Positions 1 through 62,430 of a stretch of 62,430 nucleotides of DNA are shown here, piece by piece. Location: assembly GCA_030631415.1 (NCBI GenBank), contig DAOVLE010000001.1, positions 1 to 62,430 of the forward strand, read 5' to 3'. Position 1 is the first letter of the stretch. Each line of letters starts with the position of its first letter. The notes below the pieces were generated by a model. It saw nothing but the letters and a program-made list of their open reading frames with translations. It ran no database searches and was not told where the DNA came from. The position numbers were made by a program, and so were the translations under genes. Source of the stretch: Phycisphaerales bacterium. GTDB taxonomy: Bacteria > Planctomycetota > Phycisphaerae > UBA1845.

Positions 1-138
1 ATCTCTACCGGCCCTTTGGAGGGAACCAACAACAAGATCAAGACCATGAAGCGACAAGCCTACGGCTTCCGAGACCAGGAGTTCTTCAAGCTCAAGATCC
101 TGGCACTTCATGAGACGAAGTACGCTTTAGTCGGATGA
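1..138 (+). mobile_element. 3' end of an ISL3-family transposase gene (5' part lies outside the window)
   Basis: Frame +1 is open from base 1 and reads ISTGPLEGTNNKIKTMKRQAYGFRDQEFFKLKILALHETKYALVG, then TGA at 136-138. The EGxNNKIK..KRxxYGFR..FF.KI block is the C-terminal signature I recognise from ISL3 transposases. Confidence 0.8.
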
Positions 139-418
139 ACCGTAATTCTGGCGGTGAACAGGGACAGTGTGTCCGCTGTCCGCTGAGGTTCTCGGCAGCG
201 CTACCCCTATGAATTGGGACGCTGCAAATAAGGAATCTAGCCGTACGACGGCGACGATTCCCGATGGAGGTAACAAGTCATGGTTTGATGGTTTGCCGGC
301 CCGTGCGCGTCGAGGCGAGACCGTACACGGCCGCTGAGGTTTCATCGGAAGGTCAGCAGGGGCTTTCGAGGATTGTGCCCATGAACAATCCTCATCACTT
401 CAACAAACGGAGGGAAAG

Positions 419-1120
419 ATGATGTATCGAAATATAGCAACCTCAGAGGCTGGATTCGTCCAGCAGCTGGCGGTCGGGTACGTGAATCACGGATACTGGT
501 TCTACGTGACCGGCTGCGTTCCGGACCATAAGCAGCCCGAACTGATCGACCAGAAGCTGGTCGAGAAGTACGACATCGCCGTCTCAAAATGGACCCGGGC
601 GCGCCGTAAGCGGCAGGGCCTGGCAAACGTTCACTACCTGCGACACGAGGAGTTCTTCGTGCTCATCGCCACGAAGGGCGTGCATCCGCTCTTCGAGGAA
701 GAACGAACAGTCATTCGGGACGTCCGCCGGGAGCCCATCCGCTTCGCCGGATACAGCATCGGTTACAAGCAGGGTTGCGACGGGAAATGGCATCCGTCCG
801 TACGCATTCATCCAGTCGAATACAAGTTACTGAAGGACTATTGCATGGAGCTCGCGACGCATCGGTCTGCTAGCCTGCTCGCCGAGGAGTTCCGGCGACT
901 GCGATTCGAGCCGTACGCGCCCGTACGGCGTCAACTGCTGAATATCTTACGGGCAGTAAACAGAGCGCGACGGAAGGCAGGTTTCACGCCTCTGCCCTTC
1001 ACGGCACTTCGATTGAGACGACGGATCGTGAGGCCGCTTGTTGAGTCACGGCACGACGCCCCGATTCCGAGATTCCCCACACGAAGCGAGGCAAATCAGC
1101 TTGCAGCACTCCCTCTTTGA
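419..1120 (+). CDS. hypothetical protein, basic C-terminus, family not recognised
   Basis: 233-aa ORF with protein-like composition (YWFYVTGCVPDHKQPELIDQKLVEKYDI..). I could not assign a motif. The antisense ORFs here look like shadows. Confidence 0.55.
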   Translation: MMYRNIATSEAGFVQQLAVGYVNHGYWFYVTGCVPDHKQPELIDQKLVEKYDIAVSKWTRARRKRQGLANVHYLRHEEFFVLIATKGVHPLFEEERTVIRDVRREPIRFAGYSIGYKQGCDGKWHPSVRIHPVEYKLLKDYCMELATHRSASLLAEEFRRLRFEPYAPVRRQLLNILRAVNRARRKAGFTPLPFTALRLRRRIVRPLVESRHDAPIPRFPTRSEANQLAALPL

Positions 1121-1358
1121 CCATCGTGGTCCGGGCGCACTGAACTGCATTGTGCCACCGGGGGAGGTCAGGACATCAGGCGAGCGGTCGTGGTTGACAT
1201 CCTTGAGGACCGACTGTCATTGCCACGGAAGCGGGCAGGCCATAGACCCGTGCTGGTAGGTTGTGACTCAAACGGCGGGGTCTTCCGGCCATTCGATGCT
1301 CCAGCACGGTCCCACTGCCGGGATTCGTTGCCAGCGCGTTGGTCGAAGGGCAGCATTG

Positions 1359-4300
1359 TCAAACGGACAGACGGTGACTGACGATGGTGACCAGCGTGTT
1401 CTCGCCCTCCCGAGGCTCGACACGCCGTACGACTGTCAAAACCGCGTGAGGACGGTTGAGCCAATCTGGCACGGCAGCATTGAAGTGGTATCGGCCGATG
1501 AGCCTGCCTTCAGGATGTAGAACGTCAAACCGGGCGAGACCGCGATCCGGTCTTGCACGAAGAAGGACCGTGTCTCCCGCTCGAATGCGCGCCGCGCGTC
1601 GCGGTTGAACGAGGATTCTCCGGGTGTCGGTGCCGTCTTGCACGCCTTCAAGGGTAAACTCCACCCATCGACGGCGCAGTGCGATCAGTCGCTCGGCTTC
1701 GGTTTGCTGCAGGCCACAGCTTTCGAACTCACCTACCTCTGAACTTATGAGCCACGCGACTGCCCTCGATAGTCTACCGACATCGAAGGGACACGCGCGC
1801 GCTGCAGCCTGCGCAATCTGTCGATTGAGCTGAACGTACGGGGAAAAGACGGCGGCAAGCGGATCAGGAACTCCCATCTTGAACATGGCCGGAAAGAACC
1901 CTGCCACTTCCGGCACACCACCGTCGTTCTCCTCAGGCTGCTGCTTCGCGAATGTCACAAACCCGTTCACCGCCCACGTAAGCCCATATACGCAAACGCG
2001 CTCGACGAACCGAGACAGCTCACCGGGGTCGGGGTTGAGGCCGACCGACAGACCGCGATTGGCCATGCTAAGGCAGCTTTCACCGGTGAGCCATCCTCTC
2101 ACAATCTCGCGCGTCGAATCCGGGAGTTCCGATTGCATCGACCTCACGGCGTTCATCGTCAGGCCAATATCGGCTAAAGACATGAGTAGGTCAATACGAT
2201 CAGTCTCGGGCATCTCATCCCAGAGCGCAGCATTCTGAAGAAGCCCTACGATGTGCTGACTTGCGTGCTCAACCGCGAAGCAGTCCGCCAGACTGAAACC
2301 CATCCGGTAGAAACGGTCTCGCCGGTTATCATCTGGTATTCGTCTGAATACCGAAGCGAGGCGAGCCGCCAGCAAAGACGTGGCCCCATCTTCATCGATG
2401 AGTGGAATCGGATGCGTGCCTAATTGCGCAAACAGAAGCGATTCGCGAAGCACTTCCTGCAACCGGTCTGGTTGACTGGGTCCAAACCCTGCCTCAGCGG
2501 CCACGGCGAGGAGATGTTGGTCGATCAGATCGAAGATGAACTGAAGCGTCGATCTTTCGTCCTCTTCGGCCCACGTAAAGTCGTTCTCGGCTAGTTTCAG
2601 GCACAGGCCTGCGAAATCGACGTCGGGGGCGCTGCGCGTCCACACGCGACCCAGATAGGTCAATGCACGGTGGAGAAGGCCAATGACTGCGTCAACCGCA
2701 GCCTGCTCGATCAGGGCACGAGCCATATCCTGTTGTCGCCGCACTCCCCAGGACGGTTTCGTCTCGTCAATGAAGAAGAGAACCTGCCCTTCGTTCTCCT
2801 GCATTGCTCGGCCGGCGCGCCCTGCGATGTTCCAGAAGGTGGAGCTGTCTACCTGCGAATGCTGGCTTTGTTGTAGACCACGAACGAGCACTGTGCGAAC
2901 CGGGAGATTTACTCCTTGCCCAAGAGTCGTGGTCGCCACGATGAGCCGCAGTTGACCCGACCGAATCAATCGCTCGATTGCGATCCGAACGCGCGTTGGA
3001 AGGCTACCATGGTGAACTGCCACGCCACTTTGGACGAAACCGGCTACTTCGGAGTTCTCGCCCAGTTCTTCCGCGATCGTTGCTAAGCACTCGCGCATGG
3101 TTGCAGTTGTCGGATCCGGCGCCTGAAACGTGGAGACTTCGCCATCCGACTCCGCCACAGCAGCCATAAGACGTATCGCGAACAGGATCTCTCGTGCGGT
3201 TGCGAAGACCTGACGGGCCTGAGGAACGAATGCCATCGTCGTACCAGAGGCGCTGAATCGCACAGCGGTGGCGGCGTATGCCTCTGCGGCGTTGTGCGGG
3301 AATGCGTTGCGCCGTCGGCCCGCACCCTCCAGTCCTTGTACCTGTCGCACGCGAACGAAACGGGGAACGAAGGTCGCCTGCTCCAGACGAGTGGCGCCTC
3401 GATGTGAGTATTCCAGCCGAACACGCGCACGATTCCACTGGAACGTGCCCAGTACGAGCCGAGACGGGCGCCAGTCCGATTGCACGACCTCCCCCGTGGG
3501 ACCTCCGATCCAACTGGCGAAATCCTGTGGATTTGGGAGGACAGCAGATACGAACACGTGGCGACAACGCTCACGCCCCAAGCGGTACAGCAGGCGATTA
3601 ATCAAGAACTCTGCCCTTAGGCCACGCTCGGAGATGTCGCCAGCCATGTGGCCTTCATCGAAGACAACGAGACGAACGGCTTCAAGTAGTTCGGGAGCAA
3701 GTCGTACGACGGCATCCAGCTTCTCCGGCGTGGCAATGAGGATCTGAGTGTCCTGAATCAGTTGTTCTTCTGCCGCTGAGACGTCGAAACCGCCGTAGAC
3801 CTCAGAAACTCGAATGCCAAGCGCTCGTAGGCCATCTCGAAGTGTTGACTCGATCTCAGCCGCCAGCGAGCGATACGGCGCAATATAGATGCACTTGGCG
3901 TCGGGATCCGTAAGATTGTCGAGCAGGGCTCGGACTATCGCAAACTCTGCAATCTTCGTCTTGCCAGCGCTCGTTGGCATTCGAATGCAGAAGCTGGGCG
4001 CGGCAGGGTCCTTGATAACATCGAGAGCGTGTTTCTGGGAGGGCCACAAAGAGACGATCGCGGGGTCACGGGGCGCATGCCCCTGGATGTAACGTCGGAT
4101 GGGGGCTCCATCGGGCAGTCTCGGTCCGATGTCAGCCAGCCCGCGCCACAGGCTTGAATCTCCCAACTCGCGCAGAAGGTGCTCTGTCGCGCGACCCCAC
4201 CACCACAGATCGACGTGACGGGCGTCCCGTGCCAGATCGGCAACTTGTCCACACCGCAGAATGGCACGTTCCAGGAGGCTTTCATCGCCCGACTTCACGT

Positions 4301-4916
4301 ACTCCAGATACTCCGAAAGGGAATTCACTAGGCTTCGCCGTCCAAGGTTCGCGATAGCGTTGTCATCCTCGGACTCGCCCGCTGCCAAGTTCTCCGCGAG
4401 ACCTTCGTCGCTGAAGTCACGCACATCAAAGAAGGCGTATGTACGCTCTCGGGCATCTCGCAGCTCCCGGCGCAGCAAAGATACGATGAGCCGCGGAAAC
4501 TCACTCAACTCAGCATCCGGCGCAGCCAGACGCTGGATCAAGACGTACGAACGAGCATGGAATCCTGCGATGTGATACGCAATGGCCGACTTGAGGATCT
4601 CATCATGGGTGGACCTACCAAGGGTGCCTGTTGAGCAGAGGAACTCCAGCGCTTCTGCGCCTCGCGATAGGAGGTTGCACGCGAGTGGTCTCGACGTCGT
4701 GCCTGGAAACAACTCGAGACCGTTCGAGATCATCTGGTTAGCGGAGTACAACAGCCGTTCGTCCAGGTCGCTTCGGAACGCCGGCCATTCATCCCGTGGG
4801 GTTTCGAGATTATGCAGAATACACCGCGCATGTCCCTGTGCGTGCAGATTCAGCCCCGAGGTATCGGTGAGTGCCGAACGCATTCGGGCTGCAAGTTGTT
4901 CCAGGTCTCGCGGCAT
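1359..4916 (-). CDS. hamB: Ski2-like superfamily-2 DExH helicase, HamB-like (Hachiman helicase component)
   Basis: 1185-aa ORF with Walker A MPTSAGKTKIAE, a DExH-type box VVFDEGHM and a motif VI region ATTTLGQGVNLPVRTVLV. It starts 3 nt after the stop of a small PD-(D/E)xK-like protein, which is the Hachiman gene order. Confidence 0.65.
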   Translation of the reverse strand: MPRDLEQLAARMRSALTDTSGLNLHAQGHARCILHNLETPRDEWPAFRSDLDERLLYSANQMISNGLELFPGTTSRPLACNLLSRGAEALEFLCSTGTLGRSTHDEILKSAIAYHIAGFHARSYVLIQRLAAPDAELSEFPRLIVSLLRRELRDARERTYAFFDVRDFSDEGLAENLAAGESEDDNAIANLGRRSLVNSLSEYLEYVKSGDESLLERAILRCGQVADLARDARHVDLWWWGRATEHLLRELGDSSLWRGLADIGPRLPDGAPIRRYIQGHAPRDPAIVSLWPSQKHALDVIKDPAAPSFCIRMPTSAGKTKIAEFAIVRALLDNLTDPDAKCIYIAPYRSLAAEIESTLRDGLRALGIRVSEVYGGFDVSAAEEQLIQDTQILIATPEKLDAVVRLAPELLEAVRLVVFDEGHMAGDISERGLRAEFLINRLLYRLGRERCRHVFVSAVLPNPQDFASWIGGPTGEVVQSDWRPSRLVLGTFQWNRARVRLEYSHRGATRLEQATFVPRFVRVRQVQGLEGAGRRRNAFPHNAAEAYAATAVRFSASGTTMAFVPQARQVFATAREILFAIRLMAAVAESDGEVSTFQAPDPTTATMRECLATIAEELGENSEVAGFVQSGVAVHHGSLPTRVRIAIERLIRSGQLRLIVATTTLGQGVNLPVRTVLVRGLQQSQHSQVDSSTFWNIAGRAGRAMQENEGQVLFFIDETKPSWGVRRQQDMARALIEQAAVDAVIGLLHRALTYLGRVWTRSAPDVDFAGLCLKLAENDFTWAEEDERSTLQFIFDLIDQHLLAVAAEAGFGPSQPDRLQEVLRESLLFAQLGTHPIPLIDEDGATSLLAARLASVFRRIPDDNRRDRFYRMGFSLADCFAVEHASQHIVGLLQNAALWDEMPETDRIDLLMSLADIGLTMNAVRSMQSELPDSTREIVRGWLTGESCLSMANRGLSVGLNPDPGELSRFVERVCVYGLTWAVNGFVTFAKQQPEENDGGVPEVAGFFPAMFKMGVPDPLAAVFSPYVQLNRQIAQAAARACPFDVGRLSRAVAWLISSEVGEFESCGLQQTEAERLIALRRRWVEFTLEGVQDGTDTRRILVQPRRAARIRAGDTVLLRARPDRGLARFDVLHPEGRLIGRYHFNAAVPDWLNRPHAVLTVVRRVEPREGENTLVTIVSHRLSV

Positions 4917-4919
4917 TCG

Positions 4920-5747
4920 CTAGGGTTCTGGATGAGCGGGATTCTCAAAAAGGTCGGTAACAAACTCCGAGAGTGCGCTGATGCTTAAGTTCGCACAATG
5001 AAGGTTGGGGACAACATCCTGATCGTCCTCCAGGCAGCGAAAGGGATCATCCGGCTGTCGCTGGTTTATCAGGAATATCCAATTGTCACGCGGAAAGTGG
5101 CCACTCCTTAGGTGGTCAGAAACTGCATCAATCTGTTGTTCGAGCTGGTCATTGCCGACCTCGTAGAGGATTTCGGCAATCATGGAGAGCGTCATCGGAC
5201 GTGGTTGATACGCCTTCTGAAGCCTCTCGTGCGCCTGGGTCACCGTCGCGCGCCCGTATCGTACGACAGCTTTCGCTTCGCCGACGATGACGCGTTGAAT
5301 CTGCTGTTGGGCGTTTAGCTCAAACGCCACGATATCTTCACCCCGCATTGGGAGATTGTGGCTATCTCGATACCGGATCTTGAGGACGGGCATCGAGTAG
5401 CCATACCGCTGGATCACATGCTCGGATGCAACCACTTCGCCGAAATTGCCCTTACGCGTACGGTCGTTTCTTGGAAGTTCCTCGCGAAAGAAGCGAGCTA
5501 CATGCGTGTGGCCCAATGCCGCAAGACGGTCAGCAATTCGTCGGCGATGGAAGTGATGATCGACAATCGCTCGACTAAGGGAGTCGCGGATAACCTCGCG
5601 GCTTCCTTCGATCTCGGACAGGGGGTGATGCTCAAGCTGCGTGTACGGCTGGGGAGTCCCGGGAGTCAACCAATGGAGGTCGTACGTGTCGCGGCACAGT
5701 TCAGGCGTGGCGTCATCGTGCTCAGGGTTGGGAGCTCGCGTCGTCAT
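4920..5747 (-). CDS. hamA: HamA-like (DUF1837-type) PD-(D/E)xK protein
   Basis: I chose the internal start MTTRAPNPEHDD because its ATG (5745-5747) overlaps the hsdR stop as ATGA. The sequence contains GEDIVAFEL...RVIVGEAKAV, i.e. a D...ExK nuclease-like motif. Size (275 aa) and position directly upstream of a Ski2-like helicase fit HamA. Confidence 0.55.
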   Translation of the reverse strand: MTTRAPNPEHDDATPELCRDTYDLHWLTPGTPQPYTQLEHHPLSEIEGSREVIRDSLSRAIVDHHFHRRRIADRLAALGHTHVARFFREELPRNDRTRKGNFGEVVASEHVIQRYGYSMPVLKIRYRDSHNLPMRGEDIVAFELNAQQQIQRVIVGEAKAVVRYGRATVTQAHERLQKAYQPRPMTLSMIAEILYEVGNDQLEQQIDAVSDHLRSGHFPRDNWIFLINQRQPDDPFRCLEDDQDVVPNLHCANLSISALSEFVTDLFENPAHPEP

Positions 5748-8698
5748 GCCGCATCGTCTTCGTAGGTGACATTGAAGATCGTGTCCGCCAGCCACTTCTT
5801 GAAACTGGGGTTGTCGCTGAACTGCTTGAATAGCTCAGTGTGATCAGCCAGCATGCTGATGACGACCTTCTGAAGCGCCCGATCGTGTTCCAACCGCGCG
5901 GCCGCTTTGTCGCTGTTCTTCATCGCGTTTTGATACGCCTTGTCCGCCGCGACCTTCTCCGGGATTTCCTCCGCGATCACCTGACGGATGCGGTCGGCGT
6001 CCTTCCAGTCGATGTTGCCGAACTGGTCGTTGAAGGCCTTGATGATGTTGCTGAGTCGGTCGAGTTCGGGTTCGGGTTTCCGCCCGCCGCCGATGGTGGG
6101 TACGGGACCGACCTCGCCGTCCTCGTCAGCCAGCGCCAGCTTGAGTGTCTCCTTTACCTCGTTGCGGTAGCTGTCCATGTCGATGGCTTCGAGAATGCCC
6201 TTCGACAGATCCTCCTCCTTCGGAGCCGGCAACTTCGGGATGAGGAAGTTCAGGAAGATCGACAGCTTCTCCCACTCGGCGTTCGTGTAGGGCAGGATCG
6301 ACGCTAGAAACTGGTACGTCCGTACGAACGCCTTAGCCTTGCCCTTGAAGCTAACCTGCCCATCTTCGTCCAGGTCGCCGTTGTAAACCGCAACGCAGGC
6401 GTCAAGGATCGGGTCGAGCTTGTCGCGGTCCGCGCCGCCGAGAAACAGCTCGACCAGTTGGTCCACCTGCGCCCACGCATACACCTGATAGCCGTCCAGC
6501 GTGCCCTTGAGGTCGTGCAGCTTGTTGGGATCGGTCTCCTCGCTGAGGACCGTCGTGCGGTAGTAGTCGGCGAACGCCATCGTGATCGTGTCGGCATCGT
6601 TCATGAAATCGAGCACGAACGTGTCGGTCTTCTGAGGGTGCGCCCGGTTCAGCCGCGAGAGCGTTTGCACTGCCTTGATCCCGGAGAGCAGCTTGTCCAC
6701 GTACATCGTATGGAGCAGTGGCTCGTCGTAGCCAGTCTGGAACTTGTCCGCCACGATCAGGAACCGATACGGACCCTGCTGGAACTTCTTCTCAATCTGC
6801 GCGCTGGGGAACTCGTTGAGCCTCGCTTCGGTCACCTGCCGCCCGCCGTCCTCGTGCTCCCCGGAAAACGCCACGATGGCCTGATATTGACTCTTGCGTT
6901 CCTTCAGATAAGCCGAAACTGCGTGGTAGTACTGGATCGCCCGCGCGATACCGCTGCAGATCACCATCGATCGCGCCCTGTTACCAATTCTCCGGGCGAC
7001 CTTGTCGTGAAAGTGGTCCACCATGATCTCGGCCTTTTGCCGGATCGCGTGCTCGTGCGACTCGACATACCGCCGCAGCTTCTTCTTCGCCTTGGTCGTG
7101 TCGAACTCCGGATCGTCTTCCACCGTTTTCATCAGCCGGTAGTAGCTGTCCACCGGCGTATAGTTGGCCAGCACGTCCAGGATGAACCCCTCCTGGATCG
7201 CCTGCTTCATCGTGTAGCTGTGGAACGGCCGATGGCGCACCTTGTCGCCCTCGGGCACCGGCTCGCCGAAGATCTCCAGCGTCTTGTTCTTCGGTGTGGC
7301 CGTGAAGGCGAAGTAGCTGGCGTTGGCCAGCATCTTCCGCGCCTCCATTATCCGGTTGATCTGATCCTCGTAGGTCTCCTCTTCTTCCTCGCCGCCGTTC
7401 TCGGCCAGGGCGATATTCATCTTCGCAGACGTGCGGCCACCCTGACTGGAATGTGCCTCGTCGATGATGATGGCGAACTTCCGCCCACGATGCTCATCGC
7501 CGATTTCGTCGAGGATGAACGGGAACTTCTGGACGGTCGAGATGATGATCTTCTTGCCGGCCTTGAGGAACCGCCGCAGGTCGCCGCTGCGCTCGGCGTG
7601 GCCAACCGTGGCCGACACTTGGGCGAACTGCTTGATCGTATCCTTGATCTGCTTATCCAGCACACGGCGGTCGGTCACGACAATCACCGAGTCGAACAAC
7701 GCCGCGCCACTACCTCCGGAGTCTCCGTCATCCAGCCCAATGAGCTGATGCGCCAGCCACGCGATGGAGTTGCTCTTGCCGCTCCCCGCAGAGTGCTCGA
7801 TCAGATACCGTTTGCCCACGCCCCTGGCCTTCGCGTCCGCCAGGAGTTTTCGCACCACGTCGAGTTGGTGGTAGCGCGGGAAGATCTGCTTCGGTGCTTT
7901 CTTTCGGCCCTTCTCGTCTTTCTCCTCCACGACCTGGGCGTAGTTCTCGATGATGTCCGTTAGCCTGGCCTTGCTCAGCACCTGCTCCCACAGGTAGGCC
8001 GTCTTGAGCCCATCGGGATTCGGCGGGTTACCCGCGCCGTCGTTGAAGCCCTTGTTGAACGGCAGGAACCACGAGTCCCAGGCTTTGAGGTGCGTACACA
8101 TCCGCACCTCTTGGTCGTCCACGGCGAAGTGCACCATGCACCGGCCGAACTGGAACAGCAGTTCCTTCGGGTTGCGGTCGCGCTTGTACTGCTGCACGGC
8201 GTCCTCGACCGTCTGCTTGGTCAGCCGGTTCTTCAGTTCAAACGTCGCCACCGGCAGGCCGTTGATGAACAGCCCGAGGTCCAGCGAGAGTTGCGTCTCG
8301 TCCTTGCTGTACCGCAGTTGCCGCGTCACGCTGAAGATATTGGCCGCGAAGCGCTCCTCGGCTTTGACGTTTCCAGGCGTCGGCGTGCCGTAGAACAGGT
8401 CCATGTGGACCGGACCGTGCTTGACCCCGTGGCGAAGCACGTCGATCACGCCGCGCTTGGCGATCTCGCCCTGGAGCCGGTGAAGGAACTGCGTGCGCTT
8501 TGGCCCATCCTGCCCCAGTTCCAGCGCCTCGGCGGCCTTGGGCTGCGTGGCGGTGACGAAGGCCAGCAACTGCGCCAAGTCCACGGCGTGGTCGCGATCG
8601 TAGTCCTCGCTGTGGCCCTGCGAATACCCGGCCGCGCTCACGAGCGACTCGACGATCAAGGCTTCCAAGCCTTTCTCGCTGGTGTCAGTTGTGGGCAT
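5744..8698 (-). CDS. hsdR: type I restriction enzyme, R subunit
   Basis: 984 aa with a typical HsdR N-terminus MPTTDTSEKGLEALIVESL, Walker A IEHSAGSGKSNS and a DEAH box IIIDEAHSSQ. It overlaps the end of hsdS by 14 nt. Confidence 0.9.
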   Translation of the reverse strand: MPTTDTSEKGLEALIVESLVSAAGYSQGHSEDYDRDHAVDLAQLLAFVTATQPKAAEALELGQDGPKRTQFLHRLQGEIAKRGVIDVLRHGVKHGPVHMDLFYGTPTPGNVKAEERFAANIFSVTRQLRYSKDETQLSLDLGLFINGLPVATFELKNRLTKQTVEDAVQQYKRDRNPKELLFQFGRCMVHFAVDDQEVRMCTHLKAWDSWFLPFNKGFNDGAGNPPNPDGLKTAYLWEQVLSKARLTDIIENYAQVVEEKDEKGRKKAPKQIFPRYHQLDVVRKLLADAKARGVGKRYLIEHSAGSGKSNSIAWLAHQLIGLDDGDSGGSGAALFDSVIVVTDRRVLDKQIKDTIKQFAQVSATVGHAERSGDLRRFLKAGKKIIISTVQKFPFILDEIGDEHRGRKFAIIIDEAHSSQGGRTSAKMNIALAENGGEEEEETYEDQINRIMEARKMLANASYFAFTATPKNKTLEIFGEPVPEGDKVRHRPFHSYTMKQAIQEGFILDVLANYTPVDSYYRLMKTVEDDPEFDTTKAKKKLRRYVESHEHAIRQKAEIMVDHFHDKVARRIGNRARSMVICSGIARAIQYYHAVSAYLKERKSQYQAIVAFSGEHEDGGRQVTEARLNEFPSAQIEKKFQQGPYRFLIVADKFQTGYDEPLLHTMYVDKLLSGIKAVQTLSRLNRAHPQKTDTFVLDFMNDADTITMAFADYYRTTVLSEETDPNKLHDLKGTLDGYQVYAWAQVDQLVELFLGGADRDKLDPILDACVAVYNGDLDEDGQVSFKGKAKAFVRTYQFLASILPYTNAEWEKLSIFLNFLIPKLPAPKEEDLSKGILEAIDMDSYRNEVKETLKLALADEDGEVGPVPTIGGGRKPEPELDRLSNIIKAFNDQFGNIDWKDADRIRQVIAEEIPEKVAADKAYQNAMKNSDKAAARLEHDRALQKVVISMLADHTELFKQFSDNPSFKKWLADTIFNVTYEDDAA

Positions 8699-10664
8699 GC
8701 GACGCCCCCTTCTCGGGTGTGAGACCGTTCTTCTTCATCCAAGCAATCGCCTTGCGCCACCGTTCCTCGGCGATCTTCTGCTTAGATGGGTGCCAGTGGT
8801 GAAGCACCTGCTCCACGATTTGGTCGTCCGTCACGTCGTTGCAGTTGTCCAGCAGATCCTCCCACGCAGCATAGAGCGTGGCAACGATCTCACATTGGTC
8901 TGTCTTGGCAGTGCGAAAGATGTCGATGATCTCATCAAACCGCGACGCCACGTTGCCAAAATAGCGGTCGAAGTATCCACTATGTCCACCTGCCTTGGCG
9001 AGCGGGACATAGCGGTAGCCCTTGTCACCCTTCCGGGCCTCATACCACTGCTGCTTTTTTAGCTGGCTGTCAATGGACCGGAGGGCGCGGTTGTCGTAGG
9101 GGCCGGCGGCCTGACGATGGTACGTTGACCCGGTGTCCACACTACACCGCTTCTCGCACAGGAAGATCAGCTTCTCGAACTTCACGTGGCCGAAGGTCGG
9201 TTCCTTGTGGAGCCGTTGTACGATCTCGGCCGCGAATACCGATCGACGGAAGTGGACATTGGCGGTGCGTCTGGGCTTAACCGGCATAGTGGCCGCAGGG
9301 GTCACAGCAGTCTGGCGGATGTCCAGCTTGCCCGTCACCACATCGCTAATCAGGCGTGTGCGATACTCGCGGATCAGGTCGATCTCACGTTGTGCCTTCT
9401 GCTGAGCATTGCGAAATACATTAACTTGACCATCTAACCAATCAAGGATTCTGTCTTGCTCATCGAGCGGAGGTATGCCGAGTGAGTTCGAGAAGTAGGC
9501 TCGCTCGTCAAGATTCTGGATTCCTGTAGTCTGCTTGATCGACGGAACGTTACGTCTAGTCGCTTGTAGAAAGGCGAGAACGAACAGCAGAAACCGAGAA
9601 CGAACGACGGTACTATCCGGTCGAAGGCGGGAGATGAAATTGGAGGTGATGGCCGGTTGCGCAAGATCAAAGGCAACCACACGTCCAACAGGTTCAGCAT
9701 CACCGCCGCCAGATTTCTCCATCACGATGTCACCGGGGCGCAACATCCTTGATTCGCGTGCCCTCGCTGGAATCGCCCTGAGCGTCAGTTTGGCCGATGA
9801 AATCCCCAGATTCACCATATCGAAATCTGCAACACGGACACAGATAACATGATCGCTCCGGTTATCATCGGTCGGATCGTCACCCCATAAGCCTGCTGTC
9901 ACGCTTTCCAAGCAGGATCGAATACGGCGAACCTCCCAGTGCTCGGGGATGTCGCCGAGCCAGTCGATGCCGGAGGGTTTGAGGGGGACATTGGGGTCGA
10001 GGCCGCGGGTCACGGCCCGGTTGATGATGGCCTGCTTCTGCTCGTTCAACACCACGATCAGCCGTCGCCGATTGCGGATGAAGTGGCGCACGGCAATGGC
10101 GTTGGCATCGAGGAAGTCAGCGATGGCTTTCTGTTCGTCAGGGGGCGGGAGGAATATCGTGAACTGGCCGAGCGTCGTTCGGTTTGTGGAGGCGAGATTC
10201 GTGGTTTTCTTCGCGGTGCGCAGGAAATACGTTCGGCCGTGATTGCTTTCCATCATCAGCGACAGGAAGCGCGATGAGAGCCGGTCCGGCGCAGGCCGAA
10301 CCGCGAAGATGTGATTCTGGTGGAGGCAGCCGTCAATCTCACCGTGCCAGATTGCCCCTCGTCCAAGCTTGTCTATGTCGCCGCCTTCCGTGACGACAAC
10401 GTCGCCGTGCCGCAACTCGCACGCGCGGGCTTCCGATAACGGGACTGCAACACGCTTGATGTGCTTCAGGCTCAGATAGCCGTTCTGCACATTCGCCACG
10501 CGGAGGTATGGGCGTTCTACAAGGGGAACCTGATCGTACTTCTTGCCGAGTGTCACACCCGTTTGAATGCGCGTCACTCGCTTGAGCTTCGTCTCGTGCC
10601 AGTGCGCCGGCACCTTGCCCAGCCACGGCAAGCCGGAATCGCGATAGTCCGGGTACGCCCTCAT
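8685..10664 (-). CDS. hsdS: type I R-M specificity subunit with an extra ~200-aa C-terminal domain
   Basis: The HsdS start is LPWLGKVPAHWHETKLKRV. The two conserved repeat helices are LPPPDEQKAIADFLD and IPPLDEQDRILDWLD. The protein then continues for about 200 more residues (VHFRRSVFAAEIVQRLHKEPTFGHVKFEKLIFLCE...AAGPYDNRAL...), which normal HsdS proteins lack. Confidence 0.85.
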   Translation of the reverse strand: MRAYPDYRDSGLPWLGKVPAHWHETKLKRVTRIQTGVTLGKKYDQVPLVERPYLRVANVQNGYLSLKHIKRVAVPLSEARACELRHGDVVVTEGGDIDKLGRGAIWHGEIDGCLHQNHIFAVRPAPDRLSSRFLSLMMESNHGRTYFLRTAKKTTNLASTNRTTLGQFTIFLPPPDEQKAIADFLDANAIAVRHFIRNRRRLIVVLNEQKQAIINRAVTRGLDPNVPLKPSGIDWLGDIPEHWEVRRIRSCLESVTAGLWGDDPTDDNRSDHVICVRVADFDMVNLGISSAKLTLRAIPARARESRMLRPGDIVMEKSGGGDAEPVGRVVAFDLAQPAITSNFISRLRPDSTVVRSRFLLFVLAFLQATRRNVPSIKQTTGIQNLDERAYFSNSLGIPPLDEQDRILDWLDGQVNVFRNAQQKAQREIDLIREYRTRLISDVVTGKLDIRQTAVTPAATMPVKPRRTANVHFRRSVFAAEIVQRLHKEPTFGHVKFEKLIFLCEKRCSVDTGSTYHRQAAGPYDNRALRSIDSQLKKQQWYEARKGDKGYRYVPLAKAGGHSGYFDRYFGNVASRFDEIIDIFRTAKTDQCEIVATLYAAWEDLLDNCNDVTDDQIVEQVLHHWHPSKQKIAEERWRKAIAWMKKNGLTPEKGASHAHN

Positions 10665-11767
10665 GCCCGCTTCCCCTGGCGTTTCTTCCGCTTCGACCGC
10701 GGTTTCGGCGGTGCTTTCGACTTGGGCTTCGATTTCATCTTCTTCGGCGGCGGCAGGCTCTCCAGCCGTTTCGCTTCCTGCTCAAATTCGTCATCGGCGG
10801 CGCTGGCTTCTTCCGCCAGGCGCTGCTCGTTGAACCGCGCGTACTGCTCCAGCGCCTTACGCTTCGCGCCCTCCATCGAGACGTGCCCGGCATGCGCAAG
10901 GACGGCCCGGTCGTTGAACTTCAGGAAACCGTCCAGCTTGTCCCGCCAGTCGCGCATGTAGAGCGGCTGGCGGCGCTCGGCCTGCTCTTCTGCGTAGTCG
11001 AGGTACATCGTGACCGTCCGGTTCAATTGCCGTAGCTCGTCCTCGTTAAGGTAGTTCTTGGCAACCGTCACGTCCGCCGTGCGCACCTTCGCGCCCTTCC
11101 AGGTCGTCAGCCCCATATTCGGTTTGGATGCGCCGGCGCGCAGCGCGATCAACTCGGCGGTGGTGTGCCCGGTGATCGCCCAGTGCAGCTTATTCTGTAC
11201 AATCTGGAAGAACTCCTGTGTTTGGGGCGCCTTCGGGTCGTAGTCGATCGCCAGGGCGTAGATGTCGCGGATTTTCTGGTAGAAGCGCTTCTCGGAAGCG
11301 CGAATGTCGCGGATGCGCTCGAGGAGTTCATCGAAGTAGTCGGCCCCGAGCGACCGGCCCTCCTTGAGCCGCTGGTCGTCGAGCGCGAAACCCTTCACGA
11401 GATACCCGTGCAGCGTCTGGGTGGCCCAGCGCCGAAACTGTGTGCCGCGGTGCGAGCGGACGCGGTAGCCGACGGCTAGGATCATCTCGAGGTTGTAGTG
11501 CGTGACGCGGTAGTTCTTTCCATCAGCGGCAGTTGTTAAGTATTCCTTAACAACTGCCGCTGATTCTAACTCGCCTTCTTGAAAGATGTTACGAACATGC
11601 ATGCTGATGTTCGGGACGGACGTCTGGAACAGTTCTGCCAGCAGCGCTTGGCTGAGCCAGACCGTCTGCCCGTCCAGCCGAACATCGATCCGCGTGCGGC
11701 CATCTTCAGATTGGTAGACGATGATGTTTGAGCCGCTGGGTGACGGGAGGTTTGGCGAACCGTTCAT
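10661..11767 (-). CDS. rhuM: RhuM-family (virulence/Fic-associated) protein embedded in the R-M operon
   Basis: Carries the conserved RhuM blocks IIVYQSEDGRTRIDVRLDGQTVWLSQALLAELFQTS and VGYRVRSHRGTQFRRWAT. It has 4-nt overlaps with both hsdM and hsdS. Confidence 0.8.
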   Translation of the reverse strand: MNGSPNLPSPSGSNIIVYQSEDGRTRIDVRLDGQTVWLSQALLAELFQTSVPNISMHVRNIFQEGELESAAVVKEYLTTAADGKNYRVTHYNLEMILAVGYRVRSHRGTQFRRWATQTLHGYLVKGFALDDQRLKEGRSLGADYFDELLERIRDIRASEKRFYQKIRDIYALAIDYDPKAPQTQEFFQIVQNKLHWAITGHTTAELIALRAGASKPNMGLTTWKGAKVRTADVTVAKNYLNEDELRQLNRTVTMYLDYAEEQAERRQPLYMRDWRDKLDGFLKFNDRAVLAHAGHVSMEGAKRKALEQYARFNEQRLAEEASAADDEFEQEAKRLESLPPPKKMKSKPKSKAPPKPRSKRKKRQGKRA

Positions 11768-13833
11768 CGCTTGTCTCCGTCAGCCACGATCTGCTGGAGC
11801 AGTCCGTCGCGCTCGGCCTCCAGCGCGAGGATGTCTTCGCGGATCTCCTCCAGCGACCGCAGCGGCTCCGGCTTGTAGAAGTGCCGGGTGAACGACACCT
11901 CGTAGCCGATCTGCGTCTTGTCGGCGTCGATCCAGGCGTCCGACACGTGGGGCAGTACTTCCCGCTCGAAGAACGCTTCGATGCCACCGTCTTCCAGGAG
12001 CGGCACCTGCTCGGTGTCGCGCAGGTCGGTGTCGGGCTCGTACTCGAAGCCGTCCTTGGTCTTCTTCCTGATCACCGACTCGGCATCTTCGTCCTTGAAG
12101 GCGAAGGTGGCGTAGATGGCCTTGAGATCCGAGGCGCGGAGCTTGAGGTCGATCTTCTTCAACGCCGACGCGAAACGCCTCTGGACGACGTTGAAGTCCA
12201 TGTGCGGCGCGGCCCCGCCCGCGATCCCCGCGAGCAGGTCGGCCACTTTGTGCAGCTTCGCCGGCGCATCGTTCTTGAATGCGACGAGTTTGGCGGGCGT
12301 GACGTGGATCGCCAGGCGTAGCGGGCGCTCGACGGTAATCTTCCAGTAGCCAAAGGCAGCATTGGGAAATATCTTTGACTGTTCGGTTTCTTCAAAGGCG
12401 AGAAACATGTCCGTGATCTGCCTTATCTGCTCGGCAGAGAACTCACAGTTCTTCTTGCCGAGGTTCTTGCGCAGCGGCTGGAAGATATCGGTGGCATCGA
12501 TGAGCTGGACTTTGCCCTTGCGGCGCTCGGGCTTGCGGTTGGTGACCACCCAGATGTAGGTGGCGATGCCGGTGTTGTAGAACATGTTCATCGGCAGCGC
12601 GATGATGGCTTCGAGCCAGTCGTTCTCGATGATCCAGCGGCGGATGTTGGATTCGCCCTGGCCGGCATCGCCGGTGAAGAGGGACGAGCCGTTATGGACC
12701 TCGGCGATCCGGCTGCCGAGGGGTGCCTTGGGGTCACTGATCATCTTGGTCAGCTTGTTCACGAGGAACATGAGCTGGCCGTCGCTGGAGCGGGTGATGA
12801 GCGACAGCTCTTCGCCTTCGTGCTGGACGGTGAAGCGAGCATCGGAGAGGTCTTTCTTGCCGCCCATGCGTTCGAGGTCTGTCTTCCAACTCTTGCCGTA
12901 GGGCGGATTGGAGAGCATGAAGTCGAACTCCATTGACGGAAAGGCGTCGGAAGAAAGCGTGGAGCCGTACTTCATGTTCTCGGCGGCTTCGCCTTCGCCT
13001 TTTATGAGCAGGTCGGCCTTGCTGATGGCGTAGGTTTCGGGTTGGACCTCCTGGCCGAACAGGTGGATCGACACTTCCTTGCCGTGATCGTGGGCGAGCT
13101 GGTTGAGTGTCTCCTCAGCTACCGTGAGCATGCCGCCGGTGCCGCACGCACCGTCGTAGACGCGGTATGTGGCGTCGCGGATTTCGTCGGCGACGGGATA
13201 GAAGATGAGGTTGGCCATGAGTCGGACGACGTCGCGTGGCGTGAAGTGCTCGCCGGCCTCCTCGTTGTTCTCCTCGTTGAAGCGGCGGATCAACTCCTCG
13301 AAGATGGTGCCCATGGCGTGGTTGTCCAAACCGGGCAGGCGGACCTTGCCGTTTTGATCGAAGACAGGGTTGGGGCTGAGGTTGATGTCGTTGGAGGTGA
13401 ACTTTTCGATGAGGCTGCCCAGGATGTCCGCTTCAACCAACGTGGGTATTTGGTTGCGGAACTTGAACTTATCGAGGATCTCCTGGACGTTTGGCGAGAA
13501 GCCGTCGAGGAAGGCCTCGAAGTCGGCCTTGAGCTGCTGCTGCTTGGCGCGGGCGCGTAGATCGCGGAGCGTGAACGGCGAGATATTGAAAAAGGCGTTG
13601 CCGCAAGCCTGGCAAAGGGCGGCGTCCTTGTTGGCGACGCCCGCATCGTCGAGCTGTTTGCTGAGCTTGAGAACGGCTTCCTTCGTCGGTTCCAGCACAG
13701 CGTCGAGGCGCCGGATGACGACCATGGGAAGGATGGCGTCGCGATACTTGCCCCGGACGTACACGTCGCGGAGCACGTCGTCGGCGATGTTCCAGATGAA
13801 GCCGGCGATCCAGTTGAGTTGAGTTTGATCCAT
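11764..13833 (-). CDS. hsdM: type I R-M N6-adenine DNA methyltransferase, M subunit
   Basis: 689 aa with an HsdM N-terminal domain MDQTQLNWIAGFIWNIADDVLRD, AdoMet motif I VYDGACGTGGML and catalytic motif IV LSNPPYGKSW. Confidence 0.92.
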   Translation of the reverse strand: MDQTQLNWIAGFIWNIADDVLRDVYVRGKYRDAILPMVVIRRLDAVLEPTKEAVLKLSKQLDDAGVANKDAALCQACGNAFFNISPFTLRDLRARAKQQQLKADFEAFLDGFSPNVQEILDKFKFRNQIPTLVEADILGSLIEKFTSNDINLSPNPVFDQNGKVRLPGLDNHAMGTIFEELIRRFNEENNEEAGEHFTPRDVVRLMANLIFYPVADEIRDATYRVYDGACGTGGMLTVAEETLNQLAHDHGKEVSIHLFGQEVQPETYAISKADLLIKGEGEAAENMKYGSTLSSDAFPSMEFDFMLSNPPYGKSWKTDLERMGGKKDLSDARFTVQHEGEELSLITRSSDGQLMFLVNKLTKMISDPKAPLGSRIAEVHNGSSLFTGDAGQGESNIRRWIIENDWLEAIIALPMNMFYNTGIATYIWVVTNRKPERRKGKVQLIDATDIFQPLRKNLGKKNCEFSAEQIRQITDMFLAFEETEQSKIFPNAAFGYWKITVERPLRLAIHVTPAKLVAFKNDAPAKLHKVADLLAGIAGGAAPHMDFNVVQRRFASALKKIDLKLRASDLKAIYATFAFKDEDAESVIRKKTKDGFEYEPDTDLRDTEQVPLLEDGGIEAFFEREVLPHVSDAWIDADKTQIGYEVSFTRHFYKPEPLRSLEEIREDILALEAERDGLLQQIVADGDKR

Positions 13834-13865
13834 CTAATCCGCTCGGTTCCTTGCTACTGAAAGAC

Positions 13866-14570
13866 CTATGAGGATGACGCGTCGATCTCGATGACCGGAC
13901 GGATCCGGTCATGAACTTCCGTGTAGATGTCAATCGGGTCCGCCACCTCCAGCGTAACCGCAAGTGCGTAGGGCACCGGCTCCGTCAGATGACCCGCATA
14001 CGCCTTGCAACTGACCGTGATTGGCATCGTATCACCGTCGGAGAATGCCGTCGCTCTCTCACCCTCAAGAATACGGTGTTGAACCGTTCCCCGAGACGTT
14101 GCGTCGGTGTCGAGGCTCGCGCGTGCGACGGCGAGGATGTCCTCGGGTAGACGGTACCAGAGGTACGCTTGCCGATAGTCCTTGTGTCTCGGGTTGACGG
14201 GCGTGAGCCAGGCCAGGGTCGCAACCAAGCGCCGCAACCCTGGTCGTCCACTCAAAGACGGGGGCAGGGGCAGTTCGTACACGTGGGCAGCACACCAAGC
14301 GTCCCATAGCGAGACCAGTTGCTGCATGGCCTGCTGATTGCTCATTACCGCATAGAGCCGGCAAGGTAGCTTCTTGTCAGGACTAGCTTCGTCTCCGAAG
14401 CCGAAATCCGGATCAACATCATCGAGGTCCAACTCGGCGAGCCATTCAAGGCCTGGGACTTGCTGAGCAGCCCGTGTGAGTCGCCCGCCTCCTCCGCCTC
14501 GTCTCGGAGGCGGGGAAGTGCTGGGCTCAGGAAAAATGAGTAACGGTCTTCGCTGATCGCCGTCGGGCAT
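13866..14570 (-). pseudogene. IetS-like S8 peptidase remnant lacking the catalytic core
   Basis: At 234 aa it is far shorter than the ~700-aa subtilases that partner with this kind of ATPase. The N-terminus (RPLLIFPEP..RRGGGGGRL..) and C-terminus (TLAWLTPVNPRHKDYRQAYLWYRL) resemble the ends of such peptidases. I found no Asp/His/Ser subtilase motifs in between. Confidence 0.45.
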
Positions 14571-14582
14571 ACCACAAGCCCC

Positions 14583-15560
14583 CTACGTGCGGGAATTCGG
14601 CTGGAATCGATCGTGCCACTGCTTCAATCGATGCTGTACGATTTTCCTAGTATCCGCGTCAGGAAGAGCCAGGACGTATGCGCGGCTCACATCAGCCACG
14701 AAGTCTTCAAGTTCCGCGAAACTGACCCCGTGCAAACGGTCGGCGAGGGTACGGGGGCTCAGACCGAGCGTGAAGTCTAGGCTCTTCTCAGCGCAGGCGA
14801 AGTAACGTTCGGCCTGCGCACGTGTTGGTGGCGGAAGCTCCAGCCTTAGCTGGAACCGTCGCCAGACCGCACGGTCAAGTAGTTCTGGGTGATTTGTGGC
14901 CGTGATCACCAGTACATACGCAGGCAACGCATCGATCTGGAGCAACAGCGAGCTGACTACTCGCTTGATCTCACCAGTCTCGTGCAAATCACCTCGCTCT
15001 TTGCCTACGGTGTCGAATTCATCAAAAAACAGAACACACGCTCTTGTGCGAACATGGTCGAACAAGCGCCTGAGTCGCGACGCAGTCTCGCCAAGGTAGC
15101 TCGCGATCAGACCGTCGTATCGGGCCACGATGAACGGGACCATGAGTTCGTTCGCTAGGGCTTCGGCAAGGGATGTTTTGCCGTTCCCCGGAGCCCCAGC
15201 CAGAAGAACTCGGTTGCGCGGCTCCAAGTTGTAGGTTCGCAGAAGGTCGGTCCGATGGTGCTCTTGGGTAAGCTCGCGACAGGAGGTGAGCACCGATTCC
15301 GGTAGCACCAGGTCATCAAACGTGCGCTGCGGAACCATCTCGAAGAACAGGTCGTGGATCTGACCGACCTTCTCGTGGTTTGCCTCAGGTGCTGTTCGAC
15401 GACGACTTCCGTTGAGCTGTTCAGCCAATCGAGCGGCAAGGACTCCGTGCTTCTTGGCGTGCTCCTCGGCTATCATCGCTTCCACGGTCTTGCGAAACAG
15501 AACCTGGTCCCCTGCTGTACCAGCCTTCACGAGCGATATGAGTAGATCAGACCTTGCCAT
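14583..15560 (-). CDS. AAA+ ATPase, IetA-like
   Basis: I chose the internal start MARSDLLISLVKAG, which removes the overlap with the integrase gene. Walker A is LLAGAPGNGKTSLAEAL and Walker B is VLFFDEFD. An AAA lid follows. It lies directly upstream of the peptidase remnant. Confidence 0.7.
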   Translation of the reverse strand: MARSDLLISLVKAGTAGDQVLFRKTVEAMIAEEHAKKHGVLAARLAEQLNGSRRRTAPEANHEKVGQIHDLFFEMVPQRTFDDLVLPESVLTSCRELTQEHHRTDLLRTYNLEPRNRVLLAGAPGNGKTSLAEALANELMVPFIVARYDGLIASYLGETASRLRRLFDHVRTRACVLFFDEFDTVGKERGDLHETGEIKRVVSSLLLQIDALPAYVLVITATNHPELLDRAVWRRFQLRLELPPPTRAQAERYFACAEKSLDFTLGLSPRTLADRLHGVSFAELEDFVADVSRAYVLALPDADTRKIVQHRLKQWHDRFQPNSRT

Positions 15561-15603
15561 GTTATCCTGCCATCCGCACCTCTCGGTGCCGGTTAGTCGT
15601 CCT

Positions 15604-16575
15604 TCAGAACAGGTCGTCCAACGCGGCCTCCTTCTGCTCACTCGACGGCTGCACGTATCGCCAAATATACCGCTCCGAGCTTTGCCCTGAAAGCTCCATC
15701 GCGTATTGCACGCCGTGCTTCTCGGCGGCCCTGCGGAGACAGGTATGCCGAAGCACGTGGGCGTGCAGCTTGATATTCTGGTCGTCTGGGAAGCGGGCGT
15801 TCGCCTGACTGGCTATGGCCTTCAGTGCCGAATCGACGTTCTGCCGGGCCAGTCGCTTGCCCGACCGCGAGAGAAAGAGGGATCCTGGTTGCCGGCCGCG
15901 CACCTCGTCGATGTAGCGGTCGAGGGCCTCGCGGGCTTCGGCAGCTACGAAGATCTCGCGCGTGACCTTGCGGCCCTTTCGCTTGACGTTGACGAAGTGC
16001 TTACCCTGGTACTGGTCCAGATCGAGCCGCAGGAGTTCGGAAATCCTCAATCCGGTCCGGAGCAACACGTGAAAAATGGCGAAATCCCGGATCGGATGCT
16101 GGTTGCGGCGGCGCTTCACGTGGATGAGCTGCTCGGCAGCCGCCTTGAGGCGGGTCACCTCGATGTCGGCTAGGCCCTTCCACTCAGGGTCGTCGACGGC
16201 GATGTCCGCGATTCGTTCCGTGGGATTGCCCGCCAGGAAGGGGCGTTTGCGGTGCACCCACGACGCGCAATGCCGCAGGGTCGCCAGGATTCGGTTGATG
16301 GAGGTCGGGCTCCGCTTTTCCTTCAGCAGGGCCTTGACGAAGTCAGCGGTGATCGAGCGGGTCCACAGGTCCGCGTGATCGGAGCCGATGGCCAAGGCGA
16401 AGAACCCCAGGAACGCCTTCAGGTCCCGGGTCTTCGCGGCGATCGTGTTGTCGGCGTTCGCCCCGGCTTCCAGCCCCATGTACAGGTTGAACCACGCCAC
16501 CAAGTTGTCGCCTTTGCAGGCGGGCGGTGTCTCAACCGAGACGGGTTTTCCAAGTAGAAGTGCTGTTCCGGCCAT
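15604..16575 (-). CDS. tyrosine site-specific recombinase/integrase
   Basis: Box I is LRTGLRISELLRL, H-x-x-R is HAHVLRHTCLRRA, and the catalytic Tyr context is SSERYIWRY. Confidence 0.85.
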   Translation of the reverse strand: MAGTALLLGKPVSVETPPACKGDNLVAWFNLYMGLEAGANADNTIAAKTRDLKAFLGFFALAIGSDHADLWTRSITADFVKALLKEKRSPTSINRILATLRHCASWVHRKRPFLAGNPTERIADIAVDDPEWKGLADIEVTRLKAAAEQLIHVKRRRNQHPIRDFAIFHVLLRTGLRISELLRLDLDQYQGKHFVNVKRKGRKVTREIFVAAEAREALDRYIDEVRGRQPGSLFLSRSGKRLARQNVDSALKAIASQANARFPDDQNIKLHAHVLRHTCLRRAAEKHGVQYAMELSGQSSERYIWRYVQPSSEQKEAALDDLF

Positions 16576-16596
16576 GCGTGAAGGCTAGCACGAAAT

Positions 16597-16678
16597 CTTA
16601 TGTCACGCAATCGGTAGCGTTTTGACAGGGCCAGGGGGCCGTTCCCAGCCGGATTGGGGCCGCTTTGCGTGACATAAG
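16597..16678. promoter_or_regulatory. perfect 14-bp inverted repeat between integrase and DUF932 genes (candidate operator/recombinase site)
   Basis: CTTATGTCACGCAA at 16597-16610 and TTGCGTGACATAAG at 16665-16678, 54 bp apart, in the divergent intergenic region. The ACATAAG core recurs at 19357 and 19376. Confidence 0.4.
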
Positions 16679-16947
16679 GTACATTATGACACGGAGATAT
16701 GGCTGTAAACCCCCAACCGCAGACCTGCGACTACGGGGGCTGCCTCCCGCCCCGACCATCTACCTATGCAACGTCGCCGCCGCTCCCCGCCATAACCCTC
16801 CTGAGTGATTCGTCACCGACATGCTGAATACGGGTAGACGATCGAAGCCAACTCTCGGTCGTGCGTCCACGAGCGGGCGTACGGCCGGGAGTCTGGTGGT
16901 GCGAACACGGTTGATTGAATGCTCTTACGCAAGAAAGGAAATAACTC

Positions 16948-18054
16948 ATGCAGAATCTGACACGTGCACACGACGAGCTCTTCCGCCGAGGGCCGGACGA
17001 ACGGTTCAAGACGTTCGACGACCTCTGGCGGTGTTGCCGTGATGTCAAGGAAGGATCAACAGACCGCTGGCACCCGCCGGCAGGAATCGGAGTCGAACCG
17101 CATGGCGGCCGGCTCCGGCTGACGCTGGCGGACGAAGGCATATTCCAGTTGAACGACTGGAGCTTCTCGCAGTTGTGCTCACTTGCCGGCGCCAGCAAGG
17201 AAACGGTGAACAAGCTCACGCCTGACACCGCCAGTCTCGTCTTCACCGAGATGATGCCACGTGGGTCCAAACCGCTGCAAGTGTTTACCCGCTCCAACGG
17301 GTCGGGCGACATGGTTCGTTCGATCCACGGCGCGAGCTACACGAGGTTGTTCGACGTGGACCTGCTTTCCATGGTTCGCGAGTTCGCGACTGATTTCCAG
17401 CCGCCGCAGGAGGCGGCGCCGTTTGAAGGCGACGCCGAGGCGCCCGCCGAGAGCGCATCGGACACACCATCCGATCGCTCTTCCGGCGGCGGTGGCACCG
17501 GCCTGTACCGCGGGGAGCAGGACATGTTCTGCTTCCTGATCGACCCGGTCGGATGGGCGGAAATCAACGGCGAGGCTTTCGCGCCTGGGTTCTTCCTCTG
17601 GAACTCCGAGGTTGGAAAGCGTTCCGTGGGCGTTCAGACGTTCTGGTTCCAGGCAGTATGCCAGAACCATATCGTCTGGGACGCCGTGGAAGTCGGCGAG
17701 TTCAGCCGCAAGCACACGGCCAATGTCCACGAGGCGTTCGACGAGATCCGGCGGATCATCGAACGGCTGGCCGCCAGGCGCGACAAGCGCCGGGACGGAT
17801 TTGTTCGCGTGATCAAGAAGGCCATGGAGACCAGGGTTGGCAAGAGCGCGGACGAAATCGTCAAGATGCTCAGCCAGAAGGGCATAACACGTTCCCTGGC
17901 CAAGCAGGCGCTTGAACTCGCGAAGCGAGACGGCGTATTCACCATCTTCTCGCTGGTCGACGCTCTGACGCGAATCTCCGGTCAGTGCAAGTACGCCGGC
18001 GACCGCGCGGACGTGGATGCCAAGGCATCCTCGCTGCTTGCTCTCGCGGTCTGA
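16948..18054 (+). CDS. DUF932-domain protein typical of conjugative/integrative elements
   Basis: 368 aa. The block FFLWNSEVGKRSVGVQTFWFQAVCQNHIVW matches the NS..G......R.VC.N core I associate with DUF932. Confidence 0.75.
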   Translation: MQNLTRAHDELFRRGPDERFKTFDDLWRCCRDVKEGSTDRWHPPAGIGVEPHGGRLRLTLADEGIFQLNDWSFSQLCSLAGASKETVNKLTPDTASLVFTEMMPRGSKPLQVFTRSNGSGDMVRSIHGASYTRLFDVDLLSMVREFATDFQPPQEAAPFEGDAEAPAESASDTPSDRSSGGGGTGLYRGEQDMFCFLIDPVGWAEINGEAFAPGFFLWNSEVGKRSVGVQTFWFQAVCQNHIVWDAVEVGEFSRKHTANVHEAFDEIRRIIERLAARRDKRRDGFVRVIKKAMETRVGKSADEIVKMLSQKGITRSLAKQALELAKRDGVFTIFSLVDALTRISGQCKYAGDRADVDAKASSLLALAV

Positions 18055-18211
18055 CGGTTCCGGCGACGCATGTCGCCGTTCGGTTGTTACGAGGCTCACG
18101 CACCACCGAGCCTCCCTCTTGCATTTGTGTTCGGATGCCGACCGGGTCCAGCCCGCGACGCCAGCTCGAACGCGGTTTGATTAAGAACCGAAAAGTGTGC
18201 TAGGTTCGGGT

Positions 18212-18361
18212 ATGGATGAATTGAAGCTACCAGCAATCTGCTTTCACTGCCGCCGACGATTGTCGCCAGGCTCGCTCTACCACCGTTGGCCACAATACAT
18301 GCTGTGGTTCGTACAGGTAGTCCTGACAAGCATCGTCATCGGCGCGTACTTCGGCCTGTAA
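18212..18361 (+). CDS. possible 49-aa membrane peptide (below the ORF-track cutoff)
   Basis: ATG at 18212 and TAA at 18359-18361. It reads MDELKLPAICFHCRRRLSPGSLYHRWPQYMLWFVQVVLTSIVIGAYFGL, with one hydrophobic helix. No homology support. Confidence 0.25.
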   Translation: MDELKLPAICFHCRRRLSPGSLYHRWPQYMLWFVQVVLTSIVIGAYFGL

Positions 18362-18646
18362 ATGGCTTTGCCCGCCCCCGGCCGCCGGCAATAACGCGCA
18401 CTTTGCCAACCGAGATTAGAAAGGGGCGTTTGCCAAGGCCGGGGAGCGCAGAGCTATTTGTAGTCTGAGGTGGCGAGCAGAGAATCGCGTCGGCCATCGC
18501 CGCAGAGCGGCCGGCATACCCGTGCAGCCCCAGCGACGACAGACGACGCTCGACACGCGAATCACGTCCGTGTCGTGCTCTGCTCCCGCGCTTCAGGCTC
18601 CGTGGTCCGCCGGATCGCTCGTTTCGTCGTTGTTCGCCGGTTTGTC

Positions 18647-19258
18647 TTACGCCGCTTCGGCTTGGGTTCCTGAGTCGTCAACTCGGTCGCGGCTGCACCG
18701 TGTCCGTTCGTCATCACTAACCTCGCTTTCTTTCGTGCCAAGAAGGAACGCCGCTCGCGTGTAGTAGTTCCGTAGCGTGTCTCGCGAGCCAGCCCAGTAG
18801 AGCAGTCCGACCGCGAGAATCCCGCAGTCCAATGGGTCCAGTTCGGTTACGCATCTTCCGGAGGCCGCCAAGCGGGCCGCGGCGAGCCAGAGCATCGCGA
18901 CCAGCATGTTCCCGTAGAACTGGTAGTAGCGGTAATGGTTCTCCACCAGCGCCTCGAAGGCCCCGAGCCGCTCCTGCAGCTTTGAATCGTCCCACGCCGG
19001 CCTGTTGATGCCGGTCCAATGGTGCAGGCTGTCGATGACAGCCCAGCGAATCGTGCTCGCCGTCAGGCCGGCGGCTACCGAGGCGAGGGTGACGTACAGG
19101 AAGCCGCCCACCGTGGCGGAGTTGCCTGCGGTCACCGACGACGCGACGAGCCAGCCCCGCACGGTCGGCGAGAAGTGGCTGACTCCCCACAGGCTGACGA
19201 ACCCCGGCAGAACATAGGCGATGAGGAAGCCGAAGTTCTGGCCGGAGACTTCCCTCAC
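18647..19258 (-). CDS. hypothetical multi-pass membrane protein
   Basis: 203 aa with several hydrophobic segments (FGFLIAYVLPGFVSLWGV, FLYVTLASVAAGL, NMLVAMLWLAAARL). Confidence 0.5.
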   Translation of the reverse strand: MREVSGQNFGFLIAYVLPGFVSLWGVSHFSPTVRGWLVASSVTAGNSATVGGFLYVTLASVAAGLTASTIRWAVIDSLHHWTGINRPAWDDSKLQERLGAFEALVENHYRYYQFYGNMLVAMLWLAAARLAASGRCVTELDPLDCGILAVGLLYWAGSRDTLRNYYTRAAFLLGTKESEVSDDERTRCSRDRVDDSGTQAEAA

Positions 19259-19411
19259 GGCCCCCCTCCTCCGGGGGACCGGCGAGCACCAGATTCTGAC
19301 GAGTGGCCGCCAAAGGGCGCCTCCTCTCTGCTGTGGCGGTGGCCCACCGCCTCTTTACATAAGATCATATGCATATTACATAAGACATCAAGCCCAAAAA
19401 AGAATGTTGGT

Positions 19412-19678
19412 TCAGTCCCTCGGACGCCGGACCGGCGGCGGGCCCGGCAGAATCCAGATCCTGCCCGACTCGCCCGTTTCCGAGTCCTGAAAGTACAGGT
19501 CGACACCTTCCTCCCGGGCCTTGAGTAGATCGTTGTAAACCATTATGGCCTCACGAATTACCTCAGCAACCGACTCCTTGCCCGTGAGTTTCTGGAGCCG
19601 CTTGAGGTCCTTGAGGGACCCGTCCGGGAGCCACAGTGTGAATCGGGTTTTCTCGGCTCCGGCGTGTCGAGGGCTCAT
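19412..19678 (-). CDS. ribbon-helix-helix (CopG-like) DNA-binding protein
   Basis: 88 aa. The N-terminal beta-strand TRFTLWLPDGSLKDLKRL followed by two helices fits an RHH fold. Confidence 0.6.
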   Translation of the reverse strand: MSPRHAGAEKTRFTLWLPDGSLKDLKRLQKLTGKESVAEVIREAIMVYNDLLKAREEGVDLYFQDSETGESGRIWILPGPPPVRRPRD

Positions 19679-19709
19679 TGGTCAGCTCCGCTGGAAGATA
19701 GATGGGTAA

Positions 19710-19738
19710 ATGGTATGCATTTCCGGCACACCGTGCAA
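19710..19738 (-). promoter_or_regulatory. sigma70-like promoter of the RHH gene
   Basis: On the minus strand: TTGCAC (19733-19738), a 17-nt spacer, then TACCAT (19710-19715), about 30 nt upstream of the ATG at 19678, with GGAG as the SD. Confidence 0.4.
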
Positions 19739-19769
19739 CTTGCGTGCAGCGGACAACCGAGAGCACCCT

Positions 19770-20090
19770 TCAGAACGGCTGATCGAGGTAGTCTCGTGGA
19801 TTGGCCGGGTTCAGGCCGTCCGGCATGTTGTTGAGGGCGGGCGTAACCGGCCCGCTGGCAATGAACCAGGTTCCGTCGCCGCGGTCCCCCAAGTCAACGC
19901 GGATGAGCACGGCACCATTAGGCGATCGAAACTCGATTTCTGCATCCCAGCTGAACACCGGCGGCCCGTTTGGCTCTTCTGAGGCAGGCTCCGGCTGCAA
20001 CTCGACGGCCTTGAGGCCAACATGGCCCTCCATTGCCTTGATCAGCTCCTCTTTCGACATCCGCCAGTGCTGCCGCGGTTTGTCTTCCAT
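19770..20090 (-). CDS. hypothetical 106-aa protein
   Basis: The internal start MEDKPRQHW is preceded by AGGAGG with a 6-nt spacer. The longer 218-aa ORF only extends it through the repeat element. Confidence 0.5.
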   Translation of the reverse strand: MEDKPRQHWRMSKEELIKAMEGHVGLKAVELQPEPASEEPNGPPVFSWDAEIEFRSPNGAVLIRVDLGDRGDGTWFIASGPVTPALNNMPDGLNPANPRDYLDQPF

Positions 20091-20137
20091 CGGTGCCTCC
20101 TGCACAGCATTCGGGGTGTTGAGACCTTCTCGCTCGC

Positions 20138-20458
20138 AGTCACGCGGACCGGCTGGGGTGGTCCGGCAGCGATACCGGTGGGCTGCGCTGCTCGCGAGAG
20201 CGAAACAAACCGGGTGGTTCGCGGTCTGCCGTATAAAGCTGTCGTCGTCGGGTCCTCGCCCCGCGGAGGCCGCCAGGCCCTTTGGACCCGACGAGGACGG
20301 CTTAGGCAGGCCGCTTCTGGCCGGGGCATGACACGGGGCTCCCCTGGTCTGCCGGTAATGCCCGAGTCGGAGGGCTCCTCTTCTCACTTGATCCCAGGGA
20401 CGACGGCGCGAGCATGCCGAGTTCAACCATGACCGAGTTCAACCATGACATCGCCGAG
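20138..20458. repeat. copy A of a ~300-bp repeat (last codons of the coiled-coil gene plus the intergenic leader)
   Basis: Aligns by eye along its whole length with 22002-22307 at roughly 90% identity, same orientation. It contains an internal 16-bp tandem duplication, CGAGTTCAACCATGAC x2, at 20418-20449. Confidence 0.85.
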
Positions 20459-20530
20459 GTCCTTGAGAGACGTGTCCGGGAGCCAAAGCGTGAATCCTGT
20501 CTTCTCGGCTCCGGCCTGTCGTGGACTCAT
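20423..20530 (-). pseudogene. chimeric 35-codon remnant: RHH N-terminus fused to the C-terminus of the coiled-coil protein
   Basis: Reads MSPRQAGAEKTGFTLWLPDTSLKDLGDVMVELGHG. The first 24 aa copy the RHH protein (MSPRHAGAEKTRFTLWLPDGSLKDL). The tail GDVMVELG copies the end of the 22266-23600 product (..LGDVMVELGMLAP). Confidence 0.6.
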
Positions 20531-20691
20531 TGGTCAGCTCCGCTGGACGATAGATGGGTAAATGGTATGCATTTCCGGCGTACCAGGCAAGCCACGTACG
20601 CGGACCGTTCAAAGGCTGGGGCGTCGGCGATGATATGTGGTGAAGCCTGTCGAATCGCCTGGAACGCCGAAAGAGGAGCGCGCTGCGTGGC

Positions 20692-21924
20692 TTACGGACC
20701 GTCAAAGTCCATCTGAAAAACTGCAAAGTCAGCCAAATCACTGTCACCGTCCACGTCGAGGTCAGCGCAGGCGCATGGATCGCCCACCGGATTCTCCGGC
20801 CCCTCGAAACAGGCAACGAAGGTACTTAGGTCAGTAAGGTCCACGTAGCCATTGGCATCGCAATCGCTGCAGGAAACCGCCCACAACCTCCACGTATCGT
20901 CGAATTGGTCCTCGCCATTGCTTCCACCGTAGAGAGTACCCGCGTTCAAGAGGTTGTGTGACACGAGCCGGGCTCCTGCCAGTGCAGGCAACGGGTCGCC
21001 CAGTGGCTGCAACTGTGACCACTGCATACCGTCCCACATCCATGTGTCGTTAAAGTACGTAGCATCTGGCCAGCCGTATACTCCACCCACTAGAAGCGTG
21101 CCGCCGAAGTCGGTGGAGTAGGCCATCGTCATATGGCGGCGTTCTGAGGGACCAGCCACGGTTCGCTCCAGCCATTGTGTACCATCCCATTCCCAGGTAT
21201 CGCCTAAGTTTTCGAATCCCTGCCCAAACTCTCCACCGTATCCTCCGAACAGAACAGCGACTTGTCGTGTGTCATCAAACGCCATCCCGTGTGAGCGCCG
21301 GGCGCATGGTCCTTCAACAACCCGCTGTTGCCAACTGGTGCCGTCCCATACCCAGGTGTCGTTGTAGAGCCATTCTTCTTCTCCGGATCCTCCGGTGTCC
21401 CATATGCCTCCGAATAGTACGCACTCCTGTCGGATGCCGTCGTAGACCATGCGCGCGCTCCAGCGATCCGTCGGCCCTGAAGTCGCAACTTGGGCCCAGG
21501 CGGTGCCATCCCACTCCCATGTATCCCCAAGTGCAGCGTCATTGTTGTCGTGCCCACCATGCAGGACGACGACGCCCCGTACTGCATCGAAGGCCGCCGC
21601 GCTATCCTGTCGCGCAGTGGGGCCTGTTGTAGCTCTGAGTGTCCACGTTGAGCCATCGTATTCCCACGTGTCACCCACCTTCTGTCCACTCGATGCCTCT
21701 ACCCCGCCAAACAAAACGACCACGTCACGAGTGCCATCATACGCGAGAATCATGTTGCTGCGAGGTGACGGACCAACCGTTGAAACGTCCAGCCAGCCTG
21801 GACAGGTGCCAGAGCCATCTGCCCGAACATCTGTGGGGAGCGAGCTGAAGACCGTCAAACCTGCGACCACGAACGCGGCTGAGGGAATCATGAAAACGGT
21901 TCGGCTGCCTGCTGGGTTGGTCAT
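20692..21924 (-). CDS. secreted Kelch-repeat beta-propeller protein with C-terminal dockerin-like module
   Basis: Signal-peptide-like N-terminus MIPSAAFVVAGLTVFSSL. Repeated GDTWEWDG / NDTWVWDG / NDTWMWDG Kelch signatures. The C-terminus DANGYVDLTDL...DLDVDGDSDLADF looks like paired Ca-binding dockerin repeats. Confidence 0.75.
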   Translation of the reverse strand: MTNPAGSRTVFMIPSAAFVVAGLTVFSSLPTDVRADGSGTCPGWLDVSTVGPSPRSNMILAYDGTRDVVVLFGGVEASSGQKVGDTWEYDGSTWTLRATTGPTARQDSAAAFDAVRGVVVLHGGHDNNDAALGDTWEWDGTAWAQVATSGPTDRWSARMVYDGIRQECVLFGGIWDTGGSGEEEWLYNDTWVWDGTSWQQRVVEGPCARRSHGMAFDDTRQVAVLFGGYGGEFGQGFENLGDTWEWDGTQWLERTVAGPSERRHMTMAYSTDFGGTLLVGGVYGWPDATYFNDTWMWDGMQWSQLQPLGDPLPALAGARLVSHNLLNAGTLYGGSNGEDQFDDTWRLWAVSCSDCDANGYVDLTDLSTFVACFEGPENPVGDPCACADLDVDGDSDLADFAVFQMDFDGP

Positions 21925-22001
21925 CTGTCTCCTCGTTGCTCACGTGTCCTGGTAACACGCCGAGAGCTATATCCTAGCAGTTTGTGGATGTGCGGATCAA
22001 G

Positions 22002-22307
22002 AGTCACGCGGACCGGCTGGAGCGGTCCGGCAACGATACCGGTGGGCTGCGCTGCTCGCGAAAGCGAAACACACCGGGTGGGTCGCGGTCTGCCGTATAA
22101 AGCCGTCCTCGTCGGGTCCTCGCCCCGCGAAGGCCGCCAGGCCCTTGGGACTCGACGAGGACGGCTTAGGCAGGCCGCTTCTGGCCGGGGCATGACACGG
22201 GACTCCCCTGGTCTGCCGGTAATGCCCGAGTCGGAGGGCTCCTCTTCTGACTCGATCCCAGGGGACTACGGCGCGAGCATGCCGAGTTCGACCATGACGT
22301 CGCCGAG
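22002..22307. repeat. copy B of the ~300-bp repeat
   Basis: See copy A. Here it spans the true 3' end of the coiled-coil gene and the leader of the Kelch gene. Confidence 0.85.
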
Positions 22308-23600
22308 CTCGTTCAGGTAGTCCTGGGCTTTCTGGAGCTGCTCGCGATCTTCCGGCGACATGCGGTTGAAGTAGGACGCGAAGCCCCAGCGCGGGCGTTC
22401 CTTGTCCTCCTGCTTCTTCGTGCCCAGTCGGTGGAGCTTAGTGAGCCCCTTCACGGTGGGCTGGAGCGCCCCGGTTGCCCGGAGGGCAGCGAGCGATACC
22501 CCTGTTTTCCTCGCGCCGGTCTTCTTGCCCGGCTGCGAGTAGGCCGGCGTGATAAACGGAGCCAGCAGAGCTTGGACCTCGGGGCTGCGCGCCTTGGCCT
22601 TCAGTTCCTCATGCTGGGCCGCGCCCAACTGGCTATCGCGTGCCAGCTTCGACTCGATGTCCGCGACATCGCGCTTGGTCTTGGCCTCGGCACGCATGCG
22701 TTCAAGCTCGGCCATGGCATCATCGTAGGCCACTTCGGCAGCGATGCGACGGGCTTCCTCCTCTTGTTTCATTCGTTTGAGTCTGATCTCGAAGTCGATT
22801 CTCATCCGCTCGATTTCGGCTTGGGCTTCCTTGCGGATGCGATCGCGTTCCTCTTCGACGAGGTCGAGCTGCGCGGCGCGAGTGGCGTCGATGAGGATCT
22901 TCTGCGATTCTCCCTCGGCGAGCTCATGGCCGAGGATTTTGGAATCGGCGAGAAGCTGATGCCAACGAGCACGGTAGTCCTGTATCGCCTTTGCCAGCGT
23001 CTTGGCCTTGGAGAGGTCGATCTCGGTGGGTGCTTTCGCGAGGATCGTATCCAGGGTGGATTCCTGCACGACCAGTCGCGGCAGGCGATCCTTCGCCCAG
23101 AAAGCAAGCTCGTCGGCCTCCTCCTCGATATCCTCGTAATCGCTCAGCAGAAACCCCAGGTCAGCACGCTTTCGCTCATCCCGGAGGCGCTGGACGATTG
23201 CCGACACCGTGGCGACTTGCAGTTTGACCTCGTCCAGCGACACGGCGGGGCTCTTGTCCAGTTCCAGATAGGCGATGAAGCCCCCCGGGTCATGGGCCAG
23301 GCGCTTGCCCTCGTCGTTTGTCAGAAGAGCCTGCATACGGCGGGAGAGTGTCTCGGCCTTCTGAGCAAGCGTGGCAAGAAGATCACTCGTCCCCTGGACC
23401 TCGGCGGTGAACTGGTCGAAGGCGTGTCGCGTGTGCTGTCGCTGCTGCTTTTCAATGCGCTCCTTGAGTTCGCGCTCCAGGGATTGGATTTTTCGCTCGT
23501 CCTTGGTCACCTCTTCCTGAGCGAAGGAGGCCGGAACGCCGGTGGCAACGAATAAGGCGAGAGCGAAGAGCACGACGGTTGCGTTTCTTCCGAGGGCCAT
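22266..23600 (-). CDS. secreted coiled-coil protein
   Basis: I chose the start MALGRNATVVLFALALFVATGVPASFAQ (signal peptide). AAGGAG lies 5 nt upstream, and this ATG sits 1 nt after the upstream stop. The rest is charged heptad-like sequence. Confidence 0.6.
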   Translation of the reverse strand: MALGRNATVVLFALALFVATGVPASFAQEEVTKDERKIQSLERELKERIEKQQRQHTRHAFDQFTAEVQGTSDLLATLAQKAETLSRRMQALLTNDEGKRLAHDPGGFIAYLELDKSPAVSLDEVKLQVATVSAIVQRLRDERKRADLGFLLSDYEDIEEEADELAFWAKDRLPRLVVQESTLDTILAKAPTEIDLSKAKTLAKAIQDYRARWHQLLADSKILGHELAEGESQKILIDATRAAQLDLVEEERDRIRKEAQAEIERMRIDFEIRLKRMKQEEEARRIAAEVAYDDAMAELERMRAEAKTKRDVADIESKLARDSQLGAAQHEELKAKARSPEVQALLAPFITPAYSQPGKKTGARKTGVSLAALRATGALQPTVKGLTKLHRLGTKKQEDKERPRWGFASYFNRMSPEDREQLQKAQDYLNELGDVMVELGMLAP

Positions 23601-23601
23601 T

Positions 23602-24600
23602 CTAAGGACTCCTTCCTTCCAGGCGATGACGAACGAGTGCAGTCCGCACGAAGCGGATGTTGTCGGTCTGAGCTTTGAGTTGTTCCTGTTCCTCTTCGAT
23701 TGAGTACTGAAGGTCTTTGAGGGCCGTCCGATCGGCTTCGGTAAGCTGCTTCTCGTCGATGCGCTGGCGAATCTCGGCGAGAATCTTCCGGTTGGCATCA
23801 AACTGGGACGGGCCTACGTGTGCGTTCAGGATCTGGTTCCAGGCCGCAAGAAACGACTCGTCGGTGACCACGAGAAAATCGACCTCATCGGGCGTGTCGT
23901 CGGGCGAGCCGACAATACGCTCAAGGGAAAAGCCGACGACCTTCTTGAAGTCGGCTTCGAGACGACGTGAGGCATCTCTGAGCCCTTCTAGCTTCTCTGT
24001 AGCCTCGGTATGGGCCTGCACGATGGCGGTCTCCAGCGCCTGGTACTCGGCCTCCTTCGTTTCGCGGAGTACTTCGGCCTGAGCCTGGACGAGGTTCTTC
24101 TCTTCCTGGACAGTTCTGACCTCGGCCCACTGCTTCAGCGGCTCGCGCAGCACGAACAGGGAAACCAGAACCACGAATGCGACCACCGCGATGGCGGCAA
24201 CAACGCCCCAGGTATTCGTTCGCTGCTGCTGTTCGCCTGGAAGCGGATACGGGGCTTCAGGATACGGTCCGCTGGCTTCCACCTGCGGGGGTAGAGCCTG
24301 GCTTGGACCTAGCACTGGTGGCATGCCGGCTTGTTGTCTCAGAGCAGCGTGCCTCTGAGGATCGTCGGACTTGACGAGCCAACCGTCTCCTTCGTGCTTG
24401 AACCATGCCGTGTGGCGGGGGTCTTTCAGCGTTAGGATCTGACCCTCTCCCGCCGGCTTGCTGAGCCGGATGTTGCCAACGTCGAGGTCATCAATAGCAG
24501 CGCTTTGCGGGTAGGATGTCCCGTCCAATGTCATGGTGCCATCTGGGGCCAATTGGACAGGGCCGTCTTCCCATCCGGCACATGTAATCCAATCATCCAC
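23602..24600 (-). CDS. single-pass membrane protein with coiled-coil C-terminal half
   Basis: 332 aa with a TM helix WGVVAAIAVVAFVVLVSLFVL. Confidence 0.55.
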   Translation of the reverse strand: MDDWITCAGWEDGPVQLAPDGTMTLDGTSYPQSAAIDDLDVGNIRLSKPAGEGQILTLKDPRHTAWFKHEGDGWLVKSDDPQRHAALRQQAGMPPVLGPSQALPPQVEASGPYPEAPYPLPGEQQQRTNTWGVVAAIAVVAFVVLVSLFVLREPLKQWAEVRTVQEEKNLVQAQAEVLRETKEAEYQALETAIVQAHTEATEKLEGLRDASRRLEADFKKVVGFSLERIVGSPDDTPDEVDFLVVTDESFLAAWNQILNAHVGPSQFDANRKILAEIRQRIDEKQLTEADRTALKDLQYSIEEEQEQLKAQTDNIRFVRTALVRHRLEGRSP

Positions 24601-24697
24601 AGTGGGGGCCTCCAGAGTCCGCCCAAAACGCCGCTACAGTTGCATCATACCGCAGGATACTGGGGTGGGACAGGCCGTGCCTGGATCCCACTGCGAG

Positions 24698-26659
24698 TTA
24701 GCCCCGACCATCTGGAGGCGGCAGGTTGATCTGGTCGAGGTGCGTGCCTCGGGCCTGACGAGGCCGTTCGCCGGGGCCTCGGGGCATGAGGATGTCAGCG
24801 AGGAAGGAGCCGAGCCGTTCCCTGTCCTGTTCGTTCCATGGGGCGGGGTATTCCTGGCTCGCCTCGCGAGCGATAAACCTGGGCTGGTTTCCCTTGCGGT
24901 AGAGGAATCTGGCGTGGTGAACCCATCCTTCGTAGTTACCGACCGCAGGCGTACTGTAGTAGCCGTAGAAGCGTTGCGAATTGGCGGGGTATAGCTGCTG
25001 GACCTGCTCGGGCAAAACGGTCTTGCGTTGCACGATGTGCTCGGCCTCGGCTGTTGACACTTCCTCTCCGTAGGTCTCGCTCCTGGTCGTTTCGTAGCGC
25101 TCAGCCTCGCCCATGACCTCGGAGACGTACTTCCCGGTGACCGGGCTTCTGGTGCCGAACATGGCCTTGTTCGCAGCGCCGCCGAGAATCTCCTCGGCCA
25201 GGTCGGGCCCGTACGCGTGGCGGAGACCGGCGACGTCTTGAGTGGCGAGGCACACGCGGGCGCCGAAGCTGCGGCCGGTGGTCAACAGGTCATCGAGCCC
25301 GGGAATCTTCCCGGCGAATTTGGCCTCGTCGATGAAGACCCAGGTTCTGCCGGCATTCTGTCGCGGTCTGGTGAGTATCTCAGTTATCCGCTGAAAGAGG
25401 ACGCGGTTCACGTTGTCGAGGGGTTCCGCCAGTTCCTTGTCCTTTGCGAGGAGGAGTATGTACTCGCTGCTCGCCCAGTCTTTGAGGCTGACGCTCACCT
25501 TGGCGTTGGCCCACAGCGCGGCGATGGGTCTCAGGCTGCTCATGGTTGTGTTGAGGGTCATCATGATGTTGGAGACCGTGCGCGGGTCTTCTAGGAAGAC
25601 CTGATCGTACGTGTGTTGGATTTCGGGGACGGACTTGAGGAGCCGCTTGACGGTGCTCTTGTCGGACATGGCGAGCACGACATCCCGAAGGGTCCACCGC
25701 CCGGGGGCCTTGAGAATGAAGGCCTCCATCACGGCACTCGTGATGCCCTGGGCGGCCTGGTAGAAAAAGGAGTTCTGCCCGCCCGGGTCGGGGATTAGGG
25801 TCGTGGCGAGGGTTTTGGCGACGCTCGGCTGGTTGATATCGCGGGCAATGTCCCACCTCGCGGAACGGGTGTCGTATGGATGGAGCGTAATGACCGGGCA
25901 TGACAGCCCCATCCCGCTCAGGATGGGCCAGAATTCATTCTTGGGATCGTAGATGAGGGCGCGCCAGCCGCGTTGCCCTCGGCCGATGAGCGGCAGGATG
26001 CTCTGCATGAGGAGCCGCAGCGTGACGGTTTTCCCACTCCCGGTGGCCCCGAAGATGCAGAAGTGACCATCGGAGTGGCGTTCCGGAAGCGAGAGGCCAC
26101 CCCAGTGAATCCTGGGCTCTCCGGCGGCGACCGGAAGGGCCTGGCAGCGGTTCCACGCCTCGCCGATTGACATCTTAGCCGTGCCGCGGATGAACTCGGG
26201 GTCTGCGCCACCTGCACCGGTCGGGGAAGGCGCGAAAATCCAGAGGAGAAACTGCAGCCCGAAGGGCAGGATGAGCCAGCCGACGATGACCCAACCCCAA
26301 ACCGGGCTCGCGCCGAATAGCTGGGACGAGAGTAGCCCCCCCATGAGTGTGCCGAACGGGAAGAGAAACAGCCAGATGCCGTATTCGCCGGAGATTTGCG
26401 CGACCGCGGGAAAGAAACCGGGATGGTGGCGCCACAGTTGGCTCATACCGGTACCTGGACTTCGGAGCCGGCCGCGCCGACCGGCAATCGAGGAGATGAA
26501 CAGCAGAGTGGGGATGAAGGCCAGTCCCGCAAACGCCTCCCAGCCCTCTGGGTAGCTCCACTTCATCGCAAGCACAATGGCGGCGAAGAAGACCACGACG
26601 AGCATGCAGCAGAAGACGAGAAACAGAAACCGGGATAGGTTCGTCGGCATAGACATCAT
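24698..26659 (-). CDS. type IV secretion coupling protein (VirD4/TraG/TraD family)
   Basis: N-terminal TM segments, Walker A IFGATGSGKT, Walker B-like TWVFIDEAKF, and the block RSFGARVCLATQDVAGL. There is a 4-nt overlap with the relaxase gene. Confidence 0.85.
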   Translation of the reverse strand: MMSMPTNLSRFLFLVFCCMLVVVFFAAIVLAMKWSYPEGWEAFAGLAFIPTLLFISSIAGRRGRLRSPGTGMSQLWRHHPGFFPAVAQISGEYGIWLFLFPFGTLMGGLLSSQLFGASPVWGWVIVGWLILPFGLQFLLWIFAPSPTGAGGADPEFIRGTAKMSIGEAWNRCQALPVAAGEPRIHWGGLSLPERHSDGHFCIFGATGSGKTVTLRLLMQSILPLIGRGQRGWRALIYDPKNEFWPILSGMGLSCPVITLHPYDTRSARWDIARDINQPSVAKTLATTLIPDPGGQNSFFYQAAQGITSAVMEAFILKAPGRWTLRDVVLAMSDKSTVKRLLKSVPEIQHTYDQVFLEDPRTVSNIMMTLNTTMSSLRPIAALWANAKVSVSLKDWASSEYILLLAKDKELAEPLDNVNRVLFQRITEILTRPRQNAGRTWVFIDEAKFAGKIPGLDDLLTTGRSFGARVCLATQDVAGLRHAYGPDLAEEILGGAANKAMFGTRSPVTGKYVSEVMGEAERYETTRSETYGEEVSTAEAEHIVQRKTVLPEQVQQLYPANSQRFYGYYSTPAVGNYEGWVHHARFLYRKGNQPRFIAREASQEYPAPWNEQDRERLGSFLADILMPRGPGERPRQARGTHLDQINLPPPDGRG

Positions 26660-29337
26660 CCTAGCTCCAGGCCGAAGCCTGGTTCTTGCTTCCGTATCAC
26701 GTCGTGGGCGAGGTCCTTGGCCTGTGATCGCTTCATTTGGCGGGCAAGACGGGCAAGGTCCTCACCTGCCTCCCGCTCATCGATGTAGATACGGGTCTCG
26801 GTGCGAGCCCGGGAAGCTTGGACGTAAGAGATTTCTCGGTCCTGCATCGAGCCGCCAGCCAGGACATAGGCCCTGTCGACCGTGGTGCCCTGCCCCTTGT
26901 GCGTCGTCACAGCGTACCCGAGCCGAAGGGCTACGTCACCCTTGTGGTCGCCGTGGTCGTGTCTGTAGCGCTTGAGCGGGATGATGACGCGCGCTCCCCC
27001 ATCAACCTGGACGGCGACGGCTTTTCGAAATCCGTTTACGGCGATGACGGTCCCGGTTTCGCCGTTCTCGACACCGAGCATGATGTCACGTTTCGTGAAG
27101 AGAATGCGGTCACCCTGAAACACGTAATCGTCTTTGAGCTTGAGGCCGGTCGAGGTATCGACGTGGCCGGAGTTGATCCGCCCGCTCTGGCACCGGTGGT
27201 TCACCTTATCCGCTTCCCGGTTTGTTCCGCAGAAGATCAGAGTCTCGTCGGTCCGGCGTGCTGCGGCCTCGCTCCAATCTGAAACGAGCGTGTCGATGGC
27301 GCGCTCGCGCGTGCTTTCCACCGAGACGAGGCCTCGCTGGGCGAGGTTCTTCAAGGCCCGTTCCGTCTCGCCTTTCGCAAGGTCGCGCACAACCTGGCGA
27401 TCCCGCTCATCGTCTTGGCGGCTGACCTCGACAAGTTCTGCGCAATCCAGGCGCTTGGCGAGCGCCAAGAACGGACAGCCGGCCTCAAGTGCTGAAAGTT
27501 GCCGCGCGTCTCCGGCCATGACGACTTTGCCGCCCTGGTTCACCACCCTCTCGGCGACGCGGGCCAATTGTCGAGTTCCGACCATGCTGGCTTCATCGAT
27601 GACCAGCACGGTTTTCTTGTTGATTCGGAGACGCTCCAGCTTGTAGGTCCGCTTCTTCCTCGCAGCACGAAGAAGCTGCTTGCCATGGTGCTTGAGTTGG
27701 TGCTTGAGCGACGGGTTCATCCGGAGTTCGAGCATCGCGAGCGTGTCGCTATTTATGCCAGAGCCGCGTTCGAGCTGCCTTACGGCTTTGCCGGCCAGGG
27801 CCGCGCCGATTACTGTGCAGCCAGCCTTTTCCCATACCTCGCGGCAGACATTGAGCGTGGCGGTCTTTCCGGTCCCAGCCACACCGGATAGGACCTTAAC
27901 TGCACCAGGGGTCTGCGTGAGGTGCTGGACAGCTTTGACCTGTTCGGGGTTCAGCGTGAACTCGGCGTTTTTCCGAAGCGTGCGGCGATCAGGTTTGAAG
28001 CGGAAGGTCTTCTTCTTGGCTACCACCCTGACAAGCTGTGTTCCGGCGTGCTTCAATCGGGACGTTAGTTCTTCCTTGGTGCGGGAACGCTTGGCCGACC
28101 GCCGGGCGATGACCGAATCAACGAGCTTGGGGCTGACGACATGTGATTTATCCGACCGGGTACGGTCGGCGCATTCGAGAAGGTGCTTCTCGACCGAGAG
28201 CATATCGGCGGTCGTGTACTGCATTTCGTGCTTGTGTTCGCCGAGCTTCACGATGTTGGGGGAATGCTCGATCTCATGTTTCACCCGGCCTCTGAGGATG
28301 CGGGTGTCGCAACCCCGACCCAGCGTTGCTACTGCCGTGTGCAGGAGAAGCTCCTTCTCACTGAAGTGGCTCTGTTGGTCTGTGATCACTTCGACGGCGA
28401 CATTGAAGGCCCGGCGGAACTCCCGCTCAGGGTCCTGTTCAACGGCGTTGCCAAGCAGGGCTGTGACCTGTTTCTCTGTGAGGCCGTATTCTTCGCCCTC
28501 CTTTCGCCAGAAACGAAAAAGCTCCTTTCTTGGTGGGACGATCCTCTTAACCTGCCTGGTCTTGAGCGTCGCCTCGGCAAACGCCTCCGCGCTCGCCGTT
28601 TCGAGAGCGGCCGGCCCGACTTCCTGCTCGATCTCTTTTCGCCGCTTGGAGAAGTGGTCGCAGAGTTTCTTGGACACGCCGCTGATTTCGAACCATGTGC
28701 TTTTTCGTTCGCACTCAAGGCCGAGCCGCTGAAGTCGGTGGGCAAGTTCGGCCCGAAAGATGGCGCCTGTCACCATCTTGTGTTGATAGAGTGCTCTGCT
28801 GAAGAGGGCACCGGTTGTGCCGTCCTCCCTGACACATCCGTTCATCACCAGAAAGTGGAAGTGTAGGTTCGGGTCGCCGGCTCGGCTCGTTCCGTGCTCA
28901 AAGACTGCGGCCCCCAAGCTAGCGCGCTCGTAATCCAGTCCCCCCTTGCCGCGGCGAGTGAACGATGCTTCCGATTCGAGGTAGTCCAAGGCTGCCTCAA
29001 CTGCCGCTGCGGCGGCTTGCTGAATCTGCCGTCTGGTCTGGATGTCGGCCTGGCTCCAAAGGACACTGACCGACTTGGGGACGGAGAACGTGAGGTCCCA
29101 GCCGGGCTGACGGTTCTCGTCCCCCGCGTTCTGGGTGAGTTTGGTCCCGTCGGGCCGGAAACCATCGAGTAGCTTCTGCAGGTCGGGGCGTTCCACTCTA
29201 CCGGAGAGGCCGAGCAGGTCTGCTCCCCTGCCGAGACAACGGCCCGGAGGCTCTCCGCCTTCCAGGTAGTAATCCTCGCGAGCCAGGTTGAGATAGTAAT
29301 TACCCTGACCGGCTTTCATGGCCGCGATCGAGAGCAT
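26656..29337 (-). CDS. MobF-family (TrwC/TraI-like) relaxase-helicase
   Basis: TrwC-type start MLSIAAMKAGQGNYYLNLAREDYY. Histidine-triad region HGTSRAGDPNLHFHFLVMN. C-terminal helicase Walker A SGVAGTGKT. Confidence 0.9.
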   Translation of the reverse strand: MLSIAAMKAGQGNYYLNLAREDYYLEGGEPPGRCLGRGADLLGLSGRVERPDLQKLLDGFRPDGTKLTQNAGDENRQPGWDLTFSVPKSVSVLWSQADIQTRRQIQQAAAAAVEAALDYLESEASFTRRGKGGLDYERASLGAAVFEHGTSRAGDPNLHFHFLVMNGCVREDGTTGALFSRALYQHKMVTGAIFRAELAHRLQRLGLECERKSTWFEISGVSKKLCDHFSKRRKEIEQEVGPAALETASAEAFAEATLKTRQVKRIVPPRKELFRFWRKEGEEYGLTEKQVTALLGNAVEQDPEREFRRAFNVAVEVITDQQSHFSEKELLLHTAVATLGRGCDTRILRGRVKHEIEHSPNIVKLGEHKHEMQYTTADMLSVEKHLLECADRTRSDKSHVVSPKLVDSVIARRSAKRSRTKEELTSRLKHAGTQLVRVVAKKKTFRFKPDRRTLRKNAEFTLNPEQVKAVQHLTQTPGAVKVLSGVAGTGKTATLNVCREVWEKAGCTVIGAALAGKAVRQLERGSGINSDTLAMLELRMNPSLKHQLKHHGKQLLRAARKKRTYKLERLRINKKTVLVIDEASMVGTRQLARVAERVVNQGGKVVMAGDARQLSALEAGCPFLALAKRLDCAELVEVSRQDDERDRQVVRDLAKGETERALKNLAQRGLVSVESTRERAIDTLVSDWSEAAARRTDETLIFCGTNREADKVNHRCQSGRINSGHVDTSTGLKLKDDYVFQGDRILFTKRDIMLGVENGETGTVIAVNGFRKAVAVQVDGGARVIIPLKRYRHDHGDHKGDVALRLGYAVTTHKGQGTTVDRAYVLAGGSMQDREISYVQASRARTETRIYIDEREAGEDLARLARQMKRSQAKDLAHDVIRKQEPGFGLELG

Positions 29338-29350
29338 GGTTCCTCCTGCC

Positions 29351-29680
29351 TCAGTCCAGAAGGTTCCTCTGGACCCAGGCGTTGATCTCCTTCGCGGTCA
29401 GCCAGTCTCGGCTGTCCGGTGGCTGATTCATGTCAGACAGGACTGCGCCCGTGGCAACAGCGAACTTATGCACAAGGGTCCGACCGAGCCTATCAATGGC
29501 GTTCTCAAGGTCGGTGAGTTGCCTGCCAGAATCCTCGGCGTCCCCCCGGCTCAGCGTGTCGATGACGACCGACCGAAGGTACTGGCTTCGGCTAAGACCG
29601 CGGGCTTTCGCTGCCTCATCGAGCTGCTTCGCAAGGGCGCCGGGAAGCCTGAAACTGATTGACTCGCTTGGCTCGGGCAT
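29351..29680 (-). CDS. ribbon-helix-helix relaxosome accessory/regulatory protein
   Basis: ISFRLPGALAKQLDEAAKARGLSRSQYLRSVV is a canonical RHH N-terminus. The gene sits immediately upstream of the relaxase gene. Confidence 0.65.
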   Translation of the reverse strand: MPEPSESISFRLPGALAKQLDEAAKARGLSRSQYLRSVVIDTLSRGDAEDSGRQLTDLENAIDRLGRTLVHKFAVATGAVLSDMNQPPDSRDWLTAKEINAWVQRNLLD

Positions 29681-29689
29681 TGACGAATC

Positions 29690-29890
29690 CTACGTGACCG
29701 TGACGGACGCGAACGGTGTACAACGAAACTCCTTGTGCCGGCGACACTTAAGCGATTGAGTGGGCACGAGCGAATACGATGTGTATACGACGCAAACTAT
29801 GGATTGAGGGGTACTTGCGCAGGGCTCGAAGCGTGTTTGTCCGCACCGGCCAGGTGCATTAGGTGTGGTACGTAAACTCGAAACGAGTTG
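29690..29890. promoter_or_regulatory. candidate oriT region
   Basis: Intergenic region upstream of the RHH-relaxase operon. It contains GGTGTGGT (29862-29869), identical to the core around the F-plasmid nic site (GGTGT/GGTG), plus short repeats (CGTGAC x2, ATACGA x2). Confidence 0.3.
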
Positions 29891-29894
29891 ACCT

Positions 29895-31094
29895 CTACTC
29901 AATAGCATTTTCCGGCTCGACTTGTCCAGCTCTAATCGACATCCGACCCTCGTGCTCGGCAATCCAGCGGAACGTCTCGCGGGCCAACTCCGCCAGGGTC
30001 AGCAACTCATCGCGGCCGAAGTTGGTCGACTCGTTCCATTCGCCGTCTGCATCGTTCTTGAACAGCCGGCAAAACTGCGTGTTATGCCATGGGCCGTTTG
30101 ACGACGAAGAGGAGTTCTCCCAAACCGTTGCCTTCAGCCTTCCGATTCTGATTTGTGCTACAGGTTGCTTTCTTTCTGTTTCCATTTCTTCCCTCCTTAA
30201 ACTCGTCTCAGTAGCGGTTGGCGTTGACCGTTCTGTAACGCGATCTTGGCCAGCACGTTTCTTGAAGACGAGGCAGTATTCATGTTTTATGGGGACGTCT
30301 TCCAACGTCCCGTACTTCTTCGAATCTGATTTACAGTTGTGCTGGGCCTTGATGATGATTGACCGCAGCTCCCCGAGCTCATGCTCCATGTTCAGGACGT
30401 CCCGGACGATGGGTGTGTACACGCCACGCCAGCGGACGTCCCCAAGCAGAACGGCGAGACGGCCACCGGGAACCAGGGCGCCGGCGCACTTCACGAGGCA
30501 AATCTGGAGCCGCCCTAGAAACTCGGGATAGCTTTCACAACTGCTAAGGTCGCCGTCGTCACCCTTGCTGTACTGGACGATGTTCCAGTACGGCGGGTGC
30601 AGCCAGATGAAGTCAAACTCGCCGGGCAGGGCGTCCGTCAGAAGATTGAAGCCCTGATGCAGGTCGCCTCCCCAGTATTGGATGCATGCCGGGCACACGC
30701 GATTCAGGCCGCTCACCACGTCGCGCGTGGTGCCCGACCCCATCATGGGGTCGGCTACCCTCTTGGCCCCGTACCGAAGAACCAGGTTCTTGAAGAGCCG
30801 TCCATCGCAGTTGCCCGGATAGCTCGAATCACCCCACAGCGAGCACCGAACCGGGTACGACACCAGGGAAGTCATCGCAGTGTTTTCGACGTAGAGTTCT
30901 GGCTGATTGCTTTCGTGTCGCGTCCCTCCATCAAAGCTGGAGGACTGTCCCGTTCGGAGCTGCGGCGTGCCGAGAATGGGACCGTCCTTTTCTCGTCGGA
31001 GGCACGCCGTGGCGGTCGAACGGGGTGGGCCGACCGTGCTGGTGCCGGCGCCGCATGGGCTGCAGGCGCCGTATTGTTCGGGGCGGCACATCAT
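29895..31094 (-). CDS. putative DNA (N6-A/N4-C) methyltransferase fused to a small C-terminal domain
   Basis: Motif I is VADPMMGSGTT and motif IV is WLHPPYWN. The start is uncertain (MTSLVSY at 30875 is an alternative). The last ~70 aa are paralogous to the product of 31171-31425. Confidence 0.6.
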   Translation of the reverse strand: MMCRPEQYGACSPCGAGTSTVGPPRSTATACLRREKDGPILGTPQLRTGQSSSFDGGTRHESNQPELYVENTAMTSLVSYPVRCSLWGDSSYPGNCDGRLFKNLVLRYGAKRVADPMMGSGTTRDVVSGLNRVCPACIQYWGGDLHQGFNLLTDALPGEFDFIWLHPPYWNIVQYSKGDDGDLSSCESYPEFLGRLQICLVKCAGALVPGGRLAVLLGDVRWRGVYTPIVRDVLNMEHELGELRSIIIKAQHNCKSDSKKYGTLEDVPIKHEYCLVFKKRAGQDRVTERSTPTATETSLRREEMETERKQPVAQIRIGRLKATVWENSSSSSNGPWHNTQFCRLFKNDADGEWNESTNFGRDELLTLAELARETFRWIAEHEGRMSIRAGQVEPENAIE

Positions 31095-31170
31095 ACTGCT
31101 CCGTCGAGAGTCCCAGGTGAATGGAACCGGACGCCGTTTCCTTCAGGATCCTGTGATCCAGAACCGAACG

Positions 31171-31425
31171 TCACTCCGACTGCTGGGGCTGCTCCTGCTG
31201 GGAAACCCAATCGAACGCGCGATCGAGCGCCTCCTTCATGAGCAGAATCTCCGTTCCGGACAGCGAATGGGTTTCTTCCCAATCGCCGGCCTCGTTTCGA
31301 TAGATCCGGACTGGCACCACGCTGTGCATGACGCCGTTTTTCGTGTTGTTAACCCATATGACCGCCTTACAGTGCCCGACCCGAACCGTATGGGCGGGCC
31401 GGTTCTTCGACTTGCTGTCCGCCAT
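31171..31425 (-). CDS. small protein, stand-alone copy of the domain fused to the neighbouring methyltransferase
   Basis: 84 aa. VGHCKAVIWVNNTKNG..VPVRIYRNEAGDWEETHSLSGTEILLMKEALDRAFDWV aligns with IGRLKATVWENSSSSSNG..FCRLFKNDADGEWNESTNFGRDELLTLAELARETFRWI. Confidence 0.55.
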   Translation of the reverse strand: MADSKSKNRPAHTVRVGHCKAVIWVNNTKNGVMHSVVPVRIYRNEAGDWEETHSLSGTEILLMKEALDRAFDWVSQQEQPQQSE

Positions 31426-31693
31426 AGGACAACCTCCTTTCGAGCTATGGCATCCGGTCCATCACCTGGTACTCGCGTTATGGTCATCACGGCCGGCGGC
31501 GTGCGGTAAGAGACGGCCACACACGTAGCCGCGGATCGCCACGCCGTCCGCAGGGAGGCGACTAGGCTGGCCGAGAGCGATGCATTGGCCAGTCGACCGC
31601 GCTCCCGCCACGGATGACATCTAGAGTATAAGCTGCATTAAGCTACTAGTCCAGCGTGAGTGCCAAGAAAACGCACAACTGCTTGTGGTACGG

Positions 31694-32599
31694 TCAGTTA
31701 CGTCTCTTGTCGGGTGGGGCGGGGATGAGCCGTAGGCTGGGAATGTGGGTCGATCCGCGGTGGTTCGTGTTATGCCCCTCGATCCTGTGGCTGAACTGAA
31801 AGGCCCCGTGGCGCGCAGTACCGGCCTTGGTGCATCTCAGCCTGGCCGGCCGCTTGCACTCAGGGCACCGTACCCTGAGTCCGAGCCGGTTCAGGAGGCG
31901 TTGCAGCTCTGAGGCGAAGCGTCGGTTGAGGTCGAGGCTCTTGAACGAGTGGCCCACGAACCCTTGCAGTGCGGCGTCAAGTTCCTGCACGAGGGGCGCT
32001 TCCGCGTCGTGGATTCGCTTGTGGTAGTGGCGAAACAGTGATTCGAAGTCGAGCCGCGCAGTAACTTGCTCTGGCTCGCTAACTGGCGCCTCTGACGTGG
32101 GCTTCCCGGCTGGGCCTGGTGCGGCTGACAGGCGCAGGGCGATGACAACATGGACTTCGCCGGTTCGGTGCTCGCGAGTGACGGGAGCGTTACCCGCCAA
32201 AAGTGCGAGGGACAGTTGGTGTGCGACGTCAATGTCCGGAAACAGGAGCATGTCGGCGAGCCGTGGCTTGACCATCAGCTCGAACAGCAAGCAGTCAAGG
32301 CCTTTGTCATGCTCAGCGCGTTGGAAGGCCTCCATCAAAACGCGTTCGCGGAGGGCCTTGTTGACGGCCATGGACAAAGAAGAGGCGGCGTCTTCGGCGG
32401 CGTCTTCGGCGGCTTCCTTGTCACCAGCGGAGACTTCTTTGCCCAGCGCGACCTGCGGCGTGTACGACTTTTCGGAAAGCGGAAACAGGCGAATCTCAAC
32501 ATCCACGCGCGAGAGTTCCAGACTCTCGTCGAAGGTTGGTGGCGGCGCTTTTGAGGTCTTTGTCTTTTTCATTGCTTCATTGGTCCGACGCGCACACAC
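31694..32599 (-). CDS. hypothetical protein with C-terminal zinc-ribbon-like motif
   Basis: 301-aa ORF (the start may be MKKTKTSK). The C-terminus has RCPECKRPARLRC...HRIEGH. Confidence 0.45.
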   Translation of the reverse strand: MCARRTNEAMKKTKTSKAPPPTFDESLELSRVDVEIRLFPLSEKSYTPQVALGKEVSAGDKEAAEDAAEDAASSLSMAVNKALRERVLMEAFQRAEHDKGLDCLLFELMVKPRLADMLLFPDIDVAHQLSLALLAGNAPVTREHRTGEVHVVIALRLSAAPGPAGKPTSEAPVSEPEQVTARLDFESLFRHYHKRIHDAEAPLVQELDAALQGFVGHSFKSLDLNRRFASELQRLLNRLGLRVRCPECKRPARLRCTKAGTARHGAFQFSHRIEGHNTNHRGSTHIPSLRLIPAPPDKRRN

Positions 32600-32886
32600 G
32601 ATGCTGCACGCTCGTGGATCGTATCTTGATCCGGGTTGGAACTCCAGGGCAGCCTAATTGAGCCAAGGGTAGGGATATCCACCCGAAAGCTGCACATCTT
32701 CAACAGCGGCGTGCCGCCCTTGAAAGCAACATGGCTCGCGAGGGCCGGGTTGGCGAATGCGTGACGCAAAACCCGGCGGTCCCGGAAGTTCTTCTCGACA
32801 ACGGCCGGGTTCATCGCGCGCCAAGCCGTAGTGTCGCGGAAGAGACCGCGGCAGTCATTCCTGGAGAGCTTCGGGGCCTTATCCAT
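32569..32886 (-). pseudogene. truncated AbiEii-type nucleotidyltransferase toxin
   Basis: The ATG at 32884-32886 overlaps the stop region of AbiEi. VEKNFRDRRVLRHAF...HVAFKGGTPLLK matches the N-terminal EKDY....L..L...FKGGT.L.K block of AbiEii. The ORF ends after 105 codons instead of about 300. Confidence 0.55.
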
Positions 32887-33496
32887 CGCCGTCCTCTCGA
32901 CATATCTTCCGGATGGCAGCGTACACCCACCCGGTGGCGGTGCTCGTATCGGCAAGAATCTTGCCGCGTAGCTGCGGATCGAGCCACTTGCGGATCCGGG
33001 CGATGCCACGCGGCCTGATTCCGTCGGCCCCAAGGGACTTCAAGGCCTGCACGATCAGAGCACTTTCGTGATACCGGAAACCTGCTTCCTTGAGGGCAGT
33101 GTGCTTGAACGCCAGCGAGGTAGTCCCTATCTCGTAGGACCGGTCGGGGCCGTCGGACAGGAAGACGTACATGGCAGGTACCTGCGTAGATAGGCCCAGG
33201 AGGTTCTGCGCAGCCGGCCCGCTGGGCTGGATGCGCCAGCCGAATTTCCGGGCCAGCGCCCCGGCAACCTGGTCGATGTCCGGGCCCATTTCCGCTTCGA
33301 GCAGGTCGCTGTATGGGGGGTAGTCGTAAATCCCCCGAATGACCCGCCGGATCGTGCCCTTTGCCAGGAGTCGGTGCAGGGCGATGTCGATCGCCCCGCG
33401 GCTGGCGAGGCGGGCGAAGTCCTTCTGGGAGAACACCCAGCCACGCCCTTTGCCGTAGATCTTGCCCAGCAGCTTTTGTTCGGTGCTCTGTGCCAT
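32879..33496 (-). CDS. AbiEi-type (DUF6088-like) type IV antitoxin / transcriptional regulator
   Basis: 205 aa. The sequence QKLLGKIYGKGRGWVFSQKDFARLASRGAIDIALHRLLAKGTIRRVIRGIYDYP is the family's winged-helix N-terminus. Confidence 0.7.
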   Translation of the reverse strand: MAQSTEQKLLGKIYGKGRGWVFSQKDFARLASRGAIDIALHRLLAKGTIRRVIRGIYDYPPYSDLLEAEMGPDIDQVAGALARKFGWRIQPSGPAAQNLLGLSTQVPAMYVFLSDGPDRSYEIGTTSLAFKHTALKEAGFRYHESALIVQALKSLGADGIRPRGIARIRKWLDPQLRGKILADTSTATGWVYAAIRKICREDGDG

Positions 33497-33751
33497 CGCG
33501 AAGCCGTTTCCTTGTAAGAAAATATACCATATTTTTCTTACATGTCAACCGGTGGATGCTAGCCTTTCGCTCGTGCGTGCCCTGGTTATCGGACTGCTTC
33601 CATCGCCTGCGGGCGGGCTCCCCGAGGTCTGAGCTGTTGGCGACAAAGCGAATCGGTGGTGCCGGTGCGTCGAAAACTCCACAGCCGTGAGCTTGGTAAC
33701 CCCTGTTGCGCTATGCAACGTGGAGCTGAGCGGCATCCATAACAGCTTCGA

Positions 33752-36700
33752 ATGACTCGATGGAGGAAGATGAAACGCCATACCAGCGACTTGGCAGATA
33801 GCGGACGCAAGGCGGCCCGTTCAGAAACAGACGGGCGAGATGCGGGCTCCCAATTGCTCTTCGATTTCGGTGCGCTTTCCGCACCGTCCCCAGTTGTGAT
33901 CCCGTCAGGGCGTGAGTGTCCGGAATGGCAATTCGCGCTTCGATTCGCAGCCATCATGGAAGCAGAGCCAGCCTGCACCTTTGACAACGCGGAGGTGTCG
34001 AGCCTGGCCCGCGAGATATTCGGAATGTCTGCCGGACACGCACGCGATGCGTACGACGCGGCTGAAGCCGGATTCAACATCTACATGGAGCGTGTCGGGC
34101 TGGACCTGAGCGATCCGCACGCCGCGATTGAGTGGCTCGTCGCCCAGCAGGCGCGATTGCCGCGGCAAACACGTCGCGATGAGGTTCAAGTTGAGTTCCA
34201 GCAATTCAGCACGCCGCCGGCCCAGGCGCTCGTGCTCGTGAAGGCGGCGGCACTTCGACCCGGAATGAAGGTGCTCGAACCCAGCGCGGGCACGGGCAAC
34301 ATCGCGGCCTTGGCACGACTGGCCGGCGCTGAGGTCGACACGAACGAGATCGATGAGCGTCGGGTGAGCCTACTGTCGCTTCAGGGATTCGAGCCGACGG
34401 CGTTTGACGCCGAACGTCTCGACAATCTTCTTCCGGCGGACAAGCTCTACGACGCCATCGTAATGAACCCGCCGTTCTCGGCGACCGGTGGACGCGTGCG
34501 GGGACATCGCACGGCGTTCGGGGCGCGGCACGTCGAGCAAGCGCTGCTACGCCTCAAGCCCGGTGGACGCTTGGTGGCCATCGTGGGTCGCGGGATGGCG
34601 TTGGAGCGGCCAACGTTTCGCAAATGGTGGGCCGAAATCGAGCAGCGCCACAACGTTCGGGCGAACCTGGGCATCGACGGCTCCGCGTACGCCAGATTCG
34701 GCACGACGTTCGACAACCAGATCATCGTGATTGACCGAGACGGCTCGACCGCGAACGAGTCGGACATCATCAGGGGAAGCGGGCTGTCACTTTACGACGC
34801 ATACGAGTTGATCAAGAATCTTGGACAGGAGGACGTATATGGGCGAATTCGCAGACATGATGAAGCAGCGGGCGGTGGAGGTGCTCCGGCGAACGTACGG
34901 GCAGGAACCATCGACCGGAACGGACCCGGTGGTCGAGTTGATGGGACTGCTACTGGAGGACGGGGCAGGGGGCGTTCGGCGGCTGCCGCAGATACCGCTG
35001 ACGACGGAGCAGTGGATCCTCTGGCACCAGCTCGTGATGGAGCGGCCGGAGGAGCTTGTCCGAATGTTGACGCAAGTGCTCGAACGCGAGCGGATGGAGC
35101 TTCCGCAGGAAGCCGAAGCGATGCGGGTGTGGGCAGCTCAGCTTCTGCTGAGCACGCTGGACGAAATGGGGATGGCATAGGCCAACTCGAAACTGCCGTC
35201 CCGCTGCCGGCGCTACGCATCGAGGACGGCACCGTCTTCGCCGCCTACCGTGTACAGAAGGCGATCGTCCGGGGGTCAGAGCCCCATCCGGCCAACGTGG
35301 TCGAGTCCACGGCCATGGCGTCCGTCGAGCCGCCGGACGTTACCTATCGACACCACCTACCCGCCGAAGTGATCGCCGAAGGCCGCATCTCAGATCTCCA
35401 ACTTGAAGACGTGATCTACTCCGGACAGGCGACCAGCGTGCCGCTGCCCGACGGCTCGCTCAAGGGGCACTGGAATGGCGACGGCACGGGAATTGGGAAG
35501 GGAAGGGAGGTCTACGCATTCATCTACAACGAACTTCAGCAGGGCCGGCGCAAGCACGTGCATGTTTCGGCATCGCACCAACTGCGGGCCGATGCCGAAC
35601 GCGATCGTGACGCCGTTGGGATTCCGCTTCCGATCGTGCACCAAGCCAAGTTCAAGCCAGGCGAAGCGATTCCCGCCGAGGCGGGCGTGCTGTTCACAAC
35701 TTACACGATGCTCAGTACGGATTTCGGAGGTGAGCGCCAGCGATTCAAGCAGTTGACCGACTGGCTCGGAGCCGATTTCGAGGGCGTGATCGCATTCGAC
35801 GAGGCGCACCTGATGAAGAACGCGGCCGCCACGCCGCACGGCGGCAAGGCCACGGTGGACCACGGCACTCTGCGCGGGAACATGGGCATCACGTTGCAAC
35901 GCCTCTTCCCGCAGGCTCGGGTCCGCTACTTCAGCGCGACCGGCGCCACGGAAGCCCGCCACATGGCCCCCTACGAACGGTTGGGGCTCTGGGGTGTCGG
36001 GGCTCCGTTCGCCGACTTCCCGGCCTTCCTGGTGGCGATGGAGCGTGGGGGCGTCGCGGCGATGGAGATGCTCTGCCGCGACCTCAAAAGTGTCGGGACG
36101 TATCTCTCTCGCACGATCAGCTATGGTCCCACGCGCCGCGAGGATGGGAGTGTCGTGCCCGAGAGCGCGGTCGAGTACGAACCGCTTCTGCACAATCTGA
36201 CGGTGGATGAACAGCGACAGTATGACCAGATCGCCGACCTGTGGTCGGAACTTCTGACAGCGTTCGAGTCGGCTGAACAGAACGCCGGCCAGGGACGAAA
36301 CTCTCACCGATACGCCCAGTTCTACTCGGCCCAGCAGCGTTTCTTCTTGCAGTTGATGATGGCCTACACGCTACCCGACGTGATCCCGGCCATCGAGATG
36401 GACCTCCAGCAGGGACGCTCCGTGATCCTGAGTCTCTTCAACACGGGAGAAGCACAGGCGGATCGCAAGGTGCGTGACGCCCGCGCCCAAGGCATCGAGC
36501 TATCCGAACTGGACGCAACCCCGCGCGAAATGATCGTACAGCTCATCGAAAAGCAGTTTCCCATTTTCCAGTACCGCGAAGAAACGGACCCCGTGACCGG
36601 CAACGTAATCAGCGTGCGCGTCGAGGACGCGGCGGGGAACCCGGAGATCAACCGCGAGAACCAGCGGCAGCAGGAGAGGTTGCTCGACAAGGTCGCCGAC

Positions 36701-38344
36701 CTGGACTTTCCGCAGAACTCGATGGATGCTCTGATTACGCATTTCGGCGTCGGCAACGTGGCCGAGATCAGTGGCCGCACGCACCGGTTCGAGAATGGCA
36801 AGTACGTACGGCGCAAGATTCGTGGCGTGTCGCGGCGGCAACTCAACGAGTACGAGACGCGGCTGTTTCAGCGGGGCAGAAGGCGTCTCGCCATCATCTC
36901 CGGCGCGGGCTCAACCGGCATCAGCGTTCATGCCGACGTGGACGCGAAGAACCAGCAGCGCCGCGCTTTCTACGCGTTCCAGCTCTCATGGTCGGCTGAC
37001 CAACAGATGCAGGCCTTTGGCCGTGTGCATCGGTCGAATCAGACTTCAGCGCCGGTCATTCGTTTGGTATTGCTCGACCTGGCCGGTCAGAAGCGGCTCG
37101 TGAATGCCGTCTCCAAGCGACTCGCCGCACTGGGCGCGCTGACCAAGGGCGAACGACATTCGCTTTCGAGCGAACTCTTCAGGCCGGAGGACGTAACCGA
37201 CCCATTCGGCAAGGCTGCGCTGGCCCGGCTGTACCGGCAGATCGAATCCGGCCGGCACGCGGATGCAGGGTTTGGCCTGCGCGACCTGGATCGAATGGGC
37301 GTGCTGAACAAGGAGAAGACTGCGGTCCGGGACAGCTACGCGAGCAACGTCGAGCAGTTTCTCAACCGCATCATGGTGTTGCACGTCGAGAAGCAGAACC
37401 GCATCTTCGACCTTTTCTACGAGCGTTACCAGGAGGCGGTGGAGGCGGCCAAGCGACAGGGGGCTTTCGACTTCGGAATGGAGGAGATTCGCGCCCGCAA
37501 CCTGCGGAGAACCGCCGAGGCGGAAACGCTGTTCGTGGACCCGGCATCCGGCGCCCGCACGATGTTGCATGAACTGGAAGGCGAGGTCGATGTCGTTCGA
37601 CACACCTTCGCTACGGCGGCGAGCACGGGCGATGAGGGCTTCCATCGCAACAAGCGCAGCCGGCGAGTATACGCCGTATCGAAACACTGGGACGCCTATC
37701 GGTCCGAGGTGTTCCTCACGGCGGTCAAAGGCCCGCGACGAGCATTGGAACATCGTGAATTGGAGGACAAGTACGAACGAGTGGAGCAGGCGGAAGCTCG
37801 TGAGTGGTGGGAGGCGGAGTACGCGAACACACCGGCGACCGAGCCGCGTCGGTTCTACATCCTCAGCGGCGCGATATTCCCCATCTACGACAAGGTCATG
37901 GGCTCGTCGGGCATTCAGACCGTCAAGATCGCGCGGGCCATCCTCGCCGATGGCCAAGCCCTGGTCGGTCTCAACCTGAGCGCATCCGACGTACCGAACG
38001 TCAAGCAGCGGCTCGGCATCGGCACACCGCTGGGCGAAGCCTCGCCGACGGAGATCGTCGGCCTGCTGATCGGCGGCGCCGTAATCGAGTTGGACAACGG
38101 CTGGCAGCTCACTTCGGCCCGCATCGCGGGCGACGAGGTGGTAGAGTTGGTACTCAACGGGGTCCCTGGTAATCGTGAAGAACTGCGACGCTATGGCTTG
38201 TCGGAAGAGATCATCTACTACAAACGGCGCTGGTTCGTCCTGTTGGATGAAGCGGCGACCACCTTGCCGAACCTTCTTGCGCAGCGGAAACCGATCAGGG
38301 ATTTGACGGCCGCGGATACACCGATCCTGGTCGAACAGAATTGA
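33752..38344 (+). CDS. N6-adenine methyltransferase fused to an SNF2/strawberry-notch-like helicase (DarB-like anti-restriction type)
   Basis: 1530 aa. MTase motif I is VLEPSAGTGNIA and motif IV is VMNPPFS. Helicase DEAH box is IAFDEAHLMKNA and motif VI is AFGRVHRSNQ. Residues ~360-475 are a G/A/R/D-rich stretch that is out of frame with an embedded ORF. Confidence 0.85.
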   Translation: MTRWRKMKRHTSDLADSGRKAARSETDGRDAGSQLLFDFGALSAPSPVVIPSGRECPEWQFALRFAAIMEAEPACTFDNAEVSSLAREIFGMSAGHARDAYDAAEAGFNIYMERVGLDLSDPHAAIEWLVAQQARLPRQTRRDEVQVEFQQFSTPPAQALVLVKAAALRPGMKVLEPSAGTGNIAALARLAGAEVDTNEIDERRVSLLSLQGFEPTAFDAERLDNLLPADKLYDAIVMNPPFSATGGRVRGHRTAFGARHVEQALLRLKPGGRLVAIVGRGMALERPTFRKWWAEIEQRHNVRANLGIDGSAYARFGTTFDNQIIVIDRDGSTANESDIIRGSGLSLYDAYELIKNLGQEDVYGRIRRHDEAAGGGGAPANVRAGTIDRNGPGGRVDGTATGGRGRGRSAAAADTADDGAVDPLAPARDGAAGGACPNVDASARTRADGASAGSRSDAGVGSSASAEHAGRNGDGIGQLETAVPLPALRIEDGTVFAAYRVQKAIVRGSEPHPANVVESTAMASVEPPDVTYRHHLPAEVIAEGRISDLQLEDVIYSGQATSVPLPDGSLKGHWNGDGTGIGKGREVYAFIYNELQQGRRKHVHVSASHQLRADAERDRDAVGIPLPIVHQAKFKPGEAIPAEAGVLFTTYTMLSTDFGGERQRFKQLTDWLGADFEGVIAFDEAHLMKNAAATPHGGKATVDHGTLRGNMGITLQRLFPQARVRYFSATGATEARHMAPYERLGLWGVGAPFADFPAFLVAMERGGVAAMEMLCRDLKSVGTYLSRTISYGPTRREDGSVVPESAVEYEPLLHNLTVDEQRQYDQIADLWSELLTAFESAEQNAGQGRNSHRYAQFYSAQQRFFLQLMMAYTLPDVIPAIEMDLQQGRSVILSLFNTGEAQADRKVRDARAQGIELSELDATPREMIVQLIEKQFPIFQYREETDPVTGNVISVRVEDAAGNPEINRENQRQQERLLDKVADLDFPQNSMDALITHFGVGNVAEISGRTHRFENGKYVRRKIRGVSRRQLNEYETRLFQRGRRRLAIISGAGSTGISVHADVDAKNQQRRAFYAFQLSWSADQQMQAFGRVHRSNQTSAPVIRLVLLDLAGQKRLVNAVSKRLAALGALTKGERHSLSSELFRPEDVTDPFGKAALARLYRQIESGRHADAGFGLRDLDRMGVLNKEKTAVRDSYASNVEQFLNRIMVLHVEKQNRIFDLFYERYQEAVEAAKRQGAFDFGMEEIRARNLRRTAEAETLFVDPASGARTMLHELEGEVDVVRHTFATAASTGDEGFHRNKRSRRVYAVSKHWDAYRSEVFLTAVKGPRRALEHRELEDKYERVEQAEAREWWEAEYANTPATEPRRFYILSGAIFPIYDKVMGSSGIQTVKIARAILADGQALVGLNLSASDVPNVKQRLGIGTPLGEASPTEIVGLLIGGAVIELDNGWQLTSARIAGDEVVELVLNGVPGNREELRRYGLSEEIIYYKRRWFVLLDEAATTLPNLLAQRKPIRDLTAADTPILVEQN
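34839..35180 (+). CDS. embedded out-of-frame 113-aa ORF inside the methyltransferase-helicase linker
   Basis: AGGAGG at 34827-34832, a 6-nt spacer, then ATG at 34839. The alternate-frame stop at 34809-34811 lies just upstream. Third-codon positions are overwhelmingly G/C in this frame, whereas the host frame has A/T-rich third positions across the same 342 nt. The product is helical and protein-like (MGEFADMMKQRAVEVLRRTYGQ...). Confidence 0.5.
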   Translation: MGEFADMMKQRAVEVLRRTYGQEPSTGTDPVVELMGLLLEDGAGGVRRLPQIPLTTEQWILWHQLVMERPEELVRMLTQVLERERMELPQEAEAMRVWAAQLLLSTLDEMGMA

Positions 38345-39318
38345 GAACAGGGCGCAGGCTGCATGGAACGGCTCAGCCGGGCTCGCCAAACAGGTTGTCG
38401 CGTGCCGGCGTTGGGGGCGGCGGCCAATAAGAATAAGGGTAACTACCACCGTCTCGGCCAAGCCGCAAGATCCGTAAGCTATTGCCTGAAAGCTGGTTAT
38501 GTGCCTTGGGCGGACCGCGATGTCCAGCCGACCAGGCTGGACTTCCCCCGCGACTACTCAAACGGGCGGCATTCGCACTGCCTTTGGCCTCCGCAGGAGT
38601 AGCTCAACGTGAGCTTTGCCACGAGTGGCACCGTCGACGCTCGCATGCCAGCGCCGTCGCGTTTCCCGCGCACGTACGCTGTTGCCGGGTCGGCGGCTCG
38701 CCAGCTACCCGCTCATTGACACGGTCACGCGAGACTGTCCGCCTGCCAGCCGACTCCGTGGAGGGCGGCCCCGCGAGAATGTAATGATCCTGTTCGTACG
38801 GCGGTCTGTCGGGAATCGGATTCTTTGGGCTTGTTCGGCATCGATTCGATTTTCGCGAATTACCCATGCCAGTACAACCACAATCGGGGCCGGGAATGAT
38901 CGAGCGCCGCACCTGACCACAAGCATGCTGTCTCGAATCACCCTCATGGTCGACAACGCCGCAGCGTATTGCGACCTAGTAACCAACTTTCTTGGACCCA
39001 CCACGAATGCCCCAGCCGACAGCTGCGACTAGGTGGGAATGCGTACAAATGCGGCGGACCACTCATCTGTCGGCTGAGCGAGATCGCGGGAATTCGGTGA
39101 GTATCCCTGCCGCCGGACCGTCGTCGACTTGCTGCCCGTGACCAAGACACGTGTCACGCCGCGGTCAGCTTCGCAGAGCAGGTCAATAGTGCGTAGCCTG
39201 CCGTACCGAGGATCGCACCTTGCACCGCCCACTTGCTCCGCGATAATGGCACGTACGGGCTGAGCGGGGCGCCGCCGGTAAGTGCCCCCGGCCACAACCT
39301 GTACGGGAGTGCTGGCGA

Positions 39319-41307
39319 ATGTCCTCATCGAGCCGCTCGTTCACCTGGCTTCATCTGTCCGACCTTCACTTGGCCGATAATGACTACGACCAAGACATCG
39401 TCACTCGAGCACTGCTCCGGGATCTCCCGGCCTTGTTGGCCCGTGACAATCTGCGACCTGACTGCGTGTTCTTCACAGGCGACATAACCAGGCACGGAAG
39501 TGACACTGAATTCGCAAAGGCCGCTAAGTTTTTCAAAGCTCTCAAGAACTGTGTGCATCCCACACTAAACTCCGCAGGTCTGCTGGTCGTACCCGGCAAT
39601 CACGACGTGCACTGGCCATTAGTTAGCATTACCGCCAACACCGTGGATATCTCGGCCTTTCACACTGAGGGCGCAATTCATGACGTCTTCCATCAACCTG
39701 AACGCACTGTCTATCTTCAGGGTCTGCAGAACTACTTCGCATTCAGCAGGCAGAATATCGTCAAGGGCAGTATGGCGACGATGGATCAGCTCGATAGCTG
39801 GTTCTGGAGTCGCCTTTTGCGTTCGTCGGCTGGCCTTCGCATCGGCCTGATCGGCCTAACAACGTCCTGGCGATGTTGTGAGGCACTGCGCGGCAGCGAA
39901 CCTGGACATCTCCTTCTCGGCGTCTTTGGCTTGCGGCAGACACTGGAGTCCTGGAAGGCGCTTGCCCCTGACAAGCAGCCAGACCTCATCATCGTCCTTG
40001 GACACCATCCCGTTTCCTGGCTTAGCGAGGTAGAGCAAAGTCCCACTTCGAATCTGATTTCCAAAAACGTCGACATATTTCTCCGGGGGCATGAACACCG
40101 GGCGCAGTGTACATATCAGCAGTCGATTGCCGGTGCCCATCTTGAATATGCGGCAGGCGCCATATTCACGGACGAGGACAGTGTACGGCGCACTGGCCTA
40201 CGTTTTGCCGCGGGCGTTGTCCGGCCGGACGAGAGTGCCGGCACCATTTACTCTTACAAGTACAAGGAAGAGGGAGGTAATGAAAAGTGGCTTCCTGACC
40301 ATGAGTTTGCCGAATCCTCCACTCACACTTATCCGTTTTCGATTAGACCGGACACAAACCGGTCGGACTGCGTTGCCACTTCGCATCGCCCGGTTGGAGT
40401 AAACGATGACAATGCACGACCCCGATACCGCCTGCGCGCCGTCACGGCCGTCGGCTTGCTCTGTGCGCTTGCCATCGCAACTGCTCTCATCATCGTTTTT
40501 GCTCAAGGACAAGACAGGATATCCATCGCGCTCACCGATACCCCACGACACCTTGGAGACAACGTATTCGCCTCGATTGGCGTCATGGAACCATCGCCGG
40601 TGCGGGCACCGTCGGGTGACGAACACAATGGGCTGATTTGGCTCGACAAGGGGCTGGGGGAGATCACACTCACATCATTACCGACCCTGGTCATACCATT
40701 CATACGCGAGTTGCAGGCATTATATTCACAGTATGACCTCAGCACCTACCAACATGTGCGTCTTGTGCAGACATCGGATCTGGCGGCCATGCCACCGAAG
40801 AAGCGTGGTCCACCGTATGCTGAACCCTTCGGCGCAAGTTGGCTAGTATGGGATACGGGCGCGGGCAATTTCCACTTACAGCGTGCTGCCGTAGCGTTGT
40901 GCCACGTATGGGACATGAAGTCTGAATTGGAAGCGCGCAACATTCAATATGACACGGTCGAATTGGTCGATGCCAACTTGGTGATCCGCATCAGTCACGG
41001 CGGACACCCACAGGGGGACGGCGGGAGCATCTTGCTTCGACTGAATGATGCCACGCATGACATTGCTGAACTGCTAGTCCACGAAACGGGACAGCATCCG
41101 GAGGTACTGAAAATCAGTGTTAAGAACGACCTGAATATGACGGGAGATTCGTTCAATGTGCTAGGACTAGCTACAACGCCGATACAGGAGAGGACGCCCA
41201 TTCCGTGGGAGCCCTCCGGCAGGTCGTCACCTGGTCCCGCACATTTTCGTGATATTACCGTCTACTCAGTTGCTCTTCAGTTATCACTTAAGCATGAAAA
41301 GCGGTAG
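39319..41307 (+). CDS. membrane-anchored calcineurin-like metallophosphoesterase with unknown extracytoplasmic C-terminal domain
   Basis: All five MPE motifs are present: LHLSDLHL, FFTGDITRHG, VVPGNHD, VLGHHP, LRGHEH. They are followed by one TM helix (AVTAVGLLCALAIATALIIVFA) and about 265 aa I do not recognise. Confidence 0.75.
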   Translation: MSSSSRSFTWLHLSDLHLADNDYDQDIVTRALLRDLPALLARDNLRPDCVFFTGDITRHGSDTEFAKAAKFFKALKNCVHPTLNSAGLLVVPGNHDVHWPLVSITANTVDISAFHTEGAIHDVFHQPERTVYLQGLQNYFAFSRQNIVKGSMATMDQLDSWFWSRLLRSSAGLRIGLIGLTTSWRCCEALRGSEPGHLLLGVFGLRQTLESWKALAPDKQPDLIIVLGHHPVSWLSEVEQSPTSNLISKNVDIFLRGHEHRAQCTYQQSIAGAHLEYAAGAIFTDEDSVRRTGLRFAAGVVRPDESAGTIYSYKYKEEGGNEKWLPDHEFAESSTHTYPFSIRPDTNRSDCVATSHRPVGVNDDNARPRYRLRAVTAVGLLCALAIATALIIVFAQGQDRISIALTDTPRHLGDNVFASIGVMEPSPVRAPSGDEHNGLIWLDKGLGEITLTSLPTLVIPFIRELQALYSQYDLSTYQHVRLVQTSDLAAMPPKKRGPPYAEPFGASWLVWDTGAGNFHLQRAAVALCHVWDMKSELEARNIQYDTVELVDANLVIRISHGGHPQGDGGSILLRLNDATHDIAELLVHETGQHPEVLKISVKNDLNMTGDSFNVLGLATTPIQERTPIPWEPSGRSSPGPAHFRDITVYSVALQLSLKHEKR

Positions 41308-41412
41308 GTGAGCGCGAGCCTGCTCATGGATAACCGCCGGCTCGCCTAGAAACGTCACCCGCGCTATGGTTTACACACGAACTGCCGTGCGTGTGGCGAA
41401 TGAGGAGAAGCG

Positions 41413-44400
41413 ATGCGACAGCGCTTATGGAACGAGCTGAGAGCCGCTCGGTACGAGGAGGCCGTAGCAGAGTTGACTGCGCTCCACGAGTCGGGGGAGG
41501 ACTTCGACGCCCATCTTGTTCTCGCAGCAGTTAGGCTGCAGCATGAGGCGGCTCAGCCAATCCCAGACACTTGGGCCAGCGAGTGGCAAGCGAACGGTCT
41601 GACAGAACTTGTTACGATTGCAGCGCACCTGTTCAAGGGTCAATGGCGGAGTGCTGTCGATGAGTACCAGAAGCGCAAGGATGCCTTTCGACAAACCAAA
41701 GACGACGGCGGATCAGCCGCGCTTGCAGCGTGGTGTGCGACCCGAGCCGCCTTGGAACTCGGGGACAGCACACTAGCCGCTGGCATTGCGTCTGAGGCAC
41801 TTGACTGCGGTTATCGCAGTCCTGTTCTCTTGGTGGAGGCGCTGCGCGTTCAGTTGGAACATGCCTTTCTTCCCTGCCCAGATACACTTGTTGTCGACTT
41901 GAGCCTCTGGGTTGATGATGGTCACACGTCGTTCATGTCTCCCGCCTGGGCGGCTATTGCCGAGGGCCTGTCAGCATGGCTCAATCATCGTGATGGTGCG
42001 AGCACACAGGTTCAACAGTATTTGAACAAGGCGGGCACAGATCTCCAGCCATATCCATTCGATCTGGCTGAGCTTCTTCCCTTTTTTGAACGGATTCAAC
42101 ACCCTGTGGCCCAGGCATATGCTGCGTCCATCTTACCGCGGTCGCGCGGTAGTTATTACACGTGCCGTTATGTGTTTCATGGCGACCCAGCATTCTCTGA
42201 GGCCAACGGCCTTCTTGACCAACTGCTGAGTGACAACCCATCTTCTCCGGGCTTGCATTTGTGCAAGGCGCAATTGGCCCTAAAACACAAGCAGTACAGC
42301 CAGGCCCTCGCGTCAGCTCTGTCTGTTCGAGAGATTGACGCGACCAACATAAAGGCGGTGCGCATAGCCTTTCAGGGGGCCACGCGTTCCGGCAACCTGC
42401 CACAGGCGATTGAGCTCGCAAAAGACCTCGTGCTGCTTTCGAGCGACCACGCAGCGGCCTACGAGTTTGCATATAGGGAATTTACCGCAATCGGGCGCCA
42501 AGAGGATATTGTTTCGATCGCCGAGTTCTGGTGCGGACAAGAGTGGGACACAAAGGAGAATGCGCGGCTCCCTTTAGATGTGTCCGCCGTTAAGCAGTTT
42601 CATCAGAGAGGGCGACATGACGCACTCGTTGAGTTGCTGAACCGGCGAGCTGAACAGCTCGGTGAGGAGCAGCTGGCGTCCTTGCTCGCACGCGAAGAGG
42701 TCCGGAATGTTCTTGCGGAGCTAGGCACGCTGCAGGGTTTGAACGTGGCTGCACGCTTCGCGTGCGCCAGAGCAAGCGAGAGCATAAAGGACATTGAGGC
42801 CGCGTCGGAGACTCTGGCGGCAATGGCGCTTGATGAGACCATCTCTGCTGAAGAGAGAACGGGAGCGAAGTGGCGGAACAAAATAGTCCAGGCGCACGCT
42901 TCCTTGCTTAGAAACATGGACGATGCAGAGTGTCTTCGAGACTTCTTGGGCGTCTGTGCACAGGCCGACGCCGCGTTGGCCATTCCGGCCGTCCGAGCGC
43001 TGCTCGATCGCCTTGGACAGGAGGGGCGCCTGCTGGACGCCAGGGGAGTCATAGAGACACTTGTGTCCAAGGCCGACTCTGAGACAATCCTCACATTCTG
43101 TGCGGAATGGCTTGACACCAAACTGCATGATGCCGCGGCGGGTCTTGAGTGTCTAAGGCCCCACCTGGATGCCATAAGTGAGTCCACAACGTGGCGGTGT
43201 CGGTGCCGTCTACTGAGCAAGTGTGGGGACTCGGAGGCGTGGATAGCCGCGGCGAGTGAAGGGCAGGGGCGGTTTCCTGACACAAAAGCCCTGTTCGTAA
43301 TAGAAGAGGGCTTAGCAAAGGCAGCCATCGAGCCAGCCACGGCTATAGATCTGCTGCACAGTGGACTTCTCTCGGAGCCTACCGATAACCGAGGCTTGAA
43401 CGGGTTTCTCCCACTTGCGAAGCGATTTGACAGGCACCATGAGGCAATTGAGGTGTTGCAGAAAACAATTGCCAAGGTACCGACATCAACCGGCTGCCGC
43501 GCTTGGTTGGCAGCGCTGCTCGATGCGTCAGGCAGTGATGAGCGCGCGCTTCTTGAGCACTTGTATTATCTGGTTCATCGCGACACCGGGTATGGCAAGA
43601 AGGAGCGAGACACCAGTCGCAAGCACATGCCGCGCGTTCGTGAGCGACTTCTAACGGCTCGGCAAGCGGAAGATGAGTATCTAGACAGTTTCGCGAAGGC
43701 GCACCGGCAGCGGGTGTCTGCGGCCATTCGATCGGTACCGCTCCTTGCGGACAACGTCGTAGCCGCAGTGTTTGCCCAACTCGAGACGGACGATAGCGCA
43801 GATAACAACAGTGAAGAGCAGTCCAAGGAAGACACGCATACTGCAACTCAGTTAGGCCTTATATTGGTGGTAGATAGCCACCATCTTGCAAAACCCGAAC
43901 AAACGCGCTTGGCCAGCGTGGCCACGGAGGCACTAACAGTTCGGGGATATTCCGAACTCGTTAGGATTCACGCGAGCGCCGAAATATGGCACGAACTGCG
44001 ACGATCCACGCGCGGCCTGCTGGAAGGCATACTGGCGGGAGTGCCTGCTCTTGACAGCTCTTTTCTCGAGTGCCTTCGCGCAGTGGATTCACATCGTGAG
44101 ATGGTCCTCGAGAAATTCAAGGAGTACGTGGCGTGCTACGTCGTCGCTGGTTCTTTTGTGCGCGGCACTGCCCGACCGTCGTCCGACATGGACGTGTGGA
44201 TTGTAATCAACGACACGGATGTCAAGCGCATGAGCCGACAGGACTTGTTCAAGAAGATTAAGACAATTGTTGACGAGCAGGCTGTGGAGGCGAGACAGCG
44301 TTGGGCCAGCAATCGGCAGATACATGTGCAGACATACCTGTTATCTGACTTCTGGGATAAATTGCGTGAATCGTCACCCATTCTGACGTCCTTTTTGCGC

Positions 44401-45105
44401 GACGGCGTGCCATTGTACGATAATGGCTTTTTCAATACGTGGACCGTTCTGCTAGACGAGGGGAAGCTGCAGGCCACGAGGGAAGCTTTAGATAGACAAA
44501 TAAGGACACTGCGCGACGTACGAGAGCGTGGCCGCAAGGCGATTAACGACGTTTTGGGAGGGCTCGTGAATACAATCAAGCGCACGGCCATTGGACCGCT
44601 GGAAGTCGTTCTCGAAGCAATGGGTCTTCCGACGGGTGACTACCGTCAAGTTGTTGAGATAACAAAGCGAGAGCTCGTCGCTGAGCGGGAGCTGTTTAGC
44701 CCTGATGACTTGGTAATCGCCGAGCAAGCCGTAGACATGTGCAAGGCATACGAAGCCGGGAGATTACCCGATGCCGAGAAGGTGTGTGCCTTATTTAGAC
44801 AAACAGAGGAACTTTCGGACAAGTGTCAACGCGTGTATCAGAAGGTTCTTTTCGAAAGGGACCTAGATCTTGTTCGGTCATGGGCCGAGCGCATTCGGCA
44901 GAGCGTCCAGGGCGAGGACGCTGTCTCTGAGCATGGTGTTCCACCGGATGAGAGCACGATGCTCAAAAGATTCGTGGAGAGGGTTGACGATGTAGTAGCA
45001 CACGTGGACGACCCATTGTCGCCGCTGCGCACGGCGATTCTGGCGGCAGAAGTTGCTAGCATCAAACGATGGGAATGGTTGTTAGAAGAAAGGGCGGCCA
45101 GGTGA
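41413..45105 (+). CDS. large alpha-helical (TPR-like) repeat protein with a Pol-beta-superfamily nucleotidyltransferase domain
   Basis: 1230 aa. About 850 aa are helical-repeat sequence. This is followed by VVAGSFVRGTARPSSDMDVWIVIND, the G[SG]-x9-13-DxD minimal NTase signature (nt ~44150-44210), and a helical C-terminal region. GAGGAG lies before the ATG. Confidence 0.7.
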   Translation: MRQRLWNELRAARYEEAVAELTALHESGEDFDAHLVLAAVRLQHEAAQPIPDTWASEWQANGLTELVTIAAHLFKGQWRSAVDEYQKRKDAFRQTKDDGGSAALAAWCATRAALELGDSTLAAGIASEALDCGYRSPVLLVEALRVQLEHAFLPCPDTLVVDLSLWVDDGHTSFMSPAWAAIAEGLSAWLNHRDGASTQVQQYLNKAGTDLQPYPFDLAELLPFFERIQHPVAQAYAASILPRSRGSYYTCRYVFHGDPAFSEANGLLDQLLSDNPSSPGLHLCKAQLALKHKQYSQALASALSVREIDATNIKAVRIAFQGATRSGNLPQAIELAKDLVLLSSDHAAAYEFAYREFTAIGRQEDIVSIAEFWCGQEWDTKENARLPLDVSAVKQFHQRGRHDALVELLNRRAEQLGEEQLASLLAREEVRNVLAELGTLQGLNVAARFACARASESIKDIEAASETLAAMALDETISAEERTGAKWRNKIVQAHASLLRNMDDAECLRDFLGVCAQADAALAIPAVRALLDRLGQEGRLLDARGVIETLVSKADSETILTFCAEWLDTKLHDAAAGLECLRPHLDAISESTTWRCRCRLLSKCGDSEAWIAAASEGQGRFPDTKALFVIEEGLAKAAIEPATAIDLLHSGLLSEPTDNRGLNGFLPLAKRFDRHHEAIEVLQKTIAKVPTSTGCRAWLAALLDASGSDERALLEHLYYLVHRDTGYGKKERDTSRKHMPRVRERLLTARQAEDEYLDSFAKAHRQRVSAAIRSVPLLADNVVAAVFAQLETDDSADNNSEEQSKEDTHTATQLGLILVVDSHHLAKPEQTRLASVATEALTVRGYSELVRIHASAEIWHELRRSTRGLLEGILAGVPALDSSFLECLRAVDSHREMVLEKFKEYVACYVVAGSFVRGTARPSSDMDVWIVINDTDVKRMSRQDLFKKIKTIVDEQAVEARQRWASNRQIHVQTYLLSDFWDKLRESSPILTSFLRDGVPLYDNGFFNTWTVLLDEGKLQATREALDRQIRTLRDVRERGRKAINDVLGGLVNTIKRTAIGPLEVVLEAMGLPTGDYRQVVEITKRELVAERELFSPDDLVIAEQAVDMCKAYEAGRLPDAEKVCALFRQTEELSDKCQRVYQKVLFERDLDLVRSWAERIRQSVQGEDAVSEHGVPPDESTMLKRFVERVDDVVAHVDDPLSPLRTAILAAEVASIKRWEWLLEERAAR

Positions 45106-45154
45106 CAAGAACGAGCAGGGGTCTGAAAGAGGTGGTGAGGTGGAGAGCTGAGAG

Positions 45155-46012
45155 ATGCTGAGATTACTCGTCGTTGGTGATCTTCACGCCAATTTGTCTG
45201 CAATCCAGCAGATTGTCCGCGCGGCTGCAACAGCTCCGTCAGACATGACGCCTGACGCGGTAATCCTCACTGGTGATTTTGCAGCGCATGACGCGCGCCT
45301 GCCAGCCGCTGTGGCAAGCCGGATTCAACGTGGTGTTGTTCGTGCAACAGAATCGCTCTGGTGTGGGCTGCAGGTGCCTATACTATGTGTTCCGGGGAAC
45401 CATGACAGACCGGACTTGTGGGGTGTGGGCGGATGCTTGCAGAGCATCGACACGCTTGGAGGCAGGCAGCCGGCAATGGTAAAAGGATACCGAGTTATTG
45501 GGGTGGGTGGGAGTTGGCGATTCGGAGGTTTGCCGTACGAATGGGAAGACTCCGAAGGTTTTGAGAAAGCGCTGGAGGATAGGTGGCCGGCCTCGGATGA
45601 CGTCCCGGAAGTGTTGCTTTTCCATGCACCGCCGGCAGAGGCAGGTGTAGATAGGGTGGTGTCCGGTGAGTGCGTCGGGAGCAGGGCGTTACGAAACATC
45701 GCGCTTCGAAGAAGGCCAAGGTTGGTTATATGTGGCCACATACACGAGGGAATTGGCCCTGGCGTTCTCGGTGGCGAGATTCCAGTGTTTAATGCGGGGC
45801 TAGCAGGTGTGCCTCTCATTCCGCCGTTTATGTTGCGCCAGAGGAACACTGAGAAGCCTCGACGGTTGCGCGTTCCCGGGTCGTTCTTCAGCATGCATAT
45901 GATTGAGGAAAGCGAGTCGCAGTACGACGTGGTGGCCATGTGTAATCTCGGCAGAGGATGGATTCGACAACACCTCGTGTTCGAATCGAGGCGTGGATGG
46001 CGAGTCGAATAA
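45155..46012 (+). CDS. stand-alone calcineurin-like metallophosphoesterase
   Basis: 285 aa with motifs VVGDLHAN, ILTGDFAAHD, CVPGNHD, LLFHAPP and VICGHIHEG. Confidence 0.8.
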   Translation: MLRLLVVGDLHANLSAIQQIVRAAATAPSDMTPDAVILTGDFAAHDARLPAAVASRIQRGVVRATESLWCGLQVPILCVPGNHDRPDLWGVGGCLQSIDTLGGRQPAMVKGYRVIGVGGSWRFGGLPYEWEDSEGFEKALEDRWPASDDVPEVLLFHAPPAEAGVDRVVSGECVGSRALRNIALRRRPRLVICGHIHEGIGPGVLGGEIPVFNAGLAGVPLIPPFMLRQRNTEKPRRLRVPGSFFSMHMIEESESQYDVVAMCNLGRGWIRQHLVFESRRGWRVE

Positions 46013-46473
46013 CGACCTATTAAGAGACGTGTGATTGAAGAGGGGCCCCTTTTCCCGCGGTGGATCACTGGCGCAGGCCTGGTAGGTGCCACTCACGCCG
46101 GGCGGGCGGAGCGCAGCTCGTCCGGCTCCCCAGCGATTCGATCGCCGAAGCCGTCCAGCCGGGAGGCGCCTCTACATCACGGGGCTTGGGCGCCTCCTGA
46201 CAAGCCGATGTGCTTCCGCTCGCGTGATATCGTGGCGGGTACGAACGAGCAGCCGGACAGTGTTCGGAACCCTGAACACCCTGGTGACTGCACCGTGAAT
46301 GTGCCGCGTCGCAGTCTGGTTCGGCGAAGTGGTAGGACTACCACCTAAAGTGGTAATACCACCTCTAAACGCGTCAAAACGCGACAGAATGCGAAGGATT
46401 GCGAAAACCGAGAATCACGGTAAGATACTGGAAACACAGGCTTTGAGAGCCAAATCGGCCAGGGCAGGTCCTA

Positions 46474-46517
46474 GCTTCCCAAGCTGGACGTCGTCGGTTC
46501 GAATCCGATCGCCCGCT
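46474..46517 (+). repeat. att repeat 1: 3' portion of tRNA-Gly(CCC) (anticodon loop to acceptor end)
   Basis: GCTTCCCAAGCTGGACGTCGTCGGTTCGAATCCGATCGCCCGCT contains an anticodon loop TTCCCAA, a T-arm GTCGG-TTCGAAT-CCGAT and an acceptor 3' strand CGCCCGC plus U73. It closely parallels E. coli glyU. No matching 5' half (GCGGGCG...) lies upstream. It is identical to 58125-58168 and 62273-62316. Confidence 0.85.
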
Positions 46518-46639
46518 ATAAACGCTGTAACCACAGATGGTTACAGCTCGTCGCTCCTCGTCCTGGCGTGGACGGAACCGAGGAAAATCGGTCTCTTTTC
46601 GTCGCTGTAAGTCCTTTTGCGGCGCTATTCGTCCCTCCG

Positions 46640-46662
46640 AACCGCCAGTAAACCGCCAGTAG
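46640..46662 (+). promoter_or_regulatory. tandem AACCGCCAGTA x2 (candidate integrase arm-type site, left arm)
   Basis: AACCGCCAGTAAACCGCCAGTAG lies 123 bp right of att repeat 1. The same 23-mer occurs at 58046-58068, 57 bp left of att repeat 2. Confidence 0.5.
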
Positions 46663-46758
46663 ATCGGGCCTTGGGGGACGGTCTCGTTGGAACCAGGCGG
46701 CGCGGAAGGGTGGGCGACAGCGAATTCCAGATCAGGTTGGGGGCTTGGAATCGGCTGG

Positions 46759-46974
46759 CTACCTTGTCGGCCCGGATAGCTTCTCGTACCGATCAAGAAC
46801 ACTTAACTCCTGGACCCACATGTTGTAGTCGTGGTAGGCCCCCGCGAACATGAGTACGATCCCACCGGCAATCACGACCGGCAAGTGGACCACGCTCTGG
46901 TCTTCAAGTATCGAGTTGGCGATGATGGCTGCTGCGAGCATGGCTACGCCTGAACTTGTAAGGAAACAGACCAT
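46759..46974 (-). CDS. small hydrophobic protein
   Basis: 71 aa with two predicted TM helices. Confidence 0.35.
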   Translation of the reverse strand: MVCFLTSSGVAMLAAAIIANSILEDQSVVHLPVVIAGGIVLMFAGAYHDYNMWVQELSVLDRYEKLSGPTR

Positions 46975-46980
46975 CGCTCC

Positions 46981-47382
46981 TCACTCGCTTAGTGCTCTAC
47001 CGATGCTCCTATGCGGCTCCTTGTCTGTTCCCAGTCTGCACCATCGTTCGTAATCGAGCCAGCGGCTGAGTTCGCGGTTGCAGGTATCTTCTTCGGCGAA
47101 TTCTCCAACATATGACTTGTGTTTCGCTCGCGCTATCCGCAGGACAACCGGTCCAACCCAGGAGAGGATACATGCCTTGCAGAAAGTGTACGATACCATG
47201 CCGAATATCGCGCCGGCCACTAGAAATGTCCACCATCCTTGAGATTGCAGTGAGTGGCTCTTGGAGGCGAACATGAAGGCAAGATACCCTACGTATCCAG
47301 GGGCAACATAGCGAAGCAAAGTCCTGGTATTCTCAACAAGCGCATTTAACGCCGAAGCCGTGCTCTCAACTGGATTGCTCAT
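46981..47382 (-). CDS. hypothetical membrane protein
   Basis: The internal start MSNPVESTASAL follows GGAGAG. This choice avoids overlap with the integrase gene. Two hydrophobic helices. Confidence 0.45.
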   Translation of the reverse strand: MSNPVESTASALNALVENTRTLLRYVAPGYVGYLAFMFASKSHSLQSQGWWTFLVAGAIFGMVSYTFCKACILSWVGPVVLRIARAKHKSYVGEFAEEDTCNRELSRWLDYERWCRLGTDKEPHRSIGRALSE

Positions 47383-47452
47383 TGTCTTCTCTCCGTGCGT
47401 AGCTCGATGCCATTCAGCCTGGATTCTCCATTCACTGAGCTTTCGATCATCT

Positions 47453-48634
47453 TCATACCACGTGAAGCCTCTCGATTCCAGCGGGAATCGGGTCGGGAAG
47501 GACCAGCCCGAAGTCGATCTTGCCCGCCTCGTCAACCAGCCGGGCATCGTCATTCTGGGCATAGTAGGTCTCCAGGATCAGCTTGAAGTCGCCATGCCCA
47601 AACATCTTGATCATCACCTGCCACGGCATCCCCTGCTGAGCCACCGTTGACGCCCAATACTTCCGCAAGCTGTGCGGGACGAAGTGCTTCTCGAACCTAA
47701 GCTGATCGCAAATCTGACGGAATCGCTTCTCGACGTTGTGGGCGTGGACCTGCGTACCGCGCATCGTTTCGAACACCCATAGGTCGCGGCGGTTCGTCCG
47801 GCGTAGCCGTTTCGGGATCGTCGCCAACTCGGGAACCATGGCGATGCGACGGACGCCGTGTTTGGTCTTGGGCTGCCAGAAAATGCCGTTCTTCATCCCC
47901 GGACGAATCAGGATCACGTTGTTCTCGAAATCCACGTCGTCCCAGGTGAGGTGGACCGCTTCACCGATCCGCATACCAGTCAAGCACAACGCCGTGAACA
48001 GATCAGTGTAGTCGTTGGCGTTGATGCCCTTGAAAATCCGACGACCATCATGCCGTCGTTCGCCGGTGGGGACAGCCTCGATCCGTGCATTTTTGATGAT
48101 CAGGCGGACTTCTTCGGCAGTGGGTACGGCGCTGCCCGTGACTCCGTTGCCGTTGGTGTCGTCGGGCGTCGGGATGTGAACGCCATTCAGTTTGGGCACG
48201 TCAGCGATGAGCGTCCGTTCGTGTGCGTACTCCAGAACGCCGAGGATGAAGTTGAGCTGCCGACTGGCTGATGATGGCTGTATTCGGCTCAGCTCTTCTT
48301 CCGCGAAACCTCTGAGCATGGCTGCATCAACCTGATCGACACCGAGCGTCCCATACGCTCGCCCGACGAATCGTGCGAACGAGGCGATTGCACCGGTGAG
48401 CTTCAGCATGCTCGACTTCCGTAGTTTCTTGCATTCATGGCCTTCACGGCGAGCTGTCACATAATCCCCGGCAACCGTGGAGAAGAGGACGCGGACGTTG
48501 GCGGCATGGACTGGGAAACCGTTTCTGATTGCAGCTTGCTGGTATGCAAACTGCTCGGCGCGGGATCGATTGAGTTCCTTCGTGGGCACCGTTGCCCACT
48601 TGTCCCCACGGCTATCGCAAGGACCGCCCGACAC
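47453..48634 (-). CDS. int: tyrosine integrase of the 46.5-58.2 kb island
   Basis: Box I is LTGMRIGEAVHLTWDDVD, H-x-x-R is FVPHSLRKYWAST, and the catalytic Tyr context is GHGDFKLILETYY. It lies about 0.9 kb from att repeat 1. Confidence 0.85.
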   Translation of the reverse strand: MSGGPCDSRGDKWATVPTKELNRSRAEQFAYQQAAIRNGFPVHAANVRVLFSTVAGDYVTARREGHECKKLRKSSMLKLTGAIASFARFVGRAYGTLGVDQVDAAMLRGFAEEELSRIQPSSASRQLNFILGVLEYAHERTLIADVPKLNGVHIPTPDDTNGNGVTGSAVPTAEEVRLIIKNARIEAVPTGERRHDGRRIFKGINANDYTDLFTALCLTGMRIGEAVHLTWDDVDFENNVILIRPGMKNGIFWQPKTKHGVRRIAMVPELATIPKRLRRTNRRDLWVFETMRGTQVHAHNVEKRFRQICDQLRFEKHFVPHSLRKYWASTVAQQGMPWQVMIKMFGHGDFKLILETYYAQNDDARLVDEAGKIDFGLVLPDPIPAGIERLHVV

Positions 48635-48678
48635 AACCTGCCTCTCCCGACGATTGTGCTCTCAAAGACGACGCAGGA

Positions 48679-49200
48679 ATGGCGGACATTCAGACGGTCG
48701 GCAACGTCGTCAAGAAAGTGACAACGACCGCCCGCAATCTCTGGGAAAAAGTCGAGGCGCTGCCACCCGAATCCTACAACAGCGCCGAGCGCCATGGCGC
48801 GTTCTTGAAGGGGTTTGCTACCGACATCGAAGGCGCAGTGATGAATATGTACCGAACGGTCGTCAAACTGACCGAGTTGGCAAGAGACGCAAACGAAGGC
48901 GCTTTGGCAGATGTGGCTGGTGACTTACAGAGACTCCAATCGACCTTGTCCGCCTTGGAGGGCAACGTCTCCGTACCCGCAACTGATGCCTCTCAGGATG
49001 ACGACCGATTCGTACTGACCTTGACATGCCACGATTGCGGATGCACCGAGGAATTCGCGGGGGAGGATGAGCAACATATCTTCCACGATTTCGCCAATCG
49101 GCAAGTCCACGACTGGATGATCGAAGGGCTGAATACGTTATGCCCTGACTGCCTGGATGCCCTGTGCGACCACGAAGTCGCACGAGAGGAGGTGGCGTGA
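48679..49200 (+). CDS. hypothetical protein with C-terminal Cys-rich zinc-ribbon-like motif
   Basis: Start MADIQTVGNVV. Cys-rich motifs CHDCGC...LCPDCLDALCDHE. Its TGA (49198-49200) overlaps the ATG of the Dam-like gene by 1 nt. Confidence 0.5.
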   Translation: MADIQTVGNVVKKVTTTARNLWEKVEALPPESYNSAERHGAFLKGFATDIEGAVMNMYRTVVKLTELARDANEGALADVAGDLQRLQSTLSALEGNVSVPATDASQDDDRFVLTLTCHDCGCTEEFAGEDEQHIFHDFANRQVHDWMIEGLNTLCPDCLDALCDHEVAREEVA

Positions 49201-49988
49201 TGCTTAGGTATCCTGGTGGAAAATTTAAGGCGCGGCATGTTTTGCACGATCTGGCTCCGGTCAAGTATTCGGAATATCGGGAGCCCTTTCTCGGGGGCGC
49301 GGGGATTCTCTGGAAAGTCCCCGCCAACAAACGGATTTGGATCAGCGATGCAAACCCCATCATCCCCAAATACTGGTCGGCGCTGCGCGATGATGACGGA
49401 TTCATTGACAGGCAAGTCGAGTTTGCCGCGTGGTCGAAGACCTTAACGGAAGACGAGAAACTCGCCGCATTCGAGAGCGCGAAGGAGCCTTACGCGCTGC
49501 GCGATTGTCCGTTTGCGTTTTGGGTATTGAATCGTTGGTCTGTCAGCGCGGTTGTCTCCAAGGATCGGGGCGGCATTGCTAGTTTCTCCCCCACATTTGG
49601 CCGCGACGGAATGGATACCGCGAATCGCCCCCGCCTTGAGGGTATGCGAGATTTTCTGTCCCGCCCCAATCTAGCAATAACTACAGGGGATTACCTCCCG
49701 ATGCTTGAAGCGCCTGGCGAAGATTGTTGGGTATTTCTGGATCCTCCATATCCGATGAAGTCGGCGATTTACGAGTATCATTGGGAATGGAAACAACAAG
49801 AGGAATTGGCTCATCACCTGCGCCGATGCAAACACAAATGGTTGTTGACCAATGCCAATTGCCCGCGCATTCGTGAATTGTATCGCGGATTCCATATTCG
49901 CGAGCGGCGGTATACCGGATCAATGCTTCATAAGAAGCGGGGTAAAGATTGGCAATTCAAGACAGAGCTAATCATTACCAATTATTAA
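49200..49988 (+). CDS. Dam-family (D12 class) N6-adenine DNA methyltransferase, no cognate endonuclease seen
   Basis: MLRYPGGKFK N-terminus and motif IV FLDPPYP. GAGGAGG lies upstream of the ATG. Confidence 0.85.
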   Translation: MLRYPGGKFKARHVLHDLAPVKYSEYREPFLGGAGILWKVPANKRIWISDANPIIPKYWSALRDDDGFIDRQVEFAAWSKTLTEDEKLAAFESAKEPYALRDCPFAFWVLNRWSVSAVVSKDRGGIASFSPTFGRDGMDTANRPRLEGMRDFLSRPNLAITTGDYLPMLEAPGEDCWVFLDPPYPMKSAIYEYHWEWKQQEELAHHLRRCKHKWLLTNANCPRIRELYRGFHIRERRYTGSMLHKKRGKDWQFKTELIITNY

Positions 49989-50160
49989 GGAGAAAGACCA
50001 GATGCTTCTGCTCCACAATGGTAGCACTCTAGTAGTGACACAACTTTGAGGCATTTGCAGGGCATCGGAAAAGAGATCAATTGACTCGGGATTACGTCAC
50101 CAGCAACTACTGTCCTGACAAAAGTTTTTCAGAATGTCCAAGGGATTGCTCCTGGAACGT

Positions 50161-50168
50161 TGTATAAT
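50161..50168 (+). promoter_or_regulatory. extended -10 promoter element TGTATAAT
   Basis: A perfect TGnTATAAT in a stretch that looks AT-rich, about 380 nt upstream of the next start codon. I saw no good -35. Confidence 0.35.
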
Positions 50169-50549
50169 AGAGAGTGAAAGGGTAAATCCCTTCGGCATCA
50201 CGATCACGCAATAATTAGTATTTGAAATACCTTTCACACTTGCCTGTGATTTTCGCCGAGGGGGTCATGGGCATTCTTTATGGCCACTGAATGTGCAGCG
50301 TAACCGAGGGGTATCTAACGGCGGTTACCTATTCCTGCACGGGTCGTGGGGTAAACTCCAACCGACCTAATAAACATTTGGAGTAAACGTGGCGGGGCAG
50401 CCATACTCCGCATCGGAACAACTGAATACTCGCAACGTCTATGGGCTGTAGGCGTATGCTCCCCTTACATCTTCTGTTTGTGTGCACCGGGGGATCAGCG
50501 AAACGCCTCCTCCGAACGGAAGGTGTTTCCTCCAGGGAGGGAGAGAACA

Positions 50550-51134
50550 ATGAAAGACATTATTGTCTACCGTTTTGGCGTTACAAAATACAGAATTATC
50601 GAAACCCTCAAGAACGTTCCCTTGAATGGTGTTTTCAATCATGTTTCTGTGCAACAGGTCATCCTGAAAAGCATGGAGCTTAGAAAACTGAAGGTTTTGA
50701 TAGCGGATATTCAGTCAGAAGAGGGAACAGAATACAGACATCATTGGTTTCAATCCAAAATACTTATTGAAAAGAATGTTCGACGTGGCCAAGTATTGAA
50801 CTTTCGTGCTGATATCCGACTGCTACAGAAATGTAGGAAAAGTGTCAACGAAGGTTTCAAAGGCCGCGAGCGTCTTACTGAAGTATTCAATATTCAAAAC
50901 CTTGAAATATCGGATGAAGTAGCAAAAGGAAGAACCACTCAATGTAAAGAGCCGGAGTTGCTGGACTACACAGAATTGGACCTGCACAGGAATTGGGCTC
51001 TGATAACCAACTCACTGGAAGAGGCGGGAATGCAGCGAGAGCTTGAAAGAGTAATTCGAGACCAGGAGCGCGAACTATTGAAAGACAGAGAGTACGAAGT
51101 TCTAGCAAGGACAAGAGCCAGAGCGAGTAATTGA
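50550..51134 (+). CDS. hypothetical 194-aa protein in an apparently low-GC insert
   Basis: The start MKDIIVYRFGVTKY follows GGGAGGGAG. Codon usage is A/T-rich, unlike the rest of the window. The C-terminal half is charged. Confidence 0.5.
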   Translation: MKDIIVYRFGVTKYRIIETLKNVPLNGVFNHVSVQQVILKSMELRKLKVLIADIQSEEGTEYRHHWFQSKILIEKNVRRGQVLNFRADIRLLQKCRKSVNEGFKGRERLTEVFNIQNLEISDEVAKGRTTQCKEPELLDYTELDLHRNWALITNSLEEAGMQRELERVIRDQERELLKDREYEVLARTRARASN

Positions 51135-51250
51135 GCAGTGTCCGCTTCACTTTCTGGGAGCCGCGCCCTATAGTCTCTTGGCAATTCCGAGCATTAGACG
51201 CGAAGTGAGGTTCGGAATGGGAAAGGCAACTTCGCGACGGGAGAGTAGCC

Positions 51251-51424
51251 ATGAATGATGCGCGGGAAGTGGCCAAGGACACCTTGCCGAGTGCTAAGAG
51301 TGAAGACAAGGAGGAAAGTAGATTAGGTGTCTGGTGTGATCAGCAGCGGCAAGCTTATAGGGACGACCGTCTAAGTAAGGAACAAATCAGGCTGTTACAG
51401 TCAATCCCCGACTGGCATTGGTGA
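51251..51424 (+). CDS. 57-aa protein consisting of one helicase-associated (HA) type repeat
   Basis: SRLGVWCDQQRQAYRDDRLSKEQIRLLQSIPDWHW matches the LG.W...QR..Y....L...R...L..I.GW.W pattern of HA domains. It is below the ORF-track cutoff. Confidence 0.4.
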   Translation: MNDAREVAKDTLPSAKSEDKEESRLGVWCDQQRQAYRDDRLSKEQIRLLQSIPDWHW

Positions 51425-51730
51425 ATAATCGGTGCCGAAGAGAGTATTGGGCCTGAAAAATTCAGGAAACGTCTAGATTGCCGCATTGTCCCCAGCGCCA
51501 GGACGCGGGGACGCATGGGCACGACCGATCTCCGAACAAATCGGTGCCCAGAATCCTTGAAAGCCTTATGTCTTCTGTGCGAGACACGCCAAAGCCTTAC
51601 AATAAAACTCCGCATATTCCCCTGGCCGACCACCACAGGCGCTTCCGGCGTCCGCCGAGCGGCATCGAAGGGCGTCAGATTTCCTGCACCGAATTGTCAA
51701 ATCGATTTGCGCGAATCCGACTTCCGTGAT

Positions 51731-51943
51731 ATGGTGTCCTCGATGCTCTACTTTGCCTACGGGTCCAACCTGAACCTTGTCCACTTGGCGGCATGCCTCG
51801 CCAGCCACGGCAATCATCCCGATGACGTGGAGAATCCCCAACGTGCGATTCTGCCCGGCCATGACCGGAGTTGCGTGCCTGAAAGCAGGCGTGCGCTTCG
51901 TTGGCATCGAAGCCAACAGTGCGTCGAGTGGGTAAGAAACTGA
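51731..51943 (+). pseudogene. gamma-glutamylcyclotransferase (AIG2/GGCT)-like fragment, probably frameshifted
   Basis: MVSSMLYFAYGSNLNLVHL carries the YGSNL N-terminal GGCT signature. The reading frame decays after about 45 codons. Confidence 0.35.
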
Positions 51944-52119
51944 CTCTGGCAAGCTGCACCCACATGGCTGCTGATCGCATCCAATGTGCTTCGCAGATCA
52001 GTCATCATCTCGCCGTCACATCGACTGACGGGAATGCCACTACTTGACATTAGAAGCGCTTCATTCCCGCGAAGTATTTTTCAGAATCGATTTGCGCGAT
52101 CGGCAATCCGCTAGTATAC

Positions 52120-52908
52120 TTGAGTGTGGAAGCGATCATCAACCCCAACCGCAAAATCGGAATTGAAATCGAAGTGGTCGTGCCCATCATCGGCGTGGGA
52201 GAAAACCGTGATGTCCAACGCCTGCTTGCCGAAGTCCTCACCAACAACGGTATCCAATCCTCCTCACGCGGCTATACGAGGCAACCAGTCCCTGCTGGCA
52301 GCAAGTTTGCCATCGAGCATGACGTATCGCTACGTGACGAGTCTCGCTATGCCGGGCTTCGGTGGTCGAAGATCGAAGCCAAGACGGCTCCGATGACCTG
52401 GGACGAGATTGAGCAAGTCTTGCCCCCTGCCCTCGACATCATCAAGTACGTGGGCGCTCGTGCCAACTACAGTTGCGGGTTGCACGTCCACCACCATCTG
52501 CCCGAGGCTGAGCAGCGCCCCGAAGTGGTCCGCAACTTGCAACATCTTTGGTGGCGGTTTCATCCGGTGATGTACGGCCTGGTCGCCCCCTCTCGCAAGA
52601 GCAACCAGTATTGCTACGCCCCTCAGCAAGCTGACGCCACTCAGTACGACGCATGCACTTCGTTTTCGAGGCTGTGCGGTCTGCTCCAGCAGGTTAGTCG
52701 CTTCAACGGACTCAACCTGACCAACCTCGGCGACTCAGGTCGGCTGACCGTCGAGTGGAGGCTCCACGGCGGCACAACCGATTGGGACAAGATCAAGGCG
52801 TGGAACCGTGGAAGAACGCAAGGCGAAACTCAGGACGTTGAACCACGACCTGTCCGGGGCATACGGAATCTTCGAGCCCGCACTGATTTTCGACCGCATC
52901 GACGGTAA
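52120..52908 (+). CDS. amidoligase-family (glutamine-synthetase-like COOH-NH2 ligase) protein
   Basis: KIGIEIEVVVP, SCGLHVHHH and LTVEWRLHGGTTDWDKIKAW match the conserved blocks of the Amidoligase_2 family. It has a non-ATG start (TTG at 52120 or GTG at 52126). Confidence 0.65.
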   Translation: MSVEAIINPNRKIGIEIEVVVPIIGVGENRDVQRLLAEVLTNNGIQSSSRGYTRQPVPAGSKFAIEHDVSLRDESRYAGLRWSKIEAKTAPMTWDEIEQVLPPALDIIKYVGARANYSCGLHVHHHLPEAEQRPEVVRNLQHLWWRFHPVMYGLVAPSRKSNQYCYAPQQADATQYDACTSFSRLCGLLQQVSRFNGLNLTNLGDSGRLTVEWRLHGGTTDWDKIKAWNRGRTQGETQDVEPRPVRGIRNLRARTDFRPHRR

Positions 52909-53437
52909 CTCAAGCGGATCGTCGCATTACATCCCCTCCCAACGTCGGATCGTCATCGTCGGCAAGCTGTCCGTCGTGACTTACCTCCATGAGTTTGCCC
53001 ATGCTCTGGAGTTGGACGAACGGGATGCCTGCCGGTGGTCGATCAATCTGTTCAAGCGCTGCTTCCCGAGGCACTACGGGCGCTTGGTCCACGTCGGGCA
53101 CATGCTCATCCGAGTGATCCGGCACTACGTGAGGGAAGTCCGTCCGAAGATTCGCAACGCCGAAGTCATGCATCAGTTGTTCCTGACCAAAACGGGTAGC
53201 CCTTACACGTCGAACAAGATGACCAAGAAGATGCGGATGCTGCTGAAACGATACGGCCTGGATGACAAGTCCGCTCATTCCTTTCGCCATTTCTTCTGCA
53301 CGGACTTGCTGCGTCGAGGTGTGGCGCTCCACGAAACGAAGGCGTTGATGCGCCATCGGGATGTCCGGTCAACGATGGTGTATTCCCACGCCACGGTTGA
53401 TGACCTCCGCGCCGCCGTGAATCGGCGGGTAGGGTGA
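52808..53437 (+). pseudogene. chimeric ORF: zincin-like metallopeptidase N-terminus joined to the C-terminal catalytic half of a tyrosine recombinase
   Basis: The N-terminal ~100 aa carry LHEFAHAL (HExxH). From about nt 53110 the sequence reads VIRHYVREVRPKI...SAHSFRHFFCTDLLRRGVALHETKALMRHRDVRSTMVYSH, i.e. H-x-x-R, the HxxxxxT block and the catalytic Tyr of an integrase that lacks its N-terminal half. Confidence 0.55.
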
Positions 53438-53449
53438 CGGGAGGGACCG

Positions 53450-53824
53450 GTGAACATGCAAGCCTCCGAAATACTGGAATCCGTGAGGACGTGCGTGAAT
53501 GACATGAGCCTGAAAAACGCTGCGGTCAAGAACGTTCTCGCGGAGGCAGAAAAACACGGATGGGAACGGTTGATCGCCTCGATGAGTGACGAGAACAGGG
53601 TGAAGCTGATCAGGATGTTGGCCGAGAGCAACCAAGCGACCCATGCCGTTTTGGAGAACGTCGTCAGCGTCTACGAGCGCATCATCGAAGGACTGGTCGC
53701 CATGGCCGAGCAAGAACTGGATGTCGTGATGGGCGAGAGACTTGAGCGCGCCCACCGTCAAAGGAGTTGGCTTGGGCTTTTTGCTGCCGGTGGCGTCGGA
53801 TACTTGATCGGCAAGAGGGCCTAG
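53450..53824 (+). CDS. hypothetical protein with C-terminal TM anchor
   Basis: 124 aa, helical, ending in WLGLFAAGGVGYLIGKRA. Confidence 0.45.
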   Translation: MNMQASEILESVRTCVNDMSLKNAAVKNVLAEAEKHGWERLIASMSDENRVKLIRMLAESNQATHAVLENVVSVYERIIEGLVAMAEQELDVVMGERLERAHRQRSWLGLFAAGGVGYLIGKRA

Positions 53825-53843
53825 AAGATCGGGAGGATGGACC

Positions 53844-54428
53844 ATGAGCGTCTCACGGAGTCTTGGTTTCATTGTCATCGTGTTCGCTGCGTTGATGGTT
53901 GCTTCCGCATCGATTGGGGATACCGACACTCCACAGAAAGAAGAACGCATCGCCTGGGCAAACGAGCCCGATGTTTTGGTGGGCCTGAAGGCGGTCAACC
54001 TGCACATCGGCTTTCGTGGAGCTTTCAAGAATGTCAAGGTCGGAGAGCAATGGTTGACGACCAGGGTCGAGCAACGGCTACGGAAAGTAGGGTTGACCGT
54101 GCTCACGGACGAGGAGGCGGTCTCGGAAGAAACGCCCACCATGCTGACGATCCTGATCGATTGCCGGGGGATCGAAGGGCAGGGGAACCGACAGCAGGCA
54201 AGTTCTGACGGTGTCATGTACCTGGCCAGGATCACGTTGGATGACATCGTCGTACCTTACCGTGACGACCAGTCAGTGATCCTTGGCGCGACTACCTGGA
54301 GTCGAAGGCATTTTGGCCATGCTGGAGCAACGGAACTAGCCTCGAAGTCGATGGACGCCGCGCTGGCCTTGGTGGACGAGTTCTGCCTGGATTTCGCAAG
54401 GGCGAGGCGCTCGCCAGCGGCTCCTTGA
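53844..54428 (+). CDS. secreted hypothetical protein
   Basis: Signal peptide MSVSRSLGFIVIVFAALMVASASIG. The 292-aa antisense ORF is S/T/P-rich junk. Confidence 0.5.
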   Translation: MSVSRSLGFIVIVFAALMVASASIGDTDTPQKEERIAWANEPDVLVGLKAVNLHIGFRGAFKNVKVGEQWLTTRVEQRLRKVGLTVLTDEEAVSEETPTMLTILIDCRGIEGQGNRQQASSDGVMYLARITLDDIVVPYRDDQSVILGATTWSRRHFGHAGATELASKSMDAALALVDEFCLDFARARRSPAAP

Positions 54429-54580
54429 GGAATCGTCGAGACCAGCCCCGTCCGCCAGTGTTTCTAGATTGTATCGCAACGGCAAATCTGCTATCTTGTG
54501 GGTTGCTGCAAGAACTGCGGGAGCGAGAGAGTCGGCAGATGGTCTGTCGGCTCTTTGTCAGTTTTACGGAGGGTAGGTCA

Positions 54581-55411
54581 ATGTTCCGGTGGATTGTGTC
54601 GAGCTTTATCGTGCTTGCGTGTTCTGCGAGTGATGTACGAGCGTCTGTTGCGGGCAATGCTCTTTACTTTGATGGCGTGGACGACCTTGTTCGCATACCG
54701 GATGCCCCGCATCTTCGTTTCGACAACCAGCAGTCGTTTACCATCGAAGGCTGGTTCAACCTGATGGGAGCCATAAATGATGGACGAAAGCTGATCTCCA
54801 AGCGAGATAGCTCCACCACCGTCGCCATGATCGACATTCGTATCGACGAATCTGGCCCCGTCCTAGCCAAGTACCGAGATACCGCAGGAGTGGTTGAAAT
54901 AATCGGAGGCGGCAGCACTGTCCAAATGGACAACTGGTATCACTTTGCCGTGCGTAAGGACGCTGATTCTGATACATGGAGCATGTTTATCAACGGCGAC
55001 TTGAAGTCCACAAAGCCAACACTCCTTGGCGACATGACGCCATATGCTGATCTCCTGTTTGGCGAAACTGAATACCCGGCAGACGTTAACTTCGTCGGTG
55101 TGATGGACGAGGTGCGTATCTGGGGCAGCGCCAGAACTGATTCGGAGATTGCTCAGCATTATGATCAGATCATTGGCGACCCGCACAGCCAGCCAGACCT
55201 CGTGGGGTATTGGAACTTTGACGAACTACCTGACGACCAGCAAGTCCTCGACTCATCCTCGTTTGAGCATTTTGGATCGCTTGGAAATACGCTCGTCGTC
55301 GGGGTTGACGACCCGATTCGGATTGTCTCAACTGCTCCACTCGTTCCCGAGCCATCAACAGCGCTGCTGTTTGGCGTGGCAAGCATAGCCGCCCTGAGAC
55401 GACGACGGTGA
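54581..55411 (+). CDS. LamG/concanavalin-A-like lectin domain protein with PEP-CTERM anchor
   Basis: Start MFRWIVSSFIVLACSA (signal peptide). LamG-type blocks NALYFDGVDDLVRIPD, SFTIEGWFN, WYHFAV and DEVRIW. The C-terminus is VPEPSTALLFGVASIAALRRRR. Confidence 0.8.
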   Translation: MFRWIVSSFIVLACSASDVRASVAGNALYFDGVDDLVRIPDAPHLRFDNQQSFTIEGWFNLMGAINDGRKLISKRDSSTTVAMIDIRIDESGPVLAKYRDTAGVVEIIGGGSTVQMDNWYHFAVRKDADSDTWSMFINGDLKSTKPTLLGDMTPYADLLFGETEYPADVNFVGVMDEVRIWGSARTDSEIAQHYDQIIGDPHSQPDLVGYWNFDELPDDQQVLDSSSFEHFGSLGNTLVVGVDDPIRIVSTAPLVPEPSTALLFGVASIAALRRRR

Positions 55412-55472
55412 TGAACAATGATGAATCAGCAGGTGAACTGTCTGCTCTTGGTGTTCATGCGGAGGATAAGCG

Positions 55473-56000
55473 ATGCGTCTGAGGCTTGGCTATGTTGCGT
55501 GTCTTGTTGGTGGCTTGGTTGTGATCATGGCCGAGGTGGCGTGGGGGACGGTCGTTGCTGGACCGCTAACCTACAACGACCACGAATACTACTTGGTGGA
55601 TCAAGGTGACTCTGGATCATGGACTAATCTGGAGGCTGAGGCCGTTACGCTAGGCGGTCACTTGGTCACCATCAATGACGCCGCCGAGAATGAATGGGTG
55701 CGCTCCACCTTCCCAGCCTTCGGGCCGCATAACATGTGGATCGGACTCAATGACATTGCCAAAGAGGGTCTGTTCGAGTGGGTCAGCGGCGAACCGGTGA
55801 CGTACACGAACTGGGGGCCGGGTGAACCAGGGGCACCTGACGGCATTTCTGATTTTGTTGGGATGACATTTAGTGACGGCTTGTGGGGAGACAGGGGCTG
55901 GGGCAGCGTTCGTGGCGTTGTGGAGGTTGTCCCCGAGCCATCGACGGCAGTTCTGGTTGGGGCGGCCAGCATAGTTGCCCTTCGTAGGCGACGGACGTGA
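55473..56000 (+). CDS. C-type lectin domain protein with PEP-CTERM anchor
   Basis: SWTNLEAEAVTLGGHLVTINDAAENEWV, MWIGLND and EWVSGEPVTYTNW are C-type lectin blocks. The C-terminus is VPEPSTAVLVGAASIVALRRRR. Confidence 0.8.
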   Translation: MRLRLGYVACLVGGLVVIMAEVAWGTVVAGPLTYNDHEYYLVDQGDSGSWTNLEAEAVTLGGHLVTINDAAENEWVRSTFPAFGPHNMWIGLNDIAKEGLFEWVSGEPVTYTNWGPGEPGAPDGISDFVGMTFSDGLWGDRGWGSVRGVVEVVPEPSTAVLVGAASIVALRRRRT

Positions 56001-56059
56001 TAAACAAGAACGAGTCGGCGGAAGGTCTGTCGGCTCTTGCGAAGCGCGTTGGGCTATAG

Positions 56060-56797
56060 ATGGAGGACGAAACAATGCGAGTTTACTTGACCTTCATAAT
56101 CGCTTTTCTGACCGTGACCCGCTTTGCATTGGGCACCATTGTTATCGAACACACGGGTGCAAACGATCCAACCACGGAGGGGTGGACGCTTTCGGACGAC
56201 TCAGGTGGCTCGATTATTCATGGCCCCGTGTACGACGACCTTGGCTATATGGACGCTTGGCGGATCGATGCGTACACGAACGACGCAACAAGCAACGATC
56301 TTCTTTATCGACGTGTTCTTTCGGAAGCGAAACTCAATGACGCCGTTACGCGAGGCTGGGTTTTGACATCTCAAATCCGTTTGATTGAAGCAACGGGAGA
56401 AGGACTCAATTTGCGTTTTGCCTCGGGCACCAAGATTTATGACCTATATCTTGCAGGTAGTCCTGCAAATGCCGATCCCACTGTTACGCTCATGGGAGAC
56501 CCTCGGAGCAGTACGCTTCTGGGAGGTGGTGGAGCATATCACTCCTTTCGCATGGCCGATGAGGACGCAAACGGCTTGGCGGATGTATTCATCGACGGCC
56601 AACTAGTGTTCGCCGACTACGCGGGCAACGCATCCCAGTATCAGGGGCAGGTCCAATTCGGCGACTGGCATTCCCAACGAAAGGGGCATGCACTTTACGC
56701 CCAGGTTGGATTTGAGATTCTCCCAGAACCATCTACGGCGCTGCTGCTGGCGACCGCAAGCCTGTTCGTCCTGCGTCGGCGTCGGCGGACGAGTTGA
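56060..56797 (+). CDS. PEP-CTERM protein of unknown function
   Basis: Signal-like MRVYLTFIIAFLTVTRFALG. The C-terminus is LPEPSTALLLATASLFVLRRRRR. The start is 56060 or 56075; 56060 best matches the motif-to-ATG spacing of the neighbouring genes. Confidence 0.7.
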   Translation: MEDETMRVYLTFIIAFLTVTRFALGTIVIEHTGANDPTTEGWTLSDDSGGSIIHGPVYDDLGYMDAWRIDAYTNDATSNDLLYRRVLSEAKLNDAVTRGWVLTSQIRLIEATGEGLNLRFASGTKIYDLYLAGSPANADPTVTLMGDPRSSTLLGGGGAYHSFRMADEDANGLADVFIDGQLVFADYAGNASQYQGQVQFGDWHSQRKGHALYAQVGFEILPEPSTALLLATASLFVLRRRRRTS

Positions 56798-56852
56798 ACG
56801 AAACCGAGTCGGCAGACATCCTGTCGGCTCTTGGCATTCTTGTGGAAGCTGA

Positions 56853-57881
56853 ATGATGCGCTGGATGATACTGATTTCGATTGCGGCAGCGGTTGTACTG
56901 GCCTGCGTCTCCGGCACGTGGGCGGATGTCGTGATGGACACCGTCCCCGTTGGTAACTCCGGGAACACTGGCGAGCTATCTGGAGGGGGTGTCTACGCCC
57001 CGAATCGCATATGCGGCGCGGTCGACTACGGATACAACATTGGTAAGCACGAGGTGACGGCAGGGCAATACACTGAGTTCCTCAACGCTGTGGCGGCCAG
57101 CGACCCGTATGGGCTGTACAATTCGAGCATGACCAATCCCTATGGCTGCCAGATTCAACGGAACGGCTTGCCCGGCACCTACAGCTACTCCATTGCGACG
57201 GACTGGGCGAATCGTCCAGTGAACTACGTCTCGTGGGGCGATGCGGCCCGGTTTGCCAACTGGATGCACAACGGCCAGGGCAGCGGTGACACCGAGGACG
57301 GCTCGTACTTCCTCAACGGTACAACGAGTATCGAAGCTCTGCTGGCCATCACGCGTGAGGCGGACGCTACGTGGGCGATTCCCACCGAGGACGAATGGTA
57401 CAAGGCGGCATATCACAAGAACGATGGTGTGACGGGCAACTACTGGGGCTGGCCGACAGGAACGGACGCGGTGCCGAGTAACGACGTTCTCACGCCCGAT
57501 CCGGGAAACAACGCCAACTTCTGGCAGGGCGACTATACGGTCGGGAGTCCCTACTGGACGACCGAGGTCGGCGAGTTCGAGAACAGCGACAGCCCTTACG
57601 GCACGTTCGACCAAGGCGGGAACTTATGGGAATGGAACGAAACGGTCGTGGCCTATGTTTGGGGGGAACAGCACGGCATGCGCGGCGGGTCATTCGGCGG
57701 AAACCCCTCCCATGTCGGGTTCCTGCACGCGATGGCTCGCGCCGCCAGTCTCACGGACGGTTTCCCATCCGGGGAGGCTGGCCATCTCGGATTCCGTGTC
57801 GCCTCGATTCCAGAGCCCGCCACCCTCTCCTTGTTGGCCCTCAGCGGCCTGTTCGTCCTGCGTCGGCGTCGGGTGACGTAG
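56853..57881 (+). CDS. SUMF1/FGE-sulfatase-domain protein with PEP-CTERM anchor
   Basis: HEVTAGQYTEFLNAV, RPVNYVSWGDAARFANWM and MRGGSF are FGE-domain blocks. The C-terminus is IPEPATLSLLALSGLFVLRRRR. Confidence 0.8.
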   Translation: MMRWMILISIAAAVVLACVSGTWADVVMDTVPVGNSGNTGELSGGGVYAPNRICGAVDYGYNIGKHEVTAGQYTEFLNAVAASDPYGLYNSSMTNPYGCQIQRNGLPGTYSYSIATDWANRPVNYVSWGDAARFANWMHNGQGSGDTEDGSYFLNGTTSIEALLAITREADATWAIPTEDEWYKAAYHKNDGVTGNYWGWPTGTDAVPSNDVLTPDPGNNANFWQGDYTVGSPYWTTEVGEFENSDSPYGTFDQGGNLWEWNETVVAYVWGEQHGMRGGSFGGNPSHVGFLHAMARAASLTDGFPSGEAGHLGFRVASIPEPATLSLLALSGLFVLRRRRVT

Positions 57882-58045
57882 CTGCTCATCACCATGCACA
57901 ACACTCAGCCGAGCAGGTAGCGTCACGGGGGCGGTTCATCGTGACTTCTTTGCCCGTGTATGGGCACGCTCCCGCAATCGTCTGAACGAGCCTCGGAGAC
58001 CTTGGGCTGCGAACCCGGACTTGGAGCAGGGGGAGTTGGGAAGCA

Positions 58046-58068
58046 AACCGCCAGTAAACCGCCAGTAG
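58046..58068 (+). promoter_or_regulatory. tandem AACCGCCAGTA x2 (candidate integrase arm-type site, right arm)
   Basis: Identical to 46640-46662 and in the same orientation. Confidence 0.5.
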
Positions 58069-58124
58069 CGGTTTCACAAGTCACGCATTAGCAGTAGGTT
58101 AGGCGAATGTTAGGTTCTTTGCCA

Positions 58125-58168
58125 GCTTCCCAAGCTGGACGTCGTCGGTTCGAATCCGATCGCCCGCT
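58125..58168 (+). repeat. att repeat 2: tRNA-Gly(CCC) 3' fragment
   Basis: 44/44 identical to 46474-46517. No 5' tRNA half lies upstream. Confidence 0.85.
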
Positions 58169-58522
58169 GTCTCGTAAGTTTCCCAGCACCACAAGCTTAC
58201 CGGCTTCCGGGAAGCGTTCGGGCCCCACCGTGCCAGCGAGTCGTGGCTGGTTTCGTGGTAGGCGACTGCGAGATCAGCACATCCCGGCGTAACGCAATCG
58301 TCCCTCACGGCCTGGAAACGCGTCTGGAGGCCTCCGCCCGACGACTTGTTCAGGGGTAAGCTGGAAGTCGTCAAGGCTCCTTGCAGGCGAGTTGGGCGCG
58401 ATGATCGAGAGCCGTGAACGTCGGCGCCGTGCGGGGGCGCGGCGAGGGAGTGCAAGATTGCGCAAGCTGGACGAGACGAGCGTCGGAGTGCCCGAGCGTC
58501 ACTGTCGCTGCTGACTGAATGG

Positions 58523-60235
58523 CTACGATTGCGGTGGGAGAATCTCCCGGGTGTGCTCCATGACGATGTCCGGCACATCCCAGCTCTTCTGCCGCATCAG
58601 GTCGTAGAACGCGCGGCGGAAAAGCAGCGTGACCTCCACGCTAACCTCGCCCTCGCCCGGGGCGTCGAACGTGTAGGTGCTGGTATCGGTGGCAAAGGCG
58701 GCGAGACGGTTGTCGCTCAGCACGCGTGTGGGATTCCAGTAGGCGCCGGTCGGCGAGACCTCGGTCCAGATCTCCTCCAGCACCTTGGCGAAGGCCTTCC
58801 CTGGCAGCCCCGCGTAGCACCCTTCGCTCGGATCACCAACCCCGCCCCATTGTGGCACGGTGTCTCCTTCAAGCTGTTCCAGCGAATCACCCTCGGCGTC
58901 AGCGGCACCTACTAGCAGGATCAAATGGCGCAGTGGGGAGTCAGTGGGCACGTGGTGGCCCGTCTGGTTGTTCGTGATGCGCACCTCGACGACAATCGTG
59001 CCGCGTTCGCGTTGCGCGGTGACCGTCATCGTGACGGCGTTTTGCAGGAGATCCTCGTCCGCGGCGCCGGGCATGCGGTGGCTGAAGATCGTCTCTGCGG
59101 CACGCTCCAGCCCTCCCTCCTCAGGACGGGCGAACAAGGTACCTCCGAGAGGCGGCATGTGACAGTCCTGACAGGTCTGGCCCGTTTCGGGATCGCTATA
59201 GGGGCTTTCCAGCCATTCGCCGAAGGAGTTGTAGACCAAAACATCCCAGAAGACGCCGAAATGGCACGGTGCGCAGAACTGGCTTTCGGTTTGAACGGGC
59301 GAGTAGGTGTCCTCGCCCGGCGCCACGTCATCGAGAGGACCGGCGAAGAACTGATGGCCCTCATGTGGACGACGAAACTCGTACGAAAGCACCCCCGGCA
59401 TGTTCTCGTAGGGCATGCGGGTCTCGGGGTCCAGTCGAACGTCCCACACTTTGTGGCAGAAGTCGCACGGGACTCCCTCGGCCGCGACGCCGGTCACCGA
59501 AGTGGGGTCTACGCCGTACGGCGTGTCCAGCGCGGCGGCCGGTGTGTGGCAGGCCGCGCAGTTGCCCGCTGTGTTCGGAAAGTCGAGCTTGTAACCGGGG
59601 CCGTAGTATGGCTTCGTTAGGTCCGGGGGCAGTGGAAAGCGACCGTAGTCGCGGTTGTAGCCGTATCGGGTGAGCGGGCTTTGGTTGCCGTCCGCGTCGG
59701 TGCCTTCGTACATGGTCAGGAAGCGGGGGTTTGTGGCCGACTGCGAGTGGGCGTCAAGCAGCCATTCGTCTGCCGGTAATGTGAAGGGGATGGTGGTGCC
59801 CTCGCGACTGTGGCACTGCGCACAACCCTGATCCTCTCCCTCGCCCTGATGATACTGGGAGGGCAGCCAGGCGTAGTCGGGGTTGTCCTCGGTGCCGTGG
59901 GCGTGCAAGTGCAGTTCGACGTTGCTCTGGCCCGCCGTCGCCTCTACCGGACCGGTGCAGAAGTACCCGGGCGCCCACGCTGTGAGGTTGAAGGGTCCCT
60001 CGGCCAGTTCGGCGACGGAAAGCACGAAGCACCCATCGTCGGCCATGGTAGCATAATGCGTGGTCGTCTGCACGCGAACGACCGCGCCAAACACGGGGCC
60101 ATCTCCGTCGGTGACGACTCCGCGAATATCCGTGTGACTCAGCGCGTCGCCACCCGGCAAAAGCGCGTCCCTGCTCTCGCACGCAAATACGAACAGGAGT
60201 GCGCACAGCGGAAACACAAGGCGAATCTGTAGCAC
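58523..60235 (-). CDS. secreted multihaem c-type cytochrome (five CxxCH) with N-terminal carboxypeptidase-regulatory-like domain
   Basis: Haem-binding motifs CAQCH, CAACH, CDFCH, CAPCH and CQDCH. GTG start. Signal-like LVFPLCALLFVFAC. The IRGVVTDGDGPVFGAVVRVQT block suggests a carboxypeptidase-regulatory-like fold. Confidence 0.8.
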   Translation of the reverse strand: MLQIRLVFPLCALLFVFACESRDALLPGGDALSHTDIRGVVTDGDGPVFGAVVRVQTTTHYATMADDGCFVLSVAELAEGPFNLTAWAPGYFCTGPVEATAGQSNVELHLHAHGTEDNPDYAWLPSQYHQGEGEDQGCAQCHSREGTTIPFTLPADEWLLDAHSQSATNPRFLTMYEGTDADGNQSPLTRYGYNRDYGRFPLPPDLTKPYYGPGYKLDFPNTAGNCAACHTPAAALDTPYGVDPTSVTGVAAEGVPCDFCHKVWDVRLDPETRMPYENMPGVLSYEFRRPHEGHQFFAGPLDDVAPGEDTYSPVQTESQFCAPCHFGVFWDVLVYNSFGEWLESPYSDPETGQTCQDCHMPPLGGTLFARPEEGGLERAAETIFSHRMPGAADEDLLQNAVTMTVTAQRERGTIVVEVRITNNQTGHHVPTDSPLRHLILLVGAADAEGDSLEQLEGDTVPQWGGVGDPSEGCYAGLPGKAFAKVLEEIWTEVSPTGAYWNPTRVLSDNRLAAFATDTSTYTFDAPGEGEVSVEVTLLFRRAFYDLMRQKSWDVPDIVMEHTREILPPQS

Positions 60236-60237
60236 GG

Positions 60238-60522
60238 TCAGGGCCTCCTACGCACTTTCCACAGAGCCAACCCCGGCAGAGAGGCAAGCAGCCAAATTAC
60301 GCCCGGGCCACAGAGCCCGCTACGTCGACCACCCCCGCCCCCTCCACCGGTCTGCACTACCTCGCCGTCACCGTCTTCGGCCGGTTCATCGATAGAGCCA
60401 GGCTCACCTCCCTCGTCCTCATCGTCGTCGTAGCCATCATCTCCAGGCTCGTCGTCCGTGGGTTCGTCCGGCTCACCCTCGCCGCCGTCGGCGTCAGGCC
60501 CGCGGGCTGGATAGCCTTCAGG
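60238..60522 (-). pseudogene. 5'-truncated gene remnant: acidic low-complexity region plus C-terminal sorting-signal-like tail
   Basis: A 94-codon open frame bounded by an upstream TGA, with no usable start codon. It reads ..DEPTDDEPGDDGYDDDEDEGGEPGS...GGGGGGGRRSGLCGPGVIWLLASLPGLALWKVRRRP and stops 2 nt before the cytochrome start. Confidence 0.3.
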
Positions 60523-60536
60523 TCAGCAGCCTGTAC

Positions 60537-61934
60537 ATGAAGCCCGATGACCCCGATACCCTGCTTGCCGGCGCCGGGTCCTTTATGTGCGCCTTTGAGA
60601 TGGTCGGCGCCCAAGAGGTGGTTTTTGGTGGGGCTTATCTCTCCAGCGATGGAGGCGAATCATGGCAGGAGGTCATCAGCGCGGACCGCATCACCGCCGT
60701 GGAGTTCTGTGAACAGGACCCGAGCATCGCCTATGCCGGCAGCGCGTTCGCCTTCTACCGCAGCACGGACGGCGGGTTCAGTTGGCAGAAGTTCTGGGAC
60801 GAAGAGCGCCAGACGTGGGGGTCGCCGGGCATCAGCCCGGGCGTGCCGGTCGACATCCAGACCGATCCGGCGGACTGCAATCGAGTCTTCATCAACAACT
60901 ACGCCGGCGGCAATTTCCTGTCGACCGATGGGGGTCAGAACTGGGCGATCGCCTCGGAGGGCTACACCGGAGCCGATCCCCCACGCGTGTTCATCGATCC
61001 GCAGGACTCGGCCTATGTCATCACCATCACGCGGATGGCGCCATTCGCAAGCAGCGACGGGGGCGAGAGCTGGGAAACCATAGCTTATTCCGGCCTGGTC
61101 GCCGGAGGCGAGGCCCTGGGTATGGACCCCACAGACCCGGAGCACCTCTTGGTCGACTCCGGGGCCATGATCTATGAAACCCGCGACGGTGGGCAGAACT
61201 GGTCCGAGCGACACGAGTTTGACATTCCTGAGGGGACTAACACCCAGCACAAGGAATTCGTCTTCGCCCCCTCGGACCCGGACTACGTCTACGTAGGTTC
61301 GTTGAACACCGCTCTGATCGCGGATGAGCCGATGTCGCCCGACACGATTGTCGGAGCCGGTATCTATCGTTCCACCGACGGAGGCACGAACTGGACCCGT
61401 TTGACGGACCCCAAAGTGTTTGACAGCGCCTTCGTGGCGATCGCGGTAAGCCCCACCAATCCTCAGACAGTGTATGCCGCCGGCATGTTTGATATTGGCG
61501 TGTTCAAAAGCACCGATGCCGGTGAAACCTGGGAGGGGATCACCGGCGGGTTGTCGGAGCCATATGGTTGGTTTGATGATGTTGTCGTGGACCCGTCTGA
61601 CGACCAGCGGGTGTTCCTATGCGGTTCGACCGGTCTGTACCGGAGTATGAACGGCGGGCAATCCTGGGAGCAGCTGGCAGCAGGTCTCGATCCCAATGTC
61701 GTGGTTTCTGCGATAGCAGTCGATCCATCGGACTCGGCCGTCGTGTACGTGGCTACGGCGCTTGGCGTCTACTGCTCCACCGATGGTGGGGACCAGTTCC
61801 AGAAACTTCACCAGGGGCTCGACCAAGAAGTCCTTCCGGTGGCGCATTTGTCGATTAGCTTCGATGGTTCCGTGCTGTATGCAGCTTCCATAGGCATCTA
61901 TCGCCTGGGCACCCCGGCAGGTATGGCGGAGTAG
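60537..61934 (+). CDS. BNR/Asp-box repeat beta-propeller protein, apparently lacking its N-terminus
   Basis: At least eight S/T-x-D-G-G-x-x-W boxes (SSDGGESWQE, STDGGFSWQK, STDGGQNWA, SSDGGESWET, TRDGGQNWSE, STDGGTNWTR, STDAGETWEG, SMNGGQSWEQ). There is no signal peptide, and similarity seems to begin mid-repeat. Confidence 0.75.
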   Translation: MKPDDPDTLLAGAGSFMCAFEMVGAQEVVFGGAYLSSDGGESWQEVISADRITAVEFCEQDPSIAYAGSAFAFYRSTDGGFSWQKFWDEERQTWGSPGISPGVPVDIQTDPADCNRVFINNYAGGNFLSTDGGQNWAIASEGYTGADPPRVFIDPQDSAYVITITRMAPFASSDGGESWETIAYSGLVAGGEALGMDPTDPEHLLVDSGAMIYETRDGGQNWSERHEFDIPEGTNTQHKEFVFAPSDPDYVYVGSLNTALIADEPMSPDTIVGAGIYRSTDGGTNWTRLTDPKVFDSAFVAIAVSPTNPQTVYAAGMFDIGVFKSTDAGETWEGITGGLSEPYGWFDDVVVDPSDDQRVFLCGSTGLYRSMNGGQSWEQLAAGLDPNVVVSAIAVDPSDSAVVYVATALGVYCSTDGGDQFQKLHQGLDQEVLPVAHLSISFDGSVLYAASIGIYRLGTPAGMAE

Positions 61935-62272
61935 CCGCGATCCTTCCCGCTGCTGCCGCTACGGTCGCGTGAACACCCGAAAGAAGATACGGCGGACGGG
62001 TGGGAAGTCGTAGGCAGTTATGGACTTCGATTTCGCCAGCACGGCAAAACGCGGCGAAACGAGGAAATCGGCCGCGCCCGACCGGTTCCGGAGTGATATC
62101 AAGATACGTAAGCCGTAATCAGTGGTCACGAAGTCGTGGCAGATTCGTGGCAAAACCAGCGTGGAAACAGTCCAGAACGCAGTGCGCAGACAGTCCAGAA
62201 CCAGTAGCTAAGTGTTGCTGGTGCCATCGCTTAAGTCGTTATCACACAGTGGGTTAGGATCGCCTTGCTCCG

Positions 62273-62316
62273 GCTTCCCAAGCTGGACGTCGTCGGTTCG
62301 AATCCGATCGCCCGCT
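62273..62316 (+). repeat. att repeat 3: tRNA-Gly(CCC) 3' fragment
   Basis: 44/44 identical to the other two copies. It is preceded by ACAGTCCAGAAC x2 (about 62177-62209) and followed by the palindrome GTGGTAATTACCAC (62394-62407). Confidence 0.85.
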
Positions 62317-62430
62317 TTGATATAATCCCTTGGCCGAACGCTAGTTAGCGTACCTGCCTGCGTCGGGCAGAGCGGCTCTGAAAGCCCCGAAAAGTGGTAA
62401 TTACCACTTTCGAGCTTCGAGGAGCCCAAA

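Follow-up and report, generated by a model that had tools for sequence, protein, structure and literature searches.

Organization of the locus and its surroundings

Three intact genes in the same orientation occupy positions 39319-46012 on the forward strand of the window, by which we mean the whole stretch of 62,430 nucleotides analysed from a Phycisphaerales bacterium (Table 1). The open reading frames were recovered exactly as given in a preliminary description of this DNA, and the gaps between them are short, measuring 105 and 49 nt rather than the 106 and 50 nt reported there. The G+C content of the trio is 0.562 versus 0.614 for the core of the conjugative element that carries it, and GC3 is 0.57-0.61 in the trio genes versus 0.72-0.85 in backbone genes. 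An earlier impression of lower G+C and more A/T-ending codons is thus borne out, and these values support the trio being compositionally foreign to its element.

Table 1. Positions of the three genes, their predicted domains and other features of the window.
Feature	Position	Strand	Description
Hachiman (HamA + helicase)	1359-5795		
Type I R-M	5744-13833		
IetA	14583-15641		E 2e-148; adjoins truncated IetS
AbiEi	32879-33496		E 2e-59
Possible promoter	39220-39247	+	TTGCAC, 16-nt spacer, GATAAT; ~70 nt 5' of gene 1
Gene 1	39319-41307	+	662 aa; ORF and translation; single-pass membrane effector (proposed role)
Gene 1 cytoplasmic head, aa ~8-342	39340-40344	+	Calcineurin-like metallophosphatase, defence-effector type
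Gene 1 TM helix, aa 377-395	40447-40503	+	19-residue window, mean hydropathy 2.74
Gene 1 C-terminal domain, aa 396-662	40504-41304	+	267 aa; predicted extracytoplasmic; conserved
Gene 2	41413-45105	+	1230 aa; ORF; cytoplasmic TPR-like/tandem-NTase protein
Gene 2 N-terminal helical/TPR-like array, aa 1 to ~740	41413-43632	+	TPR matches
Gene 2 degenerate first NTase-like alpha/beta domain, aa ~782-877	43756-44043	+	Without GS and DxD motifs
Gene 2 Pol-beta-type NTase, aa ~883-1003	44059-44421	+	Predicted active; G913-S914, D925, D927
Gene 2 C-terminal helical domain, aa ~1006-1230	44428-45102	+	Position of KNTase C-terminal domain; long helices in AF2 model
Gene 3	45155-46012	+	285 aa; ORF; soluble metallophosphodiesterase (predicted)
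att repeat, tRNA-Gly(CCC) 3' fragment	46474-46517	+	44 nt; closes the trio-bearing element

The trio is the final cargo ahead of a 44-nt fragment that marks the end of the conjugative element and reads as a tRNA from the anticodon arm (CCC, Gly) through the 3' end. The att repeat noted previously was confirmed: identical copies are present at 58125-58168 and 62273-62316, making three in the window where none is expected by chance. As to the tRNA-Gly itself, only this 3' fragment is represented, no intact tRNA being detected in the window by ARAGORN or Rfam. A tyrosine integrase gene lies beyond the repeat (47453-48634). The four modules for which the window had been called defence-rich were all recovered, with the qualification that IetS is truncated and that the neighbour of AbiEi (31694-32599) did not score as AbiEii. 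The trio is thus located terminally in a conjugative element that also carries defence genes.

Domain content of the three proteins

Gene 1 had been described as a complete phosphoesterase with one TM helix and an outer domain, and all three parts were found. Pfam Metallophos matched aa 11-261 (E 7e-14), and five metallophosphoesterase motifs are intact (DLH15-17, GD54-55, GNHD93-96, GHHP ~228-231, and GHEH257-260). The head was also matched by PADLOC PDC-S60 (E 8e-27; restricted to positions 4-249 of a 1027-position model and thus not full-length), by PADLOC PDLC00736, labelled 'Effector/Endonuclease' (E 3e-25), and by NCBIfam DS8_antiphage (NF053861), in which aa 12-342 correspond to model positions 1-310 (E 1.5e-28). 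Relatives of the head occur as fusions to NACHT/STAND, TIR, TPR, and kinase modules. An N-in/C-out topology is predicted because, in all four homologues, more K+R residues (4-5 vs 0-3) and the higher net charge are found N-terminal to the TM helix. Outside the phosphatase domain gene 1 had no sequence match to any PDB chain, and profile searches with the C-terminal domain gave no Pfam or PDB match. The AF2 model of this domain was unusable (pLDDT 33).

Gene 2 had been read as TPR-like repeats followed by a minimal nucleotidyltransferase (NTase). The array and the NTase were both confirmed; the C-terminal part is, rather than minimal, a tandem of a pseudo-NTase and an NTase with a helical tail. 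TPR repeats were recognised by TPR_19 (aa 261-310) and by a HemY-like model (aa 264-428; Pfam, NCBIfam). In the AF2 model of aa 740-1230 (pLDDT 87) the order helix-strand-strand-helix-strand is present twice, and in short-form relatives phmmer matches the NTase region a second time, more weakly and towards the N-terminus. In the alignment, the first copy has 'LPP' or other residues where GS and DxD are expected. The second was matched by Pfam NTP_transf_2 (aa 894-955, E 8e-7) and Polbeta (E 3e-4). Its motif, GSFVRGTARPSSDMDVWIV, begins at aa 913; among 20 aligned family members the G of GS and SDxD are invariant, and the S nearly so. The best PDB matches of the module by Foldseek were KNTase/ANT(4'), AAD(9), GlnE, MntA, and HalB (E 2e-4 to 1e-2). 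Matches to known NTases were weak (E 1e-4 to 1e-2), with low TM-scores for a multi-domain model. Alignments to KNTase/ANT cover 274-293 columns, beyond the minimal NTase domain, and those to MNT proteins 117-162 columns. No hydrophobic segment was found in gene 2 by a hydropathy scan.

Gene 3 was matched by Pfam Metallophos at aa 2-198 (E 4e-19), and its metal-ligand motifs are all intact and invariant in seven orthologues, in keeping with the second, soluble phosphoesterase proposed earlier. The solved proteins nearest by sequence (phmmer) are MPPED2 (5e-6) and Rv0805/Icc (4e-5), both cyclic-nucleotide phosphodiesterases, which gene 3 resembles; the five metallophosphoesterase motifs looked for in comparison with class III (CpdA/Icc/Rv0805) and MPPED2-like enzymes are present. 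The NCBIfam equivalogs YaeI and SpdA scored far under their cut-offs, and the match to PADLOC PDC-S10 spans positions 97-189 of a 223-position model, short of full length. The enzymes of all three genes look active because the GS/SDxD motif of the NTase and the metal-binding motifs of genes 1 and 3 are kept.

Relatives of the trio and exchange of the gene 1 head

A second conjugative element, from Phycisphaerae, also carries the trio (61-67% amino acid identity; 62% for the gene 1 ortholog, P0004) and shares nothing else around it. The trio occupies different places in these related elements, because homology between them is confined to 39305-46032 and one backbone methylase elsewhere. In two more distant versions (27-47% identity), genes 2 and 3 are retained together with the TM helix and ~267-aa outer domain of gene 1. 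A SIR2_2 head replaces the gene 1 metallophosphatase in one of them (L008), and three TM helices alone replace it in the other (L012-L015). In both, the gene order of the trio is preserved, the gene 1 type preceding the gene 2 and gene 3 homologues, and the gaps measure 2-35 nt. Gene 2 is 30% identical to the L008 protein across 1204 aa. Synteny in other genomes, set beforehand as a test of the trio, was thus observed, and it supports a genuine, conserved, co-transferred unit.

The C-terminal domain of gene 1 is 28-31% identical to the C-termini of the L008 and L012 proteins (E 3e-33 and 8e-28), which have unrelated N-termini. Judged from these alignments, the metallophosphatase is a swappable effector head. 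By homology, the heads are known defence effectors, of the DS-8 metallophosphatase type and of the pAgo-associated SIR2 type (E 1e-10 for the L008 head). The part of gene 1 common to the three versions consists solely of the last TM helix and the predicted outer domain, and a common cytoplasmic receiver for the NTase product is for this reason not visible. The L012 version has almost no cytoplasmic portion.

Gene-3-like enzymes lie within four genes of the TPR-NTase in eight of nine informative long-form contexts (they were found in L001-L008, L012-L014, L016, L103/L104, L107/L108, and the P0139 contig) and accompany TPR-NTases in at least six lineages. A make-and-break model with the two phosphoesterases as equal parts had been put forward; this does not hold, since the gene 1 head is swapped for SIR2 or for nothing and only gene 3 is constant. 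In these neighbourhoods gene 3, not the gene 1 phosphatase, is the constant partner of the NTase. In another architecture, the neighbour of the gene-3-like enzyme bears a 5'-nucleotidase C-terminal domain.

The gene 2/gene 3 pair has entirely different partners in the L016, P0139, L103, and L107 contexts, and a cytoplasmic interface between genes 1 and 2 is not evident. Two independent modules might therefore be travelling together, gene 1 being a self-contained transmembrane sensor-effector with a logic like that of DSR or Rip1 and genes 2 and 3 a separate system. However, every gene-1-type protein found sits directly 5' of a window-type gene 2, in the same order, in three lineages at ~30% identity and with gaps of 16-110 nt. 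Moreover, conservation of the first ~740 aa of gene 2 is limited to the set having gene 1, other TPR-NTases aligning only from ~aa 750. We consider such a chance pairing very improbable and favour a joint function of the three genes.

Full-length homologues of gene 2 form only three 50% clusters among 1.84 billion representatives, all singletons or nearly so and metagenome-derived. The family is so rare that enrichment in defence islands is beyond statistical demonstration. Among the contexts of relatives, L012 includes a DpdB-like gene with a methylase and an NsnB/AriA-like ATPase; Wadjet-like genes were found in L107, an integrase in L103, and AbiE in L001. No defence genes are visible in the L008 neighbourhood, and L105 is a lone long-form TPR-NTase amid metabolic genes. 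This rarity, the latter two contexts, the weak Foldseek matches, the want of a visible common receiver in gene 1, and the housekeeping-like archaeal genes nearest to the NTase module are counted against the immune-system reading given below. These archaeal genes form a ~600-aa DPANN family, which shares the whole C-terminal module of gene 2, i.e., pseudo-NTase, NTase, and helical domain (22-39% identity, E down to 1e-50), and in which the module is otherwise found. The family differs in being without the TPR array and in having kept the Rx4H motif (RKDIEH in the archaeal relatives vs CKAYEA in gene 2). Its genes adjoin genes for a CBS/zinc-ribbon protein and ribosomal proteins and have no gene-1-like or gene-3-like neighbour; a gene-3-like enzyme was found at none of 83 archaeal short-form loci.

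Comparison with known systems and proposed function

No named system was assigned to the trio by PADLOC, NCBIfam, or Pfam, which gave domain-level matches only, and the preliminary description had recognised none. In Hailong, the product of HalB restrains the membrane effector HalA until phage enzymes remove it (PMC13434031). The trio likewise has a Pol-beta-superfamily NTase gene beside a membrane effector gene, and HalB structures (9dbh, 9dbj) match the gene 2 model weakly by Foldseek (E ~1e-2, 11-15% identity); the same restraint logic could apply. Hailong consists, however, of two genes rather than three, and the trio encodes its own phosphodiesterase. HalB is ~220 aa long and tetrameric, without a TPR array or pseudo-NTase, whereas gene 2 has both in 1230 aa; HalA is a multi-TM ion channel with a cytoplasmic DNA-binding crown, whereas gene 1 joins an enzymatic head to an outer domain through a single TM helix. 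A HalA-type effector in a two-gene operon was rejected on the single TM helix, the three-gene unit, and a TM/C-terminal profile without PDB match. In Clover, a toxic effector is restrained by an inhibitory nucleotide, the product of the accessory Pol-beta NTase CloB (PMC12265719). The trio would share this layout, homology having been compared at the level of the shared superfamily. The Clover effector CloA differs in being a soluble HD dNTPase, and Clover has neither a membrane component nor a TPR array nor a phosphodiesterase of its own.

Catalytic residues of the metallophosphatase domain are required for phage defence by the DefensePredictor systems DS-8 (a NACHT-metallophosphatase) and DS-9 (a metallophosphatase with a HAD phosphatase) (PMC13092281). 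The gene 1 head corresponds to the N-terminal metallophosphatase effector domain of DS-8, but gene 1 as a full DS-8 was rejected (99 bits vs a cut-off of 790; no NACHT/STAND match). DS-9A (NF053862) matched only aa 6-99 (E 9e-13, 47.9 bits vs a cut-off of 420), and DS-9 was rejected on this score and on finding no HAD domain in gene 2 or gene 3. Unlike in these systems, the metallophosphatase of the trio would be membrane-tethered and work with an NTase, with neither NACHT nor a HAD partner.

With CBASS-, Pycsar-, and Thoeris-type systems the trio shares a nucleotide-handling enzyme and an effector whose toxic domain is swapped (phosphoesterase, SIR2, TM-only). Gene 2 is, however, not a CD-NTase/SMODS, cyclase, or TIR protein, and prediction places the conserved effector module outside the cytoplasm. 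A CBASS cyclase was rejected for gene 2: no PADLOC cyclase model matched at E <= 0.1, the only hits being the MNT-like PDC-S09 and PDC-M05A; the Pfam domains are NTP_transf_2/Polbeta, not SMODS; and the structural neighbours are KNTase, MNT, and GlnE. No SAVED, STING, SLOG, or cNMP-binding receiver was found in the trio, and gene 1, with Metallophos only and a C-terminal domain without Pfam or PDB match, is not a CBASS receiver-type effector. An MNT-HEPN system was rejected on the score of NCBIfam MntA_antitoxin (23.3 bits vs a cut-off of 60) and on the toxin partner, with no HEPN match in the three proteins and CKAYEA as the Rx4H-like motif of gene 2. AbiE was rejected for gene 2, which had no AbiEii match (PF08843) in Pfam or PADLOC; the AbiEi of the window is a separate module. 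KNTase/ANT, MntA, and GlnE resemble gene 2 in that a helical domain comes after the NTase core, and GlnE also in the tandem arrangement. Identity is 10-15% in two-domain alignments and up to 19% for MNT only, and gene 2 differs by the added ~740-aa TPR array, a length of ~1230 aa, and the lack of a HEPN toxin partner.

These structural neighbours (KNTase/ANT, AadA, GlnE, MntA) NMPylate hydroxyl groups, and HalB, among the Foldseek matches, primes synthesis on its own tyrosine (PMC13434031). Gene 2 might conceivably act in the manner of GlnE or MntA, adenylylating a protein hydroxyl from which gene 3 would remove the NMP; the switch would then be a protein mark rather than a diffusible signal, still within a defence or addiction module. 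Proposed targets are the proteins of the trio (gene 2, gene 3, or gene 1 in its juxtamembrane part) or else an invader protein bound to the TPR array. The tandem NTase-like pair recalls the two-domain GlnE (Foldseek 1v4a, E 9e-4, 419 columns), and the NCBIfam MntA model is found on gene 2 (E 5e-5), although far under the family cut-off (23 vs 60 bits). That the three gene 1 versions share no cytoplasmic ligand-binding domain also speaks for such a mark; but the obvious targets, the effector heads, are mutually unrelated or absent, and gene 3 resembles nucleotide phosphodiesterases rather than known de-AMPylases. We consider this form of the switch unlikely.

An extracytoplasmic location is predicted for the part of gene 1 that is conserved, and this is left unexplained by a simple model in which the effector binds a cytoplasmic signal. 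The outer domain might be the working part of an envelope-directed function of the mobile element (entry/surface exclusion, envelope remodelling, or envelope-stress signalling) rather than of suicide immunity, and the substrate of the NTase/phosphodiesterase pair would then be a precursor of the envelope or a signalling nucleotide. Carriage by conjugative elements would suit such a function, as would proteins of other TPR-NTase/gene-3 architectures, of which L103_202, L107_178, and L107_199 have one N-terminal TM helix each and the 5'-nucleotidase-like L107_818 an N-terminal anchor. The exchange of metallophosphatase and SIR2 NADase-type heads on the cytoplasmic side is, however, typical of abortive-infection effectors and has no obvious meaning in envelope chemistry, and the gene 1 head shares homology with an effector domain whose anti-phage role is validated (DS-8). 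An envelope role of this kind seems to us decidedly unlikely.

The explanation we prefer, although only about evenly balanced against all others, is that the trio is a new, mobile candidate immune (conflict) system in which the NTase/phosphodiesterase pair gates a modular membrane effector. By analogy, head swapping in a rare mobile cassette would be typical of immunity against phages or plasmids. The effector would be gene 1, in which a single TM helix would tether the cytoplasmic toxic head, here a DS-8-type metallophosphatase, to a novel, conserved domain with a predicted periplasmic orientation. Gene 2 would be a cytoplasmic sensor/regulator, the long TPR-like array binding a partner or trigger and the NTase making a phosphodiester-linked product, either a nucleotide/oligonucleotide signal or an NMP adduct. 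Gene 3 may act as the eraser of this product, and the effector would be gated by the balance between making and erasing. The likeliest form is a toxic effector restrained until infection upsets the balance, as in Hailong and Clover.

A bolder and rather doubtful extension is an immune class with two linked controls. The periplasm-facing effector domain would detect phage attack or envelope damage from outside the cytoplasm, while in the cytoplasm the TPR-NTase, recruited from an archaeal housekeeping family, would produce a nucleotide-derived molecule or NMP mark of a new kind. The dedicated phosphodiesterase would remove this mark, by which the effector would be licensed or restrained across the membrane. 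If true, this would join envelope sensing as in Zorya or Kiwa to nucleotide gating as in Hailong or Clover.

Expression of the unit may perhaps start at 39220-39247, a tentative candidate for the gene 1 promoter that was not reported by a consensus promoter scan. The Phycisphaerae trio is preceded by TTGCAG-16-GACAAT, i.e., by equivalent hexamers at the same spacing within otherwise unalignable DNA.

Genomic setting and transfer of the trio

The DNA to the left of the trio is a conjugative or mobilisable element with several defence modules among its genes. Three identical 44-nt sequences on the same strand read as the anticodon arm (CCC) through the 3′ end of tRNA-Gly and delimit at least three islands in tandem. 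No intact tRNA and no RNA element was detected in the window by ARAGORN and Rfam; the intact tRNA-Gly must lie outside it. The repeats and the integrase make the trio the last cargo of the first island in a stack of several at a single tRNA site. This agrees with the placement in the preliminary description, with the one correction that the tRNA-Gly att repeat is a 44-nt tRNA fragment and not a gene.

Coordinates of features in the window
Feature	Positions	Strand	Remarks
Hachiman	1359-5795
Type I R-M system	5744-13833
RhuM-family gene	10661-11767		E 5e-116; flanked by the S and M subunit genes, inside the type I R-M operon
IetA and truncated IetS	13866-15641		IetA full length, E 2e-148
Type IV coupling protein	24698-26659
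TrwC relaxase	26656-29337
DNA methylase	29895-31094
AbiEi with its partner gene	31694-33496		partner 301 aa
AbiEi	32879-33496		E 2e-59
Methylase/Strawberry-notch-type (Sno-like) helicase	33752-38344		1530 aa
Promoter-like stretch	39220-39247		TTGCAC-16-GATAAT
Gene 1	39319-41307	+	ORF, 662 aa
Gene 2	41413-45105	+	ORF, 1230 aa
Gene 3	45155-46012	+	ORF, 285 aa
tRNA-Gly(CCC) 3′ fragment, copy 1	46474-46517		44 nt
Tyrosine integrase	47453-48634	-	after copy 1
tRNA-Gly(CCC) 3′ fragment, copy 2	58125-58168		44 nt
Integrase-like gene (probable)	58523-60235	-	unannotated 570-aa ORF, after copy 2
tRNA-Gly(CCC) 3′ fragment, copy 3	62273-62316		44 nt

Beside the full-length IetA, IetS is cut to 234 aa, and of the IetS models (855 and 656 positions) this fragment matches two pieces only; decay or rearrangement of the IetAS module is probable. 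Neither Pfam nor PADLOC identified the 301-aa partner of AbiEi as AbiEii; it could be a toxin partner that has diverged or been replaced.

All three co-oriented ORFs of the trio were found where they had been proposed. The gaps between them are short as claimed, but measure 105 and 49 nt instead of 106 and 50 nt. The lower G+C and the larger share of A/T-ending codons noted earlier were confirmed: G+C is 0.562 in the trio vs 0.614 in the element core, and GC3 is 0.57-0.61 vs 0.72-0.85 in the relaxase, coupling protein, HsdR and Sno-like helicase genes. GC skew is unusually strongly positive and reaches the maximum of the whole window (+0.15 and +0.22) in two consecutive 1-kb windows at 44001-46000, which take in the last part of gene 2 as well as gene 3.

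A single close relative of gene 2 (61% identical) was found in a database of 5.8 billion proteins. It comes from a Phycisphaerae MAG, and its contig (L001) carries all three genes in unchanged order. Six-frame comparison of the two loci confined similarity to 39305-46032, that is from 14 nt upstream of gene 1 through 20 nt downstream of gene 3, and to one backbone methylase located elsewhere. The trio is flanked by AbiE and ParA in the Phycisphaerae element; in the window it follows the Sno-like helicase and precedes the att repeat. These comparisons show that the trio is one unit and moves as such. No conserved repeats were detected at the cassette ends in the non-coding flanks. The sole non-coding feature conserved upstream of the trio between the window and L001 is a promoter-like stretch (L001 counterpart at about 3040-3070; pattern TTGCA(C/G)-16 nt-GA(T/C)AAT); counts from consensus scans for promoters and terminators were at background level. 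The region 33000-47000 had no DNA matches among plasmids, and no relatives of gene 2 were found in plasmid and phage collections.

Constant and variable parts of gene 1

The N-terminal head of gene 1 has all five metallophosphoesterase motifs. Three models match it: NCBIfam DS-8 over model positions 1-310 (E 1.5e-28), PADLOC PDC-S60 (E 8e-27) and a further PADLOC model with the label 'Effector/Endonuclease' (E 3e-25). The anti-phage activity of DS-8 has been validated by experiment and requires its metallophosphatase catalytic residues (PMC13092281). Other relatives of the head are fusions with NACHT/STAND NTPases, TIR domains, TPR arrays and kinases.

When 1.84 billion cluster representatives were searched exhaustively with HMMER, the only full-length relatives of gene 2 beyond the Phycisphaerae one were two proteins, P0135 and P0136. 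Their loci hold more distant versions of the cassette, which differ at the gene 1 position. In locus L008 it is occupied by a 667-aa protein with an N-terminal SIR2_2 domain, next to a gene 2 30% identical over 1204 aa and a gene 3 47% identical to those of the window. In loci L012-L015 the corresponding protein (374-397 aa) has only three TM helices at its N-terminus; gene 2 is 27% identical and gene 3, compared without L015 as that contig stops before the gene 3 position, 38%. Gene order is the same in the Phycisphaerae element, L008 and L012-L014, so the syntenic conservation of the trio holds. That two modules simply co-travel is very unlikely, since their strict co-occurrence speaks against it.

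Common to all proteins at the gene 1 position are one TM helix and the next ~267-aa domain, which in the distant versions are 28-31% identical to gene 1 (E 3e-33 and 8e-28). From flanking charges, this outer domain (aa 396-662 of gene 1) is predicted to lie outside the cytoplasm in every version. Profile searches found no relatives in Pfam or PDB sequences, and in metagenomes recovered only the known Phycisphaerae contig; there were none in the plasmid collection. An AF2 model made from two sequences was unusable (pLDDT 33). What stays constant is thus gene 2, gene 3 and, in gene 1, the TM helix plus outer domain; what varies is the cytoplasmic head. An enzymatic head exchanged on a constant chassis fits the pattern of known defence effectors. 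The same swapping speaks against an envelope-directed, non-immune function, which we consider unlikely. The idea of two symmetric phosphoesterases, proposed earlier, needs revision: the phosphatase head of gene 1 varies between versions, whereas gene 3 is constant.

A candidate conflict system

The metal-ligand motifs of gene 3 are all present, and its closest solved relatives by sequence are MPPED2 (E 5e-6) and Rv0805 (E 4e-5), both cyclic-nucleotide phosphodiesterases. Gene 2 has no hydrophobic segments. An AF2 model of its C-terminal module (aa 740-1230; mean pLDDT 87) shows an NTase-like alpha/beta domain without GS or DxD, then an intact NTase (G913-S914, D925, D927) and a final stretch of long helices (about 220 aa). 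Even the best structural matches in the PDB were weak (KNTase/ANT(4'), AAD(9), GlnE, MntA and Hailong HalB; E 2e-4 to 1e-2), and matches to PDB sequences were at chance level. Foldseek against a viral structure library returned generic NTases only, and no relatives of the module or of the outer domain were found in IMG/VR viral contigs.

The evidence supports the trio as a conflict system. Gene 1 would be the effector, and genes 2 and 3 a regulatory pair by which a phosphodiester-linked product would be made and then removed. In Hailong (PMC13434031) and Clover (PMC12265719) an accessory Pol-beta NTase keeps a toxic effector in check, and by analogy with these systems control by restraint is favoured. 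The main difficulty of this model is the receiver of the product: the part common to the three gene 1 versions lies in or beyond the membrane, so none that they share is seen in the cytoplasm. The TPR array may touch the juxtamembrane/TM region of gene 1, or the outer domain may be the true sensor, with the gene 2/gene 3 pair only setting the threshold. Alternatively, as in the NMPylation reading, the target of the product or mark may be gene 2 or gene 3 itself.

As stated in the preliminary description, the trio fits no named system. CBASS, AbiE, the MNT-HEPN toxin-antitoxin pair, DS-8 and DS-9 were each rejected, as the trio fails their testable defining features; of Hailong it lacks the multi-TM channel effector and the two-gene layout. 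No publication describing the combination was found in full-text searches. The parts are of known kinds and the general logic is known; the combination and one domain are new. The earlier interpretation is partly supported, in that the three genes form a novel, syntenic, defence-like cassette. The window-type proteins all come from metagenomes, as singletons or nearly so, and this extreme rarity places defence-island enrichment beyond statistical testing.

If the trio defends, it would combine in a new way a giant tandem NTase fused to TPRs, its dedicated phosphodiesterase and an effector whose sole conserved module is predicted to face the periplasm. The NTase product would become a testable question, as would how a make/erase pair in the cytoplasm controls a protein with its constant part outside the cell, and what DS-8-type metallophosphatase effectors destroy. 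Practical impact is limited for now by extreme rarity and confinement to uncultured lineages.

Relatives of gene 2 and partners of the gene 2-gene 3 pair

Proteins with the NTase module make up one family, with about 295 representative clusters; the majority are ~600-aa DPANN-archaeal proteins. At least 573 loci were found in GTDB species genomes (Woese-, Pace- and Nanoarchaeota among DPANN), and the best 80 of these were labelled archaeal in all but two. This profile scan, in which archaeal short forms predominated, gave no bacterial trios beyond the known ones. In the archaeal short form a pseudo-NTase and an NTase are joined to a helical domain that carries an RKDIEH (Rx4H, HEPN-like) motif, lost in gene 2 of the window. 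Next in line, 25 of 80 loci have a CBS/zinc-ribbon protein, and ribosomal protein genes also follow, with clusters found in 15-16 of 80. This uncharacterised family appears to have a housekeeping role and to be where the catalytic module of gene 2 came from. If the trio defends, recruitment of this widespread module into bacterial conflict systems would give a handle on the function of the archaeal family.

Neither gene-3-like nor gene-1-like genes were found by tblastn at archaeal short-form loci (0/83). A gene-3-like enzyme adjoins the long TPR-fused NTases in all informative bacterial contexts except L105; genes 2 and 3 are a specific pair. Three architectures were distinguished. In architecture A (the window, L001-L008 and L012-L015) the partner is a gene-1-type membrane protein. 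Architecture B (L016, 1320-11148, and the contig of P0139) has three uncharacterised proteins of about 300, 300 and 700 aa, with an additional Trypco1-domain protein on the P0139 contig. L016 also encodes an extra 299-aa protein homologous (E 9e-26) to a 228-aa protein directly upstream of the L017/L018 TPR-NTase. Architecture C (L103/L104 and L107/L108; L103 8109-17049, L107 6762-15156) has small membrane-anchored proteins and a 758-818-aa protein with a 5′-nucleotidase C-terminal domain and TPR; in L107 this large protein has an N-terminal membrane anchor. Its neighbours include an integrase in L103 and Wadjet-like genes in L107. In the gene 3 homologues of L103 and L107 the motif-III histidine is replaced by tryptophan (GNWD).
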